Source: Spirochaetales bacterium
GTDB taxonomy: Bacteria; Spirochaetota; Spirochaetia; JAFGXN01
Direction: 5' to 3'
Assembly: GCA_016936615.1 (NCBI GenBank)
Contig: JAFGXN010000050.1
Location: forward strand, 1-61,199
Length of the DNA stretch: 61,199 bases
In this document: positions 1-61,199 of the stretch, in pieces
Position numbering within the stretch: the first letter of the stretch is position 1
Layout of the letters: the number at the start of each line of letters is the position of its first letter
The notes under the pieces: generated by a model
Told to the model about the DNA's origin: nothing
Seen by the model: only the letters and a program-made list of their open reading frames with translations
Databases searched by the model: none
Program-made: the position numbers and the translations under genes

Positions 1-51
1 AAAAAAGTGAAAAAATCAAGATAACAAATTATTTAATATAAAAAAACATAC

Positions 52-80
52 TTTTCAATATAAAATCTTTATAGTATAAT
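52..80 (+). promoter_or_regulatory. candidate sigma70-type promoter upstream of rpiB
   Basis: TTTTCA (52-57), 17-nt spacer, TATAAT (75-80). GAGG at 99-102 precedes ATG 108. Confidence 0.35.
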
Positions 81-107
81 TCCTATATACAAACTTTTGA
101 GGTAATT

Positions 108-545
108 ATGAAGATAATAATGGCAAATGACCACGGTGCGGTCGATTTAAAGAAAAGAATACTAAACTTTTTAGAAAAAAAGGGTTTTGAAATAACAAAT
201 CTTGGCGTCGATGAAGAAATTTCAGTTGACTATCCAGACATGGCTGAGAAGGCTTGCAAGCAATACCTCCAAGGTGGATATGACTTTGGAATTCTCTGCT
301 GTGGAACTGGTATCGGAATATCAATTGCAGCAAACAAGATTGATGGAATAAGGGCAGCCCTACCACAGAATGCCTTTGCAGCTGAGATGGCAAAGGAGCA
401 TAACAATGCAAATTTTATTGTATTTGGAGGACGAATAGACTATAGTGATAGTATAGAGTCAATGCTTGATGCCTATATTAATACCGACTTCGGTGGCGAT
501 AGACACTTGCGAAGAGTAGACAAGATAATGGCTCTCGAGAAATAG
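108..545 (+). CDS. rpiB: ribose-5-phosphate isomerase B (RpiB/LacA/LacB family)
   Basis: 145-aa ORF with N-terminal MANDHGAVDLK and the family motif CCGTGIGISIAANK. SD GAGG lies upstream. Confidence 0.85.
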   Translation: MKIIMANDHGAVDLKKRILNFLEKKGFEITNLGVDEEISVDYPDMAEKACKQYLQGGYDFGILCCGTGIGISIAANKIDGIRAALPQNAFAAEMAKEHNNANFIVFGGRIDYSDSIESMLDAYINTDFGGDRHLRRVDKIMALEK

Positions 546-556
546 TCTAGAATCTT

Positions 557-1192
557 ATGGAGAAAAACGTGAACGAAATACTTTTCGATAAATTTGGATT
601 TGTTGCTGACACTGGCAAGATTATCTTCAAGGAAGGCGATATCGGAGACAAGATGTTTATCATCCAAAGTGGTAGCGTCAGAATCTCTAAGACTATCAAC
701 GGCAAGGAGATGACCTTGACTGTTCTTCACAAGGGCGATTTCTTCGGAGAGATGGCAATTGTCAACAAGGTAAAGCGATCTGCAACTGCAACTGCAATGA
801 ATACTGTGAATATGCTAACATTTGACAGGCAGAGCTTTATCGACATGATACAAAAAGATGCGCGCATCGCGTTAAACATTATCGACAAGCTATGCAAGCG
901 GCTTGAGCAGACCAATCTCCAGGTCAAGAACCTTGCAGAACACAACAAGAAAGGTATGTTTGCACTCAATCTTCACTACAGTTTCCAAGAAGACTCCACT
1001 AACAAGGATGGTCTTAACTACCTTACACTTGTGCGAGATTTCTCGACAAGTCTTGGAATCAGCCAGGAAGAGATAATCTCATACCTGCAAGAATTCAAAG
1101 AACAAGCAATAATCGATATATACAACAATAAGATTCTCCTAATTGAGAAAGAGAAGCTTTTTAATATTGCAATGAAAAAATCCAGTACCTAA
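557..1192 (+). CDS. Crp/Fnr-family regulator with cyclic-nucleotide-binding domain
   Basis: 211 aa. cNMP-binding barrel motifs FKEGDIGDKMFIIQSGSV, GDFFGEMAI and RSATATA, with a C-terminal HTH-like segment (TSLGISQEEIISYL). Confidence 0.7.
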   Translation: MEKNVNEILFDKFGFVADTGKIIFKEGDIGDKMFIIQSGSVRISKTINGKEMTLTVLHKGDFFGEMAIVNKVKRSATATAMNTVNMLTFDRQSFIDMIQKDARIALNIIDKLCKRLEQTNLQVKNLAEHNKKGMFALNLHYSFQEDSTNKDGLNYLTLVRDFSTSLGISQEEIISYLQEFKEQAIIDIYNNKILLIEKEKLFNIAMKKSST

Positions 1193-1230
1193 AAAAAGGG
1201 ACTGTTCATCTTCGAACAAGTCCCTTTTTT
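1191..1230. terminator. bidirectional rho-independent terminator between convergent crp-like and era genes
   Basis: A7 run, stem gggactgttc / gaaca(a)gtccc (10 bp with a 1-nt bulge), loop atcttc, then T6. Confidence 0.7.
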
Positions 1231-1236
1231 CATATA

Positions 1237-2127
1237 TTACTCATAACTCTTAGTCAATCGACGTAGAAGCCTGTCATCGTGGCGCCACTTCTTATTAACC
1301 TTCACATTCAGATCAAGAAAAACAGGTCGTTCAAAGATCTCTTTAAGCTCTTGCTTTGCAGTAAGCCTAATTTGCTTGATAATCGAAGCCTTTTTTCCAA
1401 TTACCATACCTTTCTGAGACTCACGCTCTACAACGACAAAGGCACGAATCCACAGAAGATCATTCTCCCTCTCCTCCATATCTTCGACCTCGATATACAA
1501 CGAGTGGGGAATCTCCTCACGCATAAGATTTATCGCCTTCTCCCTAATTATCTCAGAGACTCTAAACTCTGGATCCTGGTCAGTATAATACTCCTCGGGA
1601 TACATCATCTCGCCCTCGGGTGCAGCCTCAAGGATTGCTTCCATCATCTCATCTAGCCCTTCGCCAGTAACTGAGGAGATCTCCACAATCTTTTTTCCTG
1701 TCGCTGTCTCAAGCTCAGACTTTATCCCAGCTCGTAGCTTCGAAGCAATATCACACTTTGTCAAGATTATCACATACGGCAGGCCTGAATCCTGGATAAG
1801 CTTCATTGTGATAAGCTCTTCTTCTCCAGTCTCTCTAGTCGAATCAACAAGATAAAGAACCAAATCAGAATCAGGAATCACACTCTCAGTGACATCCTTC
1901 AAATAGTTATTTATCTTCTTCTCCGAGATGTGATATCCCGGCGTATCAAGAAAGACTATCTGACCTTTCTCACGTGTAACAATTCCTCTGACCACATTTC
2001 TTGTTGTCTGCGGAATCGAACATACTATCGAGACCTTATGACCACAAAGCTTATTGATAAGCGTAGATTTTCCAGTAGATGGGCGACCAATCACAGCAGC
2101 AAAGCCACTTCTAAAATTATTTTCCAT
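1237..2127 (-). CDS. era: GTPase Era
   Basis: 296 aa. G1 GRPSTGKST, G3 DTPG, G4 TKCD, and a C-terminal KH-type segment (QKGMVIGKKASIIKQI). Confidence 0.9.
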   Translation of the reverse strand: MENNFRSGFAAVIGRPSTGKSTLINKLCGHKVSIVCSIPQTTRNVVRGIVTREKGQIVFLDTPGYHISEKKINNYLKDVTESVIPDSDLVLYLVDSTRETGEEELITMKLIQDSGLPYVIILTKCDIASKLRAGIKSELETATGKKIVEISSVTGEGLDEMMEAILEAAPEGEMMYPEEYYTDQDPEFRVSEIIREKAINLMREEIPHSLYIEVEDMEERENDLLWIRAFVVVERESQKGMVIGKKASIIKQIRLTAKQELKEIFERPVFLDLNVKVNKKWRHDDRLLRRLTKSYE

Positions 2128-2467
2128 AAGTCACTATTACAGCTATCATTTTAAGATCACTATCACCAGTGTTTCTAATACTATGAGTACTTCCATCAGG
2201 GGTCTTTACAACTTCACCAGCTGCAACATCCATTGCGACACCGTTATCGACAACAACACCCTTTCCCGCAGTAATAATGTAATACTCAGTCTCTCCCACA
2301 TGCTCATGCTCGCCAATACTTGCTTGTGGAGGGATTGTAATATCTGCAAGCAATCTTCCATTTATCATATCTGCAGGTTTCTCAAGATGTGTAATTGTAA
2401 TTACACCATCGCCGCCTCTCATCTGCTCTTTAGTCTCTGTCATCATCTCTGATCTTTTGATTATCAT
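2117..2467 (-). CDS. cupin-domain protein
   Basis: 116 aa with cupin motif 1, GEHEHVGETEYYIITAGKG. Overlaps the era start by 11 nt, suggesting an operon. Confidence 0.7.
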   Translation of the reverse strand: MIIKRSEMMTETKEQMRGGDGVITITHLEKPADMINGRLLADITIPPQASIGEHEHVGETEYYIITAGKGVVVDNGVAMDVAAGEVVKTPDGSTHSIRNTGDSDLKMIAVIVTYGK

Positions 2468-2532
2468 ATTCTCTCCAAAAAATTTTATTTTTTTTATAAT
2501 AGCATATTTTCCAAAAATATAGCTAGAGTTTT

Positions 2533-3795
2533 CTATTCAAATTGGGCTTCTTCTAACCTCTTCCTCAAGGCATCAATATCCACAGCCTCACCGAAGTTTG
2601 TCAAAAGCTTAATCTCTACTCGGCGGTTCATCCTCATCCCTTCAGGTGTAGAATTATCGCCACGAGGGACTGTTGCGCCTTTACCATCTGTCATAACTTG
2701 AGTATCCTTTCTCGCTCCGGAATTAATCAAGAATTCAGCTGTAATCCTTGCTCGCTGCTTCGATAGAGTTAATCTGCCAAGCTCTGTTCCTGCAAGAGCA
2801 GTATGCCCTGTTATCAATAGATCAAATGATGGATATTTCTTTAACACTGTCGATAAATTTGTCAAAAGTTCGACCTCTTCAGTTCGTAACTCTGCAGAAT
2901 TTGGATTAAAACCAATTCCCTCAAGAATAATCACCACACCATCACCATCTGGAGATCTCTCAACCTTAGGGTCACTAAACCCATTATCTTTCAAATCCCT
3001 AATCAATCTCTCAATTAGCGAGGTAATATCAATCCTACCATCATCCCTGAACTCACTGCGAGATTTTCCTCGGTGCTCAATCTTCTGACCATCCGAAAGC
3101 CTAAATGTATAATGAAAATCCTCAGTCACGAGGTGAGGCATCCCCAATTCAATATCCCAGGTCAGCTCTTGCATTGATGTACCATAGACTGAGAGAGGAT
3201 ATTGCTTTTTCCCGACAGGAGGTGCTCCAAGATCCTTATAAACTGAATATTTTATTGAAAAAATTGCATACTTTTTCCCATCAACAACCTTATCTTCGAG
3301 ATACTCATACAACACTGTAGCAGGAATCTGAAATGGTCTATCAATCGAGTAAGATCTCCTGAAGTCGTGCATCTCTGACCCCTTTCCTATCCACCTATCA
3401 CCAGGATAAAGCTCTTTTTCAGGGAAAGAGGGAATATCTCTTACAACTGGCATAAAGAAGCCCTCAGCATCTGAATGTATCCCAAACTTAGACCTGCGAT
3501 ACATAGACTCATAGACCCTATCAAGCTCATACGAGTGATCCATGGTCGACTTTCTCTCAGAGAGATAGAACCTTGATCTTATCATTGCAATATCATCAAG
3601 AACATCTAGCACAGAGTGAGATGATCGGTTCAACAAAGTCGCGGTATGAGAAAAATTATTATTCTTATAGACATCTTGGACAACTGTCGTAACTACAGAA
3701 AACCTATCTCCTTCATTGGCTGAGTACTCAAACTGCACAGCATTAGCAAGCGGTAAGCTTAAAAGAAAAAGTAAACCTAAAATTTTCATCCTCAT
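2533..3795 (-). CDS. OmpA-family exported protein (C-terminal OmpA-like peptidoglycan-binding domain)
   Basis: C-terminal motifs ITGHTA...SKQRARITAEFL...NRRVEIKL. Start moved to ATG 3795 (MRMKILGLLFLLSLPLANA signal peptide), preceded by AGAGGAAG. The track ORF extends to 3855. Confidence 0.75.
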   Translation of the reverse strand: MRMKILGLLFLLSLPLANAVQFEYSANEGDRFSVVTTVVQDVYKNNNFSHTATLLNRSSHSVLDVLDDIAMIRSRFYLSERKSTMDHSYELDRVYESMYRRSKFGIHSDAEGFFMPVVRDIPSFPEKELYPGDRWIGKGSEMHDFRRSYSIDRPFQIPATVLYEYLEDKVVDGKKYAIFSIKYSVYKDLGAPPVGKKQYPLSVYGTSMQELTWDIELGMPHLVTEDFHYTFRLSDGQKIEHRGKSRSEFRDDGRIDITSLIERLIRDLKDNGFSDPKVERSPDGDGVVIILEGIGFNPNSAELRTEEVELLTNLSTVLKKYPSFDLLITGHTALAGTELGRLTLSKQRARITAEFLINSGARKDTQVMTDGKGATVPRGDNSTPEGMRMNRRVEIKLLTNFGEAVDIDALRKRLEEAQFE

Positions 3796-3876
3796 AAAAC
3801 ACTTCCTCTTATTTATAATCGTCAAATTTAATTGTATTCTTGACAAAGTTCGCATATCATTTTAATCTTAATCATT

Positions 3877-5391
3877 GTGTTAGTCAAAAAGAAAATCAGC
3901 AATCATAAGATTCATAAATATCTTCTATTCATTATAAAAAATTCTGGATTCCACGGGGTCTCAGAACTGCAACGCAAGGCTGTTCCAAAGATTATGCGAA
4001 AGCGCCACTTAATGGTATCAGCAGGAGAGCAAAGAGGCAAGACAAGTCTTCTTTTTTTACCAGAAATTTTTTCAAACGAATACAAGCGTTTCGCGGTAAT
4101 TATCACTCCTGATATTCCAACCATTAACAAGATAAAGAGTCAGTACGAGACATACAGCAGAGAATATTTTCACTTCCCTGAAATTATCACAGTATCCAAC
4201 AACGAGGTTGTGTTAAGCAGGGAATACAGGAAGCATCTGCTAATTTGTACAGCAAGAGACTATATCTCTCTTGTCCGCAGTGCTGGAATAAAGTCTCGCA
4301 AGGTCGCAAGAATCTATTTTACAGACAATAGCCACAAGCAGATAAAGCAAGCATACCTCAAAGACATGGAGTTTATCCTGGCGAAGAAGCACAAGAAGAC
4401 AGGAACCACCTTTGTCTTCAGATTTATAGATAACGAGGTAATCAAATCAGCAAAGCACTTTATCAGAACGATAAGGATTTTAGACACCTCGAAGAATATG
4501 TTTCACCAGCATCTAGTCTTTTTAGCACCTGTGACTAGCAACCACTCGAAGCGGCGATCACTTTTTTACATACTTAGCACCTATGGGAATACAGCAAATA
4601 TCTTCTGCGACAATCCCGAAGAGGTAAAATCACTGCTTTCGACTAAATTTAGTGAAAATTATGCATCAAAACACAATTACTACAATGTAGAAGACTTGAG
4701 TAAAATCCCCTGCTCTGATAATCTAAATATAAACATAATTTATGATTTTAAATCTGCCTCAAATTTTTTAAATGCAGTAGATTTTTCAAAAGCAGCAGGA
4801 CTTTTTTTTATAATACACACTGCAGATGAGGTAGAAACTTTAAACATTTTCAAGGAGCAAAAGAATATCCAAATGAAGAAACTGAAAGAGACAGACGTAA
4901 AATTAATCGAACGAAACATTGAAGACATTCTTAAGATTATTCAAGAAGAAGCAGATCCAGATTTGCTAAACGAATACAAGAAGATTATTAAGAAAAACGT
5001 GAAATTACACCTTAGAGGGTATCTAACAGCATACCTTTTTATGAATGCAAACACAAAGAACATCAAGCCAAGATCAATCAAGCTTGAGGAGAACAAGAAT
5101 AGAGCTAGTCGCGAGAAATCAAGAGAGAAGACTCCACGCGAACCTAATCCTGACATGACTGCACTTTTTGTAAGTATCGGAAAGAACCGAAGAGTTTTCC
5201 CTAAAGATTTAGCAAACCTCTTTGCTTCTACACTTGAGGTTGACAAATCTGAAATCGGAGACATTAAGATTTTAGACAACTACTCTTTTGTAGAGGTTCC
5301 AAACAATCTTGCAGAGCTTGCGATTGAGAAGCTGAACAAACAACTTTTCAGAAAGACTTCAATTTCTGTAAACTACTCTAAATCAAAATAG
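3877..5391 (+). CDS. degenerate DEAD-box-helicase-like protein with C-terminal DbpA-type RNA-binding domain
   Basis: 504 aa with a GTG start. Q-motif-like GFHGVSELQRKAVPKI and motif-I remnant SAGEQRGKT. The DEAD position reads FTDN, and there is no HRIGRTGR. C-terminal segment LFVSIGKNRRVFPKDLANLFAS...IGDIKILDNYSFVEVP matches the DbpA RBD pattern. Confidence 0.6.
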   Translation: MLVKKKISNHKIHKYLLFIIKNSGFHGVSELQRKAVPKIMRKRHLMVSAGEQRGKTSLLFLPEIFSNEYKRFAVIITPDIPTINKIKSQYETYSREYFHFPEIITVSNNEVVLSREYRKHLLICTARDYISLVRSAGIKSRKVARIYFTDNSHKQIKQAYLKDMEFILAKKHKKTGTTFVFRFIDNEVIKSAKHFIRTIRILDTSKNMFHQHLVFLAPVTSNHSKRRSLFYILSTYGNTANIFCDNPEEVKSLLSTKFSENYASKHNYYNVEDLSKIPCSDNLNINIIYDFKSASNFLNAVDFSKAAGLFFIIHTADEVETLNIFKEQKNIQMKKLKETDVKLIERNIEDILKIIQEEADPDLLNEYKKIIKKNVKLHLRGYLTAYLFMNANTKNIKPRSIKLEENKNRASREKSREKTPREPNPDMTALFVSIGKNRRVFPKDLANLFASTLEVDKSEIGDIKILDNYSFVEVPNNLAELAIEKLNKQLFRKTSISVNYSKSK

Positions 5392-6258
5392 GAATAATAA
5401 TACAATATAAATTATTATTGAATTCGATAATAATCCTGCTGCAATCATTATTATTGTAAAAAATAATATCTTTTCAGATGCAAAAGACCTTTTCGTCTCT
5501 TCACCAAAGAGAGTCGATAGGTCTTTTTTTATCGAAAGATCCCTTAATCTCTTGATAAACCTATCACCAAGAAAGACTAGCACTACTCCGGGAGGAATAT
5601 AGATGGCAAGAGGAAATAATGCAGCAGCGCCTGCTGTGTAAAATGGGAAGTAAAAAGAGATCTCAGATCGAAGAATGTAAAACAAAAGAAAGCTAAGCAT
5701 TGAACCTAGTAGCAAGGGTGCTGGATGAAAAAACCGAGGGACTGAGATTGGCAACCGGCAGGAGATTACAGAATCCTTAAGCAGATTCTTCTTCTGCCCC
5801 GAGTAGAAAAGAATATTTATGCGGCAGTCCCGCTGACTCTTGAAGACTGGTTCGCCAGTGGAGTAGTCAATCTGTCCAGACACGAATACACCAGTCCCAT
5901 CTGGCAGCGGGAACGGGGTTCTGAACCGACTCCTTGTCGCTGGCAAAAATTGTGAAAACTTGTTCGAAATTTCTGGTATAAAAAACACAGGATGGTCCTT
6001 AACCAGAACCTTTACAGTTAAATCGCCAGTAGTAATCCAGATACAATCTTTTTCAATCGCATCAATAAATCCATATACGCAGAACAAGCCATTTTTCCTC
6101 TCTCGCAAATCCTTATAGCTTAATTCTGCGACACCTTTTAGCTCAAACAATCTCTTTCGGACAAAATGCCACTGCGAGACCTGAACCACATACATCAAAA
6201 GAGGAATTACTACATAAAATACAGCTGATACTACATAAACAAAAATTAATTTTTCCAT
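5383..6258 (-). CDS. hypothetical multi-pass membrane protein
   Basis: Long ORF with an N-terminal TM segment (LIFVYVVSAVFYVVIPLLMYVV) and several C-terminal TM segments. Start moved to ATG 6258 to remove the overlap with the divergent MBL gene. No family recognised. Confidence 0.6.
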   Translation of the reverse strand: MEKLIFVYVVSAVFYVVIPLLMYVVQVSQWHFVRKRLFELKGVAELSYKDLRERKNGLFCVYGFIDAIEKDCIWITTGDLTVKVLVKDHPVFFIPEISNKFSQFLPATRSRFRTPFPLPDGTGVFVSGQIDYSTGEPVFKSQRDCRINILFYSGQKKNLLKDSVISCRLPISVPRFFHPAPLLLGSMLSFLLFYILRSEISFYFPFYTAGAAALFPLAIYIPPGVVLVFLGDRFIKRLRDLSIKKDLSTLFGEETKRSFASEKILFFTIIMIAAGLLSNSIIIYIVLLFLF

Positions 6259-6300
6259 AGGCTTGATTTGTCGAAAAAAATATTCTATCTTAATATTATC

Positions 6301-6969
6301 ATGATTGAACGAATAATTGTAGGACAACTTTCAACAAATTCTTATATTTTCCGCCACGAAGGGCTTGGCTCTGTTATTATTGATCCAGGTGGAAATGCTC
6401 AGCTCATAATCGATGCACTTGAGAAGTCATACTCTTTCCCTGCGATGATTATCTGCACACATGGACACCTTGACCACACCGCAGCTATCGACGAGCTTAT
6501 CGAAAGATACAGCAACGAATCGACTCAAGTTAACATTGCGATTCATGAGGCAGAACAACGTTTTTTTGGAAAAGAGGCATACAACGCAAACCTTGAGCTT
6601 TTCTCACAACTAGGTCCTGGTGCTGAGATGTTGATGAACACAATCTTTAACCCTGTCCCTGAGGCTGACATTCTCTTTAAAGGCGGAGAACAGATTGAGG
6701 GATCACAACTTCAGATTATTCATACACCTGGTCACTCACCTGGAAGTATCAGTATCTACGACCCGGAGAGTAAGATTGTGTTTACTGGGGATTGTCTTTT
6801 TTCAGACACACATGGGCGAACCGATTTCATTGGAGGAAATCATCAGGACATAATTCATAGCATTGAAGAGAAACTCTTCACTCTCCCAGACGACACACGT
6901 GTCTACCCAGGACATGGTCCTTCATCAACCATAGAAAGGATTAAAAAAGAGTTTCATAAAATTTTTTAG
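6301..6969 (+). CDS. MBL-fold metallo-hydrolase (glyoxalase II-like)
   Basis: HGHLDH metal motif, HTPGHSPGS, and TGDCLF...GRTD. Start taken at ATG 6301 (MIERIIVG). Confidence 0.8.
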   Translation: MIERIIVGQLSTNSYIFRHEGLGSVIIDPGGNAQLIIDALEKSYSFPAMIICTHGHLDHTAAIDELIERYSNESTQVNIAIHEAEQRFFGKEAYNANLELFSQLGPGAEMLMNTIFNPVPEADILFKGGEQIEGSQLQIIHTPGHSPGSISIYDPESKIVFTGDCLFSDTHGRTDFIGGNHQDIIHSIEEKLFTLPDDTRVYPGHGPSSTIERIKKEFHKIF

Positions 6970-6987
6970 AAACCGAAAGATAATAAT

Positions 6988-7015
6988 AAAAAAAGCTGCA
7001 CTCGCAGCTTTTTTC
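6988..7015. terminator. bidirectional rho-independent terminator
   Basis: A7, stem aagctgc / gcagctt, loop actc, then T6. Lies between the convergent MBL and DksA-like genes. Confidence 0.7.
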
Positions 7016-7027
7016 TATTAATTGGGA

Positions 7028-7381
7028 CTATCTTCGTTTATCCCGCTTAGATTCACAGCTGATACAAAAAAACGCGTAAGGAATAGCCTCTAACCTCTCT
7101 ACGGAGATTTTCTTACCACAATCAAGACACTTACCATATCTCTCGTTTTTAATCCTAGACAACGCCGATTCAATCTTCTTAAGACGGCTCAAATCGTTTT
7201 TTCCAATAACAGATAGAAGCTGCTTGTCAATATCTCCAGATGCTACATCAACACTATCCTTAGGTCCATTGTCATTCAAGATGTCACTAAAAGCCTCATT
7301 TTCTTTAGCTAATAAATCAAGAATACTAGCCTTCAATTCTTTCAATCGTTTTTCCATTTCATTGACAAACTGTTGTTCCAT
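7028..7381 (-). CDS. DksA/TraR-family C4 zinc-finger protein
   Basis: 117 aa. N-terminal coiled coil and C-terminal CLDCGKKI...FFCISC (CxxC-N17-CxxC). Confidence 0.8.
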   Translation of the reverse strand: MEQQFVNEMEKRLKELKASILDLLAKENEAFSDILNDNGPKDSVDVASGDIDKQLLSVIGKNDLSRLKKIESALSRIKNERYGKCLDCGKKISVERLEAIPYAFFCISCESKRDKRR

Positions 7382-7457
7382 AATCTACTCCAAATTTCCC
7401 TTTTAAAATTTAAGCTTATTAATGACTTTTAGCAAGCTTTTATTTATTTTTTTGATT

Positions 7458-7485
7458 ATTGTATATCATAAATGAAAAATGTCAA
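7458..7485 (-). promoter_or_regulatory. candidate promoter for the DksA-like gene
   Basis: On the minus strand: TTGACA (7485-7480), 16-nt spacer, TACAAT (7463-7458). Confidence 0.45.
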
Positions 7486-7489
7486 CTAG

Positions 7490-7518
7490 TTGACAAATAT
7501 TTTTTAATTACTTAGTAT
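7490..7518 (+). promoter_or_regulatory. candidate promoter for infA
   Basis: TTGACA (7490-7495), 17-nt spacer, TAGTAT (7513-7518). AGGAGG at 7535-7540 precedes GTG 7545. Confidence 0.5.
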
Positions 7519-7544
7519 ATATATAAGATCTTATAGGAGGGATT

Positions 7545-7763
7545 GTGACAAAAGAAGAAGCAATTGAAGTTGTTGGCATTGTAAAAGACTCACTGCCAAA
7601 CACTATGTTCAAAGTTGAAATTAAAAGTGGGCACCAAATTCTTGCACACTTATCTGGTAAAATGAGAAAGCACTATATTAGAATAGTGCCTGGAGATAAG
7701 GTAAAAGTAGAACTTTCGCCATACGACTTAACTCGTGGACGTATTATTTACAGAGAAAAATAA
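7545..7763 (+). CDS. infA: translation initiation factor IF-1
   Basis: 72 aa with a GTG start. The S1-like sequence [60 protein letters not shown] is highly characteristic. Confidence 0.95.
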
Positions 7764-9896
7764 TCACCGTATCAAATCTGTTCGATTTATCCAACCCTGC
7801 AGACCATATCCAGTATCTACAAGAAGATAAGAACCTGCCTCGCCTAGTACCTTTACAGCTGTCCCAGCAGGTAGGTTTATTATTTCTCTCGAATCTGACT
7901 TAGGAATATTCAAGAGACTGCTAGACTCTTTGCAGATTTCCATCCAATCATCCACGTTGCTTTTTGTAATAAAAAACCCTGACCCACTTCCAACTACCAG
8001 AAGGAACAGCATGACACCTACGACAACTAGCCAATTATTCCTTTTTAATATCCAAATTGATACTAAGAGAAGAAAAATATTCGATAAGACTATCAAAAGA
8101 ATAAGAAAGATATCTGGATCCAACACCACATTTGAACCAAGCTGATTGCCAAGATTATACTCTCGCTCAAGCTCATGCAAAAAAACTACAAATTCTTGTC
8201 GTCCAGGATCTTTTCTTATCGCATATCTAGCAAAATAGATTGATTGGGCAACATCACCCATCTGAAAGCTTGCTAAAGATAGATTAAATGCCAAAAATGA
8301 GTTATCTGGCTCATAATCTAGCCCTTTCTGAAAAAATCCGCAAGACTCCTTGAAATCTCCTCTCTCGTATGCAGAGAGACCCAACTCTAAATTATCTAAA
8401 AATTCCTGTTCAAAATTGAACTCCTCAATAACAGTTTCTTCGACAACATCCACTTCTACGATGTCTTCAATATCAGAAATAGCAGGAAGGGTTAACTCCT
8501 CCTCAATATCATCAACTTGCCCAAAGAAGATACCAGGAATCAGCAGAAAACAGAGCATAAGAATAGTACTAGATGCAACAACCCTCTTTTTACCCTTAAT
8601 TTTTTTTCTTAAGAAACAGCCAAAGACTACAAAAAACACAATTATCCCAGGTAAGAACAACAACAAAGCCCATCTCTGACGAAAAAGGCTCAATCTCCTA
8701 TGGTGAAGAACCTCCTCGACTCCCTTAGGCTGATAGACAGTCTTCTGTTGACTTGCAATAATCTCACCTCGCTGGCGATTCATAATATCAATAACAAATT
8801 TTTTCCCTGCCTGAGTCTTCGTAGAATATGAATCACTTGGAGAGAGCCATACAAAGCTTGGAACAACAATAGCACCTTGACTAACATCATCTGGAACATA
8901 GACATACCTGACAGATTTACTCCCGGTATAACCTTTTCTAGATGGAACAATATCCATAGTCTCAATCTTATCAACAAAGAGAAACCCCTCCACGACTGGT
9001 TCCGGGATCTGAAGAAAGTTCAAATTCCCCTCACCAGAGACTGTAAGAAGAATAGAAATACGACCATCAGAGTAGACTCGATTATTATCTACCGAGTAAG
9101 AATAGGAGAAGCTTCCTATGGCGCCAGTTAGCTCGATCTCCTTAGGTATAGGCTTAATCTGAATCTTAACAGAATCTCCAGAAACTGTCTCTCCATCTGC
9201 GCTCATCCTAAATCGAGGAAGAACCATATCTCCTGCACTAGTAGGGGTTAGCATATATGAGACAAGTGGCAGGTTCAAAAGTGTATATTCACCAATCTGT
9301 CGTCGCTCAATCAGGCCGAAGTTGGTTGTCTCGCTCAAAATTGCCTTGTAGGGATTTTCGACAACAAGATTATCCACCAAAGGAACTTCTAACAAATTCT
9401 CAAGTCCAATATAGACTGGTCTAGCCTCACCCACAAAGAGAGAATCAAACGAATAGCCCCAAACAGCAGACTGCGGGACAATGATATCTCCGCGGCTATA
9501 CCGCCCGACTTTAAGAACTAGTTGCTCAGACTTGAAGCTTCCAAGGCTAGTCTCAAAAGAAAACGGCGGTAATATATTTATACCGACCTTCAATGCTCGA
9601 CATGAAAGCTTTAAATTCATCTTTACCACATCTACATCATCGCTTGAAAAATAACTAAACTCTGGCGCCCCTAAGACCTCGAAGGCATCAGACTCTGGCG
9701 CTGTATAATCAAAAAATTCGCCTTGAAAATTTTCAAAGGTAAAACTTAGAACAAACCTGCTATTTTGCGCAACTGGATTTGGATCGATAGAGACATCTAC
9801 AGCAAAGCCAATTGAGCCAAAAAAAACAAAGAGAGTAGCAATTACCAATCGTTTTGAATATCTTGTGATCTTTCTTTCTCTTGAGAATATCCCCAT
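7764..9896 (-). CDS. batD: BatD-like protein fused to a BatE-like TPR plus SH3b module
   Basis: 710 aa. Signal peptide and a large beta-rich exported region, then two TM segments, a TPR segment (YERGDFKESCGFFQKGLDYEPDN...), two more TM segments, and a C-terminal SH3b-like segment (PAGTAVKVLGEAGSYLLVDTGYGLQGWINRTDL). SD AGGAG precedes ATG 9896. Confidence 0.6.
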   Translation of the reverse strand: MGIFSRERKITRYSKRLVIATLFVFFGSIGFAVDVSIDPNPVAQNSRFVLSFTFENFQGEFFDYTAPESDAFEVLGAPEFSYFSSDDVDVVKMNLKLSCRALKVGINILPPFSFETSLGSFKSEQLVLKVGRYSRGDIIVPQSAVWGYSFDSLFVGEARPVYIGLENLLEVPLVDNLVVENPYKAILSETTNFGLIERRQIGEYTLLNLPLVSYMLTPTSAGDMVLPRFRMSADGETVSGDSVKIQIKPIPKEIELTGAIGSFSYSYSVDNNRVYSDGRISILLTVSGEGNLNFLQIPEPVVEGFLFVDKIETMDIVPSRKGYTGSKSVRYVYVPDDVSQGAIVVPSFVWLSPSDSYSTKTQAGKKFVIDIMNRQRGEIIASQQKTVYQPKGVEEVLHHRRLSLFRQRWALLLFLPGIIVFFVVFGCFLRKKIKGKKRVVASSTILMLCFLLIPGIFFGQVDDIEEELTLPAISDIEDIVEVDVVEETVIEEFNFEQEFLDNLELGLSAYERGDFKESCGFFQKGLDYEPDNSFLAFNLSLASFQMGDVAQSIYFARYAIRKDPGRQEFVVFLHELEREYNLGNQLGSNVVLDPDIFLILLIVLSNIFLLLVSIWILKRNNWLVVVGVMLFLLVVGSGSGFFITKSNVDDWMEICKESSSLLNIPKSDSREIINLPAGTAVKVLGEAGSYLLVDTGYGLQGWINRTDLIR

Positions 9897-10426
9897 TGTC
9901 TTATCTCCTGTCTTTTTACATAATTTAATAGATTAGAATGCCTTCTTGAGTCCGAATTCCTGTTCGAAGAACTTGAACTAACTCCTTCGCCGGTATTCTT
10001 TAACGTATCAATCTTCAATATAGTCAGCTCCAAGTTCCGCTTAGCTTCAATGCTAGAAGGCTTTAGAATAAGAGCATTCTTGAATGAATCAAATGCTAAA
10101 GAATAGCTAGCTTGATCAAAATAGAGGACTCCACGATTAAACTCTATCCTGAATTTCAGCTCACCATCAACACCCTGACTGATTTTATCCCACTCCTCGA
10201 TAGCTGAACCTTTTTCGCCTAGAAGATAATAGACATTTCCTAGATTATATTGAACTATCTCATTCTCATTCTTCTCTAAAACCTTGAGATACTTATATGT
10301 CGAGAGATGGTAATTCCCCTTCTGATAATCGTAATTCGCCTCAGATATCCAGAAAGTGTCAGACATCCTACTGCATGAAAGGCTAAAAAAAAGCAGAATC
10401 AACAATACTATATAATTTTTTTCCAT
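9842..10426 (-). CDS. batC: BatC-like TPR lipoprotein
   Basis: Start taken at ATG 10426 (MEKNYIVLLILLFFSLSCS, lipobox-like), with AAGGGGA upstream. TPR repeats (YDYQKGNYHLSTYKYLKVLE, LGNVYYLLGEKGSAIEEWDK). Confidence 0.6.
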   Translation of the reverse strand: MEKNYIVLLILLFFSLSCSRMSDTFWISEANYDYQKGNYHLSTYKYLKVLEKNENEIVQYNLGNVYYLLGEKGSAIEEWDKISQGVDGELKFRIEFNRGVLYFDQASYSLAFDSFKNALILKPSSIEAKRNLELTILKIDTLKNTGEGVSSSSSNRNSDSRRHSNLLNYVKRQEIRQWGYSQEKERSQDIQNDW

Positions 10427-11394
10427 TTTGTCCCCTTCACCAAAAGATACAAACACAACATTATCCAAGCAGCAAAAGCAAAGATTCTATACTTGTCAGG
10501 ATATTCAACTCGAGTCGAGTCCTTGCCAATTTTCTGATTCTCTTCGTTCAAGACCTTCAGCAATTTACTGATTATCAGATTATCAGATAATACAAAATAA
10601 TTACCGCTAACACTTGTAGCAATATTTTCTAGAAGCCCAAAATTAGGTCGCGAAACAACAGGTGCACCTCGACTGTCAAGAAGTTCCTTTCCATCTGGAG
10701 AATAAATTTTACCACCATCTGCAGAACCAACCGCAACCACGTTTAAAAGAATCCGGAGATTTTCCGCCTCCTGAGAAATTTTCCCAATGTCGATACTCTG
10801 CTCCCCACCATCTGTAAACAAAAAAACCATCTTCATCGTATCAGAGTGGTCCGAAAAAGCAGAGAATCCCTCCAAAATTCCAGACTCTAGGTCAGTACCA
10901 GGCGAAGCAAGCAGATCTGGATACAAAGAATCTAAGACATAATAGACAGTCTCCACATTCTCTGTCAAAGGGACAACCACCTCCGCACTACCTCGGAAGA
11001 CAACAACAGAATATCTAAGATTCTTCCACGAAGAGACTAGACTCTTGATAGTATCAGAGACCCTATCCAATCTTGAAGGGAGAATATCGTCAGAACTCAT
11101 ACTGTTTGAAATATCCACAACAAAGACAATATCAAGCCCACGAGAATTCTCAGCCTTGATATCTTTTGTCCACATAAAACCAGCAAGAGCAAATATCAAT
11201 AAGACATAGGCAAATATCAAGAACAGAGATAAAAGGAATTTTTTTATAAAATAGATATCTTTTATCCTCTCGCCCTTTGCGGATCTATTTATCTTCTTCA
11301 ATATCCTCGAGGTTCTGTAATAATTAAAAAGTAAAATTCCAATTAACGGAACTAACCCGAATAAGGCCCAAAATACTTGTGGATTTTTCACCAT
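10408..11394 (-). CDS. batB: VWA-domain membrane protein (BatB-like)
   Basis: 328 aa. N-terminal TM segments, VWA MIDAS motif DIVFVVDISNSM, C-terminal TM. Its ATG shares 1 nt with the batA stop (TAATG). Confidence 0.7.
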   Translation of the reverse strand: MVKNPQVFWALFGLVPLIGILLFNYYRTSRILKKINRSAKGERIKDIYFIKKFLLSLFLIFAYVLLIFALAGFMWTKDIKAENSRGLDIVFVVDISNSMSSDDILPSRLDRVSDTIKSLVSSWKNLRYSVVVFRGSAEVVVPLTENVETVYYVLDSLYPDLLASPGTDLESGILEGFSAFSDHSDTMKMVFLFTDGGEQSIDIGKISQEAENLRILLNVVAVGSADGGKIYSPDGKELLDSRGAPVVSRPNFGLLENIATSVSGNYFVLSDNLIISKLLKVLNEENQKIGKDSTRVEYPDKYRIFAFAAWIMLCLYLLVKGTKWKKII

Positions 11395-12413
11395 TAAAAG
11401 ACCTCCAACAGAACAACTTTAAAAATAAAAATTGACGAGAAAACAAGGATTAGTGACGCAACTAGAAATCTTCTATGTATTGGACGGGTAATATTTTTTA
11501 TAACATAGTCACTTTTTACAGACTCAAGCGAGTCAATAATCTCAAATGATTTCTCAAATGTGGTATAGTTTGTCACAGGAATAAATTTACCTCCAGATAC
11601 CATAGAAATTTTCTCTAGAAGCTCTCTATTAAAATTCGCATCAGCAACTGCCTCAACAATATAATCCCCATCACGATATGAAAAGCTCTCAGTTGAATTA
11701 GTACCTATCCCAATAGAATATATTTTAATTCCCAAAGAAGCAGAAATTTCAGCAGCTGTCATAGGCTGAATATCTCCACCGATATTATTCCCATCCGTAA
11801 TCAATATTATAATTTTCTCCTCTGCGCTAGAATCTCTCAAGAACCTGCACGCCGAAGCAATCCCAACCCCGATCGCGGAGGATTTACCAGCCTCAAGCAA
11901 CTTTATATCATCAATCTCACGAAGCAATGAGGAATAATCCACCGTTGGTGCGACTCGAACAAATGCGTTTGTTCCAAAAGAGATCAAACCGATTGAATCA
12001 TTCTCTCGAGACTTTACAAAATCAGAGAGAACACGCTTTGCGGAATCCAAACGATTCTCATCCTCAACATCTCCGAGCCTAACATCTTTGATTGCCATAC
12101 TCGGCGATTGATCGACAACAAGCATTATATCTAGCCCACGTGATGAATAGACCTTAACCTTTTCAACCTCCATAGGACCTGCTAAAGCAATTATCAGTGT
12201 GGAAAACCCTATCCAAAATGCAAGATTTCCAATAAGCACAAGAAGAACTATAAAATACTGACTTATCCGCAATTTCTCACCTGGCCAATCAACGATAGGA
12301 AGAAGAATTCGCCCTCCACGTTTATTCCAAAAATGGTAAAAATAGATTCCAAGAGGTAGAAAAACAAATAAAAAAAGATATACTGGCTGATCAAAAACCA
12401 TTCTTCCCTCCAT
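11394..12413 (-). CDS. batA: VWA-domain membrane protein (BatA-like)
   Basis: 339 aa. Two N-terminal TM segments, MIDAS motif DIMLVVDQSPSM, C-terminal TM. Confidence 0.7.
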   Translation of the reverse strand: MEGRMVFDQPVYLFLFVFLPLGIYFYHFWNKRGGRILLPIVDWPGEKLRISQYFIVLLVLIGNLAFWIGFSTLIIALAGPMEVEKVKVYSSRGLDIMLVVDQSPSMAIKDVRLGDVEDENRLDSAKRVLSDFVKSRENDSIGLISFGTNAFVRVAPTVDYSSLLREIDDIKLLEAGKSSAIGVGIASACRFLRDSSAEEKIIILITDGNNIGGDIQPMTAAEISASLGIKIYSIGIGTNSTESFSYRDGDYIVEAVADANFNRELLEKISMVSGGKFIPVTNYTTFEKSFEIIDSLESVKSDYVIKNITRPIHRRFLVASLILVFSSIFIFKVVLLEVF

Positions 12414-13332
12414 CTAACTGAACATCGTTCTGAATCTCCTCGATATCCTGCCTCTTTTTAAGCAAAATCAACTCATTACAAACAGAAATCAGCTCTTGAG
12501 CATCCTGCTTCTTCTTCTCAGGTGAAATCTTCATCCCACCAAACTTTATCCTATCAGCATCAACAAAGATTTTTTTAAGAAACTCTTTTATTGGCATAGA
12601 TATCTTCATTGAATCGAGAATCCCTAGAATCTCACTTGTTGTCGTAGAGATAAAATCCTTCTCATAAAGATGCCCAAGAAAAAACCTGAGATGATCTAAC
12701 AAAACAGTGTAAAAATCATTTGCACTCACAGAGAGATAACTATCAGACAATCTAGAGACATCTTTAAAGAACTTCTTGATAGGTCTTTGTCCCTTAAAAA
12801 ATCGCTCCAAATAGAGAAAAAGCTTCTTGATACGACCAGAAAATATTAAGACAAAAACAGGAATTATAAGCAAAAAAAGCACTAGCGAGATAGTCATAAA
12901 CCTAGTACCTGGCAACGCCATTGGCCCGCGAATGCTAGACAAGGTATTTATTCCAGGCTCAAGTGAAGACTCAGTCTTCAGAACAACATCTTTAAGAACA
13001 ATCCCACCGAGATTTATATCTGAAAGAAGAAAGCTACCTGAAAAAAAAGGAGTATAAACAATCCTTACTGTATATTTCTTCATATTTTTGTCTTCTGGAA
13101 TAACCTTAATCTCACGAACCTCTATCCATGAGTTGTTCAACTGCTCAAGATCAGTAGGCGCCTCAAGCTTTGCAGGTTCTCTTAATCGCAGACTAAGGCT
13201 ATGCTCGACACTATCTCCAATATACGAAGGCGAAGGAAAAGAGGTTGCCTTACCAAGGATTTCATATTCAGGAGATGCATATATGGATAGATTAAGTATG
13301 AAAAAAATAAAAAGTACCAATCGCTGTCTCAT
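12391..13332 (-). CDS. hypothetical signal-peptide/single-TM protein of the Bat-type operon
   Basis: 313 aa. Signal peptide MRQRLVLFIFFILNLSIYA and a central TM (FMTISLVLFLLIIPVFVLIF). ATGA overlap with the upstream DUF58 gene. Confidence 0.6.
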   Translation of the reverse strand: MRQRLVLFIFFILNLSIYASPEYEILGKATSFPSPSYIGDSVEHSLSLRLREPAKLEAPTDLEQLNNSWIEVREIKVIPEDKNMKKYTVRIVYTPFFSGSFLLSDINLGGIVLKDVVLKTESSLEPGINTLSSIRGPMALPGTRFMTISLVLFLLIIPVFVLIFSGRIKKLFLYLERFFKGQRPIKKFFKDVSRLSDSYLSVSANDFYTVLLDHLRFFLGHLYEKDFISTTTSEILGILDSMKISMPIKEFLKKIFVDADRIKFGGMKISPEKKKQDAQELISVCNELILLKKRQDIEEIQNDVQLDGGKNGF

Positions 13333-14201
13333 TTGTGCCTCCTGCTAAAAAATTTCATTAACTCTTTAACTGGATCATCATTTGTATCCACAACTAAAGT
13401 CTCAATTCCACGGCGACTACACTCTTTTTTCCAAAAATAATCCTGATCTTCGCGAAACAGCTTATATTTCTTTGCAAATTTCTTCGAATTTACGAAAAAA
13501 GATGATGATTTACCAGTCTCAGGATCTTCTATTCGAGTAAACCCCATAAAATCCAGGTTGTAATCGATAGGATCTGTGACTTTTATTGCAATTACATCAT
13601 GCTTCTTCGCCAAAAGAGTCAACTCCTTCCAGCCTGAGGTTGTCTTAAAATCTGAGATAATAACGCAAATTCCACGTCTCTTCATTGATTTGTAGACAGT
13701 ACTAACTGCAAGCCCTAGATCCGAACCCTTTCCCTCAGGATTTAGATTCATCATATCATTAACAAGTCTAGTAACCTGCTTTTGTCCCTTCCCTGAAGCA
13801 ACCCACTTCTCAATTCTATCCGAGAAAAAGACAGCACCAACCCGATCATTGTTGTAGACAGCAGCATATGAGAGCAAAGAGGTAACTAATCCTACCATCT
13901 CCCGACGCGGATACTTTCCCACTCCGTAATCTACAGAAGCTGAAACATCGATGATAAAGAAGAAGTTCATCTCTCTCTCTTCTCGAAACTTCTTCGAATA
14001 TGGAGAATTCATTCTCGAGGTAACATTCCACTCAATATTCCTCACATCATCGCCAAAGACATACTCCCTAACCTCATCAAACTCAAGCCCCGGCCCCCGG
14101 AATGCAGATCTATAGTTACCTGCAAAGATCCCGTCAGCTAGTTTCTTCGAGATTAAGGATAAATTTTTTACCCTTTTATGAAGAAACCTATAATCCATCA
14201 A
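13329..14201 (-). CDS. DUF58-family protein (MoxR partner)
   Basis: 290 aa. DUF58 signature GDDVRNIEWNVTSR and a degenerate VWA-like core (FFIIDVSASV). ATGA overlap with moxR. Confidence 0.8.
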   Translation of the reverse strand: MMDYRFLHKRVKNLSLISKKLADGIFAGNYRSAFRGPGLEFDEVREYVFGDDVRNIEWNVTSRMNSPYSKKFREEREMNFFFIIDVSASVDYGVGKYPRREMVGLVTSLLSYAAVYNNDRVGAVFFSDRIEKWVASGKGQKQVTRLVNDMMNLNPEGKGSDLGLAVSTVYKSMKRRGICVIISDFKTTSGWKELTLLAKKHDVIAIKVTDPIDYNLDFMGFTRIEDPETGKSSSFFVNSKKFAKKYKLFREDQDYFWKKECSRRGIETLVVDTNDDPVKELMKFFSRRHK

Positions 14202-15196
14202 GGAACCTGTACTACTTTTAATATCTGCTCGATAACATCCTCTGGAGATAACTCTTCAGACTCAGCCTCATATGACAAGACAATTCTGTGCCGCAGAACA
14301 TTCTTTGCAACTGTCTTAACATCATCAGGAACAACAAAGCATCTGCCCTCAAGCAACGCTCGAACCTTCGCACATCGATATAGACACAATGTGGCTCGTG
14401 GAGAAGCCCCATACTCAATATATTTTACATAGTTTAAGGAAAATCTATCAGTCGCCCTTGATGCTGCAACAATAGATACTATATATTTTTCAATTCTCTC
14501 ATCCACAAGAATTGAATCAGCAACTTTCTTAATCGCTTCTATTTTCTGGGCATCTAATAACTTCGACGTCTTTATCTCATGTTCAACACCCATCAATTTT
14601 AAGATCTCATACTCCTCGTCTGCACTTGGATAATCAACCTTAACCTTCATCGCAAACCTATCTAGCTGGGCTTCAGGCAAAGGATATGTTCCCTCTTGTT
14701 CGATTGGATTCTGAGTCGCAAGAACAAAAAACGGCTTGGGGAGCTGGTATGAGACATCACCGATTGTTACCTGCCCCTCCTGCATTGCTTCAAGTAGCGC
14801 AGATTGGACCTTAGCTGGCGCTCGATTTATCTCATCAGCAAGAATTATATTAGCAAAGACTGGACCTTTTCTTGCAACAAAATCCCCTGTCTGAGGTCGA
14901 TATGTCATAGAACCAACAAGATCTGCTGGCAAAAGATCTGGCGTGAACTGAATTCGCTTATAATCTAGATCTATCACCTGAGCCAAAGTCTTTATTGCCA
15001 AAGTCTTAGCAATACCTGGCACACCTTCAAGCAGTAGGTGACCTGAAGAAAAAAGCCCAATCAATAAACTTTCTATCATAGAGTGCTGGCCAACAATCTT
15101 TTTTCCAAGCTCTTCCCGAATCTCAGAAATCAATTTATTTGTCTCCAACACATTTTTCTCAATCAATTTTACATCAATCATTATATTTTCTCCCAA
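14198..15196 (-). CDS. MoxR-family AAA+ ATPase
   Basis: 332 aa. Walker A GVPGIAKT, Walker B IILADEINRA, and QSALLEAMQEGQVTI...ATQNPIEQEGTYPLPEAQLDRF. Confidence 0.9.
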   Translation of the reverse strand: MGENIMIDVKLIEKNVLETNKLISEIREELGKKIVGQHSMIESLLIGLFSSGHLLLEGVPGIAKTLAIKTLAQVIDLDYKRIQFTPDLLPADLVGSMTYRPQTGDFVARKGPVFANIILADEINRAPAKVQSALLEAMQEGQVTIGDVSYQLPKPFFVLATQNPIEQEGTYPLPEAQLDRFAMKVKVDYPSADEEYEILKLMGVEHEIKTSKLLDAQKIEAIKKVADSILVDERIEKYIVSIVAASRATDRFSLNYVKYIEYGASPRATLCLYRCAKVRALLEGRCFVVPDDVKTVAKNVLRHRIVLSYEAESEELSPEDVIEQILKVVQVP

Positions 15197-15247
15197 ATTT
15201 TATCTAATTTAATTATCAAGCCAACTAAGACAGCTCTTACAGTCTAG

Positions 15248-16522
15248 TTAAGATCTATAATCAGCATTTTCTCTAACATACTCATATGACAGATCACTTC
15301 CAAAGACCTTAACCGACTCTGAACCAAGTCGCAGATCCACAGTTATCTTCAAATTCTCAAAGTGAGGAGGAAACCCACCCTTTTGCTCAGGCATGCTACA
15401 CTCTCTAAAATATCCGTTCAGGTAGACCTCTGCATCATTATCTATAAGAAAACTACTATTATCAAAGACCACCCTATCGCCAATCTTAACACTCATCCTC
15501 GAAGGATCCAAGTTCTGAGTCTTTCCTGCAAAATCCCCAATCGAAGAGACAATTCGACCCACATTAGGATCGTTTCCAAAGATTGCACTCTTAACAAGCG
15601 GCGAATTAACGACAGCCTTGCCCAAACTTGCAGCAAATTCCTTATCGATCGAATTCAAGACACTAACCTCTATTACATGGGCAGTACCTTCTCCATTTCT
15701 TACAATTGAATTTGCCATCTCAAGCGAAGCCTCAGCCAAATTTTTAAAAAACAGATCACTTTCGACCTTTTTTTTGCCAGATGAAAGTAGATAGACTGAA
15801 TCACTTGTACTCTGATCACTATCGATTGAGATACGATTAAAACTTTCATTTATAATAGATGGAAACTTTGCTTCAAGCTCAGCCTGATCTACACAGAAAT
15901 CAGTCATGATATAGACTAACATTGTCGCGAGATTAGGTTCAATCATTCCAGCACCCTTCCCGACAATTGCAATAGAACCGCCACAAAAATCACGTCGCAC
16001 AATCTTCGGATAAGCATCAGTAGTCATGATAGCCTGAGCAAGATCAAGAAGATTTCCACCAATACTCTCTACTAGCGTAGGAACAGCTGACTTCATCGCA
16101 GCAACAGGTAATCGCCAACCAATAATTCCTGTAGAAGAGGGAAAAACAACCCCACTATCTAACTTTAACGCCTCTTCAACAGCCGAAGTCACCTCAATAG
16201 CATCTTCAACCCCACTCTTCACGCAGACATTCGATATCTTATTATTTATCAAAAGACCTTGTAAAAGTTGCCTGCCAAGACGCTGCCGACCAATAACAAC
16301 AGGCGCACCAGGAAACGCATTTCTTGTGAACATAGCAGTATAAGAACTAACTGGGTTGTCCAATAATATCATTGACATATTCATCTTAAGCTCTTTTCCT
16401 GTCTTTTTTTCCTCTGGAACAAAAGTAAGAGGAGAGACACCGACCTTAAATCCCTCTGGGAGAGATGCTTGCGTATTTAAAAATCGTAAATACTCGTCTT
16501 TTGATGTAAATTTCATATTCAT
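15248..16522 (-). CDS. argJ: bifunctional glutamate N-acetyltransferase / amino-acid acetyltransferase ArgJ
   Basis: 424 aa with the autoproteolysis-site motif GMIEPNLATMLVYIMTD and the ending YVRENADYRS, both typical of ArgJ. Confidence 0.85.
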   Translation of the reverse strand: MNMKFTSKDEYLRFLNTQASLPEGFKVGVSPLTFVPEEKKTGKELKMNMSMILLDNPVSSYTAMFTRNAFPGAPVVIGRQRLGRQLLQGLLINNKISNVCVKSGVEDAIEVTSAVEEALKLDSGVVFPSSTGIIGWRLPVAAMKSAVPTLVESIGGNLLDLAQAIMTTDAYPKIVRRDFCGGSIAIVGKGAGMIEPNLATMLVYIMTDFCVDQAELEAKFPSIINESFNRISIDSDQSTSDSVYLLSSGKKKVESDLFFKNLAEASLEMANSIVRNGEGTAHVIEVSVLNSIDKEFAASLGKAVVNSPLVKSAIFGNDPNVGRIVSSIGDFAGKTQNLDPSRMSVKIGDRVVFDNSSFLIDNDAEVYLNGYFRECSMPEQKGGFPPHFENLKITVDLRLGSESVKVFGSDLSYEYVRENADYRS

Positions 16523-16612
16523 AATTTCTATTTTATAGTACAGAAAAGGTTTTTTATCAAGGAAAAATCATATCAGAATAGAAAAATGATCTTCGATAAT
16601 AACTCCTAACAA

Positions 16613-17419
16613 CTAAACCAAAACTTGAATTTGCCTATGATAATCTGATAAATCAAACAAATTATCTAGAATCTCAAGTTCCAAGTAGAGCCTTGGCTTG
16701 AGCTGATTTTCTTTTAAAAAATCAAACAACCGTCCCCTCTGAACTTCTCCATTTTTAGCATTATACACAATTGTAACATAATTTCCTGCAGGTAGAACAA
16801 AAATATTCTTTTCCAGCAACTTTTTCTTGCCTTTTTCTATAAGACAAAAAGCCTTCCTAGCCTGCAAAGACCTATTCTTACTAACCCGATAAACAAGACC
16901 CCTCTTGAAACTCTTTTCAATCTTTTTTTTCTCTAAAATCGCATCAAGCTCCGAATAATACAACAACTCAGATAGATCAAACTCATCAGAACAAGGCAAA
17001 GCAACTGCAAATCTCTTCCCAATTGGATAGGAAAAAATTTCATCTCTTCCAATTAATGACCTTGACTCAGAAAAATCATTAACCAAGCTATCTATAGAAT
17101 TGATAATCTGAGAAAGCTTCGCTATCTTCGCTTCAGCCTCAAACCTTTTAGCTCTTGCAAATTCAAACAACCCATCAGTATCATTTGTCACAAGTAAGGA
17201 TTTAAGCTCCTCGATTGTAGTTCCAAGCTCACGGCAGATCTTGATAATATCAATATGCAGAAATTGATCCAAAGAATAATACCTATACCCATTTTGCTCA
17301 TTTACATGGGCAGGAACAAGAATCCCCTCCTCATGATAATATCTCAAGGCCTTTACAGAGATATTCTTTAGCTGCGAAACCTCACCGATAGAATATAATT
17401 TTTTAGAATTTTCCAACAT
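16613..17419 (-). CDS. MerR-family regulator with GyrI-like effector domain (BmrR-like)
   Basis: Start at ATG 17419. MerR HTH YSIGEVSQLKNISVKALRYYHEEGIL, a coiled-coil linker, and a C-terminal domain of about 150 aa. Confidence 0.75.
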   Translation of the reverse strand: MLENSKKLYSIGEVSQLKNISVKALRYYHEEGILVPAHVNEQNGYRYYSLDQFLHIDIIKICRELGTTIEELKSLLVTNDTDGLFEFARAKRFEAEAKIAKLSQIINSIDSLVNDFSESRSLIGRDEIFSYPIGKRFAVALPCSDEFDLSELLYYSELDAILEKKKIEKSFKRGLVYRVSKNRSLQARKAFCLIEKGKKKLLEKNIFVLPAGNYVTIVYNAKNGEVQRGRLFDFLKENQLKPRLYLELEILDNLFDLSDYHRQIQVLV

Positions 17420-17423
17420 TTTC

Positions 17424-17454
17424 TTGACTCTCCCCCTACTGGAGACTTTATCTT
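17424..17454 (+). promoter_or_regulatory. candidate MerR-type promoter (long spacer with dyad) for the serine-hydrolase gene
   Basis: TTGACT (17424-17429), 19-nt spacer containing the imperfect dyad ACTCTCC-N7-GGAGACT, then TATCTT (17449-17454). Divergent from the merR-like gene. Confidence 0.4.
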
Positions 17455-17485
17455 TATTATATACCACAAACAAGGAGTTGTTAAG

Positions 17486-18697
17486 ATGAAAAATCGAAAA
17501 CTTAAAATAACCATTTCAGTGATATCTATTGTAATTCTTGCCGTTTCAGTTACTCTAGCAGGAAATGCAAAAAAGATTTCTCGGCTAAACAGGGCAATGA
17601 CACTTTTTGCGCCAGAGAAGATTGATGAGAATTTCAGGACTATGGACAAACTATTTGACGCAACCATTGTTGCAACGGGAGATCAAATTTTTTCTCTTAA
17701 TTATGGGAAAAAGCCACTTCCAGACAAATACACCTTTCAAGGTGAAGAGAAATCCACGCAACAATTCATCGAGGAGACCCAAACGACATCGCTGATTGTT
17801 CTACAAGACAAGACAATTCTCTTTGAAGAGTACTACCGGGGCAATGATGAAACCTCAAAGTCAATAGTCTGGTCAGTCTCCAAATCCTTCACAAGTGCAT
17901 TGTTCGGCATTGCAATTCAAGAAGGCTATATCAAAAGCATAGAAGACAATGTTACCGACTATCTTCCGGAACTACGAGCAAGCGGATACAACAAGGTGAG
18001 GATCAAAGATGTCTTACAGATGTCTTCTGGAGTCGAATTCAACGAGGATTATGCAGATTTTCACTCAGATATCAATAGACTTGGAAGATATTTTGCACTG
18101 AACAAGCCACTTTTAAATTTTATAAACACCCTGCAACAAGAGCGAACCCCCGGAACATTCAACCACTACACGAGCATGGACACTCAAGTCCTGGGGATGA
18201 TTGTAGTTGCAGCAACTGGTAAATCGCTAAGCCAATACACAGAAGAGAAACTGTGGAAACCGCTTGGAATGGAGGCTAATGCTGCCTGGTTAATTGATAA
18301 TTCGGGGATGGAGACCGCCTTTGGAGGCTTTAATGCCACATCTAGAGATCTTGCTCGCTTTGGAAGACTCTACCTCAAGCTAGGAGAGTGGGAAGGTAGT
18401 CAGATAATCAACAAGGATTGGGTAAAAGACTCAACCACGCCAGATGCCCCCCACCTACAGCCAGGACCAAACCCCAATTCCGACTATGTCCTAGGTTACG
18501 GCTACCAGTGGTGGATACCAGAGAACCCAGACGGAGAATTTTTGGCAATTGGAGTCTATGGTCAAGCAATCTACATCTATCCAAAATACAATATTGTTAT
18601 TGTCAAAACCTCTGCGTATGCAGATTACACAGATAACGAAGAACTAATGGAACTCGAAGCAATCGAATTTTTCAGAAATATAGCACGAAAGATCTAA
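17486..18697 (+). CDS. serine hydrolase, beta-lactamase/PBP4*-like family
   Basis: 403 aa. N-terminal TM/signal segment and SxxK motif (SVSKSF). SD AAGGAG upstream. Confidence 0.7.
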   Translation: MKNRKLKITISVISIVILAVSVTLAGNAKKISRLNRAMTLFAPEKIDENFRTMDKLFDATIVATGDQIFSLNYGKKPLPDKYTFQGEEKSTQQFIEETQTTSLIVLQDKTILFEEYYRGNDETSKSIVWSVSKSFTSALFGIAIQEGYIKSIEDNVTDYLPELRASGYNKVRIKDVLQMSSGVEFNEDYADFHSDINRLGRYFALNKPLLNFINTLQQERTPGTFNHYTSMDTQVLGMIVVAATGKSLSQYTEEKLWKPLGMEANAAWLIDNSGMETAFGGFNATSRDLARFGRLYLKLGEWEGSQIINKDWVKDSTTPDAPHLQPGPNPNSDYVLGYGYQWWIPENPDGEFLAIGVYGQAIYIYPKYNIVIVKTSAYADYTDNEELMELEAIEFFRNIARKI

Positions 18698-18713
18698 ATT
18701 CAGGAGGTAGAAG

Positions 18714-19355
18714 ATGAGTGAAGTAATTTTCAGAGAGATAAAAAAATCAGATTATCCGAGAATCAAAGAATTGATAAACGAGGGTTTTTCAATAGACAAA
18801 TATATCTCTAACACAAAGGTTCGACAACGATGTCTAAATATCTACATGCAAAACTGCTTGATAGAGTCAAGCTACAGCTGTGTCGCAGAGAAGGATAACA
18901 AGGTAATTGGAATAATTCTCGGCTCCGCAAAAGGAAAGGTCAAATACTTCAGCAAGATAAAGTTAATTTTTTCCGCATTGACAAACCTCCTAGTACTCCT
19001 ACTCACACCAAAGGTTTACAAAAATATCTTGCGAGAGTTCCTCAAAGTGCTTAAATCCTACAACAAATTAATCCATGGGAGTGAATCACAGTTTCAAGGA
19101 AGCATCGACCTTTTTATAGTATCAAAAGAGGCTCGAGGATTAGGAATAGGCAAGAAATTAAAAGAAAATCTAGAGAAGTACATGACTAGCGAAAATGCAA
19201 AAAAGATATACCTCTACACCGACAACACCTGTAACTACGGATTCTACGACAGCCAGGGCTTCAAAAGAATAGGAACAAACAAGATCGCAATGGCAATAAA
19301 CAAAGAACAACTAGATATAGATGTATTCCTTTATAGCTACGAGGTAGGTGCATAA
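18714..19355 (+). CDS. GNAT-family N-acetyltransferase
   Basis: 213 aa with the acetyl-CoA-binding motif RGLGIGKKL. SD AGGAGG upstream. Confidence 0.7.
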   Translation: MSEVIFREIKKSDYPRIKELINEGFSIDKYISNTKVRQRCLNIYMQNCLIESSYSCVAEKDNKVIGIILGSAKGKVKYFSKIKLIFSALTNLLVLLLTPKVYKNILREFLKVLKSYNKLIHGSESQFQGSIDLFIVSKEARGLGIGKKLKENLEKYMTSENAKKIYLYTDNTCNYGFYDSQGFKRIGTNKIAMAINKEQLDIDVFLYSYEVGA

Positions 19356-19371
19356 AAAAGCACCTACCCAT
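19354..19371. repeat. 18-bp direct repeat, copy 1 (aaaaaagcacctacccat)
   Basis: Identical to 20278-20295. Together with the upstream ggtaggtgc it forms a hairpin. Confidence 0.9.
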
Positions 19372-19402
19372 CTGAAAATTACTGTGGGGCAGAACAAAGA
19401 TC

Positions 19403-20230
19403 TCAAAGTTTATTCTTATAAAAACCCTGCTCATCCTTAGCCTTATCCAAATCAAAGTCCCTTGAGAAGGCCTTATCAATCACTCGTAAAATATAATTCC
19501 TGAAAATTCGCTTGTACAAAGGAATCTTAACAGGGAAATGCCAGTTAATATCACGAGATTGTGCTTTTTTATCAGAATAAAAGGCATGATCTGCGACAAA
19601 AATCCCTGGTGCTAGGCTTGAAATCTTTGCAAAAAGCTTGAATACCATTAAATTTCCAAAATCAGGCTGTTGTCGTAGCGGTAAATCCAACTTACGGTTC
19701 AATTTCTCTGCCGCAACAGAGACAATTCTGCGTTTCTTCTCAAGCAAGGCTGCTGAATACGGCAAAGGTAACATATCGGTGTAGAATTCGCCGCCGGGAT
19801 CGAAGCCAGCAGCCGACCCCCATGTTCGCATTGACAAGAAGACCCCTTCAGCCTGCCATTTAGTACAGCTAGAAATCATGTAAATTCTCTTCCCGAAATA
19901 TTTAGGGCGGTGGCAGTTGTACGCAACGTGGTCTAGGAAATTCTTCATAATTCCTGTCACATTGAACATATAACCAGGCGTAGCTAAAATCAAAAGATCT
20001 GCATTCATAATCTTTTTCTCGATAGAAGAAACTACCTGAAAATGAGGACATTTATCCTCACCTCGCAATATACAATTATGACATCCAGTACAAAACGGCA
20101 GATCATAATCCTGAAGGTATAGACTTTCTTGTTCACACTCCCTCAAGCTGAATAATTGCTCAGAGAAATACCTAACAAGCTCTGTCGTATTACCATTTTT
20201 TGAACAGCCATGAATTACTAATATCTTCAC
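19403..20230 (-). CDS. flavodoxin-like/NAD(P)H-dependent FMN reductase-family protein with a Cys cluster
   Basis: KILVIHGCSKNGNTTELV flavodoxin-like N-terminus, with CTGCHNC...C. Start moved to GTG 20230, preceded by GAGG with a 7-nt spacer. The track ORF runs to 20287. Confidence 0.65.
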   Translation of the reverse strand: MKILVIHGCSKNGNTTELVRYFSEQLFSLRECEQESLYLQDYDLPFCTGCHNCILRGEDKCPHFQVVSSIEKKIMNADLLILATPGYMFNVTGIMKNFLDHVAYNCHRPKYFGKRIYMISSCTKWQAEGVFLSMRTWGSAAGFDPGGEFYTDMLPLPYSAALLEKKRRIVSVAAEKLNRKLDLPLRQQPDFGNLMVFKLFAKISSLAPGIFVADHAFYSDKKAQSRDINWHFPVKIPLYKRIFRNYILRVIDKAFSRDFDLDKAKDEQGFYKNKL

Positions 20231-20277
20231 TTTATTACCTCTATGATAATTATATAACTCACAAGTAAAAAGTAAAC

Positions 20278-20295
20278 AAAAAAGCACCTACCCAT
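20278..20295. repeat. 18-bp direct repeat, copy 2 (aaaaaagcacctacccat)
   Basis: Identical to 19354-19371. Here it supplies the 3' arm and T-run of the fucosidase terminator. Confidence 0.9.
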
Positions 20296-20322
20296 TAGCA
20301 AAATCAGCCGCAAGATAGGTGC
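20278..20322 (-). terminator. rho-independent terminator of the GH29 gene
   Basis: On the minus strand: gcacctat ... gggtaggtgc stem (7 Watson-Crick pairs plus wobble pairs, about 19-nt loop), followed by T6. Confidence 0.5.
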
Positions 20323-20403
20323 AGGGATGTAATCCTAATTTTTTATATAAAAATCTAACGCAATTCTTTACAAATCGACGCGCTTACCAGCTAGATTTGA
20401 AGT

Positions 20404-22812
20404 TTAATTCTTTGTATAAAACTCAATCCCCGAAATCGCTATATATGACGCTTCAGTCTCTAATCTTATTCGAAGCTGGCTACTCTTTAGATTGCGAAAA
20501 TTTAAAATTCTCTTGTAGCCAATTGTCGTCTCTGTTGAGACTATAACCCAACGACCAAAAGAGTTTTTTCGTTCAATCGTGAAGCGAGAAATTCGCTGCC
20601 CCAGTTGGATTGGTTCTTGAAGAATAATATTACCGATAGAGATCTTCTTGCCAAAATCAAAGAGAAGTGTCGCACTCCGGACCCCATCCGCAGTTGCCCA
20701 GTAAGTCTCACGACTACCATCAAAGAGATTCTCCTCATAGCTTTGCGCCCCACGCAGATTATCAGCTCTAACAAATACAGGCCTTATCTGAGTAGAAAAC
20801 TTCTTATCTACCCACGATTTTAACTCCAGCAATGACTTCTCATCCTCACTACGAATTATTCCTTCTGGCGAGATAGCAAGACCCAAATTCAACGTTGCAT
20901 TTCGGCCAATTGTCTTGTACCAGATATCTTTTAATATTTTAAAACTCTTTGGTCTCTCATTCTCATGGTAATACCAGTGATGACGAGATAGAAGAGGAAC
21001 ATCTGCCTCAGCTGGTCGCCAATCCTTTCCATTTGGACACCCAGATTCTAACTCTTTCTGAGTATTGTATGAAAACTCAGCCGCATCAAATCTTGACCAA
21101 TTTGTCTTGCCTGCATAACCACGCTCATTACCAACCCAACGAACAGAATCTTTATTGTTTCCACCAAATATTACTGCATTTGGCGCAAGTCTCTCGACCA
21201 TCTCATATACCTTGTCTAACTGATAATAACCGTCAGGTATAGATCTTGTCTCATTTGCTCCACCATACCAACCATCACCACCATTTGCTCCATCTAACCA
21301 CACCTCGAAGAGATCACTTCCATAACGGGTCAGCAACTCCTCCCACTGCTTATGGAAGACCTCGACATAGCCAGGACGCCCATATTCCGCATGATTTCTA
21401 TCCCACGGAGAGATATAAATACCAAACTTTAATCCATATTTTTTACAAGAATTATACAAATCATCGACAACATCACCTTCTCCACCCTTCCATGGTGAGG
21501 CTGCAACACTATACTCTGTTGACTCAGTCTGCCATAGACAGAAGCCGTCATGGTGCTTAGCGACAAGAATAAGTCCCTTCATGCCAGAATCTCTAGCAAC
21601 ACGAGCCCACTGATCTGTATCTAAGTTCTCAGGATCAAAAAGGCTTGGAGAAAGATTACCAAAAGCCCACTCCTCCTGAGTATAAGTATTCAAACCAAAA
21701 CAGACTAATCCATAATATTCAGTATTCTGCCACTCCAACTGATTTGCGGTAGGTGTAACCTTATATGCAGGAAAATCCTCTTCCTGCCGTATCATCTCTC
21801 CGACCCGCTGCAAGGTCTCAACATCAACATCTCTCAACTTTCCTTCATAATCTGGTCCAACATTTAATGAGAAAATATTCCCATATTTAACAGCTTGCAG
21901 ATAATCAGTATAAATCTTCTCAGCCGAGTGAACCAAATTATCATGCTCCGGCAACGAATAGAACCAATCAGCTCCTCCGACATGGGCAGGTAATATCGGA
22001 TAGGTAAACTCCGCAACCAGATACCCATTATAAATCTTCTCGTTGAGAGACTGATCTGCAATCCAGTTACTATGATCTCCACCAAGAGGGCCAGCGGAAC
22101 CTCGCTCACGAAGAATTATTCTCCCAGAAGGCTCTCCATGATTATACCCCACGAAGGTATCAGGCTGAAAAGAGTGAACCCATGCAGTTGTCAAATCATG
22201 GCTAAGTCCACCATCTCCAGCTGCATAATCCATCCAGAAGAACTCTATATCTCCATAATTTGTCAGCAACTCCTCTAACTGAGCCTTCTTGACCTCAGGA
22301 TTTATTCCAGACCCCTTCCAATGACCATCGCCATCATATGCGCCAGGCCAATTCCAATCACCTTCTGAAAAGTACAAGGCTAACTTAATTCCATATTTAT
22401 CGCAAGATTTCCTCAACTCTGCCAGGACATCAACTCCCAAAGTGCTATTTGTTACCTTCTTCTCAGTCGTCTTTGTATCCCAGAGACAAAACCCATCGTG
22501 ATGCTTAGTCAGAAAAAGAATATATTTCATCCCAGCCTCTTTTGCAGTTCTGACCCATTGATCAGTATCAAGACCAGTTGCACGAAAGTACGAAGCATCC
22601 TTATCTAAGGTAGGAGTCCACTCTTGACCAGAAAAAGTGCTAAATGACCAACAAATAAACATTCCAAACTCAAGAGAAGCAACCTCTTTTGCCCTTGAAT
22701 AATCAGCCTCGCTCCTCTGAACATCAATCTTTGCCAACTCTCCCTCAGCCCCGAGACAAGAGAAGACCACAAAAGAAAAAGCAATAGCCAGAGCTAAAAC
22801 AAAATTTTTCAT
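20404..22812 (-). CDS. exported alpha-L-fucosidase with two tandem GH29 catalytic domains and a C-terminal F5/8 type C (CBM32-like) domain
   Basis: Start ATG 22812 (MKNFVLALAIAFSFVVFSC, lipobox-like), with GGAGG upstream. GH29 motifs occur twice (FGMFICWSF...LTKHHDGFCLWDT and YGLVCFGLN...VAKHHDGFCLWQT). Discoidin-like C-terminus (FDGSRETYWATADG...). Confidence 0.8.
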   Translation of the reverse strand: MKNFVLALAIAFSFVVFSCLGAEGELAKIDVQRSEADYSRAKEVASLEFGMFICWSFSTFSGQEWTPTLDKDASYFRATGLDTDQWVRTAKEAGMKYILFLTKHHDGFCLWDTKTTEKKVTNSTLGVDVLAELRKSCDKYGIKLALYFSEGDWNWPGAYDGDGHWKGSGINPEVKKAQLEELLTNYGDIEFFWMDYAAGDGGLSHDLTTAWVHSFQPDTFVGYNHGEPSGRIILRERGSAGPLGGDHSNWIADQSLNEKIYNGYLVAEFTYPILPAHVGGADWFYSLPEHDNLVHSAEKIYTDYLQAVKYGNIFSLNVGPDYEGKLRDVDVETLQRVGEMIRQEEDFPAYKVTPTANQLEWQNTEYYGLVCFGLNTYTQEEWAFGNLSPSLFDPENLDTDQWARVARDSGMKGLILVAKHHDGFCLWQTESTEYSVAASPWKGGEGDVVDDLYNSCKKYGLKFGIYISPWDRNHAEYGRPGYVEVFHKQWEELLTRYGSDLFEVWLDGANGGDGWYGGANETRSIPDGYYQLDKVYEMVERLAPNAVIFGGNNKDSVRWVGNERGYAGKTNWSRFDAAEFSYNTQKELESGCPNGKDWRPAEADVPLLSRHHWYYHENERPKSFKILKDIWYKTIGRNATLNLGLAISPEGIIRSEDEKSLLELKSWVDKKFSTQIRPVFVRADNLRGAQSYEENLFDGSRETYWATADGVRSATLLFDFGKKISIGNIILQEPIQLGQRISRFTIERKNSFGRWVIVSTETTIGYKRILNFRNLKSSQLRIRLETEASYIAISGIEFYTKN

Positions 22813-22831
22813 AAAACCTCCGCAATAGCTA

Positions 22832-22893
22832 ATTATAAAATCGTGTCCTAAATTCAACAATGCAAAATCTTATCTTTAAAATGGAAAATCTTA
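22832..22893 (-). promoter_or_regulatory. candidate promoter plus two 14-nt direct repeats (activator-site-like) upstream of the GH29 gene
   Basis: On the minus strand: TAAGATTTTCCATT (22893-22880) and TAAGATTTTGCATT (22872-22859), 21-nt period. The proximal copy abuts TTGTTG (22860-22855), followed by a 17-nt spacer and TATAAT (22837-22832). Confidence 0.45.
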
Positions 22894-22895
22894 CT

Positions 22896-23726
22896 CTAAG
22901 GATAAAAAACACCCTTACTCCGACGGAAATCAGAAGGGGTAAGTCCAATAACTTTCTTAAAAATTTTGGAAAAATAAAACTCATCACTATAACCAGATTC
23001 AGTGGCAACCTCATAAATAGGCTTACAACTCAAAACCAGCAGATGCATAGCCTTTCTCAGCCTCAGATCCTGCATATACTCAAATGGAGAGATATTAAAG
23101 GTTGTCTTAAAAATCTTATGGAAATAGTTAGGTGTAAATCCTGAAACCTCTGCAATCTCTGCAAGAGTTGGATTTCTCAAGAAAGCCTCATTCATATAAT
23201 CTATCGCCTCTTTCAATTTTATATGGGAAAAAATTTCATCTCCTAGACAGCCTAAATCAGCACTACCAACCATTTGACTAAGCAGAAAGAGTAACACTCC
23301 TTGAATCTTCACATTTTCCACGCTAAGCGAATCAAACAAGAGACCCTCAGGATATTCGCCAACAAAGATCTTCTCAAGCCCAGCAATACTTGGTTTTACC
23401 CAAGGGTATTCCACATCTGGAAAGGCAAAAAATGACGGTCCCTTGCTCAACAGCAAATCAAAAATCGGAGAAACAGGTCGAAAATGAACCCAGTGCAAAT
23501 CCATCGAACTATCACAAGACTGCTCGCGCAGATTATAACCAGAGATATAATAACTATGCGCCGAGTCCAACACGACAGAGCAATTATCGAAGACCAACTC
23601 AGCCTCACCGCCAAAGGGGAAATAAAATTTTCGACACCTATCAAGCTCTGATGCCTTCTTGTTCCAGCTCGGGGTGCAAGTATAGATACCCCCGACTAGA
23701 AGATTTAAATTAAAATCTGATACCAT
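22896..23726 (-). CDS. AraC-family transcriptional regulator
   Basis: 276 aa. N-terminal cupin-like sensor and a C-terminal double HTH (TLAEIAEVSGFTPNYFHKIFK ... ATESGYSDEFYFSKIFKKVIGLTPSDFRR). Confidence 0.85.
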   Translation of the reverse strand: MVSDFNLNLLVGGIYTCTPSWNKKASELDRCRKFYFPFGGEAELVFDNCSVVLDSAHSYYISGYNLREQSCDSSMDLHWVHFRPVSPIFDLLLSKGPSFFAFPDVEYPWVKPSIAGLEKIFVGEYPEGLLFDSLSVENVKIQGVLLFLLSQMVGSADLGCLGDEIFSHIKLKEAIDYMNEAFLRNPTLAEIAEVSGFTPNYFHKIFKTTFNISPFEYMQDLRLRKAMHLLVLSCKPIYEVATESGYSDEFYFSKIFKKVIGLTPSDFRRSKGVFYP

Positions 23727-23850
23727 AATTTTACACTAACCAATATACATAATTATAACACAAGACCAAAACTTAGCTAACACAAAAATTATAAGTTGTA
23801 AAAACAGCAAAACAGATTTATCATTACTAATACAAATTCGGGAGAGATTT

Positions 23851-25173
23851 ATGAAAGAGAAAAAAATTAAAATGAAGGGGTTCTACAAGACCACCTTCCT
23901 CATCGGGCTCGGCTTCTTTACTATGGGATTGATGGACCCCCTCTATGATAGCTTTGTGCCATTATTTTTAAAAAAGTATACTGAATCATTAGGAGTAATT
24001 GGAACAATTATGACTCTTGATAATATATTCGCAATCTTTTTGATTCCTATTGTCGCAGCCCTGTCAGATAGAACAATGACGAGAATTGGGCGTAGAATGC
24101 CATATATAATCGTTACACTACCAATGACTGCAATCTTCTTTGCTATGATACCATTCTCAGCAGCCCACTCTCTCTGGTTACTAATTTTAGTAATATTCTT
24201 TTTAAACGCATTCAAACAAGCAGCACGAGGACCTGTTGTAGCACTTATGCCAGATATAATCCCAGGAGAGTATCGCTCCGAAGCAAATGGAGTAATCAAT
24301 ACAATGGGGGGAATTGCAGCAATTGTAGGAACAATCGGACTTGCCAAGCTCTTTGACATCTCTGTAGATCTTCCAATAATTGGGAACACCCACTCGAAAC
24401 TGCCATTCATGATATCTTCGTTACTTGTAATAATTGCAGTTATCCTTCTTTTTTCTTTTGTAAAAGAGAGAGATGCAATTAAACATACAGAAGAGACAAA
24501 AGAGAAGGTCAAAACATTCAGCGCATTAGAAAAAATCTTTACCTCAAGCGACAAAAGTGCAATATTCATTTTAATGGCACTTTTCTGTTGGTTTATGGCT
24601 TATCAGGGAATCCTTCCTTTTCTTTCAATATATTCAGTAGAGAAAATCGGAGTAACTGAAGGGACAGCCGGAATGGGTCCTGGCTTTGTAGCAATTGCCT
24701 ATGCCTTATTTGCAATACCATCAGGAATAATCGGTCACAAGATTGGAAGAAAACGTCTAATTAAGATCTGCCTAATTGCACTATCTACAATAATATTATT
24801 AATGTTCTTTCACCACCCTCTTTGTAGAGCGTTAAATTTTTCAACAAAAGCAGAATTATTCACATTCTGGGGAATGTTATTCCTGTTTGGAATATTTTGG
24901 GGCTCAGTTGTAACAAACTCTTTTCCAATGCTATGGCAGATGGCAACCTACAGCGACATGGGAATATACACTGGCTCTTACTATTTCTTCTCACAAGGTG
25001 CGGCGATACTTGCTCCAATTCTATTTGGAGGTTTAAGCCAAGCCCTTGGAATAAAGGCTATGTTTATAATCGCCTCAATCTTCATGGCGCTAGCCTTTGT
25101 GATGATATCCTTTGTCAAGCGAGGAGATGCTAACGACAAGCCTCTTCCCGCTGATATACCAGAACTAGATTAG
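23851..25173 (+). CDS. MFS transporter (GPH/SLC45-like, probable sugar symporter)
   Basis: 440 aa with about 12 TM segments and loop 2-3 motif LSDRTMTRIGRRMPYI. Divergent from the AraC gene. Confidence 0.75.
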   Translation: MKEKKIKMKGFYKTTFLIGLGFFTMGLMDPLYDSFVPLFLKKYTESLGVIGTIMTLDNIFAIFLIPIVAALSDRTMTRIGRRMPYIIVTLPMTAIFFAMIPFSAAHSLWLLILVIFFLNAFKQAARGPVVALMPDIIPGEYRSEANGVINTMGGIAAIVGTIGLAKLFDISVDLPIIGNTHSKLPFMISSLLVIIAVILLFSFVKERDAIKHTEETKEKVKTFSALEKIFTSSDKSAIFILMALFCWFMAYQGILPFLSIYSVEKIGVTEGTAGMGPGFVAIAYALFAIPSGIIGHKIGRKRLIKICLIALSTIILLMFFHHPLCRALNFSTKAELFTFWGMLFLFGIFWGSVVTNSFPMLWQMATYSDMGIYTGSYYFFSQGAAILAPILFGGLSQALGIKAMFIIASIFMALAFVMISFVKRGDANDKPLPADIPELD

Positions 25174-25179
25174 CACACA

Positions 25180-25210
25180 CCCCTGCAAAACCCTTGCAGG
25201 GGATTTTTTT
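25180..25210 (+). terminator. rho-independent terminator after the MFS gene
   Basis: Stem cccctgcaa / ttgcagggg, loop aaccc, then aTTTTTTT. Confidence 0.75.
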
Positions 25211-25275
25211 CATATACAACACTAAAATTTTCTCTTCTTATTGCTACCATTGAATTTTTGATGTAATATATACCT

Positions 25276-26238
25276 ATGGAATCTTCAAATTTAAAAATTG
25301 ATTTAGATTTTTCAAATACAACTATCAATAAACTCAAGAATGGAATTGCTACAGTGATAAAGGGTAAAGAAAACTTTATAGAGTTGCTACTTTCCTCGCT
25401 TATCGCAAACGGCCACATTCTTCTCGAAGATCTTCCAGGTCTTGGCAAGACTACAGCAGCTAAGGCGCTTGCAGCCTTGATATCCAAAGATGAGACAGAA
25501 TTCCCGCTCTTCAATAGAATTCAATTCACTCCAGACTTGCTACCATACGATATCACTGGAGTCGACATATTTGACCCTAAAGAGAACTCTTTCACATTCA
25601 GACGAGGTCCTGTATTCACAACAATCCTGCTCGCCGACGAGATTAACAGAGCAACACCCAAAGTACAATCAGCGCTACTCGAAGCAATGGGCGAAGGACA
25701 GGTTACAATCGGACTGACCACGTACAAGCTAGAGAAACTTTTCTTTGTTATAGCAACTCAGAACCCGCTCGACATGGAGGGAACCTACCCTTTGCCAATG
25801 GCACAGCTTGACAGATTCCTAATGAAGTTAAAGGTAGGTTATCCTGATTCAAATTTTGAAAAAGAGATTGTAATGCTAGAACCAGCCAGAACAATGCTAA
25901 AAAAGCTAACCCCAGTTTGCAGTGTTGCAGATATCAGCAATCTCCAGGAGATGGCTAACCAGGTCTATTGCGATGAGAAACTTATAGATATTGCGGTAAG
26001 AATTTGTCAAAATACGAGAAAGATTCCAGTTGTCGAATATGGGATATCTCCGAGAGGATGTATAATGCTAATCAGAGCTGCTAGAGCTTTTGCACTTATC
26101 AAGGGCAGAGACTATGTTGTGGAACAAGATATCGTAGATATTAGCATCCCAGTCCTTGCTCACAGGCTTAAACTAAGAGATCTCCAATTCAATAGTGAAA
26201 ATATCATCAGGGAGGCAACAGTTGCATCGATTAAGTAG
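25276..26238 (+). CDS. MoxR-family AAA+ ATPase (second copy)
   Basis: 320 aa. Walker A DLPGLGKT, Walker B ILLADEINRA, and QSALLEAMGEGQVTI...ATQNPLDMEGTYPLPMAQLDRF. Confidence 0.9.
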   Translation: MESSNLKIDLDFSNTTINKLKNGIATVIKGKENFIELLLSSLIANGHILLEDLPGLGKTTAAKALAALISKDETEFPLFNRIQFTPDLLPYDITGVDIFDPKENSFTFRRGPVFTTILLADEINRATPKVQSALLEAMGEGQVTIGLTTYKLEKLFFVIATQNPLDMEGTYPLPMAQLDRFLMKLKVGYPDSNFEKEIVMLEPARTMLKKLTPVCSVADISNLQEMANQVYCDEKLIDIAVRICQNTRKIPVVEYGISPRGCIMLIRAARAFALIKGRDYVVEQDIVDISIPVLAHRLKLRDLQFNSENIIREATVASIK

Positions 26239-26391
26239 ATTACAAAATTTCTTCTACGACAGCCCGCTATCCCTGAAGGGATTATCTTTTTTTTTATCTC
26301 AATAGTATTCTTCGTATATGGGCTGATCAAGAGTAGCCCCTCCGGAATTATTCTCGCTGGAGTCCTCGCAATCTTAGTAATATCTCTGACA

Positions 26392-27519
26392 ATGATAAAT
26401 TTCTTATATAGCTACTACCTAAAGCAGTTTTTACAAGAAAAAAACATCTCAGAATCTCTAAACTACAAGACAGATAGCATAAGGGCTAATGACGAGTTTA
26501 AAATTTTCCTAAATATTGATCTACCAAAGATCTTCATCCCGGGAATTACAACAATGCTGAGCCAAGACTTTGAATTCGCGACTAGGGATAAGTTTGAGAT
26601 AAAGATTGGGCTAAAATTTGGAAGAAACCACAGAGTAATAGCTGCAAATGCCCCGTCTCGAGGTGAGTACAAATCCCAAAATATTAGGATTACAACTAGC
26701 GATGTTCTGGGATTTTCACGAAGCATTATAGAATTTGATGCAAGAAAAAAGATCATTGTCTACCCTAACCAGATTCTATACACAAAAGAGAATGAGACCC
26801 CTGCGTCAGGAGGGAAAAAACTAATAAATTCAAAAGAGACAAGAAAAAACGAGGCCTTAACAGATTTAAAAAAATACTATCCAGGAGATGATCTGCGCAA
26901 AATCAACTGGAAGGTATTTGCAACCTCAAAAGAACTCTATGTCAGGCAAGAAGATATCGAAGCAATGCCAGACTCAATGTCTTTTTTTGTCCTGAATATC
27001 GACCTTTCTGAAACAAACTCAAAACAACAGGAAAGAGCTAACTACCTAGATAGAATTATTGAACTTTTCACTGCACTTGTAACCTCAGAAATCTCCACTA
27101 AAGGAAGTGCCTGCGTTGCAATACCTGGACGACACCTAGAGATCTACGACTCATCATCAATAAGCAGATTTCTCAAAGAGGTTTCATCTATCTGGATCTC
27201 TGACTCGTTCAAAAAGCTAGAGATTGAGGGAATAAGTAATTCAGCAGTGAATATTATAAGTTTTCCATCTGAAAAAAAACTTGAAACAATTGTCTCAACA
27301 CTTAGACAGAACAAGAATACATTGAATATCTTCTTCAAAGATAACTACAAGGCGACAAACAAGATGGTTAGAGCCTCAATACTTAATTTTATCTACAAAA
27401 AAAGCGATTCACGACAGAGACATTTTCTTCTTGAAAAGGATAAGACTCTCGCAGCAAAGATTGACAAAACCATACAGACAATACTTAATCAGTCGGAGGT
27501 CAAAATTGAAAGGCTCTGA
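26392..27519 (+). CDS. DUF58-family protein (second copy); intact ORF from the first ATG, true N-terminus probably upstream (see finding)
   Basis: DUF58 signature YYPGDDLRKINWKVFATSKELYVRQE. The 153 nt upstream are open in frame and TM-coding. An SD plus TTG 26222 lies in the adjacent frame and connects through T9 (26287-26295). Confidence 0.7.
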   Translation: MINFLYSYYLKQFLQEKNISESLNYKTDSIRANDEFKIFLNIDLPKIFIPGITTMLSQDFEFATRDKFEIKIGLKFGRNHRVIAANAPSRGEYKSQNIRITTSDVLGFSRSIIEFDARKKIIVYPNQILYTKENETPASGGKKLINSKETRKNEALTDLKKYYPGDDLRKINWKVFATSKELYVRQEDIEAMPDSMSFFVLNIDLSETNSKQQERANYLDRIIELFTALVTSEISTKGSACVAIPGRHLEIYDSSSISRFLKEVSSIWISDSFKKLEIEGISNSAVNIISFPSEKKLETIVSTLRQNKNTLNIFFKDNYKATNKMVRASILNFIYKKSDSRQRHFLLEKDKTLAAKIDKTIQTILNQSEVKIERL

Positions 27520-29587
27520 AAATCTGTCAAAATACCTAATATTCAGCTTGCGAAATATTCTTCTATTGATAACAACCTTCTCGTGGTTTCTGATAGTAAA
27601 GGAGAGCTTAGACCTTCCTTTCGCAATCGCAGCCTATGCTGCATCAATCTTTCTCGCCTTTATATTTGAAAAAAACAATTTTCGATTTCTATCATCATTA
27701 ATACTGCTTATGTCGACAGCTGCAATTCTCCGATGGATAATCTTCTTAGTTTTTCTAGTCGCAAGCAGGGATGGGAAATACAATGTTGATATGCAATACA
27801 TCTTTTTTGATGTAAATCTCCTTGCAGTTATTCCTCCATGTATCTTCCTGTGGATTAACAACTTCTTCTCGCTTCGCCACAATAAATACAAGGTCTTTGA
27901 GATTTTCATAAATATTCCCTCATTTATAGTGGTTTTCACCTTCCTGAGCAAGCAGAACTTGAATATTTTCAAGAATCCATCGACAGTGATAGTCATCATT
28001 GGCTTTGTCCTATTTTTAAATACGATTCTACTTTTTATCTACACAAGAGAGAAGAACCTTTTCTCAAGCAGAACTCAGTATTTTTCTTTTCTGTTATCAG
28101 TGATCCCAATAGCACTGGTAAGTTTCTTCTTTTTTTACGATTTTTATGAAGAAAAAGCTAAAAAAACCTCAGAATCACTTGTCCACTCAGGGATAGCAGG
28201 AATAGACTTTGCGAATTTCTCAGAATTATCTCCAGAATTAAAGCAAAATACTGACCTTATTTTCATCATCAAGGCTGATAATTTTAAAAACGGAACCCTA
28301 TACAAGCGATATATCTTCCCACGCTACGAGCGAGGGAAAGGTTTCTTCATCCGGGAATCTGACAAAGATTTTCTCGAACCATTATACATAACTCAGCCAC
28401 TTATCCAGAACAAGAGCAGAGCCCAATATCTGACCATGCAAGAGACATTCTCAGACACTATCTACAGTGTTAATCTCAAAAAAAACTCCATAGTAAGTGC
28501 TGGATGTTTCAAAACTATTGAACTGCTCGAATTAAATAGCTATTCAAACTTCAACTACGCCTTCAATTCGTATTACAATGAAACTACAGCAAACAAAAGC
28601 CATACCTCAACCATAATTGAGATTCCAAGCGACCAACTAAGCATCTATCTTGAACATGATGATAAAGGAAGAATTCGAACACTTACAGAAGAGATAACAA
28701 ATTCCTCCACAAATATCTATCACAAGGCAGAGGCGATATCGACCTACCTGCAAAAAAACTACTACTATTCTCTTCGACCAGGAATAGTAGGAAAGGATGC
28801 TATAGAAAAATTCCTTTTTGATGAAAAAAAAGGGTATTGCTCATACTTTGCAAATTCCATGGCAATTATGTGTCGAACAATAGGAATCCCAACCCGAGTT
28901 ATAGCTGGGTTCAAACTTGAAGAGACAGAAGAGATTATGAATCTACGCCCTGTGTATGGATATATGGCTCACTCATGGGTTGAAGTCTATGTGCCCGAAT
29001 CTGGCTGGGTCACTTTTGATCCAACCTCTGACCAGCTTCATCCTAGTGAGAACTACACATTCTCCCCAGTTGATTCTCAAGAGTTTAAAAAACTTGCAGG
29101 ACTTGTTCTACAGGAACAATTTCAAATCAACTCAGAAACTGACCGACAAGATCAAAGTGATCAGCAACAAGATGGATTTAAGATCTGGTACTGGTTTTTA
29201 CCATTTTTATACATACTAATTATTACAACAACAAAACACATGTATTTACTACTAAGTCTTATTGTTAGAAATTTAAGAAAAAAAACCCTACTTAAGTTTC
29301 GTCATGTAAAATATATCCTTAGTAACCTTGGAATATATGAAAAAACAACTGAGACAGAAACAGAATACCTCATATATGTAAGTAATATCCTCAATGTAGA
29401 TCTAAGAAAGCTTGATTCTCTACACCAAAAAGCTCTCTACTCGAGGGAGTTCACCTCTTCAGATTACAAAGAGTTTATCTCAGAAGCAAAAAATTTCAGA
29501 AAGGTAATAAGGAAAAAATACAAACCTCTCTACAGGATATTTGGAATCCTCAAACCTTTTGGATTTATCAAGCGAGGCAGAAGATGA
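27506..29587 (+). CDS. TgpA-like membrane transglutaminase
   Basis: N-terminal multi-TM block. Transglutaminase core with Cys (KGYCSYFANS), His (MAHSWVEVY) and Asp (VTFDPT), plus a C-terminal TM. Start taken at TTG 27506, preceded by GGAGG (27494-27498). The track ATG 27431 would overlap DUF58 by 89 nt. Confidence 0.8.
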   Translation: MKGSENLSKYLIFSLRNILLLITTFSWFLIVKESLDLPFAIAAYAASIFLAFIFEKNNFRFLSSLILLMSTAAILRWIIFLVFLVASRDGKYNVDMQYIFFDVNLLAVIPPCIFLWINNFFSLRHNKYKVFEIFINIPSFIVVFTFLSKQNLNIFKNPSTVIVIIGFVLFLNTILLFIYTREKNLFSSRTQYFSFLLSVIPIALVSFFFFYDFYEEKAKKTSESLVHSGIAGIDFANFSELSPELKQNTDLIFIIKADNFKNGTLYKRYIFPRYERGKGFFIRESDKDFLEPLYITQPLIQNKSRAQYLTMQETFSDTIYSVNLKKNSIVSAGCFKTIELLELNSYSNFNYAFNSYYNETTANKSHTSTIIEIPSDQLSIYLEHDDKGRIRTLTEEITNSSTNIYHKAEAISTYLQKNYYYSLRPGIVGKDAIEKFLFDEKKGYCSYFANSMAIMCRTIGIPTRVIAGFKLEETEEIMNLRPVYGYMAHSWVEVYVPESGWVTFDPTSDQLHPSENYTFSPVDSQEFKKLAGLVLQEQFQINSETDRQDQSDQQQDGFKIWYWFLPFLYILIITTTKHMYLLLSLIVRNLRKKTLLKFRHVKYILSNLGIYEKTTETETEYLIYVSNILNVDLRKLDSLHQKALYSREFTSSDYKEFISEAKNFRKVIRKKYKPLYRIFGILKPFGFIKRGRR

Positions 29588-31299
29588 AAAAGATATTTTT
29601 AATTTCACTTTTTTCTATAATAATAAATATAGCATATTCTCAAGAACAGGATGCTCGGTCATACATAGAGTATTTGCAACAGGCCTCAATTGCAAAAGAG
29701 GCTGGAGCCTACGACAAGGCACTCCGGGAGCTATATTCCGCAGCAGAACTGAATCCGAAGAGAATGCCAGCATACTTTGAAATCGGAAAAATCTTCTACG
29801 AGAAGGAGTTGTATGAGAATGCGATAGAAAGCTTTAACAAAGCACTAAAAATAAAAAAGCTAGACTACAACACATTATACTACAAAGCTCTTTCACTCTC
29901 TCTTCTTGGAAAAACCGAGGAATCATTTAAAGTATTTTCTATAATAGAAGAAAATTTTAAGACAACAAACGATTTTCTGTACGAGTATGCATGGGTCTGT
30001 TTGAAATCATACAGATTGAACAAGGCAGAAGAACTTGCGATAAAACTCTACAATAGTGAAGCTAATTTTTTTTCCACCTTCCTGCTAGGAAATGTTTACT
30101 CCCTACTTGATAGATATGAAAAATCAAATATCTTCTATCTACAAGCACTTGCCTTCGCAGAGAAAAGCAAGAATAGCAACTTTATCTCATCTACCTACTA
30201 CAATCTTGCATATCTTGAGAAGGAGTCCTCAAACATAGAGAAGGCAGAAGAGTATGCAAAGAAGTCGATTGAGATCCTTCCCCGCTTCACATCCTTCCTG
30301 CTGCTAGGAGATCTAGCGCTTAACAAGAACCAACTCACCGAGGCTCACAACTACTACAACAAAGCCTACAATAAATCGCCTAATCCTCTGACACAACAGA
30401 AGATTGCAGAGATTCTTCTTTTACAAGGAAAGCTCGAAGAGGCAGAATTCCTAATCCAGCACATATTTGATGCATTCAACCAGGAGAAGATCTCTTTATA
30501 CACGATAAATGTTGGAAATGACTCATTCCTAGCACAACTCAACCTGCTGAATAGAGATTTGCAAATAGCAAAAAACAACCGGCAAATTATAACAAGCCGT
30601 GGGAAATTACTAGTACGAGCTAGGCTTTTTTTCCAAAAAAAAATAAAGATAAAATATCTCGACAATATCTACAAAAAATACATAATAAAAGATAGTCTCA
30701 AAAAGGTAAGGCACTCTGAGAATAGCCAAGGATTTCTGACACTAGCAATCGCAAACAAAAATTATAAAAAGACAGCTAACAAGTATCTCGAGAAAGCAAG
30801 CCAGACAACAGATGATAAAAAGATAGAAAGAAGAATAGAGATTGCTAGGCTACACATCAATAAGAAGAATATTGAACTTGCACAAACAATTCTAGAGAAC
30901 CAGCAAGAGATAAGCGCTAAAGAGCGAAACAGAATAATGCTAGAAATACTCGGAAAATGTGGAGAATTTGATAGGAAAATCTTCTCATTAGCAATACAAC
31001 ATTCTCCAGCAATATATGCAAATAATTTCAAGAGAATAAAGGTCTTTGCTCAAGAGGAAGAGAAAGAAGAACTCAAAAATATCTTTAGCCAGGGAATATT
31101 CAAATTCACAAACGAACAAGAGTCATGGGCAAAGCTGAAGATAGTTGATAACAGCGAGAAGAGGAAACAAATTATTCTTCTTGATCATTCAAACAATATT
31201 ATCTTCGCATACAATACAGAAAGCTACCAGATAACCAAGAAAAACATCAGCACAATCTATAATGACTTTGTCTCCGAACTCTTCGGCCTTCCAAGATAG
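29584..31299 (+). CDS. exported TPR-repeat protein
   Basis: 571 aa. Signal peptide MKKIFLISLFSIIINIAYS and multiple TPR-like repeats. ATGA overlap with the transglutaminase stop. Confidence 0.7.
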   Translation: MKKIFLISLFSIIINIAYSQEQDARSYIEYLQQASIAKEAGAYDKALRELYSAAELNPKRMPAYFEIGKIFYEKELYENAIESFNKALKIKKLDYNTLYYKALSLSLLGKTEESFKVFSIIEENFKTTNDFLYEYAWVCLKSYRLNKAEELAIKLYNSEANFFSTFLLGNVYSLLDRYEKSNIFYLQALAFAEKSKNSNFISSTYYNLAYLEKESSNIEKAEEYAKKSIEILPRFTSFLLLGDLALNKNQLTEAHNYYNKAYNKSPNPLTQQKIAEILLLQGKLEEAEFLIQHIFDAFNQEKISLYTINVGNDSFLAQLNLLNRDLQIAKNNRQIITSRGKLLVRARLFFQKKIKIKYLDNIYKKYIIKDSLKKVRHSENSQGFLTLAIANKNYKKTANKYLEKASQTTDDKKIERRIEIARLHINKKNIELAQTILENQQEISAKERNRIMLEILGKCGEFDRKIFSLAIQHSPAIYANNFKRIKVFAQEEEKEELKNIFSQGIFKFTNEQESWAKLKIVDNSEKRKQIILLDHSNNIIFAYNTESYQITKKNISTIYNDFVSELFGLPR

Positions 31300-32234
31300 T
31301 TCTCTTCGACATCACGAATAAAGCCCAAGATAGAATTAAAGAGAGGTCTCTGCAAGCTTGTATAAAGAAAGAGACAATGATGCTTTCTCTTCAAACCTGA
31401 CACATCAAGCGATTCCGCCCTGACTTGAGGAGATTTAAGCCTCTGCTGGATTCTCAACAAATTCTGATATGGAACAGTTGCATCGCTTCGAGCATGAATT
31501 ATATATGCGGGAGATTGAATCTTTGGCAACTCCTTCCCTATCTTCTTAAGATTCATATACAAGCTATAAGTCTGCTTAGGATAGATACCATTATAACCAA
31601 CCCAATTCTCATAACCATCTTGATCAGAATCACTCTTAGCCTTTAACTCTGGTCTAAATTTTTTGATAAAGAAAGAAAGAGGTCGAATGACATAGAATGC
31701 AGGTTCATGTATTACAAAAAAAGGATATACTGAGTTCAAGAAGACTGGTGCTGCAATGGTGGTGATTGTATCTGGCATATCATCAGGAGAATTAAACTCC
31801 TCTGCAAGCTTCAATGTCAACGCGCCACCCATTGAAGTCCCAACAATATGAACCTCTTCATATTTCGCTCTCAAGCCAAGATAGTATTCACGAAGAAATG
31901 CATACCATGTAGAAAAATTCATATCTAACAGATGGTCGGGATGTGTTCCAAAGCCAGGCATTCGAGGAGCAAAGACATCAAATCCAGCCTCATCAGCAAA
32001 ATCTCCAGGGCTTCGATAGACAGATGGAGTAGACGGAAAGCCGTGAACAAAAAGCATAGCCTTTTTCCTTCCTTTCTCAATAGAAAAGGAGTCAGCCTCA
32101 GGAACAAAGACCTTATCTGCTGTTCGGTGGCTCCAATCCTTTGCTTTTTCTCGAAAGAACAAAGGATGATTATTTATCAAAAATAACAAAATTATCACAA
32201 AAATAACTGAACATATTACTATAATTGCATCCAT
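31257..32234 (-). CDS. membrane-anchored alpha/beta hydrolase (esterase/lysophospholipase-like)
   Basis: 325 aa. N-terminal TM, HGFPSTP oxyanion region, and nucleophile elbow GTSMGG. Confidence 0.7.
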   Translation of the reverse strand: MDAIIVICSVIFVIILLFLINNHPLFFREKAKDWSHRTADKVFVPEADSFSIEKGRKKAMLFVHGFPSTPSVYRSPGDFADEAGFDVFAPRMPGFGTHPDHLLDMNFSTWYAFLREYYLGLRAKYEEVHIVGTSMGGALTLKLAEEFNSPDDMPDTITTIAAPVFLNSVYPFFVIHEPAFYVIRPLSFFIKKFRPELKAKSDSDQDGYENWVGYNGIYPKQTYSLYMNLKKIGKELPKIQSPAYIIHARSDATVPYQNLLRIQQRLKSPQVRAESLDVSGLKRKHHCLFLYTSLQRPLFNSILGFIRDVEENYLGRPKSSETKSL

Positions 32235-32319
32235 TTTAATAGAATAATTTTTTTTTCTTAAAAAAACAACGCTTTATCCTTATTATTTAATTAAAAAGCT
32301 AAAAAAAAATAAATTTTTA

Positions 32320-32348
32320 TTGATTTGTAATTTTTTACATTCTATATT
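32320..32348 (+). promoter_or_regulatory. candidate promoter for the acyl-synthetase/glycerophosphodiesterase pair
   Basis: TTGATT (32320-32325), 17-nt spacer, TATATT (32343-32348). GGAGG precedes GTG 32377. Confidence 0.4.
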
Positions 32349-32376
32349 AAAATATAACTGTTCAGGAGGATAAACA

Positions 32377-33903
32377 GTGATATTACATTATGAATTTATT
32401 AAAGTTGCAAAAAAGTTTAAAGATAAAGATGCAATCGTAGACCATACAACAGGGAAGACCTTATCTTACAAGAAGGCGCTAATCGCCTCTTTCATATTAG
32501 AGAACAAACTTTCAAGCAACAAAGAAGAAAATGTTGGAATACTATTACCAACTTCAGCTGGAGCAATGCTTTCTATACTTGCTTCATGGATATCAGGAAA
32601 GACCCCTGTAATGATAAACTACAGCATGGGAGTTGAAGAAAATTGTGAATTTGCTCGTAAGAAATGCAATTTTTCAACAATAATAACTTCTAAAGCATTC
32701 TTAATTAAAATGAGAATGAAACCTAGCGAGAATATGATTTTTCTAGAAGACATATTATCGAATGTATCAAAGGTTGACAAGATCAAGGCCTTGATCAAAT
32801 CTCTCGGTAGTGCAGAAAGTGTCATAAAGAGGATTGCAAAAGTTGACGAGGACAAGAATATTGTAATACTTTTTACAAGTGGAAGCGAGAAAGAACCAAA
32901 GGCTGTCCCTCTAACACATAAGAATATTGGAACAAATGTTACAGATATTATTAAGGTATTCAAATTATCAGACAAGGATATAATCTTCAGCATTCTACCT
33001 CTTTTCCATGTCTTTGGATTTAACACACTTTTTGCAGTACCAATAACAATGGGAATGACAATCAACACCTATGCGAACCCGCTTGACTTTAAGAAAGTGC
33101 CTGAACTTGTGCGAGAGACTGGTTCGACACTGATGGCCTCTACACCAGCATTTCTCGGAGGATATCTCCGCGAAGCTAAGCCAAATGACTTTGCCAAGAT
33201 GCAGAATCTTGTCGCTGGAGCAGACAAACTCCCAGAATGGATTCGAGCTGGATACAAGAAAGATCACGGTGTAGAAGTGCTTGAAGGCTATGGTGCAACT
33301 GAGACCAGCCCAGTAATCTCTACAAACCTAATCGGAGCAAACAAGCCTGGAAGTATCGGACAGGTAATGCCAAGCCTCAAAGTCAAAATAATCTCCGAAG
33401 ATGGCAAAGTGCTCTCAGCTGGCGAACAGGGTAAAATCCTTGTAAAAGGCGACAGCGTCTTCTCTGGCTACCTTGACGGTGAAGCTCAAACAAAGGCTGC
33501 ATTTATCGACGGATGGTATGATACCGGAGATATAGGAATTCTAGACGAAGATGGCTTTCTCTGGCACAAAGGTAGGGCAAAGCGATTTGAGAAGATTGGT
33601 GGCGAGATGGTCTCACTTATCAAGATTGAGAATATACTTGAGGCTCTTCTTCCAAGCGGTACAGATTGTTGCGTAGTAGGCATCCCTGACGAGAAGAAAG
33701 GAACCAAGCTCGTAGCAGCAATCACAAACACAGAGATAGATGAGAATGAGATAAAAAAAGAGATGCTTGCAACTCTACCTGCAATCGCAGTACCAAAACA
33801 ATTTATGTATTTTGACAACCTTCCTAAGATGGGAAGTGGAAAGATTGCATTCCGAGAAATTGAGAAAATGGTAAAGAACAAACTAGAAGAAATTAAGGAA
33901 TAA
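32377..33903 (+). CDS. AMP-forming acyl-ACP/acyl-CoA synthetase (Aas C-terminal-domain-like)
   Basis: 508 aa with a GTG start. Adenylation motifs LFTSGSEKEPKAV, EGYGATETSP, GWYDTGDIG, and KMGSGKI at the C-terminus. Confidence 0.8.
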   Translation: MILHYEFIKVAKKFKDKDAIVDHTTGKTLSYKKALIASFILENKLSSNKEENVGILLPTSAGAMLSILASWISGKTPVMINYSMGVEENCEFARKKCNFSTIITSKAFLIKMRMKPSENMIFLEDILSNVSKVDKIKALIKSLGSAESVIKRIAKVDEDKNIVILFTSGSEKEPKAVPLTHKNIGTNVTDIIKVFKLSDKDIIFSILPLFHVFGFNTLFAVPITMGMTINTYANPLDFKKVPELVRETGSTLMASTPAFLGGYLREAKPNDFAKMQNLVAGADKLPEWIRAGYKKDHGVEVLEGYGATETSPVISTNLIGANKPGSIGQVMPSLKVKIISEDGKVLSAGEQGKILVKGDSVFSGYLDGEAQTKAAFIDGWYDTGDIGILDEDGFLWHKGRAKRFEKIGGEMVSLIKIENILEALLPSGTDCCVVGIPDEKKGTKLVAAITNTEIDENEIKKEMLATLPAIAVPKQFMYFDNLPKMGSGKIAFREIEKMVKNKLEEIKE

Positions 33904-33906
33904 CAG

Positions 33907-34710
33907 ATGGAATTTAACAATTACTTTGATCCTGTACCAAAGGTTATGGCACACCGTGGAGATTCAAAATTTTTCCCAGAAAACACAATGCCTGCATTCA
34001 TAAGTGCAGCAAATCTTGACGTAGATGTAATAGAGACTGATATACATATCACAACCGACAACCAGGTTGTGATATGGCACGACCAGTCGCTTGAACGAGT
34101 CTCAAATAAGAAAGGAAAGATTTCAGAATATTCATATGAGGAGCTACTCGAAGTAGATCCTGGTCATAACTTTACAAATGACGAGGGGAAGACATTTCCT
34201 TTTCGAGGTAAGGGATTAAAGATTGTTGAATTTTCAGAGCTATTACAAAGCCTACCAAATATGCGGTTTAATGTAGATTTAAAGACAAATTCTAACCGTC
34301 TTGTACAGCAAACCATTGAAATATTAAAAAAGACAAACTCCCTTCATAGAGTTTGTCTAGGCTCTTTTCACACTGAGAATATTGTCAGGCTAAGAAAACT
34401 CTGCCCTGAAGTAATAACATCTTTCAGCCCTGCTGAAGTGAAAAGATATGTAATACAACATAAATTAGGTATTTTTAATTTTAATAAGAGATTTAAAGGA
34501 AAAAGCTTCATGATTCCAGTCAAACAAGGCTCTATAACAATTGTGACTAAGGGGTTTTTAAACGCTGTCCACAAAAAAGGGTTATATGTTCATGTCTGGA
34601 CAATCAACGAAGAAGAAGAGATGGCTAAACTACTTAAGCTAGGAGTAGATGGAATCTTTACAGATGATCCGCGATTGCTTATCGAAACAGTAAGTAAAAA
34701 TAATCTATAA
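33907..34710 (+). CDS. glycerophosphodiester phosphodiesterase (GlpQ/UgpQ family)
   Basis: 267 aa. Motifs AHRGDS...ENT, ETDIHIT, VHVWTIN and GVDGIFTDDP. Confidence 0.85.
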   Translation: MEFNNYFDPVPKVMAHRGDSKFFPENTMPAFISAANLDVDVIETDIHITTDNQVVIWHDQSLERVSNKKGKISEYSYEELLEVDPGHNFTNDEGKTFPFRGKGLKIVEFSELLQSLPNMRFNVDLKTNSNRLVQQTIEILKKTNSLHRVCLGSFHTENIVRLRKLCPEVITSFSPAEVKRYVIQHKLGIFNFNKRFKGKSFMIPVKQGSITIVTKGFLNAVHKKGLYVHVWTINEEEEMAKLLKLGVDGIFTDDPRLLIETVSKNNL

Positions 34711-34758
34711 AATAGTGAAAAAAATCTATGTTTCTCTTGAAAGAAGTACTTTAAACTT

Positions 34759-34783
34759 TTATTATCAATATAATTGATAATAA
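34759..34783. promoter_or_regulatory. perfect 25-bp palindrome (operator-like) just upstream of oadG
   Basis: ttattatcaat-ata-attgataataa, with 11-bp perfect arms. A TATAAT hexamer (34769-34774) sits at its centre. AAGGAG at 34791-34796, ATG at 34803. Confidence 0.45.
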
Positions 34784-34802
34784 ATATCAAAAGGAGTTAC
34801 CA

Positions 34803-35015
34803 ATGATTGTAGAAGGTCTTATTATCACTGGCATTGGTTTGGGTGTTGTATTCTCCTTCCTAGTTCTTTTAATCTTCTGTATGAAAGGAATGTCTGCTGT
34901 AATTATCAGATTTTTCCCAGACAAGATTATCGAAGAGCCAGTAAGAGGTGGACAATCACTGAACAATGAAATCGCTGTTGCAATAGCAGCTGCTAAAGCT
35001 TTTAGCAAAAAATAA
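34803..35015 (+). CDS. oadG: Na+-translocating decarboxylase gamma subunit (OadG-like)
   Basis: 70 aa with a single N-terminal TM (MIVEGLIITGIGLGVVFSFLVLLIFCM). Sits directly upstream of oadA. Confidence 0.7.
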   Translation: MIVEGLIITGIGLGVVFSFLVLLIFCMKGMSAVIIRFFPDKIIEEPVRGGQSLNNEIAVAIAAAKAFSKK

Positions 35016-35042
35016 ACTATTATTAAATGGGGACAAATTAAG

Positions 35043-36842
35043 ATGAAAAAAGACGTAAAATTTATGGTTACTGCATTCCGAGACGGTTTTCAGTCTGCAT
35101 ACGGAGCCAGAGTTCTTACAGATGACTTTCTGCCAGCAGTAGAAGCTGCAGCAGCCGCAGGTATCACACATTTCGAAGCAGGTGGTGGAGCAAGATTCCA
35201 AGCGCCTATTTTTTATTGTAACGAAAGTCCATTTGACATGATGGATAGATTTAGACAAGCAGCAGGTCCGAACGCAGATCTTCAGACCTTAGCTAGAGGT
35301 GTAAATGTTGTAGGACTAAGCTCACAGTCAAGTGACATTATCAATCTACACGCTCAACTTTTTAAAAAACACGGAATTACAACTATCCGAAACTTCGATG
35401 CTCTTAACGATGTAGAGAACCTAATTTACTCAGGAAAATGTATCGTAGATGCTGGGCTTAGACACGAAGTTGTAGTTACAATGATGGGACTTCCTCCTGG
35501 AGGAGAAGGTGCTCATGACAAAGATTTCTATGTCAACACACTAAAGAAGATCCTTGATGCTGGAATCCAGTTTGATTCAGTATGTTTCAAAGATGCATCA
35601 GGAACAACCACTCCAAAAGTAGTATACGAGACAGTAGAAGCAGCACGAAAGCTTCTTGGAAAAGATATGAATATGGTATTCCATAGCCATGACACTGCTG
35701 GTATCTGTATCAACCAGTACAAAGCTGCACTAGATGCTGGAGCAAGTCAAATAGACCTATCTCTACAGCCTGTTTCTGGCGGAACTTGTCAGCCTGACCT
35801 ATTAGTTATGTGGCAAGCACTAAGAGGAACTGAATATGATCTAGGAATAGATCCAATTAAGATTCTTGAAGTTGAAGAAGTCTTCAAAGAGTGTATGAAA
35901 GACTACTTTTTCCCACCAGAAGCATCTGAAGTTAATCCAATGATAGCTTTCAGCCCTCTTCCAGGTGGAGCTCTTACTGCTAATACTCAAATGCTAAGAG
36001 ACAATGGAATCATGCACAAATTCCCAGAGATCACTAAAGCAATGAACGAAGTTGTTATGAAGGGTGGTTTCGGAACTTCTGTAACTCCAGTTAGCCAGTT
36101 CTACTTCCAGCAGGCCTTTAACAACGTAATGTTTGGACCTTGGGAAAAGATTGCTGATGGTTACGGAAAGATGGTTCTTGGTTATTTTGGAAAGACTCCA
36201 GTTGCACCAGATCCTGAAATTGTTAAGATCGCAGCTGAGAAGATGCAACTAGAACCAACTACAAAGAAGGTTCTTGAGATCAACGATGCAAATCCAAAAC
36301 TTGGAATTGAAGCTGCTAAGGCTAAATTGAAAGAAGAAAACCTTGACATAACTGATGAGAATATCTTTATCGCAGCAGCATGTGAAGAGAAAGGAATTCA
36401 CTTCTTAAAAGGTGATGCTAAAGTCAATGTAAGAAAGAATGAGAAAAAGGCTGAAGCAGGCTCTACTCCAGCAGCTGATGGCTACACTGTAACAGTTAAC
36501 GGCAAGAAGTTTGGCGTTAAACTTGACGGTGACAAGGCAGTAGTGAACGGTAAGAGTTACGATATCAGCGTAGTAGAAGGTCTTGATGCATCAGCAAATA
36601 CAGCAGCTCCAGCAGCAAGTGGTGGCGCACATGAGACAATTGTTGCACCAATGCCAGGTCTTATCTTAAAGATAAACATTGCTGAAGGCGATGAAGTAAA
36701 AGTTGGTGACGAACTACTAGTTCTTGAAGCAATGAAGATGCCAAACCCAATCACTGCACATGTAGATGGAGTTGTAAAAGCTATCAAAGTTAAGCCACAA
36801 GATCAAGTAACACAAGGCACAGTACTTGTAGAAATAGGTTAA
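35043..36842 (+). CDS. oadA: oxaloacetate decarboxylase alpha subunit / carboxyltransferase with C-terminal biotinyl domain
   Basis: 599 aa. Carboxyltransferase motifs FRDGFQS, FKDASG and HSHDTAG. C-terminal biotinyl-lysine motif LEAMKM. Confidence 0.8.
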
Positions 36843-36855
36843 GGAGTGTTTCGGC

Positions 36856-38721
36856 ATGAAATTGTCCGTAAAAAATAAAAAATTCAGAGTAGGAGCAATC
36901 CTCCTGCTACTAGCAATATCTGTTTCATCTTGTACAAATGAATCAGACTCTCTTACTGTGCTTTCAGACAGCGAAGCACAGTACCAAGAGTTTGCATTCT
37001 CTGCAGATGGATATGAAAAACAATGGTTCTCAGTTAGACTAAGCCAAGGCAAAAGAGTATTAATCGACTGGACTAACATCAACCTTAAAGCTATCAGAGA
37101 AGAATCAACTTCTGACTTAGCTGAAATTGATCCAGAAAGCCCAGAAGCCAAACTTGCAGGTTATATTGAGAATAACAAAGAGATAGCTCAGATTGACCAC
37201 ACAAAGAAGAAAGACTATACAATCTTTGAGACAAATTCTGAGTATGAAGCAGCTAAACTTGCTGGGTTCACTGGCTTTGCCTATATCAAAGAGTTTGCAG
37301 GAGATAGAGAGCTTAAAGAGTTCAGAATTGTATATAATAGATTTGAATATCTTAATAGCGATGAGATCCTTGCACTAATTAAGAAAGAGGCTAAGCTTAA
37401 AGAGAATAATAAGTTAGGAGAGTATTCACTTGCATATATAAATGTTGAAACAATCTCTCTATCTTTTATTCAGCTATGGAACTCAACTGGAATTAACGGC
37501 TTTATGCAAAGCGCTCAAGCTAAGAATCTTTCTGCAAAGAAAGAGACTGCTGCCTACAACGCCTACAAGAAAAGCCACTCCGAGTCAATTGCAGAAACTG
37601 CGACATTCGGAGGTTTCGGAAACCTATTTATGATAGGTATTGGATTTCTATTACTATTCTTAGCAATTAACAAAGGTTTTGAACCACTACTTCTAGTTCC
37701 AATTGGAATCGGAGCAATCCTTGCAAATGTACCATTTGTGGGAATTGCAGGACCAGATGGCTTTATAGGAATGCTCTACAACATGGGAGTAAAGACTGGT
37801 CTTTTTCCACTTCTAATATTTATGGGAGTTGGAGCAATGACAGATTTTGGACCACTGATTGCAAATCCAAAGACATTCATCCTCGGAGCAGCTGCACAAA
37901 TTGGTATCTTCGGAGCACTAATTATAGCAGTAATCCTTGGAGATCTATTCACTGTAGGTGGTGCACCACTATTTGATCTATATGATGCAGCATCAATTGG
38001 AATCATCGGAGGTGCAGACGGTCCTACAGCAATATTTGTAACCAGTAAATTATCGCCAGATCTGTTAGGAGCAATTGCAGTAGCAGCATACTCTTACATG
38101 GCGTTAGTTCCAATCATCCAACCTCCAATCATGAAGGCTCTTACTACAAAGAAAGAGAGAGGAATAAAGATGGAGCAGCTTCGAACAGTATCAAAGAGAG
38201 AGAAGATCCTTTTCCCTCTTGTTGTAATGTTTGTTACCGCACTTCTTCTACCTTCAGCAATTCCATTGCTTGGAGCACTGATGTTTGGAAACTTAGCAAA
38301 AGAGTGTGGTGTAACTGACAGACTTTCTGACACAATGCAGAATGCTCTTATCAATATTGTTACAATCTTCTTAGGCCTTTCAGTAGGATCTAAGATGCAG
38401 GCAGAGATGTTCCTCAAGGTTCAGACACTAGCAATCCTTGCTCTTGGTCTTATAGCCTTCTCAATGGGAACAGGAACAGGAGTAATCTTTGCTAAGTTTA
38501 TGAACTTAGTATCAAAGAAACACCCAATCAACCCGCTAATCGGTGCAGCAGGAGTATCTGCAGTACCAATGGCAGCACGTGTCGTTAGTAAGGTCGGTCA
38601 AGAGGAGAACCCTCATAACTTCCTACTAATGCATGCGATGGGGCCAAATGTTGCAGGAGTTATCGGATCAGCAGTTGCTGCAGGTATCCTTCTTAACCTT
38701 GTACCATTCCTTGCAGGTTAA
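36856..38721 (+). CDS. oadB: Na+-translocating decarboxylase beta subunit with a lipoprotein-like N-terminal extension
   Basis: 621 aa. The last roughly 370 aa carry OadB motifs ([33 protein letters not shown]). The first roughly 200-250 aa are an extra hydrophilic domain after [26 protein letters not shown]. Confidence 0.8.
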
Positions 38722-38742
38722 TCTAGCCTTTATATAGAAAAA

Positions 38743-38767
38743 ACCCGGAGCAATCCGGGTTTTTTTT
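38743..38767 (+). terminator. rho-independent terminator after oadB
   Basis: Stem acccgga / tccgggt, loop gcaa, then T8. Confidence 0.8.
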
Positions 38768-38817
38768 GATTTTCTCCATAAATAGCATATATTTAGTATA
38801 TAATCTATGGGGGATAA

Positions 38818-41601
38818 ATGAAGATATTCAGATATTTTCTTTTTTCAATATTTATATCAACTAACATCTTTGCCAACCTAGAACTAACAGAAAAAGAGAA
38901 AGCATGGCTACAAGATCACCCTGTGATAAGAGTCTCTAATGAGACAAATTGGCCTCCATACGATTTTAAAGAGACAAAACCAGAAGGGTACGCAATTGAT
39001 TTACTCAGAATCATCGAGTCTAGACTCGGCGTCGAATTCAAATTCATCAGCTCCTCATCATGGGGAAGACTAGTTGAAATGGCAGAAAAACGACAAATAG
39101 ACGTGATACACCCCCTCGCTTTCACAGAAGATCGCGCAGAATACCTTAATTTCACAACACCAATACTCGAACTTATTCCAGTATTAGCTGTTAGAAAAGA
39201 TTTCAAGCCTTTACACAAAATAGAGGATCTAGCTGGATACAAGCTAGGAATAATACCAAGCTTCTCATATCACAGAGAGCTAATGGAAGATTATCCCGAA
39301 ATTAATTTTGTCCAAGTAGTCTCACCAGCTCACGCACTAACCCATCTCTCCGCAGGACGTATAGATGCCTACGCTGATAGCCTTGGTAGTGTAAACTATT
39401 TCATAGAGAAGTTTTTTCTGACAAACATAGAGATAAAGAGCGAGTTGGAATTTGACAAATTCGGGGTTCTCGACATGAGAGTCGGAATAAGAAATGACTG
39501 GCCAGAATTCTATGAAATTTTCCAAAAGGCACTAGATTCAATAACCGAAGATGAAAAAGTAGAACTAAGAAGAAAATGGATTTTTTCATATAAAGATATA
39601 AAATACTATAATCCAAATCAGACAGAAAAGGCAAAACTCTCAAACCACAGAATAATTAGACTAAAACAACTTGGGAACATACCTCCTATCGCACAGGTAA
39701 ATAGGTTAGGAAATAGAGAGGGAATATTATATGAGTATTTCAAAATCCTTGAAGGATCTCTCAATCTTATGACAACAATTATTGAAAAAAAAGAGTACAC
39801 AAACGACGATGTAGACTTAATTTTTCCTGTCGCAAAGACAGACAGTATAATCCCTGGCTTCGGGCAGCGAATCAAACTTACAGAAACCCCAATCAGTATT
39901 TGCTTCAACAAGAAATACAACATATTCAGTAATTTCACAGATCTCTCAAACGAGAAGATCGGAATGCTTCGAGAATTCAAAGATATTCCCGAACTAGCAA
40001 CAATCATACATAAGAACGAAATTACCTACTACGACAACATACAGGAAGGTCTAGTTGCAGTATTCAAATCAAATATAAATATATTTTATGGGCCTTCATA
40101 CGAGGTTACCTACCACTTAAATAAAAATAAATCTCTGCAGCTCAAGACAATAATAGATCCTGAAATTAAATTCGGCTATTATGTAGCAGTCTCCGACAAC
40201 ATAGATTGGATAATTCCCATAATCGAGAAGACGTTGTTATCTGTAGATGATTATTCTCACCAACAGATAACAAAGAAGTGGACAAGTTTCACATACGAGC
40301 AGGGAATAAATTGGAACATAATTGTAACCTTCATCCTCTCGGTTATATTTGCTTCAGGAATAATCATACTTTTTTTCACATTTAAATGGAAAAAACTCCT
40401 AGACATATCAAAAACGCAAGAAAAAATACACTCAAGACTCTCTGAGAATGAAGTTGAATACAAAAATAGAATAAAAGACACACAACTCTTTGTAGCAAAA
40501 ATCATGCACGAACTCAAAAACCAACTTAACCCACTAGCAGGATTTGTCGAGCTATTAGACTTAACGCCACTTAACGAGAAGCAGAAAAACTACCTGAAGC
40601 AGATTGACCTAAGCAGAAGCAGCCTGCTAGACCTTCTTCAGAAAATCGACTACTACATCAAGATTAGCTCAAAAGAAAATATCCTAGAAAAAGATCTAAT
40701 TGAGACAAAGAATTTCATCTCAATAATTGAGAATAACTTTACAAGCAAGGCTCACACAAAGAACATAGAATTGATAATAAAGGTCTCAGAAGATTTTCCA
40801 GACTTTTTTCACATTAACTATGAGGCGTTAATGCTAGTAATCAACGAATTGCTAAAAAATGCAGTAGAATTCACCAGCTCAGGCTTTGTCGAGATAGATT
40901 TCAATAAATACAAAAGCCCTAAGCACCAGGCTTTTGATCTAGAACTGATAATCTCCGACTCCGGAATAGGCTTTGGAGATATAACAACAGATACAAAGGA
41001 TACGACAGAAGACTTCTTCGCACATGCAGAAAAGGTCTCTAGCGGACTAGGACTTCCTCTTGTCTACGCAGTAATAAAAAAGCTCAACGGCTCGGTAAAA
41101 TTTAAATCAACAGATGGGAAGGGTTCACAGTTCAAAATAAGATGCTACGACATCAAATATGAGATAAACAATCCGCAAGACCTGATTAAGACAAAAGAAG
41201 AACTAGAGATGGAAAAAATAATATTCGAAAACTCAAAGATCCTCATCGCAGATGACATCAAATACAATATTACTGTAATCAAACGACTTCTCAACAATTC
41301 AGGGCTTGATTTCACAGAAGTATACAATGGCCGAAAAGTCTTCGAACAACTGAAGATAAACCGACCTGATCTAATATTTCTTGACATGAGAATGCCAAAC
41401 GTAGATGGCTTCGAAATTGCAGAAAAGATAAAAGAGACGCCAGAATTCTCAGACATCCCAGTCATCGCAACCTCATCATCGCCAGAAATCCACAAGAAGG
41501 TAATATCACTAAGAGTTTGCGATGGATATCTCCAGAAGCCTTATAAAAAAGCAGACATCTACCGCGAACTCATGAGATTTTTGCCATACACAAAGACCTA
41601 A
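38818..41601 (+). CDS. hybrid sensor histidine kinase with periplasmic solute-binding-protein-like domains and a C-terminal receiver
   Basis: 927 aa. Signal/TM segment, two SBP_bac_3-like regions, and a TM (IIVTFILSVIFASGIIILFF). H-box IMHELKNQLNP, N-box NELLKNAVEFT, G-boxes DSGIGF and GLGLPL. Receiver ILIADD...IFLDMRMPNVDG. Confidence 0.8.
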   Translation: MKIFRYFLFSIFISTNIFANLELTEKEKAWLQDHPVIRVSNETNWPPYDFKETKPEGYAIDLLRIIESRLGVEFKFISSSSWGRLVEMAEKRQIDVIHPLAFTEDRAEYLNFTTPILELIPVLAVRKDFKPLHKIEDLAGYKLGIIPSFSYHRELMEDYPEINFVQVVSPAHALTHLSAGRIDAYADSLGSVNYFIEKFFLTNIEIKSELEFDKFGVLDMRVGIRNDWPEFYEIFQKALDSITEDEKVELRRKWIFSYKDIKYYNPNQTEKAKLSNHRIIRLKQLGNIPPIAQVNRLGNREGILYEYFKILEGSLNLMTTIIEKKEYTNDDVDLIFPVAKTDSIIPGFGQRIKLTETPISICFNKKYNIFSNFTDLSNEKIGMLREFKDIPELATIIHKNEITYYDNIQEGLVAVFKSNINIFYGPSYEVTYHLNKNKSLQLKTIIDPEIKFGYYVAVSDNIDWIIPIIEKTLLSVDDYSHQQITKKWTSFTYEQGINWNIIVTFILSVIFASGIIILFFTFKWKKLLDISKTQEKIHSRLSENEVEYKNRIKDTQLFVAKIMHELKNQLNPLAGFVELLDLTPLNEKQKNYLKQIDLSRSSLLDLLQKIDYYIKISSKENILEKDLIETKNFISIIENNFTSKAHTKNIELIIKVSEDFPDFFHINYEALMLVINELLKNAVEFTSSGFVEIDFNKYKSPKHQAFDLELIISDSGIGFGDITTDTKDTTEDFFAHAEKVSSGLGLPLVYAVIKKLNGSVKFKSTDGKGSQFKIRCYDIKYEINNPQDLIKTKEELEMEKIIFENSKILIADDIKYNITVIKRLLNNSGLDFTEVYNGRKVFEQLKINRPDLIFLDMRMPNVDGFEIAEKIKETPEFSDIPVIATSSSPEIHKKVISLRVCDGYLQKPYKKADIYRELMRFLPYTKT

Positions 41602-41640
41602 CAATCTATGCTGATCCCCGCTAAAGAGGCCACCAGCTGA

Positions 41641-43830
41641 TCAATCTCGCTTCTGTATCAAATAACACTGGTGGATCTTCTGGTCGCGCTGAAAATCCAT
41701 ATCTATCGTCTTCGGCGTTATATCAACAATCTGCAGATCCGCCAATGATTCATAATCCATCTTAAATTTCCTGAAATTGTTAGAAAAAATCAGCAATCCA
41801 CCATCTCTTAGCTTCGATGTAGCTGCCTTAATAATCCTCACATGGTCATTCTGCACATCGAAGACCTTATTCTCACTCTTAGTATTTGAGAAAGTTGGCG
41901 GATCTAGAAAAATCAGATCAAACCTATCCGTAGTCATCCCAAGAAAATCAAAACAATCCTCCTGAACATAACGATGGAAAGAATCATCAAACCCATTCTC
42001 TACCATATTCTCCTTAGCCCAATTCAGATAGGTCCTAGACTTATCGACAGTGACAGTAACCGCACCTTCACTTGCAGCATATAGAGAAGCACTTCCAGTA
42101 TATGCAAATAGGTTCAGGAAGAAACACTTCTCCCCCGCCTCTTTAATCTCACGAGCAAATTCCCGAATAATATTTCGCGCAGGTCTATGATCTAAAAATA
42201 TCCCGGTATCCAGAAAATCATCAAAGTTTACCTTAAATTTTAGACCACCCTCTTCTATCCAGAAAAACTCATTCTTCAAATCACGTCGAACATATTGGCT
42301 GCGACCTTTCTGTTTAGCCCTAGTCCGAAGATGAACCACAGGATTATCATCAGCAAATACAACTCCGACACTTCGGATAATCTCAGAAAGCCTCCGAGAC
42401 CTCTTCGACTCAGGAATCTCGGCAGGTGGCGCATACTCACTGACAACAAGATGCATCTGCCCATCTAAAGTCTTATAGACCTCGATAAAGGCAGAGTATT
42501 CAGGAAGATCAGCATCATAACAACGGAAGCAAGAGATCTGATTCTTTGTCCGCCACTTTTTCATCTGCTTTAAATTCTTCTTAATACGATTTATCAACAT
42601 CTCCATTCCCGGAGAGATAGCATCCTCGTCGTGAGGCTTTCTAGCCTTTTCAGAATCAATCCTGAAATTCGCGAGAAAACACTCGATTTTACCATTAAGC
42701 AAATTATTCACCTTATGTGGCTTGAGCGGAATCTTCATCGACAACTCATGATTTGAAGTGAAGAGAGAGAAGCCCCAACCATCAAAGCCAGCAACAACCT
42801 GCTGCCCAAGATTAGAGTAGAGCTGAAGAGCTGAATCGAAGTCAGAAAGTCTCTCACCATACGGCGGATTAGTCACAATCAGACCTTGCGGTAACTCTTT
42901 ACCTATTTTTTTAGAAAAAAATTCAGATGAAACTGTTGTAGCATCAGCAACAAAGAGCCTCACATAATCACTGACCCCAGCCCTCTCCAAATTTTTCCTG
43001 GCAATATCAATAGCCCTCGGATCGAGATCAGAACCAATGAAGATATTATCAGTATAACTGATTAATGCCTCGACCTCGCCTCTAATCTGCCTATAGATCT
43101 CAGCAGAATGATCCTTCCAGAACTCGAAGCCAAAATGTGAACGCAACAGACCTGGCCCATAACCAAATGCAATCAGCGCAGCTTCTACAAGCAAGGTACC
43201 ACTACCACAGAACATGTCGATAAAAGTTCCCCCATCCTTGCATAACTCCTTCCAATTAGCACGATAGAGAAGTGCTGCAGCAAGGGTCTCCTTCAAAGGC
43301 GCCTCAACTGCCTGCTGCCTATAACCTCGCTGGTGAAGACTACCACCAGAAAGATCTATGTAGAACCCAGCAGTAGTTCGAAGAAGCTCAAAGAAGAGTC
43401 TTATATCTGGAGAATCTTTATCGATATCAGGTCTAGTTCCCTCTTTTTCCCTAAAAAAATCACAAATCGCATCTTTAACCTTCATTACTGCAAAGTTAGT
43501 ATTATTAAAGCCTACCCGGCTCACATCAAAGACATTACTCCCGATTAAGATTGAATTTTTTCCAGAAAAAAACCTCCCCCAATCTATGCTGTGCGCTTGA
43601 CGATACAGATCATCTGGATCTGCGACCTCACACTCGTGAATCTTCAGTAACAAGCGATTCACCACGCGAGCAGAGAGACAGACCCGGTAGACAACACTCA
43701 GATCCCCCTCAAACTCAACTCTCCCTTTCGAAGACCTGATAAAATTCCCGCCGCAACCAGCGATCTCACTTTGAACAATATCCTCTGTATTTGCTGGACA
43801 CAACGCTAACAATCTATATAAATCTGACAT
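41641..43830 (-). CDS. rlmL: bifunctional 23S rRNA methyltransferase RlmKL (THUMP plus two SAM-MTase domains)
   Basis: About 729 aa. N-terminal THUMP-like region, FCGSGTLLVEAA, VTNPPYGERL, and a second MTase (LFAYTGSASLYAA...FLDPPTFS). Start preferred at ATG 43830 (GGGAGAG upstream). The track ORF starts at 43842. Confidence 0.85.
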   Translation of the reverse strand: MSDLYRLLALCPANTEDIVQSEIAGCGGNFIRSSKGRVEFEGDLSVVYRVCLSARVVNRLLLKIHECEVADPDDLYRQAHSIDWGRFFSGKNSILIGSNVFDVSRVGFNNTNFAVMKVKDAICDFFREKEGTRPDIDKDSPDIRLFFELLRTTAGFYIDLSGGSLHQRGYRQQAVEAPLKETLAAALLYRANWKELCKDGGTFIDMFCGSGTLLVEAALIAFGYGPGLLRSHFGFEFWKDHSAEIYRQIRGEVEALISYTDNIFIGSDLDPRAIDIARKNLERAGVSDYVRLFVADATTVSSEFFSKKIGKELPQGLIVTNPPYGERLSDFDSALQLYSNLGQQVVAGFDGWGFSLFTSNHELSMKIPLKPHKVNNLLNGKIECFLANFRIDSEKARKPHDEDAISPGMEMLINRIKKNLKQMKKWRTKNQISCFRCYDADLPEYSAFIEVYKTLDGQMHLVVSEYAPPAEIPESKRSRRLSEIIRSVGVVFADDNPVVHLRTRAKQKGRSQYVRRDLKNEFFWIEEGGLKFKVNFDDFLDTGIFLDHRPARNIIREFAREIKEAGEKCFFLNLFAYTGSASLYAASEGAVTVTVDKSRTYLNWAKENMVENGFDDSFHRYVQEDCFDFLGMTTDRFDLIFLDPPTFSNTKSENKVFDVQNDHVRIIKAATSKLRDGGLLIFSNNFRKFKMDYESLADLQIVDITPKTIDMDFQRDQKIHQCYLIQKRD

Positions 43831-43943
43831 ATTCTCTCCCATCTCATCTCCACTCCGGAGTCTCCAATAAATCTACTACACTAACCAGGAAAAATCAACT
43901 CCAGCCAGCTACCCAATCCCCCGATAATATGGTAATCTTAATC

Positions 43944-44759
43944 ATGTTATATAACCTACACACACACTCAAACCTATCAGACGGACGGAACTCGCTTGAG
44001 CAGATAGTTGAAACTGCGGCAAATGAGAATATCGAAATCTTGGGAATCTCTGACCACAGCACTGTGCCTTTCCCAACAGAGTGGAATATGAAGGATGAAA
44101 ACGTGGAAGTTTATCTGAAGGAGATTGAGAGACTTCGCGAAATCTATCCATCCGTAAAAATTCTTGCAGGAATCGAGGGAGATTTTATTCCAGGAGTACA
44201 GAATTTTTCCCAAATGAGCGATTTCGAATATATAATTGGAAGTGTCCACTATGCGTTGACAGATGGAGAGCCAGAGAGCTTCGACTCTTCGCCAGATGCA
44301 TTTGACAAAATCGTGAAGAATTTCTATAACAACGATGTCCAGAAATTCATAAAATACTACTACGATGCCCTGCTTCAGATGGTTGATTCTTGCCGATTCG
44401 ATATCGTAGGACACCTTGACCTTGTCAAGAAATTCAATACGGTGCGGCCATCCTTCGACGAGCAGGCAAAGGCTTACAAATCAAAGGTCTACGAGGTTCT
44501 CGAACTTATCAAGGAATGCAGCCTCACTGTCGAATTGAACACTGGGGGGATTACTCGCAACCTGATGAAAGATCCTTATCCTTCTTTTGATTTTATCAAG
44601 CTAGCACGACAGATGGATATCCCGATCTGCATTAATTCAGACTCTCACGCAGCAAATACCCTGCTAAAGAACAGGGAAATAGCAGTCGAGGCAGCCTTGA
44701 GTGCTGGCTACAAGTATGAATACATCCCTGTAATTGATAAATTTCAGGATCTCAAATAA
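43944..44759 (+). CDS. PHP-family phosphoesterase (histidinol-phosphatase HisJ-like)
   Basis: MLYNLHTHSNLSDG, GISDHS, HLD and SDSH metal motifs. Start taken at ATG 43944, with ATG 43929 as an alternative. The track ORF (43791) overlaps the divergent rlmKL start. Confidence 0.7.
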   Translation: MLYNLHTHSNLSDGRNSLEQIVETAANENIEILGISDHSTVPFPTEWNMKDENVEVYLKEIERLREIYPSVKILAGIEGDFIPGVQNFSQMSDFEYIIGSVHYALTDGEPESFDSSPDAFDKIVKNFYNNDVQKFIKYYYDALLQMVDSCRFDIVGHLDLVKKFNTVRPSFDEQAKAYKSKVYEVLELIKECSLTVELNTGGITRNLMKDPYPSFDFIKLARQMDIPICINSDSHAANTLLKNREIAVEAALSAGYKYEYIPVIDKFQDLK

Positions 44760-44770
44760 TTTTACATATG

Positions 44771-44803
44771 AAAAACCCAAGGCAGATAACCTTGGGCTTA
44801 TTT
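44771..44803. terminator. possible bidirectional terminator between the PHP gene and the FAD oxidase gene
   Basis: A5, stem cccaagg / ccttggg, 7-nt loop, then cttattt. Confidence 0.4.
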
Positions 44804-44841
44804 AGACCTATAATTAAGTCCTTATTGGTACGAAGTTAAGC

Positions 44842-46593
44842 CTATTTATGCTTCTTCCAATCAATTCTCCAGTTATGGTCTTTCAACTCTGATTTATCGT
44901 AATCCATTCCCATGTTTCCACCTGGATTCATAATATTATTAGGGTCAAAGTATTGCTTAAGAGCCTTGATTGCTCCCATCTCAGTATCTCCAAGATGTTC
45001 CTGCATCCATGGACCAATCATTCGACCTACACCGTGGTGGTGAGACAACGAACCGCCATACTTATTTATCGCGTCAAAGATTCCTGTCTGAAACTCCTGA
45101 TACTCTTTCATATCATTCATCTTACAGAAAAAGATAAAATAAAGATTTGTTCCACCTGGATAGAAGTGTGAAGCATGTGTTAGACAGCCAGTATTTGGTC
45201 TAGACTTAACATACTCTCTAACTCCCTTGTGAAGTGCATGAAGATTATCCCAAGTAACGCCTGATTCAGTTGTATCTAGAATCATTGCGTAGTCGTTCAA
45301 ATCCTCTCGCAAATATGGATCCTTGTATCGGCCGTGTTCCCAACTTGATAGAGCATATTTAGTCAAAGACATTCCGCCGTGTTTTCGGCAGATTCTCTTT
45401 GCTTTTCGTCTTACATTCTTTGCAAAGCCTTTCTCACCACAAGTTCTTGCTAGGAATAGGCATCTAGTTCCATCTTTGTAACCAAACACCTTCATTATAG
45501 GATCAAGAGGAGTTCCCGCAACCCCATACAATCTAAGACCCATAGCAGTCTCTTCTGGATCTGAAATTCTCATTACTCCAGGAAAACCGAACTCACCCTG
45601 AGAGATCTCTCGACAAGCATTAACTCCATCTTCCCAAGTTCTAAATACATAAGAGAAGCCATACTTAGTCTCTGGACTATGATAGAAAATCTTCATTGTC
45701 AATGCAGTGATAACACCATAACAGCCCTCACTACCCTTGATCATATCAAGAACCTTAGGACCTGATGCTGTTGCTGGATAGACATGAGTCTGAATAACTC
45801 CTTTTGGAGAGACAAATTCAACTCCCATCACGATATCACAAGCATCTCCGAAGTATGAAGACTCCTGACCAGAACCAAGTGCTGCAACCCAACCACCGAC
45901 AGAAGAGTACTCGAATGACTGTGGAAAATGTCCACAAGTATAGTTTTTCTTAGTCTTGTGACTCTTCTTTGAATTGTTCAATACTGCCTCATAAGCAGGA
46001 CCCATCATACCAGATTGAACAGTTGCAGTCTTGTTAAGCTCATTTATCTCAAGAACCTTGTTCATATGGGTGTTAAGAACAAGAGTAACTCCACCCTTAG
46101 TTGGTCTAAATCCGAAGTTTACTGAAGATCCACCACCAAATGTATAGAGTGGGATCTTATGATCATTACAATATTTTACAATATCACTGACATCCTGAGT
46201 ATGTCTTGGATGTACAACAAGATCAGTTACATCCCCGATTAGATTCTGCCTAAGCTCAAGAGCCTCTTCCATTGTCTTTCCAGTAGAGTAGAACAATCTA
46301 TCATAGTCTGACAAAGAGATATTCTCACTGCCAACAATCTTTGTAATCGCCTCTACATGTTTCTTGTCAATCAAAGAGGGCTTGTCTGGAATTGCTACCT
46401 GCTCTCTTCCTTCAAACTCCTTAGTTCTAAAATCATCATCTGTCAAGCCAAACTGATCCTTCATGTACTGATACATCTTTGACTTTGGATGTTTGAACCC
46501 ATCTGGGGCTCCCCATTTAAAAACTGATCTGTATGATCCCTTCTCTGGCACTTTCTCAGACCAATCTGGTTGATAACCTTTACTTTTACCCAT
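44842..46593 (-). CDS. FAD-linked oxidase, alkyl-dihydroxyacetonephosphate synthase (AGPS)-like
   Basis: 583 aa with FAD_binding_4-type N-terminal half. C-terminal LSHHHGVGRMIGPWMQEHLG...KQYFDPNNIMNPG resembles the HHH loop and tail of AGPS. N-terminal FKWGAPDGFKHP resembles the AGPS WNGWG region. SD AGGAGAG upstream. Confidence 0.6.
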   Translation of the reverse strand: MGKSKGYQPDWSEKVPEKGSYRSVFKWGAPDGFKHPKSKMYQYMKDQFGLTDDDFRTKEFEGREQVAIPDKPSLIDKKHVEAITKIVGSENISLSDYDRLFYSTGKTMEEALELRQNLIGDVTDLVVHPRHTQDVSDIVKYCNDHKIPLYTFGGGSSVNFGFRPTKGGVTLVLNTHMNKVLEINELNKTATVQSGMMGPAYEAVLNNSKKSHKTKKNYTCGHFPQSFEYSSVGGWVAALGSGQESSYFGDACDIVMGVEFVSPKGVIQTHVYPATASGPKVLDMIKGSEGCYGVITALTMKIFYHSPETKYGFSYVFRTWEDGVNACREISQGEFGFPGVMRISDPEETAMGLRLYGVAGTPLDPIMKVFGYKDGTRCLFLARTCGEKGFAKNVRRKAKRICRKHGGMSLTKYALSSWEHGRYKDPYLREDLNDYAMILDTTESGVTWDNLHALHKGVREYVKSRPNTGCLTHASHFYPGGTNLYFIFFCKMNDMKEYQEFQTGIFDAINKYGGSLSHHHGVGRMIGPWMQEHLGDTEMGAIKALKQYFDPNNIMNPGGNMGMDYDKSELKDHNWRIDWKKHK

Positions 46594-46615
46594 AAATCTC
46601 TCCTATCTATAATTA

Positions 46616-46960
46616 TTATATGTCAGTAGTTGCTATTAAACGAACACCTAACCCAAGTAAATTGTCCGCTACAATATCCCCAACCTTTAACCTACGATCA
46701 ACTTTGATTAAATTTATCTCCCTCATAAAATCAAAGATCTTATCTAAATCCACATCACTCTCAGTCCGAACTGGAAGACGTGGGAAATCATCAAAAACAG
46801 TCGCAACCGTTGTTGTAATTGTACGCACAGGATTAAGCATCTCCTGACGCGCATAATCAATCCCTTTGCGGCACCTATTCCCAGTCACAACAATCTCATC
46901 ACCATCTACCGTAATCTCAAGCTGGCAGCCCTGTGGGCAACTTATACAAACCTTATTCAT
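46616..46960 (-). CDS. DUF1667-domain protein
   Basis: Start at ATG 46960 (MNKVCISCPQGCQLEITVDGDEIVVTGNRCRKG), a Cys-rich N-terminus typical of DUF1667. Overlaps the upstream gene by 8 nt. Confidence 0.7.
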   Translation of the reverse strand: MNKVCISCPQGCQLEITVDGDEIVVTGNRCRKGIDYARQEMLNPVRTITTTVATVFDDFPRLPVRTESDVDLDKIFDFMREINLIKVDRRLKVGDIVADNLLGLGVRLIATTDI

Positions 46961-48221
46961 TGTTAGCCTCCACAAGATTGAAGACCAGAGACCTATCCTT
47001 GTGAACAATCTTCTCTGGCTTGATTATAACTTTTTCCATTTCAGGAGGTCTTAGAACCATGTATTTCTTTGAAAAAACTACATCATCCCCATTCTTCACC
47101 TCAAGACGCGCATTACGACACTCTTTTTTTACCCTAAAATAAAAAATTAAATCCTCACTGCTACAAGGATCTGCAAACTGCGGAACCTTGTATAAGAATT
47201 TGCCATTATCCTCAACAGGGAGAGACTCGCCACGAAGAAGCTCTCCCTTCGCAAATAAAGCAGCAGATCTGCCCGCAATCTCCCCAGACTCTGAGACAAA
47301 GTCAGCCAAATCATTTACATGCAAAGCATTTCCACAAGAGAAGGCGCCATCCAACATTGTGTGCATATTCTGGTCCACATACGGGCCTTTTGTAGAGTTA
47401 TCAAGAACCAGGCCAAGGGTCTCTAGCATATCATTCTCAGGGATAAGTCCAACAGAGAGAATCAAAGAGTCGCAAGGTATATACCGTTGAGTTCCCTCAA
47501 CTATCTTAAAATTGCTATCAATCTGCGCAACTTCAACACCCTCTACCCTCTCCTTTCCGAAGACGCGAGTAACAGTAGTACTCAGATGTAGCGGAATATT
47601 AAAATCCTCAAGACACTGCGCAATATTTCGCGAAAGCCCTGAAGGCTCTGATTTAATCTCATAGACCCCCTCGACCTCAGCACCCTCAAGCACCAACCTA
47701 CGAGCCATAATCAAACCAATATCACCAGAGCCAAGAATAACCGCCCTCTTCGAAGGCATATAGCCCTGGATATTTATAAAAAACTGGGCCTGCCCCGCAG
47801 TCATAACACCTGCAGGTCGCGTTCCATGAATAAAAACCTGCTTTGCAGATCTCTCACGGCAACCCATAGCAAAGACAATAGACTTTGTACCAACACGGGC
47901 GACACCCTTAGAATTCTGAATCTCTAACTCAAAGCCTCTTTCCAACTGCTTAATTTCTCTAACAAAAGAGTTCAAAAAGACCTTCACCCCACACTCTCTC
48001 AACTTCTCAATCTCTTTACAAGCATATTCAGGACCAGTCAACCTCTGGTTAAACCTCTCTAGCCCAAAGCCATCATGAATACACTGCTTAAGAATACCAC
48101 CAAGCCTATCTTCACGCTCTATCAAAAGGGTAGAAGCTCCTGACTCATGACTACTTACCGCAGCAGCAAGCCCTGCAGGCCCTCCACCTATGACAACAAC
48201 ATCATAACTAGCTACAATCAT
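46953..48221 (-). CDS. NAD(P)/FAD-dependent pyridine-nucleotide-disulfide-type oxidoreductase
   Basis: 422 aa with two Rossmann motifs (VVVIGGGPAGLAAA and AVILGSGDIGLIMA). ATGA overlap with the upstream gene. Confidence 0.75.
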   Translation of the reverse strand: MIVASYDVVVIGGGPAGLAAAVSSHESGASTLLIEREDRLGGILKQCIHDGFGLERFNQRLTGPEYACKEIEKLRECGVKVFLNSFVREIKQLERGFELEIQNSKGVARVGTKSIVFAMGCRERSAKQVFIHGTRPAGVMTAGQAQFFINIQGYMPSKRAVILGSGDIGLIMARRLVLEGAEVEGVYEIKSEPSGLSRNIAQCLEDFNIPLHLSTTVTRVFGKERVEGVEVAQIDSNFKIVEGTQRYIPCDSLILSVGLIPENDMLETLGLVLDNSTKGPYVDQNMHTMLDGAFSCGNALHVNDLADFVSESGEIAGRSAALFAKGELLRGESLPVEDNGKFLYKVPQFADPCSSEDLIFYFRVKKECRNARLEVKNGDDVVFSKKYMVLRPPEMEKVIIKPEKIVHKDRSLVFNLVEANNE

Positions 48222-49972
48222 TGTACATCCTCCTGAGCCGAAGTTTTAACATATGAGTAATCTATATCACCTTTTGTCTTTTTCAATATAACAGGAGATC
48301 TTCCACCTTTCTTAGTAATAGCCTCGACAGGCAAGCCAGTCTCCTCTTGAATTATCTGAAAAATCCTTGGAGTACAGAACCCACCATGACACCGACCAGT
48401 TATTGCTCCAGTTCGACGCTTGATACTGTCAAGAGAGACTGGAACAAGTGGAGATCTAAATACATCACGGATTTCACCCTCTGAAATCTGTTCACATCTA
48501 CAAACAATTGTTCCATATTTAGGGTTCTTCTTGACTAACTCCTCTAAATGCTTAGCATCCATAGAACGAGTCTCAGGAATAGAAAATTTTCTCTTCTCAG
48601 AGTAATTAGGATTCTTATCAATGACCATCTTCGAAGAGAGTATATCCAAAGACATATTCACTACATCCTCAGCAATTGCAGGTGCACTAGCAAGTCCAGG
48701 TGATTGAATTCCTGCTACATGGATAAAATTTCTAACCCTCTTTGACTTCTCAATTATAAAATCTTCTTTGTATGTGCAAGCTCTCACCCCTGCAAAGAAA
48801 GTGATAATATCAGATACTTCAATTTTTTTATTTAGCTTAAAATGGTTAGAGAGCTGAGAAATATCAACACTCGAAGTAGAATAATCCTCTCTCTCCACGA
48901 CCTCATGCGCAGTAGGACCAATCAAAACATTTCCTTCGATTGTCTTAATCAAACCTCCGCCCTTAGTCTTTGTCTTTGCAAGATTAAAACTAGGTCTTGC
49001 CATAATATGATTCAAAAACTGAGCCTTCTTTCTATCAACAATAACATCTACACCTTTTCTAAAATGCAACGAGTAGAATTTATCTCCCGCAAACTCTGCT
49101 ATCTTATCCGCCCACGCACCAGCAGAATTTATAACCAACCCAGCCTTGATACTACCCTTATTCGTAGCAACTGAATAAATACCATCTCCATCCTTCTCAA
49201 AACCAGAGACCAAAGTGTCGAGCGAGACCTTAACCCCATTTTCAACCGCATGCTCAGCTAGTGCAACAACAAGCCGATAAGGCGAAAGCTGACCAGTTGT
49301 AGGCATATAAAAAGCACCATATTGTTTGCCCTCGATGTAAGGCTCCTTTCTCATCAGTGATTTCCTGCTGATATATCGCGTACCCTTTACACCATTAGCC
49401 CGTGCTCTCATTTTAAATATAGGAAGTAACAAACGCAAAGCAGAAGATCCAAAAACGATCAAAGATCCAGGTCTAAAAAAAGGAACATTCAAATCTTCAC
49501 AAAGCTTAGTGTATGCCTCGTTTCCTCGCACATTATACTTAGCCTTCAAACTCCCGGGTTTAGCTGCAATACCAGGATGAATAACCCCATCATTTCTCGA
49601 AGATGCATGCATCCCCACATCTGATTCCTTCTCAAGAAGCAAAACAGATAAATTGTATGCTGATAATTTACTTGCAATAGAACAACCGATAACTCCTGCT
49701 CCGATAATAACTACATCATAGATACTACCATTTAGAGACTCATCAGTTAGCGAAGCCTTAGGAAAAGGCTCTTCTTTTAGATTTTTTATTGAAACATTAC
49801 TTATAACCTGATTAAACGGGAACCCAGCAGCGATATAACCTGCTTCAAGTTTTTGATCTAAAGAATCAACCTCACCCTCTAATAAGACACTCTCATTAAC
49901 CAAAGATACTTTAATATTTGCAAAACCTTTTTTAATTAATTTCTTTTCTAAAGATTGGAGAAACTTTTGCAC
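48218..49972 (-). CDS. FAD-dependent oxidoreductase, glycerol-3-phosphate dehydrogenase/oxidase-like, with BFD-like [2Fe-2S] motif and an extra N-terminal domain
   Basis: 584 aa. GTG start with AGGAGG 5 nt upstream. DAO-type Rossmann motif DVVIIGAGVIGCSIA at about residue 86, and a BFD-like segment CRCEQISEGEI. Confidence 0.7.
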   Translation of the reverse strand: MQKFLQSLEKKLIKKGFANIKVSLVNESVLLEGEVDSLDQKLEAGYIAAGFPFNQVISNVSIKNLKEEPFPKASLTDESLNGSIYDVVIIGAGVIGCSIASKLSAYNLSVLLLEKESDVGMHASSRNDGVIHPGIAAKPGSLKAKYNVRGNEAYTKLCEDLNVPFFRPGSLIVFGSSALRLLLPIFKMRARANGVKGTRYISRKSLMRKEPYIEGKQYGAFYMPTTGQLSPYRLVVALAEHAVENGVKVSLDTLVSGFEKDGDGIYSVATNKGSIKAGLVINSAGAWADKIAEFAGDKFYSLHFRKGVDVIVDRKKAQFLNHIMARPSFNLAKTKTKGGGLIKTIEGNVLIGPTAHEVVEREDYSTSSVDISQLSNHFKLNKKIEVSDIITFFAGVRACTYKEDFIIEKSKRVRNFIHVAGIQSPGLASAPAIAEDVVNMSLDILSSKMVIDKNPNYSEKRKFSIPETRSMDAKHLEELVKKNPKYGTIVCRCEQISEGEIRDVFRSPLVPVSLDSIKRRTGAITGRCHGGFCTPRIFQIIQEETGLPVEAITKKGGRSPVILKKTKGDIDYSYVKTSAQEDVQ

Positions 49973-50010
49973 CCTAACCTCCTATGCTCATACAAACAAG
50001 AACATACTTT

Positions 50011-50039
50011 ATTTTAGGGTGAGTAATGATAATTGTCAA
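50011..50039 (-). promoter_or_regulatory. candidate sigma70-type promoter of the four-gene flavoenzyme/AGPS-like operon
   Basis: On the minus strand: TTGACA (50039-50034), 17-nt spacer, TAAAAT (50016-50011). Confidence 0.55.
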
Positions 50040-50116
50040 ACAAAAAAGAACACAAATGACACATTAATGTTACATATTTATGAAAATTGAACAAAAGCGA
50101 ACACTTTCGACAAGAG

Positions 50117-51604
50117 TTAAGGCAATGAAATTAGAAAATCCTGTCCGTAGATTCTACCAAGACCACGATAACCAAGCATCACAGTTGCATTCAAATCATT
50201 TCCTCGGCTATTAGTCTTCTCTTCTTTACGATAGATAATCTCATCAGTTTTAAAATCATATACAAGCACATAACCCTTTACAACGAGAGATATCTGAGAC
50301 TGATCATCAGAAAACTCATCTAAAGATGATACTCCAATAACAATCCTATCATAAGTAGTAGCAAATTTCTCTTTAACAACTCGAATAAACTCAGCCTCCG
50401 AAACCCTCGATAAATCATTATCAAGCGTGACAACATCAACATTAAAACCTTTCTGCTGCAAGAACATCTCTAAACCATTTGCAGTCTCATGCGCAGTCAA
50501 TCTATTCCCAGCTCTATCTAAATCATAAATTAAGATTGCTGTCTTTGCAGTAGAAGCATTAGAAAAGACATTATAGGAGGCATTCAAGACCTTAGACTCA
50601 CCAAGAACCTTCAATCTATTAGCATAATCCGTAATAGTCTCATCCGCAGTATTTGCAACTGGATAGAGCCCGCGAAGATCAGGTCTAAAAGAGAGAGTAT
50701 AAGCGCCTTTATCATTTACACTCTCCACTGCAAACTGGAATTTTCCTTCTGAATTAGACCTAATCAGCAATGATTTACCAACTCTCTCCCCTGCAGCACC
50801 ACCCGCCACTTGAAAAGATACCACAATCGGAAGGTCAACAATATTTGCTATACCAGAAAAAGTTGGCTTATTAGTAGCATTCAAACGAATCTCAAAGCTA
50901 CTACTTGAAAGAGACAACTCAAGCTTCTGAACAACAGAAAAAACTAAATTATAAATATTTGACGCTATTACGTAATCTTCTTTCTTCGCCTTCTTTACAA
51001 AATCATTAGTCTGAGAAACAGTATCTTTTAATTTTGAATAAGACATAGGAATCTGATCAGTAAAGACCTCATCATAGAATTTATAAAACTTTGAATAAAA
51101 ATCATACCACTCTTTATTAAGAACAACTAATGTACTTAAAAAATTACCAGCGGAACTCTCTTTAGAATTATGAAATTGAATAGTATTTATAAAGCCACCA
51201 ACATTATCAAGCCGCAAAAAATCAAAATCTGTAATATTCTGCTCCAAAGGCTCTGAACTCTTCTTTTTCTTATCATCAATATTCTCAGAATACTCAAATG
51301 GATTTGCCAAATTATAACTCTTCAAGGCATTTGCAACACTATCAAATACATCTTTATAGACAGGAGAATCTTCCATAACATCCATCGAGGCAACAATAAT
51401 AGAAGTGATAAAGTTCAAAGAGACATCCTCGTTCACACTTCTTGAACTAGAACCAGTCTTAATAGATGTCTTAAAAAAGACAAAACCACTATACTCAATA
51501 TTTTCCGAATTAACCCAAGAAGGAAGATCCTTTGAATCTATCGTCTTACAAGAAGAAAAAAAGAGAGATAAAACAATAAATATATAAAAACCATTTTTTT
51601 TCAT
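50117..51604 (-). CDS. hypothetical lipoprotein (last gene of the exported-protein operon)
   Basis: Start ATG 51604 (MKKNGFYIFIVLSLFFSSC lipobox), with GAGG upstream. About 495 aa, no family recognised. Confidence 0.7.
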   Translation of the reverse strand: MKKNGFYIFIVLSLFFSSCKTIDSKDLPSWVNSENIEYSGFVFFKTSIKTGSSSRSVNEDVSLNFITSIIVASMDVMEDSPVYKDVFDSVANALKSYNLANPFEYSENIDDKKKKSSEPLEQNITDFDFLRLDNVGGFINTIQFHNSKESSAGNFLSTLVVLNKEWYDFYSKFYKFYDEVFTDQIPMSYSKLKDTVSQTNDFVKKAKKEDYVIASNIYNLVFSVVQKLELSLSSSSFEIRLNATNKPTFSGIANIVDLPIVVSFQVAGGAAGERVGKSLLIRSNSEGKFQFAVESVNDKGAYTLSFRPDLRGLYPVANTADETITDYANRLKVLGESKVLNASYNVFSNASTAKTAILIYDLDRAGNRLTAHETANGLEMFLQQKGFNVDVVTLDNDLSRVSEAEFIRVVKEKFATTYDRIVIGVSSLDEFSDDQSQISLVVKGYVLVYDFKTDEIIYRKEEKTNSRGNDLNATVMLGYRGLGRIYGQDFLISLP

Positions 51605-51621
51605 AGTCAACCTCAGCAATC

Positions 51622-52584
51622 CTATAATGACCAACACGAGTAGTATAAGGAATTTCTATCTATATAAGTCAAAGTTTGCCCAAAGACATTACTTGACAAG
51701 GCAGAAAACTCCCTATCCAAATCTAAGTTAGAACCAGTTACTCTTATAGTATACAATATATTTTCATTTTTTAGTAGCAATTTATTAAAAACTAAAAACT
51801 CTTTTTTAAAAAATTCCTCAAGAACAACTACGACCTCATTGTCCTCAAGATTAAAGACCAAATTATAATAAAACCCTAAAGAGAGATCAGCTACAAATTT
51901 CTCAACAATCATATCAGCAAACAACTCAACATTATCTTCCACCAACAGGCTTGAATCATCCGAAGGCGTATCAATCTCAGGTGACTCTATCGGTTCAGAA
52001 CCACCAATCTCCTCATAAAAAAGAGTTTGACCATCCTGAACATTTACAAAACCAACAAAAAAACCACCATTCTCGCCAATCTTATCAATCTCAACAATAT
52101 AATAACACGACAAAGCATATGCGACCCACTGAGACTGACCAATAGATTGAACATCCCCAGGCTGTGCATTTAGCCAGGCTTCAGAATAAAATGCAATCTC
52201 CTTATCCGTCGGAAAGGCAAAACCTTTTTCAGATTCTAAATAAGAAAAAAAGTCATCTATTTCCTGAGAATAGACAATATCCTTGTCCACATAAGGCAAA
52301 ACCCGAACCTCCGACAACAACAATCTAGCCTCTTCCTCAGAAATCTTTGCCACATCTTGCTCTAACGGACCAAACAGAGTACGATACTTACTCAGAGCAG
52401 GCAGATCCTCCACAAGCAAATCAACATCATTACTTGGATCTGAGACTTTATCCTCATAAACAATATCAGGAAAAACTGTAATCACATCATTTTCGCCCAC
52501 ATCAACTGCTCCACCATTCTCTGAATCCTCAGTCTTACACGCGAACAAAATAAAAACAATTAATAACAATAATCCTTTCTTCAT
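51622..52584 (-). CDS. hypothetical acidic lipoprotein
   Basis: Start ATG 52584 (MKKGLLLLIVFILFAC lipobox), with GAGG upstream. About 320 aa, D/E-rich, no family recognised. Confidence 0.7.
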   Translation of the reverse strand: MKKGLLLLIVFILFACKTEDSENGGAVDVGENDVITVFPDIVYEDKVSDPSNDVDLLVEDLPALSKYRTLFGPLEQDVAKISEEEARLLLSEVRVLPYVDKDIVYSQEIDDFFSYLESEKGFAFPTDKEIAFYSEAWLNAQPGDVQSIGQSQWVAYALSCYYIVEIDKIGENGGFFVGFVNVQDGQTLFYEEIGGSEPIESPEIDTPSDDSSLLVEDNVELFADMIVEKFVADLSLGFYYNLVFNLEDNEVVVVLEEFFKKEFLVFNKLLLKNENILYTIRVTGSNLDLDREFSALSSNVFGQTLTYIDRNSLYYSCWSL

Positions 52585-52592
52585 ATAAACCT

Positions 52593-54323
52593 CTAATATT
52601 TTAATCTTGCACCAATTGTCACATTCAAAGCCATAGGAACACTCCAAGGCTTAACATCATACAACGGAGTATGATATGTAAACGAACCATTCAAAAAAAC
52701 ACCTACATTACTAATAGGAAAATAAGTAAAAACCAAATCCGCCTTAATAGGAACAAACTTCAAAGAAGTATCATCTGGAATCCCCTTCGAAGGGACAAAG
52801 CCAAGACCCAACCCAAACCCGGTACTAAGCGAAAATCTGTTAAAATAGTAATCAAACATAAAACCAGCGAAAAGATTAGCGACCATAACGTCATTCTCAT
52901 CAAAATTAAGACTAAAAATATCATTCCTAGATCTTGATTCCAGTCTCATCAGAAAAGGAATTCCCTCATCCGCAGTAGGTGAATCAAAAAACAGATCAAA
53001 CCCCAAATAAGGGCGAAAAGAGTTTAATCCCCTATCAGTTGAGATCTTTGCCGAAATACTACCAACAGGCTCACTCAATGGGTCTTCTCCGGGGAAAATA
53101 TCTCCAGAACGATAAAAAAACAAACCCATCCCCATCGAAATATCAAAGTTAAAGCCCACACTCTTAACAGGAACAACATAATCACCAATCGAGACTGGTC
53201 TCTCCGAATACAACAGCTTACAGAAAGAAATTTGCTCCCCAACATCTAACACCTGCAATCTACCATAGATATCCTCTGAAACAGAATCATCCTCAGCATT
53301 ATAGGTGCTTTTTGTCAATTCCAAGAACTGCCCGCTGTAGATATTATCTGCCTTTCCAAGATGGACAATAATCTCCTTGTTCCTCATATAATCTAAAATC
53401 AATCCAGAGCTAGTGACAAAACCCCCGCCTGAAAAGAAATATTGAAGATGCCGACTCAAATCTGCAAAGGCATTGCGATAAGCAATCCCCTCATCCTCAG
53501 ACAAACCAGCAGAAGAAAAGCTAATAGATGTAACAAAAGGAGACTCTCGCAAATCATATATCAACAACTCAACATCAATAAAACATGTATAATACTTCTT
53601 AAATTCAACCTTCTCGCGAATTCCTTTTACAACAGGAATAATCAATAACGACGATTCAGCCAGTTCTGAGCCATCCTCATCTAGATACTCTTTCTCACCA
53701 TCAAAAGCTTTTTTAAATTCAGGCAAAACCCTCAAGAAGTAGCCTAGATCTCGAAGCCCATCAGCTCTAAGTTTTGCAAGCTCCTCTTGCTTGATTCTAA
53801 GCTGCTCAGCCTCTTTCTCCGCCTTCTCCGCAGCAAGCCTCTTCTCCTCAGCAATCTCTGCCTCTGTCTTCTCCACTGGTTCTTCAGCTTTAGTCTCCGA
53901 AGCCTCAGCAGAACCATCTTTGCCTTCAGCCTCTTCTTCCTCGACCTCTTCAACAACCTTGTATAATCCAGCCAAAGAGAGTAACTGAGTAAAATCCTTT
54001 TTCTCATAATTTTCAAAGCTTGAGTAAAAAAAACTATCTATCGACAGGTAAGAATTATAACTATCAACAGCTAAATCAACTCGATTAAAACTTACCCTGC
54101 TCTGCCTGTGATACAAACTCATCAAAACAGAATAAATAGAATGATATATCGTAGTGACCCTGTTATCAACTGCAACAACTTCACTAGCATCTTCGCCTAG
54201 AGAGAACCCCTCATCTGAAACTTGCTTGATCTCAGGCAAAACTAAGAATAAAGCCTGATCCGAGAAAGCACAACAACAACTTAATATAAAAAAAAGAGAA
54301 AAAAACAACCTCTTTGCCAGCAT
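52593..54323 (-). CDS. hypothetical exported protein: coiled-coil/E-K-rich region plus C-terminal beta-barrel-like domain
   Basis: 576 aa. Signal peptide MLAKRLFFSLFFILSCCCAFS and a charged coiled coil (AEEKRLAAEKAEKEAEQLRIKQEELAKLR). The last roughly 190 aa show alternating hydrophobic/aromatic strands and end in GARLKY, with a terminal aromatic residue as in OMPs. SD GGGGGA upstream. Confidence 0.65.
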   Translation of the reverse strand: MLAKRLFFSLFFILSCCCAFSDQALFLVLPEIKQVSDEGFSLGEDASEVVAVDNRVTTIYHSIYSVLMSLYHRQSRVSFNRVDLAVDSYNSYLSIDSFFYSSFENYEKKDFTQLLSLAGLYKVVEEVEEEEAEGKDGSAEASETKAEEPVEKTEAEIAEEKRLAAEKAEKEAEQLRIKQEELAKLRADGLRDLGYFLRVLPEFKKAFDGEKEYLDEDGSELAESSLLIIPVVKGIREKVEFKKYYTCFIDVELLIYDLRESPFVTSISFSSAGLSEDEGIAYRNAFADLSRHLQYFFSGGGFVTSSGLILDYMRNKEIIVHLGKADNIYSGQFLELTKSTYNAEDDSVSEDIYGRLQVLDVGEQISFCKLLYSERPVSIGDYVVPVKSVGFNFDISMGMGLFFYRSGDIFPGEDPLSEPVGSISAKISTDRGLNSFRPYLGFDLFFDSPTADEGIPFLMRLESRSRNDIFSLNFDENDVMVANLFAGFMFDYYFNRFSLSTGFGLGLGFVPSKGIPDDTSLKFVPIKADLVFTYFPISNVGVFLNGSFTYHTPLYDVKPWSVPMALNVTIGARLKY

Positions 54324-54339
54324 TCAAAATCCCCCGACA

Positions 54340-56469
54340 TCATTCAATAGTAGTAAACGACGCATTAAATCCATTTAGAATTATATCTTTCTTAACTGAA
54401 GCATCTGCAACAACAAGAGTATCAATCTTTAAATTTTCATTTCCTGTACAATTCTGAATATCAACCTGAATAAAGGTATTCTCAACCTCAAGAGGATAAT
54501 CATCAAGCCTAATTCCATTCAAGACTGCCCTATACGAGGAATCCTCTAACCTAATGAAACTCAATTCTATATTCCCTGGCTGATCAATGGAAAAGACCTT
54601 ATCTGAATTAACATACAAATCTCTACCTTTTATCCTAAATCCTATAATATCACTCGAAGAGTCAGATGTTGAAGTAGAGACTCTCAAACAAAGCCCGTCC
54701 ATATCATCAATATTGTCTAGCAAGTCTAAATACAAGACATTAGCGAAGAGCAAATCACGTTGCTTCGTAAAGCTATAAGGCTCAATGCCTGGATGTAAAA
54801 AGCTCAAATAAACAGAATACGCATCAGACCTCTCTTCGATATCTACACGATCAAAACTATCAACATAAAGAACCTTGTTAGAGTTACGACCTAATGCGAA
54901 CTTCAAGAAGACATCTTCTTTAACACTTGAAAGACCTTGACTATTTCTGACATAGACACCTAATTCATCAACAATCACGTCTTGAGAACCAAAAAGCTCA
55001 GTATTGAATTTCAGAAGAGACAAGTCCTGAGGGAATTCATCAATTACAATCTGCTCATACCCAATCATCAATCCATTTTGATAAGCATTCAACCAGACAA
55101 CATTTCCATATGAACTTAAGGAAAAAGAAATCACCTGAGAAAAATCAGCTCTTACTTCAAAAAAAGACGAAGAATAAATACTCTCCCCAATTGTAATCTC
55201 AGAAAACAAACGACGCGAAGCGCTTAATCCCAATTTAAAAGAAAATTCGCCACCGTCACTTGAAACCCTATAAAAATCCCCAGCTTCGAGGCTCTTAAAA
55301 TCAATCTTGAAAGACAATGTAAATGGGTTAAAGAACTCCAAAGATAACGGCAACTGGCTCTGTTCCAAAAACATTCCAGACTCTTTCTTGATTAAATACC
55401 CATTTAAACCTTTAAAAGCACCAACAAAGAGCTTCCCTCTCTTTTGCAAATCTTTACTGCCCAGAACATCTCTTGTCTCACCTCGAAAATGATAGAGAGA
55501 TGAGTATGAGTCAGACTCAACAAACTCGTTCTGATCAGCTAATTGCTCACTAGAAACAATCGAGGTAGTCTTAATATTATAGTAAGATTTAAAGTCTAAA
55601 TTAAATGGAAAAGGATTTACAGGATAGACCTCTGCAGTAATCTCATAGATCTTCTCATAATCAGGAACATCCCAGTAAAAAACAAGTCCACCATCAGCAA
55701 CACTCGAAGAATACAGCTTAGCTCCATCGACTGACCATACAATCAAAGAATCAGGGACTAATCCAGAAGCATTTAAGGAAAACTTACAATCTCCACCAGG
55801 AAATGCTATAGAAGGATATGAAGAAATTCCAGTTATCCTTGGGATCGGAATATTTGCATAAAAAGAGACCGACTCAGCTGAAACAACCAAACCATCTTCA
55901 TATATCTCCAACTCTGCAATATACAAACCAGGAGGCAACGAAGGAAGAAAGATCTCCTCTTCTAGCTGACCAAATCCGTTATTCAAAAGAATTGAATCAA
56001 TTAGTGTGTCAGAAATATCTAAATCATCTTCTGATACACCTTCAGATGGCTCATCTGATAAATCTACATCCTCATCCTCTACACCCTCTGCATCAGGAGA
56101 AAACCCCTCACCAAGGTCAGGAGGAGCAACCTTCGGATCCTCGCTCTCTTCATCTTCGAAAGAATCGTCGAACAAGGAGCTCTCTCTTACGATAGCTCTC
56201 TCTTCATATTTAACTATCTGATTTGAAATAGGGTCTCTGAAAGAAATTTTCAAAAAGTCTGGTCGTGCACTCTCATAGTTTTGACTCTTCTCGAATTCGA
56301 TACTAATCAAGCTTCCTTCCTCTAATATTGCTCCAGCAGGAATCGACATTGAAGTCGTAATCTCCTGAACCATATTAGAAGACAATCTGCTATTCTCATC
56401 ACAAGAAACCAAACCAATCAAAGAGAAAAAAATTACAAAATGTGTCCAAACTAAAATATATTTCTTCAC
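54340..56469 (-). CDS. hypothetical lipoprotein with an acidic linker and a LamG/ConA-like region
   Basis: 709 aa with a GTG start. Lipobox FFSLIGLVSC and an acidic tract (DDSFEDEESEDP...EDEDVDLSDEPSEGVSEDD). The segment YHFRGETRDVLGSKDLQKRGKLFVGAFKGLNGYL resembles the LamG_3 domain start. Confidence 0.65.
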   Translation of the reverse strand: MKKYILVWTHFVIFFSLIGLVSCDENSRLSSNMVQEITTSMSIPAGAILEEGSLISIEFEKSQNYESARPDFLKISFRDPISNQIVKYEERAIVRESSLFDDSFEDEESEDPKVAPPDLGEGFSPDAEGVEDEDVDLSDEPSEGVSEDDLDISDTLIDSILLNNGFGQLEEEIFLPSLPPGLYIAELEIYEDGLVVSAESVSFYANIPIPRITGISSYPSIAFPGGDCKFSLNASGLVPDSLIVWSVDGAKLYSSSVADGGLVFYWDVPDYEKIYEITAEVYPVNPFPFNLDFKSYYNIKTTSIVSSEQLADQNEFVESDSYSSLYHFRGETRDVLGSKDLQKRGKLFVGAFKGLNGYLIKKESGMFLEQSQLPLSLEFFNPFTLSFKIDFKSLEAGDFYRVSSDGGEFSFKLGLSASRRLFSEITIGESIYSSSFFEVRADFSQVISFSLSSYGNVVWLNAYQNGLMIGYEQIVIDEFPQDLSLLKFNTELFGSQDVIVDELGVYVRNSQGLSSVKEDVFLKFALGRNSNKVLYVDSFDRVDIEERSDAYSVYLSFLHPGIEPYSFTKQRDLLFANVLYLDLLDNIDDMDGLCLRVSTSTSDSSSDIIGFRIKGRDLYVNSDKVFSIDQPGNIELSFIRLEDSSYRAVLNGIRLDDYPLEVENTFIQVDIQNCTGNENLKIDTLVVADASVKKDIILNGFNASFTTIE

Positions 56470-56536
56470 CTATTAATAATAATAGCACTTTAAATCAATT
56501 ATTTAAAGCTAAAATGGTTAAAAAATAGAATTTTAC

Positions 56537-56563
56537 AAAAAAAATACGACCCCGAAGGGGTCG
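56537..56563 (-). terminator. rho-independent terminator of the GH97 gene
   Basis: On the minus strand: stem cgacccc / ggggtcg, loop ttc, then T8. Confidence 0.8.
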
Positions 56564-56574
56564 CAAATACCAAA

Positions 56575-58545
56575 TTATTTCTTTTTTATAACTGCAGCAA
56601 AGCCTCCACCACGAGCCATTTTGACACGAACTTCAGATTGATTATTTACATTTTCTGAAGAAACCTTCAAATCTGTTCCATCTGTATTAGCCTTTTCTCC
56701 ATCCGCATAAAGAGTCATTTCCCACTCTCCATCAGCAAGAAATCCCAACGACAATGTTAGCTCTCTTGCTGTCCAGTCAGTCATCGCACCAATATACCAT
56801 GTATCTCCAGATCTTCGTGCGACCGCAACATAATCTCCAACCCTGTTCTCTAAAGCAACAGTCTCATCCCAAACGACAGGAACATCTTTAATAAAATTCA
56901 AACTCTCAGGATTAGCCCTATAATTACAAGGAGTATCAGCCAACATCTGCAAAGGACTTATATACACAACATACATTGCAAGCTGATGAGCTCTAGTTCC
57001 TAGACTTTTTGGAGAAGAATAACTAATTCGATACTTCAACCGTTGTCGATTCTGCATCGCTCCAGGTGTATAATCCATAGGGCCGACAACCATTCTTGTA
57101 AAAGGAAGAAGAACAGCCATCTCTGGATTAGCATTTTTACTAGACCACTTGTTCTGTTCTAGCCCCTGAACAGATTCAATTGTTAAAAGATTAGGATAGG
57201 TCCTAGAAATTCCAACTGGCTTAGGACCTCCATGAATATCAACCAACATCTTATATTTTGCAGCAGTAGCAGAGACCCTATAACAGAACTCCATCATCTT
57301 CTGATCATCGCGCTGAAGAAAATCAACCTTCAAACCCTTTACATTCCACTTTTTAAATTGCTCAAACGCAGCATCATAATTCATATCAAGCGCAATAGAA
57401 GTCATCCACAAAATTAACCCAACATTTTTAGATGTGGCATACTCCGACAAGGCTGGCATATCAATTTCTTCTATTACACTAAGCAAATTTTCAGGACCTC
57501 TCTTACTCCAACCCTCATCAAGAATAATATAAGGAAGGCCATACTCAGATGCAAAATCAATATAATGCATATAGGTCTGCTGATTGATTCCTGGCTTAAA
57601 ATCAACTGTTGTCAAATTCCAATCATTCCACCAATCCCAAGAGACAAGCCCTGGCTTAATCCAAGAGACATCATCGATTCTTGAAGGCTCAGCCAACAAA
57701 TAAAGCATAGAAGAGGTCAAAAGCCCATTTGCATCAGTAAGAACAAACGCTCGCCAAGGCATAGTACTTTTTCCTGAAATCTTTGCAATATAATCCTCAC
57801 TCTTTCCAACCATCAGACTTCGGTCTCCAACAAGGTTCTCGCTTGCAGGATATTTTGGAAAAATTGCACTAACAATCGGGTTAACCAATCCGCGTGTTCC
57901 AGAGAGCCATAGACCAGGATAATGCTCCACATTAACATCAGATAGAAGCATGTAACGACCACCACCAAGCTCTACCAGATAAGGAACTGCTCCCTTTGCA
58001 GAGCTTCTAACATGAGAAATCCTCTGATACCTAAACAAATTCTCATGATGAGAAAAGAATCCAACACCATTAGGTCGAGGGAAAAAACTGTTAAAATTAT
58101 ATGCAAACTGCAAATCGATTTTTTCATTGGTTATAAAAATTTCATCTTTTTGTATATTACTCTCCCAACGATAAGCTACACCATCGTCATATGCACGGAG
58201 AACCAGGGACAAACCGCTTGAAAAGATAATCTTTTTTTGATTATAATTTTCCTTAAATTGGGAAAAAGTATTAGGCACAACAACATCGACAATATTAGAC
58301 TCGCTACTATCAACAACACCAACAATCTCTGCTCCTGAAAGTGCATCGACACCATCAACCACAAGACTAATAGATGAATCGTCAAGAACAAGCTGATCTC
58401 CACTCTTGATTGACAGCTTAAGACAATCACCATAGGCTACTGAAATAGAATGCTCCCCACTCGGAGAGACAACCTCCTCGACCGAAGCAAATGCCCCGAA
58501 AGAGACAAATAACAAAAACAGAACAAACAAAACACTACTCTTCAT
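56575..58545 (-). CDS. glycoside hydrolase family 97-like (alpha-glucosidase/alpha-galactosidase type), exported
   Basis: Start ATG 58545 (MKSSVLFVLFLLFVSFGAFA), with AAGGGG upstream. The layout and motifs (IDFASEYGLPYIILDEGWS, GLKVDFLQRDDQ, VDIHGGPKP) fit GH97. Confidence 0.7.
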   Translation of the reverse strand: MKSSVLFVLFLLFVSFGAFASVEEVVSPSGEHSISVAYGDCLKLSIKSGDQLVLDDSSISLVVDGVDALSGAEIVGVVDSSESNIVDVVVPNTFSQFKENYNQKKIIFSSGLSLVLRAYDDGVAYRWESNIQKDEIFITNEKIDLQFAYNFNSFFPRPNGVGFFSHHENLFRYQRISHVRSSAKGAVPYLVELGGGRYMLLSDVNVEHYPGLWLSGTRGLVNPIVSAIFPKYPASENLVGDRSLMVGKSEDYIAKISGKSTMPWRAFVLTDANGLLTSSMLYLLAEPSRIDDVSWIKPGLVSWDWWNDWNLTTVDFKPGINQQTYMHYIDFASEYGLPYIILDEGWSKRGPENLLSVIEEIDMPALSEYATSKNVGLILWMTSIALDMNYDAAFEQFKKWNVKGLKVDFLQRDDQKMMEFCYRVSATAAKYKMLVDIHGGPKPVGISRTYPNLLTIESVQGLEQNKWSSKNANPEMAVLLPFTRMVVGPMDYTPGAMQNRQRLKYRISYSSPKSLGTRAHQLAMYVVYISPLQMLADTPCNYRANPESLNFIKDVPVVWDETVALENRVGDYVAVARRSGDTWYIGAMTDWTARELTLSLGFLADGEWEMTLYADGEKANTDGTDLKVSSENVNNQSEVRVKMARGGGFAAVIKKK

Positions 58546-58672
58546 ATTACACCCCTTTAATAACTCTAAGGCTATTTTATAGCCAGATTTTCCCAAAATC
58601 AAACAGTTTATATATTTTTTCTTTAAAAAAAGTTTACTTTTTTGTAACTATTCATTTTTACCGTTGTTATTA

Positions 58673-58704
58673 TAATATAATGCAAAAGATTTTGCATTAT
58701 ATTA
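58673..58704. promoter_or_regulatory. perfect inverted repeat (15-bp arms, 2-nt centre) upstream of the GH97 gene
   Basis: taatataatgcaaaa-ga-ttttgcattatatta. Read on the minus strand it contains AATGCAAAATCTT, the same 13-mer as the repeat upstream of the GH29 gene. Confidence 0.5.
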
Positions 58705-58843
58705 AGTTTTCAGCTTATTAGGAGTTGATAAATAGAGATTTTTGATGTATTATAATCATGGTAGTAAAACTATCAATGATTTTATAAGAAAATCAAAGAA
58801 AAGCACTTTCCTATTTTAAATATATTGTTTATAATAGGAGAAA

Positions 58844-59044
58844 TTATATAGTAGGTTTCTACTATATAATTAAAGTAGCAAGGAAAGTTGGTTGTTACTG
58901 CAAACATAACAACTAATTTTATTATAAAATAAACTTTCCCCCGGCAAAACTTCAAAATTTTGCCAACATTTTAATTCCTTAATCCTAATTTTTAATTTTT
59001 TTTACTTTCCTAGTCGGCTCCCAGCCGGCTAGGATCTTTTTTTT
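58844..59044 (+). ncRNA. candidate small structured RNA ending at a plus-strand terminator (function unknown)
   Basis: 11-bp perfect hairpin at 58844-58869 (loop GTTT). Hairpins at 58889-58915 and 58943-58964. Terminator at 59009-59044. No plus-strand protein gene lies upstream or downstream. Confidence 0.25.
59009..59044 (+). terminator. plus-strand rho-independent terminator with no annotated plus-strand gene upstream
   Basis: Stem cctagtcggct / agccggctagg (11 bp including one G-U pair), loop ccc, then atcTTTTTTTT. Confidence 0.6.
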
Positions 59045-59046
59045 AC

Positions 59047-59081
59047 AAAAAAAATAGCCTTGAGAACAACTCCCAAGGCTA
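59047..59081 (-). terminator. rho-independent terminator of the GH2 gene
   Basis: On the minus strand: stem tagccttg / caaggcta, followed by T8. Confidence 0.65.
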
Positions 59082-59086
59082 AAAGA

Positions 59087-61199
<2,113 letters not shown>

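Follow-up and report, generated by a model that had tools for sequence, protein, structure and literature searches.

How can a full-length DUF58 protein be made from the second MoxR module of this DNA when its start signal lies in one reading frame and most of its coding sequence in another? For this gene in the window (the whole 61,199-nucleotide stretch that was analysed), a preliminary description had claimed that only a -1 shift, or an additional T, within nine consecutive T's (T9) connects the Shine-Dalgarno (SD)/TTG leader to the transmembrane (TM)-coding body. Every coordinate given there proved correct when the sequence and its open reading frames were inspected again, and the claim itself is supported, and strengthened by two orthologous loci. 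All features of the second module named below are on the forward strand. The upstream gene, moxR-2 (25276-26238; stop TAG at 26236-26238), encodes a 320-aa MoxR-type AAA+ ATPase with Pfam matches to AAA_3 (1e-57), AAA_lid_2 and bpMoxR, and the gene overlaps the DUF58 leader by its final 17 nt. The SD sequence GGAGG (26211-26215) is followed after a 6-nt spacer by TTG (26222-26224), from which the zero frame (ORF1, 26222-26305) runs for 27 codons (MHRLSRLQNFFYDSPLSLKGLSFFLSQ) to a stop TAG at 26303-26305. Within it the T9 run (26287-26295), the putative recoding site, is read as tcU UUU UUU UUa and holds two in-phase heptamers, U_UUU_UUU (26287-26293) and U_UUU_UUA (26290-26296). The -1 frame (ORF2, 26293-27519) encodes DUF58 residues 25-432 of the joined product and ends with TGA at 27517-27519. 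As had been described, the open stretch of the DUF58 frame begins at 26239, the 51 codons ahead of ATG 26392 contain no ATG, GTG or TTG, and one added T or a -1 shift gives a single 432-aa protein.

By hydropathy, this joined protein has two hydrophobic segments, residues ~21-36 and residues ~42-63. The region coding for predicted TM helix 1 (LSFFFISIVFFVYGLI; 26282-26328) spans the frameshift site, and that for predicted TM helix 2 (GIILAGVLAILVISLTMINFLY; 26344-26409) includes ATG 26392. This ATG, where the mechanically called ORF starts, is inside the second membrane helix, and the gene-caller models of both orthologues (P0002 and P0003) are truncated inside or just before TM2. An in-frame GTG at 26195, upstream of the TTG and unmentioned in the preliminary description, is GCG in both relatives.

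Relatives of the DUF58 protein were searched for in 5.8 billion clustered proteins (word-indexed) and 1.84 billion representative proteins (read exhaustively), and the only close ones found were in two independent metagenome assemblies: L001, a Logan assembly of a different run whose DUF58 protein is 54% identical to that of the window, and L002, a JGI metagenome with a DUF58 protein of 41% identity. Three metagenomic sequences (the window, L001 and L002) were compared. Word-indexed and exhaustive representative searches, genome and metagenome scans and a query with the neighbouring MoxR did not find a fourth clade member; the next-best MoxR, P0008, has an ordinary DUF58 gene in another gene context and was set aside as no member of the clade. 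The relatives of the window are spirochaete-like.

Comparison with orthologous loci, a check that had been proposed at the outset, showed that T-run length and frame are kept in both L001 and L002. MoxR orthologues (77% and 62% identity, respectively) precede the T9 site, an SD-N6-TTG signal overlaps moxR, the leader is conserved and the body is in the -1 frame. The run is exactly T9 at the homologous codon (3058-3066 in L001 and 5965-5973 in L002); a zero-frame stop follows 2-3 codons past it (TAG and TGA), and the -1 frame is closed by a stop 2-3 codons upstream. Because stops flank the run in this way, the two frames can be joined only within ~27 nt centred on T9. In both orthologues the leader carries the motif F/Y-x-DSPL(S/T)L(K/R)G-x-SFF, TM1 is conserved too, and the TM1-coding stretch has no start codon. 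Across the three loci AGGGAGGC-N-TTGCA is invariant, and so is GGAGG-N6-TTG, unlike GTG 26195; conservation of the SD is, however, confounded, because the same bases code for R-E-A, residues that are conserved in the tail of MoxR. Read-through of the moxR-2 TAG, which in the window is in the same frame as DUF58 and could fuse MoxR to it, was rejected on account of stops in that frame between moxR and the run in L001 and L002.

A further ~160 distant relatives (20-31% identity), many from Spirochaetota MAGs, were fetched. Wherever the N-terminus could be aligned, a P(F/L)TxRG motif, both helices and the body share a single frame, and more than 100 distant relatives have this N-terminus with TM1 and TM2 unsplit. 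The two-helix N-terminus that the preliminary description had given as frequent in membrane-anchored DUF58 proteins is thus seen in distant relatives. The leader motif of the split genes corresponds by homology to P(F/L)TxRG, which the distant relatives have in frame, and the joined 432-aa product aligns with single-frame relatives across the junction. Since the outgroups are single-frame, the split is derived and clade-specific and the leader is part of the same protein; ORF1 is accordingly predicted to encode the true DUF58 N-terminus up to the start of TM1. Two loci, L150 and L004, have an in-frame T9 at the homologous codon. Against Pfam DUF58 (PF01882) the protein of the second module scores 26.9 bits (cut-off 23.4) over residues 217-295 only, which marks it as a divergent family member; the DUF58 protein of the first module (13329-14201) scores 193 bits.

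The question of whether the run is merely a chance feature can be addressed from its composition and from the substitutions around it. Four A/T runs of at least 9 occur in the window, against 4.6 expected from dinucleotide content; T9 alone is therefore unremarkable, and the excess over chance lies in its being conserved in orthologues together with the two-frame layout. In the ~1.3-kb three-way codon alignment, TCT with T9 (11 nt) was the longest invariant stretch, the next longest being 8, and third positions at conserved residues were identical in only 27% of columns. We estimate, as a product over the genes' own codon usage, that TCT-TTT-TTT would occur in all three by chance with a probability of ~0.003. 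These comparisons indicate that the nucleotides of the T run are themselves under selection. Between the window and L001, the leader showed 9 synonymous and 5 non-synonymous differences in the ORF1 frame as opposed to 3 and 10 in the DUF58 frame, whereas directly past T9 there were 16 synonymous and 7 non-synonymous differences in the DUF58 frame as opposed to 1 and 21 in the leader frame. The counts thus swap frame exactly at T9. About 408 DUF58 codons are open in three AT-rich lineages, with a mean column identity of 68%, and each has a single frame break, its position shared with the other two, with a synonymous excess in the proper frames, which is not the pattern of a pseudogene.

From these data we put the probability that the DUF58 gene uses some form of programmed recoding at roughly 0.85, and we give about even odds to transcriptional slippage being its main route. 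Translation would start at TTG 26222 behind a strong SD overlapping the end of moxR, and standard decoding would stop after 27 codons. A full-length, two-helix protein of 432 aa would come only from events that move the frame by -1 inside T9. In a part of the transcripts the nine dA:rU pairs would realign and RNA polymerase would add one untemplated U (U10), which would place ORF1 and ORF2 in frame to read ...KGLSFFFISIV... across the junction. Nine nucleotides are classically the minimum at which bacterial RNA polymerase slips efficiently (PMC1088944, PMC3711429, PMC5009743), and in the window, L001 and L002 the run is long enough to fill the RNA-DNA hybrid (~9 nt or more). The split plausibly arose when one T was lost from an ancestral tcT-TTT-TTT-TTT, comparable to the in-frame runs of L150 and L004. 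That slippage occurs, with what efficiency, in the polymerase instead of the ribosome and for a stoichiometric purpose, is what we infer. Polymerase and ribosomal slippage could also both contribute.

Programmed -1 ribosomal frameshifting is the main rival to polymerase slippage, and we think it less likely. Ribosomes on the U9 mRNA would slip back one base with tandem tRNA-Phe/tRNA-Phe (U_UUU_UUU) or tRNA-Phe/tRNA-Leu (U_UUU_UUA; U_UUU_UUG in L002), and all three loci are fully compatible with this route: the X_XXY_YYZ heptamer is perfect and correctly phased in each, and the zero-frame stop lies within 2-3 codons of T9. The heptamer U_UUU_UUA is the one used in HIV-1 gag-pol, in the same phase as at 26290-26296; gag-pol, however, needs a downstream stem-loop and eukaryotic ribosomes, and no such stem-loop was found downstream of the DUF58 site. 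An SD-like element (AGGG/AAGG/GAGGTG) precedes the run by 4-6 nt and might stimulate the shift weakly. Its distance of ~9 nt from the second heptamer is roughly a dnaX-type spacing, but the element coincides with K/R-G codons that are also conserved in non-frameshifted relatives and could fully account for it. Unstimulated slippery heptamers are usually inefficient, and the usual downstream stimulators are absent here: no stem-loop or pseudoknot was found 5-9 nt downstream (fold z-scores -0.07 to -0.73), the consensus fold of -5 kcal/mol has a positive covariation term and is without covariation support, and no Rfam frameshift element matched at the site. The length of the run also argues for the polymerase, since nine T's are kept in all three loci and a ribosomal heptamer needs only 6-7, which leaves two or three extra invariant T's, including the Ser third position, unexplained. 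On the side of the ribosome, spirochaete-type genomes may suppress transcriptional slippage, as was suggested by Baranov et al. (PMC1088944) after noting that genes of the spirochaete Borrelia tolerate very many 9-10-nt A/T runs. In-frame 9-nt runs are also found elsewhere in our loci (A9 at 30635-30643 in the TPR gene of the window, A9 inside the L001 DUF58 gene, and T9 in L150 and L004) and are therefore tolerated where slippage would harm. A small hairpin, ATCCC-TGAA-GGGAT (26269-26282), is found 4 nt upstream of the T run as a terminator-like match, and together they resemble a weak intrinsic terminator. We do not count this hairpin as an element of slippage or termination shared by the loci, because it is weak in the window, stronger in L002 and unconvincing in L001.

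The remaining explanations do without recoding of a fixed T9. Slipped-strand mispairing at the DNA level, with T9 as the OFF and T10 as the ON state and the assemblies caught OFF, is improbable. In its favour, homopolymer tracts this long are hypermutable (PMC1088944, PMC3711429), minority alleles would be invisible in contig-level data, and runs of at least 10 are strikingly rare in all fetched loci (3, as opposed to 32 runs of 9), so that T10, as the ON allele, would be unstable in turn. At the contig level, however, no length variation was seen among three lineages 41-54% identical, all having exactly T9 and none T8, T10 or T11. A Logan contig assembled independently from the source run likewise has T9, without an alternative contig. 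A majority-OFF state everywhere also fits poorly with strong purifying selection on the body, and a housekeeping-type gene of the cytoplasmic membrane in free-living freshwater/sediment bacteria would not be a typical contingency locus. It is extremely improbable that the true genomes have T10 and an uninterrupted gene. Homopolymers are classic sites of indel errors, the depth in the one run examined was ~4-6x, and no run of at least 10 occurs in the window, L001 or L002. Such an error would nevertheless have to recur in three independent samples and assemblers and in the separate Logan contig. DNA runs with this sequence were read as contigs, of which that of X1, the source run, spans the site; the part of X2 that was read and three metatranscriptomes of the same study gave no coverage of it. 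Moreover, none of the 26 A/T runs of at least 8 in the window is convincingly linked to another gene break, and the in-frame T9 at the homologous codon was assembled correctly in L150 and L004. We also consider it very improbable that no recoding takes place, the locus being either a decaying gene or one that expresses a 27-aa peptide and, from an internal start at a non-canonical codon or ATG 26392, a separate DUF58 protein lacking TM1. Gene callers give just such truncated models (P0001, P0002 and P0003), and near-cognate ATT, ATC, ATA and CTG codons are scattered around the run. These codons are not conserved in position among the three loci, however, and the 30-35 codons that separate T9 from the first canonical start are themselves start-less, are strongly conserved in protein sequence with changes that are largely synonymous, and encode TM1 and half of TM2. 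The homology of the leader to the N-terminus of single-frame relatives speaks against separate expression, and the ~408 codons kept open under purifying selection in the three lineages speak against decay. Of the four explanations that had been listed at the outset, error and decay are strongly disfavoured, phase variation is disfavoured, and programmed frameshifting or transcriptional slippage remains.

Transcriptional slippage at T9 has been shown experimentally for mxiE of Shigella flexneri, where it joins mxiEa to mxiEb and also affects the adjacent downstream gene (PMC1088944, PMC5009743). In mxiE, too, a short upstream and a long downstream ORF overlap at T9 and one untemplated U leads to the longer functional protein; run length, direction and the logic of 'extension' are identical to those at the DUF58 site. 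However, the mxiE product is an AraC-type regulator of the secretion system of a pathogen, encoded on a plasmid and known from one genus, whereas the DUF58 gene encodes a chromosomal membrane protein in a MoxR operon of uncultured freshwater/sediment bacteria, for which we infer slippage. The dnaX gene, a conserved non-mobile cellular gene, reaches the same outcome at either level, by transcriptional slippage at A9 in Thermus thermophilus and by -1 ribosomal frameshifting at A_AAA_AAG in Escherichia coli (PMC1088944). In dnaX, recoding adds a shorter product to that of an intact long ORF, whereas the zero-frame product of the DUF58 gene is a 27-aa stub and recoding would be obligatory for any functional DUF58 protein. 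The E. coli stimulators, an upstream SD and a downstream hairpin, are not evident at the DUF58 site. In the insect endosymbionts Buchnera and Blochmannia, slippage on poly(A) rescues frameshifted genes, with 12-50% corrected transcripts (PMC5009743). There, a one-base indel in a long homopolymer of an otherwise conserved gene is compensated by polymerase infidelity, as it would be in the DUF58 gene, but the endosymbiont cases are recent and lineage-specific and occur in degenerating genomes under weak selection, whereas the DUF58 arrangement is kept down to 41% identity in free-living bacteria. Magnesium-chelatase-like fs-genes (GeneTack cluster, Antonov et al. 2013) are likewise non-mobile genes of prokaryotes with a conserved -1 change of frame at a poly-A/T site, which reporter assays confirmed with up to 63% efficiency. 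That frameshift, however, fuses two ~1-kb genes, while the DUF58 site joins a 24-codon leader to its body. The main text of Antonov et al. 2013 mentions neither DUF58 nor MoxR (PMC3711429), and a literature search for a published DUF58/MoxR frameshift gave nothing relevant. What is new is the gene family, the kind of mechanism being already known.

To our knowledge, the list of bacterial genes that need a frameshift outside mobile elements and phages is short (prfB, dnaX, mxiE and few others), and the MoxR-partner DUF58 membrane protein would join it. Known recoded genes are informative on polymerase and ribosome fidelity and on protein ratios, and the DUF58 site would offer a clean natural test of T9 slippage by spirochaete-like RNA polymerases. 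Since gene callers truncate all three members of the clade inside a membrane helix, databases hold wrong, helix-less models, by which predictions of function and topology for this DUF58 subfamily are misled.

Transcriptional slippage at T9 could also bear on the operon as a whole. The gene order MoxR, DUF58, transglutaminase-like membrane protein is common to the window, L001 and L002. As a fixed attenuator, the T9 site would keep DUF58 sub-stoichiometric to MoxR and, through the overlapping SD-TTG of the next gene, the coupled transglutaminase and TPR genes would probably be held down too. A further reading, which we regard as rather unlikely, is that selection maintains T9 as a gate that can be tuned and that controls the whole downstream half of the operon; it would then be more than an indel that is tolerated and rescued by sloppy decoding. 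Slippage at such a gate would set the amount of DUF58, and via SD-TTG coupling of the transglutaminase and TPR proteins, per MoxR ATPase, and its efficiency could vary with UTP supply, transcription speed, temperature and the terminator-like hairpin. Should a gate of this kind exist, it would be one of few in which obligatory recoding serves stoichiometry or regulation in an operon that is chromosomal and non-mobile, and free-living bacteria would have kept it across family-level divergence.

The sequence of the module suggests how this coupling might work. The transglutaminase-like membrane protein gene, third in the module (27506-29587; Pfam Transglut_core 2e-27), and the TPR-repeat protein gene, fourth (29584-31299; Pfam TPR families), are both syntenic in L001 and L002, and the two overlap by ATGA. 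The start signal of the transglutaminase-like gene, GGAGG-N6-TTG (27495-27508), has the same design as that at the DUF58 start and lies 14 nt inside the DUF58 3' end, an overlap that suggests translational coupling. TTG 27506 is the likely start of this gene, whose mechanical ORF runs from 27431, and the L001 counterpart is GGAG-N7-TTG at 4277.

All coordinates that the preliminary description had claimed for the junction between moxR-2, the MoxR ATPase gene of the second module (25276-26238, + strand; stop TAG 26236-26238), and the DUF58 gene 3' of it hold when the sequence of 26100-26520 is compared with a mechanical ORF list. The DUF58 frame is the moxR frame; it is open from 26239, and its 51 codons up to ATG 26392 contain no ATG, GTG or TTG. 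In the zero frame, ORF1 runs on the same strand from TTG 26222, located 6 nt after the Shine-Dalgarno sequence GGAGG (26211-26215), to TAG 26303-26305. It reads MHRLSRLQNFFYDSPLSLKGLSFFLSQ and crosses a run of nine T's (T9, 26287-26295) in which codons 22-25 are tcT TTT TTT TTa. A -1 shift in T9, or one T more, results in a DUF58 protein of 432 aa with two hydrophobic segments in the hydropathy profile, LSFFFISIVFFVYGLI and GIILAGVLAILVISLTMINFLY (predicted membrane helices TM1 and TM2), the second of which contains ATG 26392. Of note, GGAGG-N6-TTG is conserved in two close relatives (loci L001 and L002), unlike an upstream in-frame GTG (26195) that is GCG in both. A T9 run per se is unremarkable, with 4 A/T runs of at least 9 observed in the window (38.6% GC) versus 4.6 expected.

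When the joined protein (ORF1 plus the DUF58 frame, ORF2, across T9) was searched against 5.8 billion clustered proteins, only three homologues were found besides the window's own ORF, two of them close (P0002 and P0003). The gene models of these two begin within or just before TM2, and are thus truncated in the same way as the window's gene. Their contigs are L001, assembled by Logan from a run other than the window's, and L002, from a JGI metagenome; they have in common the operon order moxR, DUF58, transglutaminase-like, TPR, and at the level of the joined protein L001 shares 54% and L002 41% identity with the window. In all three loci AGGGAGGC-N-TTG overlaps the moxR end (TTG at 26222 in the window, 2993 in L001 and 5891 in L002), the leader motif (F/Y)xDSPL(S/T)L(K/R)GxSFF is present, and the remaining protein is in the -1 frame. 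The alignment of orthologous loci proposed earlier as a check on T-run length and frame gave exactly T9 and the two-frame layout in both close relatives (run at 3058-3066 in L001 and 5965-5973 in L002), with a zero-frame stop two codons past the run in each case (TAG in the window and L001, TGA in L002). Upstream of T9, the -1 frame of the window is open back to the moxR stop without a start codon. In L001 and L002 it is closed 2-3 codons before the run by TAA and TAG, respectively, so that the frames can be joined only within ∼27 nt around T9. The region spanning the junction is among the best conserved parts of the three-protein alignment. The L001 leader also has a T8 (3019-3026), in frame (S-F-F-Y) and 31 nt upstream of T9.

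We aligned the three joined genes by codon; where a residue is shared by all of them, the third position was identical in only 27% of columns, which indicates that silent sites are near saturation. No nucleotide stretch of the gene is invariant over a greater length than TCT plus T9 (11 genomic nt; next longest 8), and from the genes' own codon use (TCT 0.20, 0.32 and 0.29; TTT 0.59, 0.89 and 0.77) we infer a chance of about 0.003 for TCT-TTT-TTT in all three. Importantly, the substitution pattern between the window and L001 switches frame at T9. Upstream, there are 9 synonymous and 5 non-synonymous changes in the TTG frame versus 3 and 10 in the DUF58 frame; downstream, there are 16 and 7 in the DUF58 frame versus 1 and 21 in the TTG frame. 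Comparisons with L002 agree, and this frame-specific pattern rejects both a decaying gene and a downstream protein begun at ATG 26392 without TM1.

As to a homopolymer error in sequencing or assembly, T9 was obtained from three independent samples and assemblers, and a separate Logan contig of the source run, X1, matches the window without a difference over 26095-26423. Moreover, no other gene is broken at any of the 26 A/T runs of at least 8 in the window, and the TPR gene contains an A9 (30635-30643) in frame. Slipped-strand phase variation, in turn, predicts tract lengths that depend on lineage, and none were seen among the contig-level sequences of the three lineages. Across all fetched loci (∼1.1 Mb) we counted 630 A/T runs of length 7, 208 of length 8 and 32 of length 9, followed by a sharp drop to only 3 of at least 10; nine is therefore about the longest run that these genomes tolerate. 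Apart from the T9 site and the TPR-gene A9, the runs of at least 9 in the window are T9 32248-32256 and A9 32301-32309, which are separated by 45 nt and lie in the intergenic stretch flanked by the divergent genes 31257-32234 (-) and 32377-33903 (+).

Scanning GTDB species genomes and JGI metagenomes with the three-protein alignment gave 160 distant loci at 20-31% identity, with many Spirochaetota MAGs among the genome matches. On re-analysis of these loci by tblastn, every locus with an alignable N-terminus has the P(F/L)TxRG motif, both helices and the DUF58 body in one frame. Since the homologous motif is in frame in these outgroups, the 24-codon leader is the genuine N-terminus of the DUF58 protein. 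A frame break occurs in only one distant locus, L148, away from the T9 site (about 1588-1609, with the DUF58 match split over two frames at query residues 259/273), and is probably an error or pseudogene unrelated to that site. An exhaustive HMMER search of 1.84 billion representatives found no protein between the clade (P0001, P0003) and the distant relatives, the next match being 30% identical (E = 2e-33). With single-frame outgroups and nothing intermediate, the split is a derived trait shared by a small, deep clade. Two single-frame outgroups have a T9 that stays in frame at precisely the homologous codon (residues 22-26), namely L150 (GFFFIS, ggc TTT TTT TTT atc) and L004 (RFFFLS, cgc TTT TTT TTT ctg), and serve as natural controls. 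This suggests that the Phe-rich TM1 codons readily yield long T runs, and that an ancestral tcT-TTT-TTT-TTT lost one T.

Two known mechanisms fit this arrangement, transcriptional slippage and ribosomal -1 frameshifting. We favor slippage by RNA polymerase (probability about 0.5), because all nine T's are conserved where six or seven would be enough for the ribosome, and because stimulators are lacking. Slippage would give transcripts with U10 (or U7) encoding ...KGLSFFFISIV.... The classical length for efficient realignment by bacterial RNA polymerase is 9 A or T (PMC1088944, PMC3711429), and selection against A/T runs in genes typically begins at nine. The DUF58 site has the same topology as Shigella mxiE, where two ORFs are brought together by one additional U at a run of this kind (PMC1088944, PMC3711429, PMC5009743). 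Frameshifting by the ribosome at T9 is the less likely of the two and the main rival: the phase of the run suits both U_UUU_UUU and U_UUU_UUA (U_UUU_UUG in L002), but no significant or conserved downstream RNA structure was found in single folds or a consensus of the three loci, and no Rfam element matched at the site. The upstream SD-like AGGG/AAGG/GAGGTG, a possible weak stimulator, coincides with K/R-G codons that are conserved in non-shifted relatives too. Both polymerase and ribosome may contribute. A caveat on polymerase slippage is that the spirochaete Borrelia tolerates many such runs, with slippage suppression suggested there (PMC1088944), and that in-frame 9-nt runs are present in these loci. 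The TPR-gene A9 lies within an intact 571-aa gene (29584-31299) of the same operon as the recoded DUF58; if the polymerase slips on T9, the same would be expected here, truncating part of the TPR protein, and otherwise this run speaks for toleration of 9-nt runs with little slippage. Just before T9, a small hairpin (26269-26282) gives, together with the run, a terminator-like score; as it is stronger in L002 and has no convincing counterpart in L001, we placed no weight on it.

The mechanism class is already known, and the gene family is new. Judged from sequence, an obligatory recoding site that free-living, spirochaete-like bacteria conserve in an operon that is chromosomal and non-mobile would be new as well. 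A literature search found no report of DUF58 frameshifting, and neither DUF58 nor MoxR comes up in the main text of the GeneTack survey (PMC3711429). The case for recoding is built on three metagenomic sequences, read as assembled DNA.

According to Pfam, the first MoxR module (7764-15196, - strand) has the content of a Bat-like operon, with MoxR, a canonical DUF58 (193 bits), a protein of 312 aa without a Pfam match, two VWA proteins (BatA/BatB-like), a TPR and a BatD-domain protein. In the second, moxR-2 is followed by the recoded DUF58, a divergent member of its family, and then by the genes for a transglutaminase-like membrane protein and a TPR protein, with tight overlap at every gene junction. 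The DUF58 GGAGG-N6-TTG lies 17 nt within moxR-2, another (27495-27508, + strand; GGAGG 27495-27499) lies 14 nt within the DUF58 end, and the transglutaminase-like and TPR genes share an ATGA overlap. Although the mechanical transglutaminase-like ORF begins at TTG 27431, overlapping DUF58 by 89 nt, its real start is likely TTG 27506, with the SD-N6-TTG design of the DUF58 start. Since standard decoding stops DUF58 after 27 codons, recoding efficiency would set the DUF58:MoxR ratio and, if downstream starts need coupling, also the transglutaminase-like and TPR levels; for mxiE, slippage was reported to affect the neighbouring gene in a comparable way (PMC5009743). The next-best MoxR match (P0008; L163, 7001-8428) is a 475-aa homologue with ∼150 residues beyond the usual length and a precomputed dUTPase-family (PF00692) match, and an ordinary DUF58 of 369 aa comes next in this locus, which has no transglutaminase gene.

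Follow-up and report, generated by a model that had tools for sequence, protein, structure and literature searches.

Why should an enzyme resembling alkyl-DHAP synthase (AGPS) be encoded at the end of an operon with a glycerol-3-phosphate (G3P) dehydrogenase-like trio? The locus lies on a 61,199-nucleotide stretch of DNA from a Spirochaetales bacterium, analysed at full length and here called the window, and a first-pass annotation had suggested that the operon may couple DHAP formation to the synthesis of O-alkyl lipids. No enzyme other than AGPS is known to make the ether bond in the ether lipids of animals. It works by unusual non-redox flavin chemistry.

An operon of an Fng-type trio and an AGPS-like gene

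Four closely spaced genes on the minus strand share a single promoter and a single terminator and form one transcription unit. The sigma-70-like promoter (TTGACA-17-TAAAAT, positions 50011..50039, minus strand) matches the consensus at 11 of 12 positions and is the top-scoring site of its kind within 42-53 kb. It was identified solely by consensus matching, and promoter-like sites taken together occur in the window no more often than in shuffled sequence. The first gene (48218..49972, minus strand) has a GTG start codon with AGGAGG 7 nt 5' of it and encodes an FngA-like FAD dehydrogenase of 584 residues, with an N-terminal BON-like domain, a DAO domain (2.7e-61) and a BFD-like [2Fe-2S] domain (Fer2_BFD, 2.3e-10). 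An ATGA overlap joins it to the gene for an FngB-like flavoprotein of the pyridine-nucleotide-disulfide family (46953..48221, minus strand; 422 residues; Pyr_redox_2, 7.9e-27), whose stop overlaps by 8 nt with the gene for an FngC-like DUF1667 protein (46616..46960, minus strand; 114 residues; 2.4e-26) with a CxxCxxxC...C motif close to its N terminus. For this third gene a longer, TTG-initiated reading frame was rejected; ATG 46960, preceded by GGAGG, is the real start. The last gene (44842..46593, minus strand) encodes the AGPS-family flavoenzyme of 583 residues, here P0001, and its ATG at 46593 follows a 22-nt gap holding AGGAGAG. An intrinsic terminator (44771..44796, minus strand) closes the operon with a hairpin of 7-bp stem and 7-nt loop (44776-44796) and T5 (44771-44775); the hairpin is common to the operon and a convergent PHP-family gene, and is also listed on the plus strand. 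Promoter, junctions (the 8-nt overlap being counted from ATG 46960) and all four gene identities agree with the first-pass annotation. Among the ORFs and domains of the window, no kinase gene was found within the operon.

In subunit composition and gene order the trio matches FngABC of Pyrococcus furiosus, a ferredoxin- and NAD-dependent G3P oxidoreductase (Schut, Poole, and Adams 2026, PMC13689815). This flavin/iron-sulfur enzyme consists of FngA (DAO and BFD [2Fe-2S]), the NAD-reducing subunit FngB (Pyr_redox_2) and the Cys-rich DUF1667 protein FngC, many of its homologues probably use polyol phosphates other than glycerol's, and enzymes of the Fng type could feasibly carry out reductions driven by NADH (PMC13689815). 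The P. furiosus operon includes a glycerol kinase gene, whereas the window operon has none and closes with an AGPS-like gene, of which the FngABC paper makes no mention (PMC13689815); window FngA also has the extra BON-like domain. The FngA-like protein falls short of every G3P-dehydrogenase/oxidase equivalog cut-off (243 versus 460 bits), and its closest solved structure is Mycoplasma GlpO (4x9m, 1e-40).

Relationship of P0001 to AGPS

P0001 contains FAD_binding_4 and FAD-oxidase_C domains and matches the solved structures of Dictyostelium AGPS (2uuu, 2.2e-62) and guinea-pig AGPS (4bby, 1.3e-52). Its best non-AGPS chain in the PDB is a D-lactate dehydrogenase (2e-18), with D-lactate dehydrogenases and glycolate oxidases ranging from 1e-17 to 1e-18, more than 40 orders of magnitude behind the AGPS match. 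The AF2 model (pLDDT 91.8) aligns with 4bby over 576 columns (TM 0.82/0.85; 0.69 versus LDHD), at ∼25% identity to solved AGPS in the structural alignment. Together with a score of 153 bits against the glcD model TIGR00387 (cut-off 568), these far stronger AGPS matches rule out a GlcD or D-lactate dehydrogenase, in line with the earlier argument from a triple-His loop, which reads SHHHGVG in P0001. Pfam and the model alignment indicate that the PCMH/VAO-type FAD-binding domain, the cap and the AGPS N-terminal domain are all kept. The N-terminal domain of AGPS helps to form the lipid tunnel. P0001 carries a distinct N-terminal motif, SYRSIFKWGxPxxFKHP, where AGPS has an RWNGWG/NDSKF-type motif.

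R342, Y485 and H518-H520 of P0001 align to the catalytic Arg, Tyr and HHH residues of AGPS, to which the first-pass annotation had pointed, and all are invariant across 139 homologues, including L045, a true-AGPS-type protein from another genome of the phylum. In the guinea-pig enzyme we take the catalytic Tyr and Arg to be Tyr578 and Arg419; the roles of the AGPS catalytic residues reportedly go back to Nenci et al. 2012. The catalytic histidines have been named as His616/His617 (PMC13019191).

P0001 reaches 182 bits to guinea-pig 4bby and 182-215 bits across solved AGPS, as against 511 bits to guinea-pig AGPS for L045, whose gene adjoins an acyltransferase gene. The two proteins share 26% identity and fall into separate clades (in a tree built without eukaryotic sequences). 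P0001 as an orthologue of eukaryotic or myxobacterial AGPS was rejected on these grounds, and we assign it on sequence to a divergent subfamily of the AGPS family. The earlier placement holds for the family, AGPS and not GlcD/Dld. P0001 shares the three-domain flavoenzyme fold and the catalytic Arg/Tyr/HHH set with AGPS/ADPS (EC 2.5.1.26; 2UUU, 4BBY, Myxococcus MXAN_1676), but the partners differ: FAR and GNPAT there; a dehydrogenase, a kinase and a GntR regulator in the P0001 module.

Gene neighbourhoods and a trio with a BON-like domain

An Fng trio accompanies the AGPS-like gene at 5 of 20 sampled spirochaete loci and at 27 of the 80 loci examined in other species and phyla, a sample that spans Spirochaetota, Desulfobacterota, Clostridia, Chloroflexota, Thermotogae, Actinomycetota and Myxococcales; this recurrence argues that the pairing is not due to chance. 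GlpD-like partners are found at 10/20 and 31/80 loci, respectively, and also in the window's nearest relatives in the tree. The type of dehydrogenase swaps among relatives, and its pairing with the AGPS-like gene persists across phyla. From these neighbourhoods, P0001 is functionally tied to a G3P-dehydrogenase-type enzyme. Since GlpD-type enzymes work oxidatively, we place the dehydrogenase upstream of the AGPS-like step. Frequent neighbours at the 100 loci are a GntR regulator of the FadR/FCD type and an FGGY kinase that is not GlpK: in relatives it scores 148-154 bits against the GlpK model (cut-off 590) and lies nearest to the XylB, AI-2 kinase and gluconokinase models. Kinase and GntR regulator together are what inducible catabolic operons usually contain, and they speak against synthesis. 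No biosynthetic neighbour, transporter, lipase or phospholipase recurs in the homologue neighbourhoods, and neither a DHAP acyltransferase nor a fatty-acyl reductase gene adjoins P0001 or recurs near its homologues.

A related module, PA3026-PA3024 of the Pseudomonas aeruginosa GliR regulon, combines an AGPS-like FAD oxidoreductase with a GlpD homologue and an FGGY kinase; the authors predicted conversion of glycerol to alkylglycerone phosphate, and its deletion gave no phenotype (PMC8151288). The module of this aerobe has a GlpD-type dehydrogenase and an AraC-type regulator, whereas the window dehydrogenase is of the Fng type. We do not know of P. aeruginosa as a maker of ether lipids.

The BON-like domain of window FngA (residues ∼1-63; 49784..49972, minus strand) was recognized from Pfam BON matches in orthologues and from its predicted fold. 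Pfam BON (PF04972) matches 18 of 27 orthologous FngA N termini (best 7.5e-7); the window's own copy, at 24.4 bits, stays below the cut-off of 27. The AF2 model (pLDDT 87) has the order alpha-beta-beta-alpha-beta, and its top fold matches, OsmY, CdsD, YscD, DolP and BonA, are all BON proteins, at borderline Foldseek E values (1e-3 to 4e-2). The BON fold is known from the phospholipid-binding DolP; some BON domains do not bind lipid. The domain is present on AGPS-linked FngA and absent from GlpK-linked and unlinked paralogues. Three genomes (G215, G059, G196) encode two Fng trios each, one BON-less and one BON-bearing, and the BON-bearing trio adjoins the AGPS-like gene in all three. In G196, and likewise in the unrelated genome G130, a GlpK orthologue immediately precedes the BON-less trio; this is not so in G215 or G059. 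Other spirochaetes supplied five BON-less FngA paralogues, a pair of which are GlpK-linked, and window FngA is only 34-39% identical to these. These comparisons set the AGPS-linked Fng trio apart as a paralogue of its own, and an N-terminal BON-like domain marks the AGPS-linked FngA clade.

The host genome is 93.9% complete, and in it we found no fatty-acyl reductase (its PF07993 matches are generic epimerases), no orthologue of the AGPS-linked acyltransferase (the sole match is 26% identical to the L045 neighbour), no PlsA-type (DUF2229) gene, no DAGK-type lipid kinase and no orthologue of the module FGGY kinase, which is also absent from the window. HGD-D has a single match there, a small gene of 333 aa with an unannotated ORF of 253 aa after it. 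The genome also has canonical GlpK and GlpD genes outside this operon, GlpK on another contig, and the window trio is the only Fng trio.

Lipid breakdown, salvage or synthesis

We tentatively propose, at somewhat less than even chances, that the trio oxidizes a 1-O-substituted glycerol-3-phosphate and that the C1-O bond is then exchanged or cleaved by chemistry of the AGPS type. Two enzymes would act one after the other, a specialised glycerol-phosphate dehydrogenase of the FngABC type and the AGPS-like flavoenzyme, with BON-FngABC located at the membrane and using a 1-O-substituted sn-glycerol-3-phosphate (alkyl-, alkenyl- or acyl-lysophosphatidic acid are candidates), not free G3P destined for glycolysis. 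In relatives, phosphorylation of a substituted glycerol by the dedicated FGGY kinase, which is not GlpK, would provide this substrate. Oxidation would yield a 1-O-substituted DHAP, and the AGPS-like step could then follow known AGPS chemistry, with enolisation followed by a flavin-N5 adduct at C1, from which the C1-O substituent is expelled, so that exchange or removal would leave DHAP or acyl-DHAP and an alcohol, aldehyde or acid. The physiological role would be O2-independent breakdown, salvage or remodelling of glycerol ether/ester lipids, not de novo synthesis.

In favour of breakdown or salvage we counted the conserved catalytic residues, the partner swapping, the distinct BON trio, the link of the BON fold to phospholipid-binding DolP, the non-GlpK kinase, the GntR regulator and the lack of recurrent biosynthetic neighbours, the published FngABC biochemistry (PMC13689815), the host's own GlpK and GlpD elsewhere, and the contrasting true AGPS-type L045 with its acyltransferase in the same phylum. 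Against it we counted the PA3026-PA3024 deletion without phenotype, the lack of a kinase in the window, the borderline BON evidence, and the lack of a recurrent transporter, lipase or phospholipase. The known substrates of FGGY kinases are soluble sugars and polyols, not lipids, which makes a small, soluble substrate just as possible. A kinase and a polyol-phosphate dehydrogenase would then deliver the ketose phosphate of a small glycerol derivative or other polyol to the AGPS-like enzyme, which might remove a small C1 substituent or perform an isomerisation or a redox reaction that has nothing to do with lipids. The affinity of the module kinase to sugar and polyol kinases suits such a pathway, as do the FadR/FCD-type regulators, which typically sense small acids, the sub-cut-off scores of the module dehydrogenases against all G3P-dehydrogenase equivalogs, and the non-glycerol polyols predicted by Schut et al. 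for many FngABC homologues (PMC13689815). We nevertheless regard it as rather unlikely, given a BON-like domain that points to membrane or phospholipid contact, an AGPS architecture fully kept, N-terminal domain included, over 576 aligned columns, and neighbourhoods in which no sugar transporter recurs.

De novo synthesis of O-alkyl lipids by a route apart from PlsA/PlsR, in which FngABC would supply DHAP that is acylated before a fatty alcohol replaces the acyl group in the AGPS-like step, ranks below breakdown or salvage and appears improbable to us. It can draw on the fully kept AGPS fold and catalytic residues, on a host without a PlsA-type (DUF2229) match, in which an ether lipid would need another route, on the proposal that distant agps homologues may provide a second bacterial ether-lipid pathway (PMC13159169; PMC8151288), and on the feasibility of NADH-driven Fng reduction (PMC13689815), by which the trio could instead be an alkyl-DHAP reductase. 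However, P0001 belongs to the divergent subfamily (182 bits against 511 for L045), and the search for the pathway partners found neither a fatty-acyl reductase nor the AGPS-linked acyltransferase orthologue in the 93.9%-complete genome. DHAP is moreover a central metabolite that requires no dedicated supply, the partner in other genomes is a quinone-type GlpD-like enzyme unable to act as a reductase, kinase and GntR regulator suit catabolism, and the related P. aeruginosa module occurs in a bacterium not known for ether lipids, where its deletion was without phenotype (PMC8151288). The coupling to O-alkyl lipid synthesis put forward in the first-pass annotation is accordingly not upheld. Looser coupling, with FngABC as an anaerobic G3P:NAD/ferredoxin oxidoreductase for catabolism of glycerol or phospholipid headgroups and an independent role for the AGPS-like enzyme, would fit a host with a single Fng trio and an operon without a kinase, which GlpK elsewhere could feed. 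We consider it very improbable, because the pairing outlasts the dehydrogenase swap across phyla, the AGPS-linked trio is a BON-bearing paralogue coexisting with BON-less trios (2/5 GlpK-linked), and the operon genes overlap or are translationally coupled.

A more specific version of the breakdown proposal, which we regard as doubtful, is that the kinase/G3P-type dehydrogenase/AGPS-like module performs O2-independent ether or vinyl-ether cleavage, with AGPS chemistry reversed on alkyl-DHAP, widespread in sediment and gut anaerobes; BON-FngABC would be a membrane-docked, ferredoxin/NAD-coupled alkyl-lysophosphatidate dehydrogenase. The anaerobic plasmalogen/ether-lipid synthases PlsA/PlsR/Ger are BcrAD/HGD-type enzymes unrelated to the window proteins, the common theme being ether lipids in anaerobes. 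The cleavage of alkylglycerol ethers as known from animals requires O2 and tetrahydrobiopterin, and we know of no settled route for anaerobic ether-lipid degradation in sediments or guts. The divergent AGPS subfamily, with all catalytic residues, occurs in hundreds of anaerobic species. If the module is instead biosynthetic, it would represent a third bacterial ether-lipid pathway. If it breaks or swaps glycerol C1-O bonds, as we propose, it would supply the missing anaerobic route for ether-lipid degradation; the newly described FngABC family would gain a first substrate other than glycerol, and a BON domain in the cytoplasm would acquire a role.

Operon layout and the AGPS-family enzyme

The operon consists of four minus-strand genes in the same direction, preceded by a sigma-70-like site (TTGACA-17-TAAAAT, 50039–50011, minus strand), which at 11/12 matching positions is the best in the region. 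Gene 1 (48218–49972, 584 aa, GTG start with AGGAGG 7 nt upstream) contains the Pfam domains DAO and Fer2_BFD. Gene 2 (46953–48221, 422 aa, Pyr_redox_2) overlaps it at an ATGA, and gene 3 (46616–46960, 114 aa when read from an ATG with GGAGG upstream, DUF1667) has an 8-nt overlap with the gene 2 stop. After a 22-nt gap containing AGGAGAG follows gene 4 (44842–46593, FAD_binding_4 and FAD-oxidase_C), which encodes the 583-aa flavoenzyme P0001. Promoter, junctions and all four domain calls are as described in the first-pass annotation. A hairpin with a T5 tract (44796–44771, minus strand) ends the transcription unit and is common to the operon and a convergent gene for a HisJ/PHP-family histidinol-phosphatase-like protein (43791–44759, plus strand). 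The listed TTG start of the latter precedes the PHP domain by ∼50 codons and the ORF overlaps the RlmKL gene 5′ end by 52 nt, so that the real start probably lies further downstream.

P0001 truly belongs to the AGPS family. Its best matches in a phmmer search of the PDB include AGPS from Dictyostelium (2.2e-62) and guinea pig (1.3e-52), the best non-AGPS chain being a D-lactate dehydrogenase relative (2e-18), and its score against the GlcD model (153 bits) is far under the cut-off of 568. The AlphaFold model (pLDDT 91.8) superimposes on guinea-pig AGPS (PDB ID 4BBY) with TM scores of 0.82/0.85 over 576 columns, compared with 0.69 for LDHD. Search, model and fold thus agree with the earlier assignment as AGPS-like rather than as a glycolate or D-lactate dehydrogenase. 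Arg-342, Tyr-485 and His-518–His-520 align to Arg419, Tyr578 and the HHH loop of AGPS and are invariant across 139 homologues. This fully kept catalytic set argues that P0001 would use AGPS-type chemistry on C1 of a ketone phosphate resembling DHAP.

P0001 is not an orthologue of eukaryotic AGPS. We judged its relation to known AGPS by bit scores to PDB chains; a 2025 preprint finds the phylogenetic signal in AGPS sequences too low. In Spirochaetota, the phylum to which the window's own genome belongs, matches at E ≤ 1e-40 occur in 115 of 301 sampled genomes and form at least three subtypes. One has a eukaryote-like N terminus (RWGFNDSKF) and is exemplified by locus L045 (511 bits to guinea-pig AGPS), where the 5′ end of the gene overlaps the 3′ end of a 224-aa PF01553 acyltransferase gene. 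The Leptospira type (example locus L043) scores 334 bits to the Dictyostelium structure 2UUU. The dehydrogenase-linked P0001 type of the window, with the N-terminal motif SYRSIFKWGxPxxFKHP, reaches 182–215 bits to solved AGPS, and P0001 is 26% identical to the L045 protein. Of these contexts, that of L045 is the one that looks biosynthetic. There (L045:7177–9595, in G033, a ∼1.7-Mb spirochaete genome), the 585-aa AGPS follows an HMG-CoA reductase gene and starts 14 nt before the acyltransferase gene ends; this small-genome spirochaete thus likely has a real bacterial pair of alkyl-DHAP synthase and acyltransferase. One spirochaete family with ∼4-Mb genomes (f17, probably Leptospiraceae; loci L041–L043) has AGPS-family genes in 44 of 45 genomes; they belong to two subtypes and lie near a GlpD-like gene.

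Conserved partners of the AGPS-like gene

Among 20 spirochaete loci, the AGPS-like gene adjoins an Fng trio, the type formed by window genes 1–3, in five and a GlpD-like gene instead in 10; a specific FGGY kinase is present in seven and a GntR regulator in six. We then compared 80 more loci, each from a different species, covering Spirochaetota, Desulfobacterota, Clostridia, Chloroflexota, Thermotogae, Actinomycetota, Myxococcales and others. For metagenomic homologues, genome collections supplied the neighbourhoods. The trio is found in 27, a GlpD/DAO-type gene in 31 and the kinase in 50, and 13 loci, several on short contigs, have none of these. Eight loci share the window's arrangement, in which the trio is directly followed by the AGPS-like gene and the kinase is lacking; they include the locus of Clostridium sediminicola and that of an uncultured Spirochaetales bacterium, at 67% identity the closest relative. 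Clustering of all flanking ORFs returned no other recurrent family, and no repeated transporter, lipase or acyltransferase.

The tree places the AGPS-like protein of the window in a clade (99% support) otherwise made up of proteins with GlpD-like partners. The dehydrogenase type has thus been swapped and the pairing kept, which is strong evidence that dehydrogenase and AGPS-like enzyme share one pathway. Since GlpD-type enzymes operate oxidatively, the dehydrogenase step should come first.

An apparent DUF1667/AGPS-like fusion in genome G110, suggested by 720-aa and 837-aa open frames, was discarded, as the frames differ and the long open frames are a high-GC artefact. We also set aside a FadR_C match on one GntR regulator as a lipid clue, its score about equaling that of the generic FCD domain. 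In genome G298 (L031:6304–8017), two ORFs of 411 and 166 aa make up the GlpD-like gene that precedes the AGPS-like gene and correspond to the N- and C-terminal portions of G3P dehydrogenase models, the result of either a frameshift or an error in assembly.

The FngA paralogue and the module kinase

Window genes 1–3 match FngABC, a heterotrimer in which NAD+ reduction is coupled to the oxidation of both glycerol-3-phosphate and reduced ferredoxin (PMC13689815, October 2026). According to its authors, other polyol phosphates are the probable substrates of many homologues; they mention neither AGPS-like neighbours nor spirochaetes, and the window operon differs from their system by the added AGPS-like gene. 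DUF1667 genes are present in 113 of 301 spirochaete genomes, some of which have two. In three genomes (G215, G059 and G196), the FngA of the second trio aligns to window FngA only from residue ∼84 (34–39% identity), and such a trio lies directly downstream of a GlpK orthologue in two of five loci (G196 and the unrelated G130). In contrast, AGPS-linked FngA aligns from residues 1–20 in 24 of 25 proteins from other phyla and in all five from spirochaetes. Judged by these alignments, AGPS-linked FngA is therefore a distinct paralogue, marked by an ∼85-residue N-terminal extension. The Pfam BON domain matches 18 of 27 orthologous N termini (best 7.5e-7), the window's own copy scoring slightly below the cut-off (24.4 bits). 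The AlphaFold model of the extension (pLDDT 87) has alpha-beta-beta-alpha-beta order, and its top fold matches, with borderline E-values, are OsmY, CdsD, YscD, DolP and BonA. PDB entry 7A2D, by its title, shows phospholipid binding by the BON domain of DolP, and by analogy a BON-like domain on a cytoplasmic flavoenzyme hints at membrane or lipid contact.

The module kinase scores 148–154 bits against the GlpK model (cut-off 590); its nearest model, xylulokinase, is likewise matched under the cut-off, and comparison with the PDB gave no clue to specificity. We found no orthologue in the window's genome (93.9% complete; best match 27% identical). Other contigs of that genome encode a true GlpK (694 bits) as well as a GlpD of the canonical kind (575 aa, with DAO_C), and the module differs from this ordinary glycerol route. 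The genome also encodes a second GlpK-like FGGY kinase (G000:C92:621–3808, locus L067; 440 bits to TIGR01311, cut-off 590), whose neighbour is a convergent gene that weakly matches GDSL lipase; this enzyme is a candidate alternative kinase for substituted glycerols.

Possible roles of the module

A related Pseudomonas aeruginosa operon, PA3026–PA3024, is predicted to convert glycerol to alkylglycerone phosphate, and its deletion gave no phenotype (PMC8151288). Sahonero-Canavesi et al. drew attention to distant bacterial homologues of agps (PMC13159169). Our literature search returned no functional or biochemical study of the AGPS-like/FGGY/GlpD module or of mycobacterial AgpS. To our knowledge, the following are new: the FngA paralogue marked by a BON-like extension, its presence alongside trios without that extension (some of them GlpK-linked), the trio and AGPS-like gene with no kinase, and the contrast with a true AGPS/acyltransferase pair in the same phylum.

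The first-pass annotation had the operon couple DHAP formation to O-alkyl lipid synthesis. Searching the 93.9% complete genome, we found no fatty-acyl reductase (the PF07993 matches are generic epimerases), no DUF2229/PlsA-type gene, no DAGK-type lipid kinase and no orthologue of the L045 acyltransferase; the one HGD-D match, a 333-aa gene with an unannotated 253-aa ORF after it, is small and not PlsA/PlsR-like. With the catalytic residues kept but biosynthetic partners not found in this genome, and DHAP requiring no private supply, de novo ether-lipid synthesis appears improbable. Simple co-transcription of trio and AGPS-like gene is a very improbable account of a pairing that is kept despite the swapped dehydrogenase. 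A non-lipid polyol pathway would suit the FGGY kinase but is rather unlikely.

We tentatively favor a catabolic, salvage or remodelling role for the module. The dehydrogenase would oxidize a 1-O-substituted glycerol-3-phosphate, and the AGPS-like enzyme would then exchange or cleave the C1–O bond of the oxidized product, yielding DHAP. Candidates for the C1 substituent are an alkyl, alkenyl, acyl or small soluble group; the BON-like domain and the AGPS N-terminal domain, which P0001 retains, point toward lipid, and the FGGY kinase toward soluble substrates. We propose these two reactions because the dehydrogenase is a dedicated paralogue, relatives carry a non-GlpK kinase, GntR regulators occur at such loci, and synthesis lacks both its partners and a need for dedicated DHAP.
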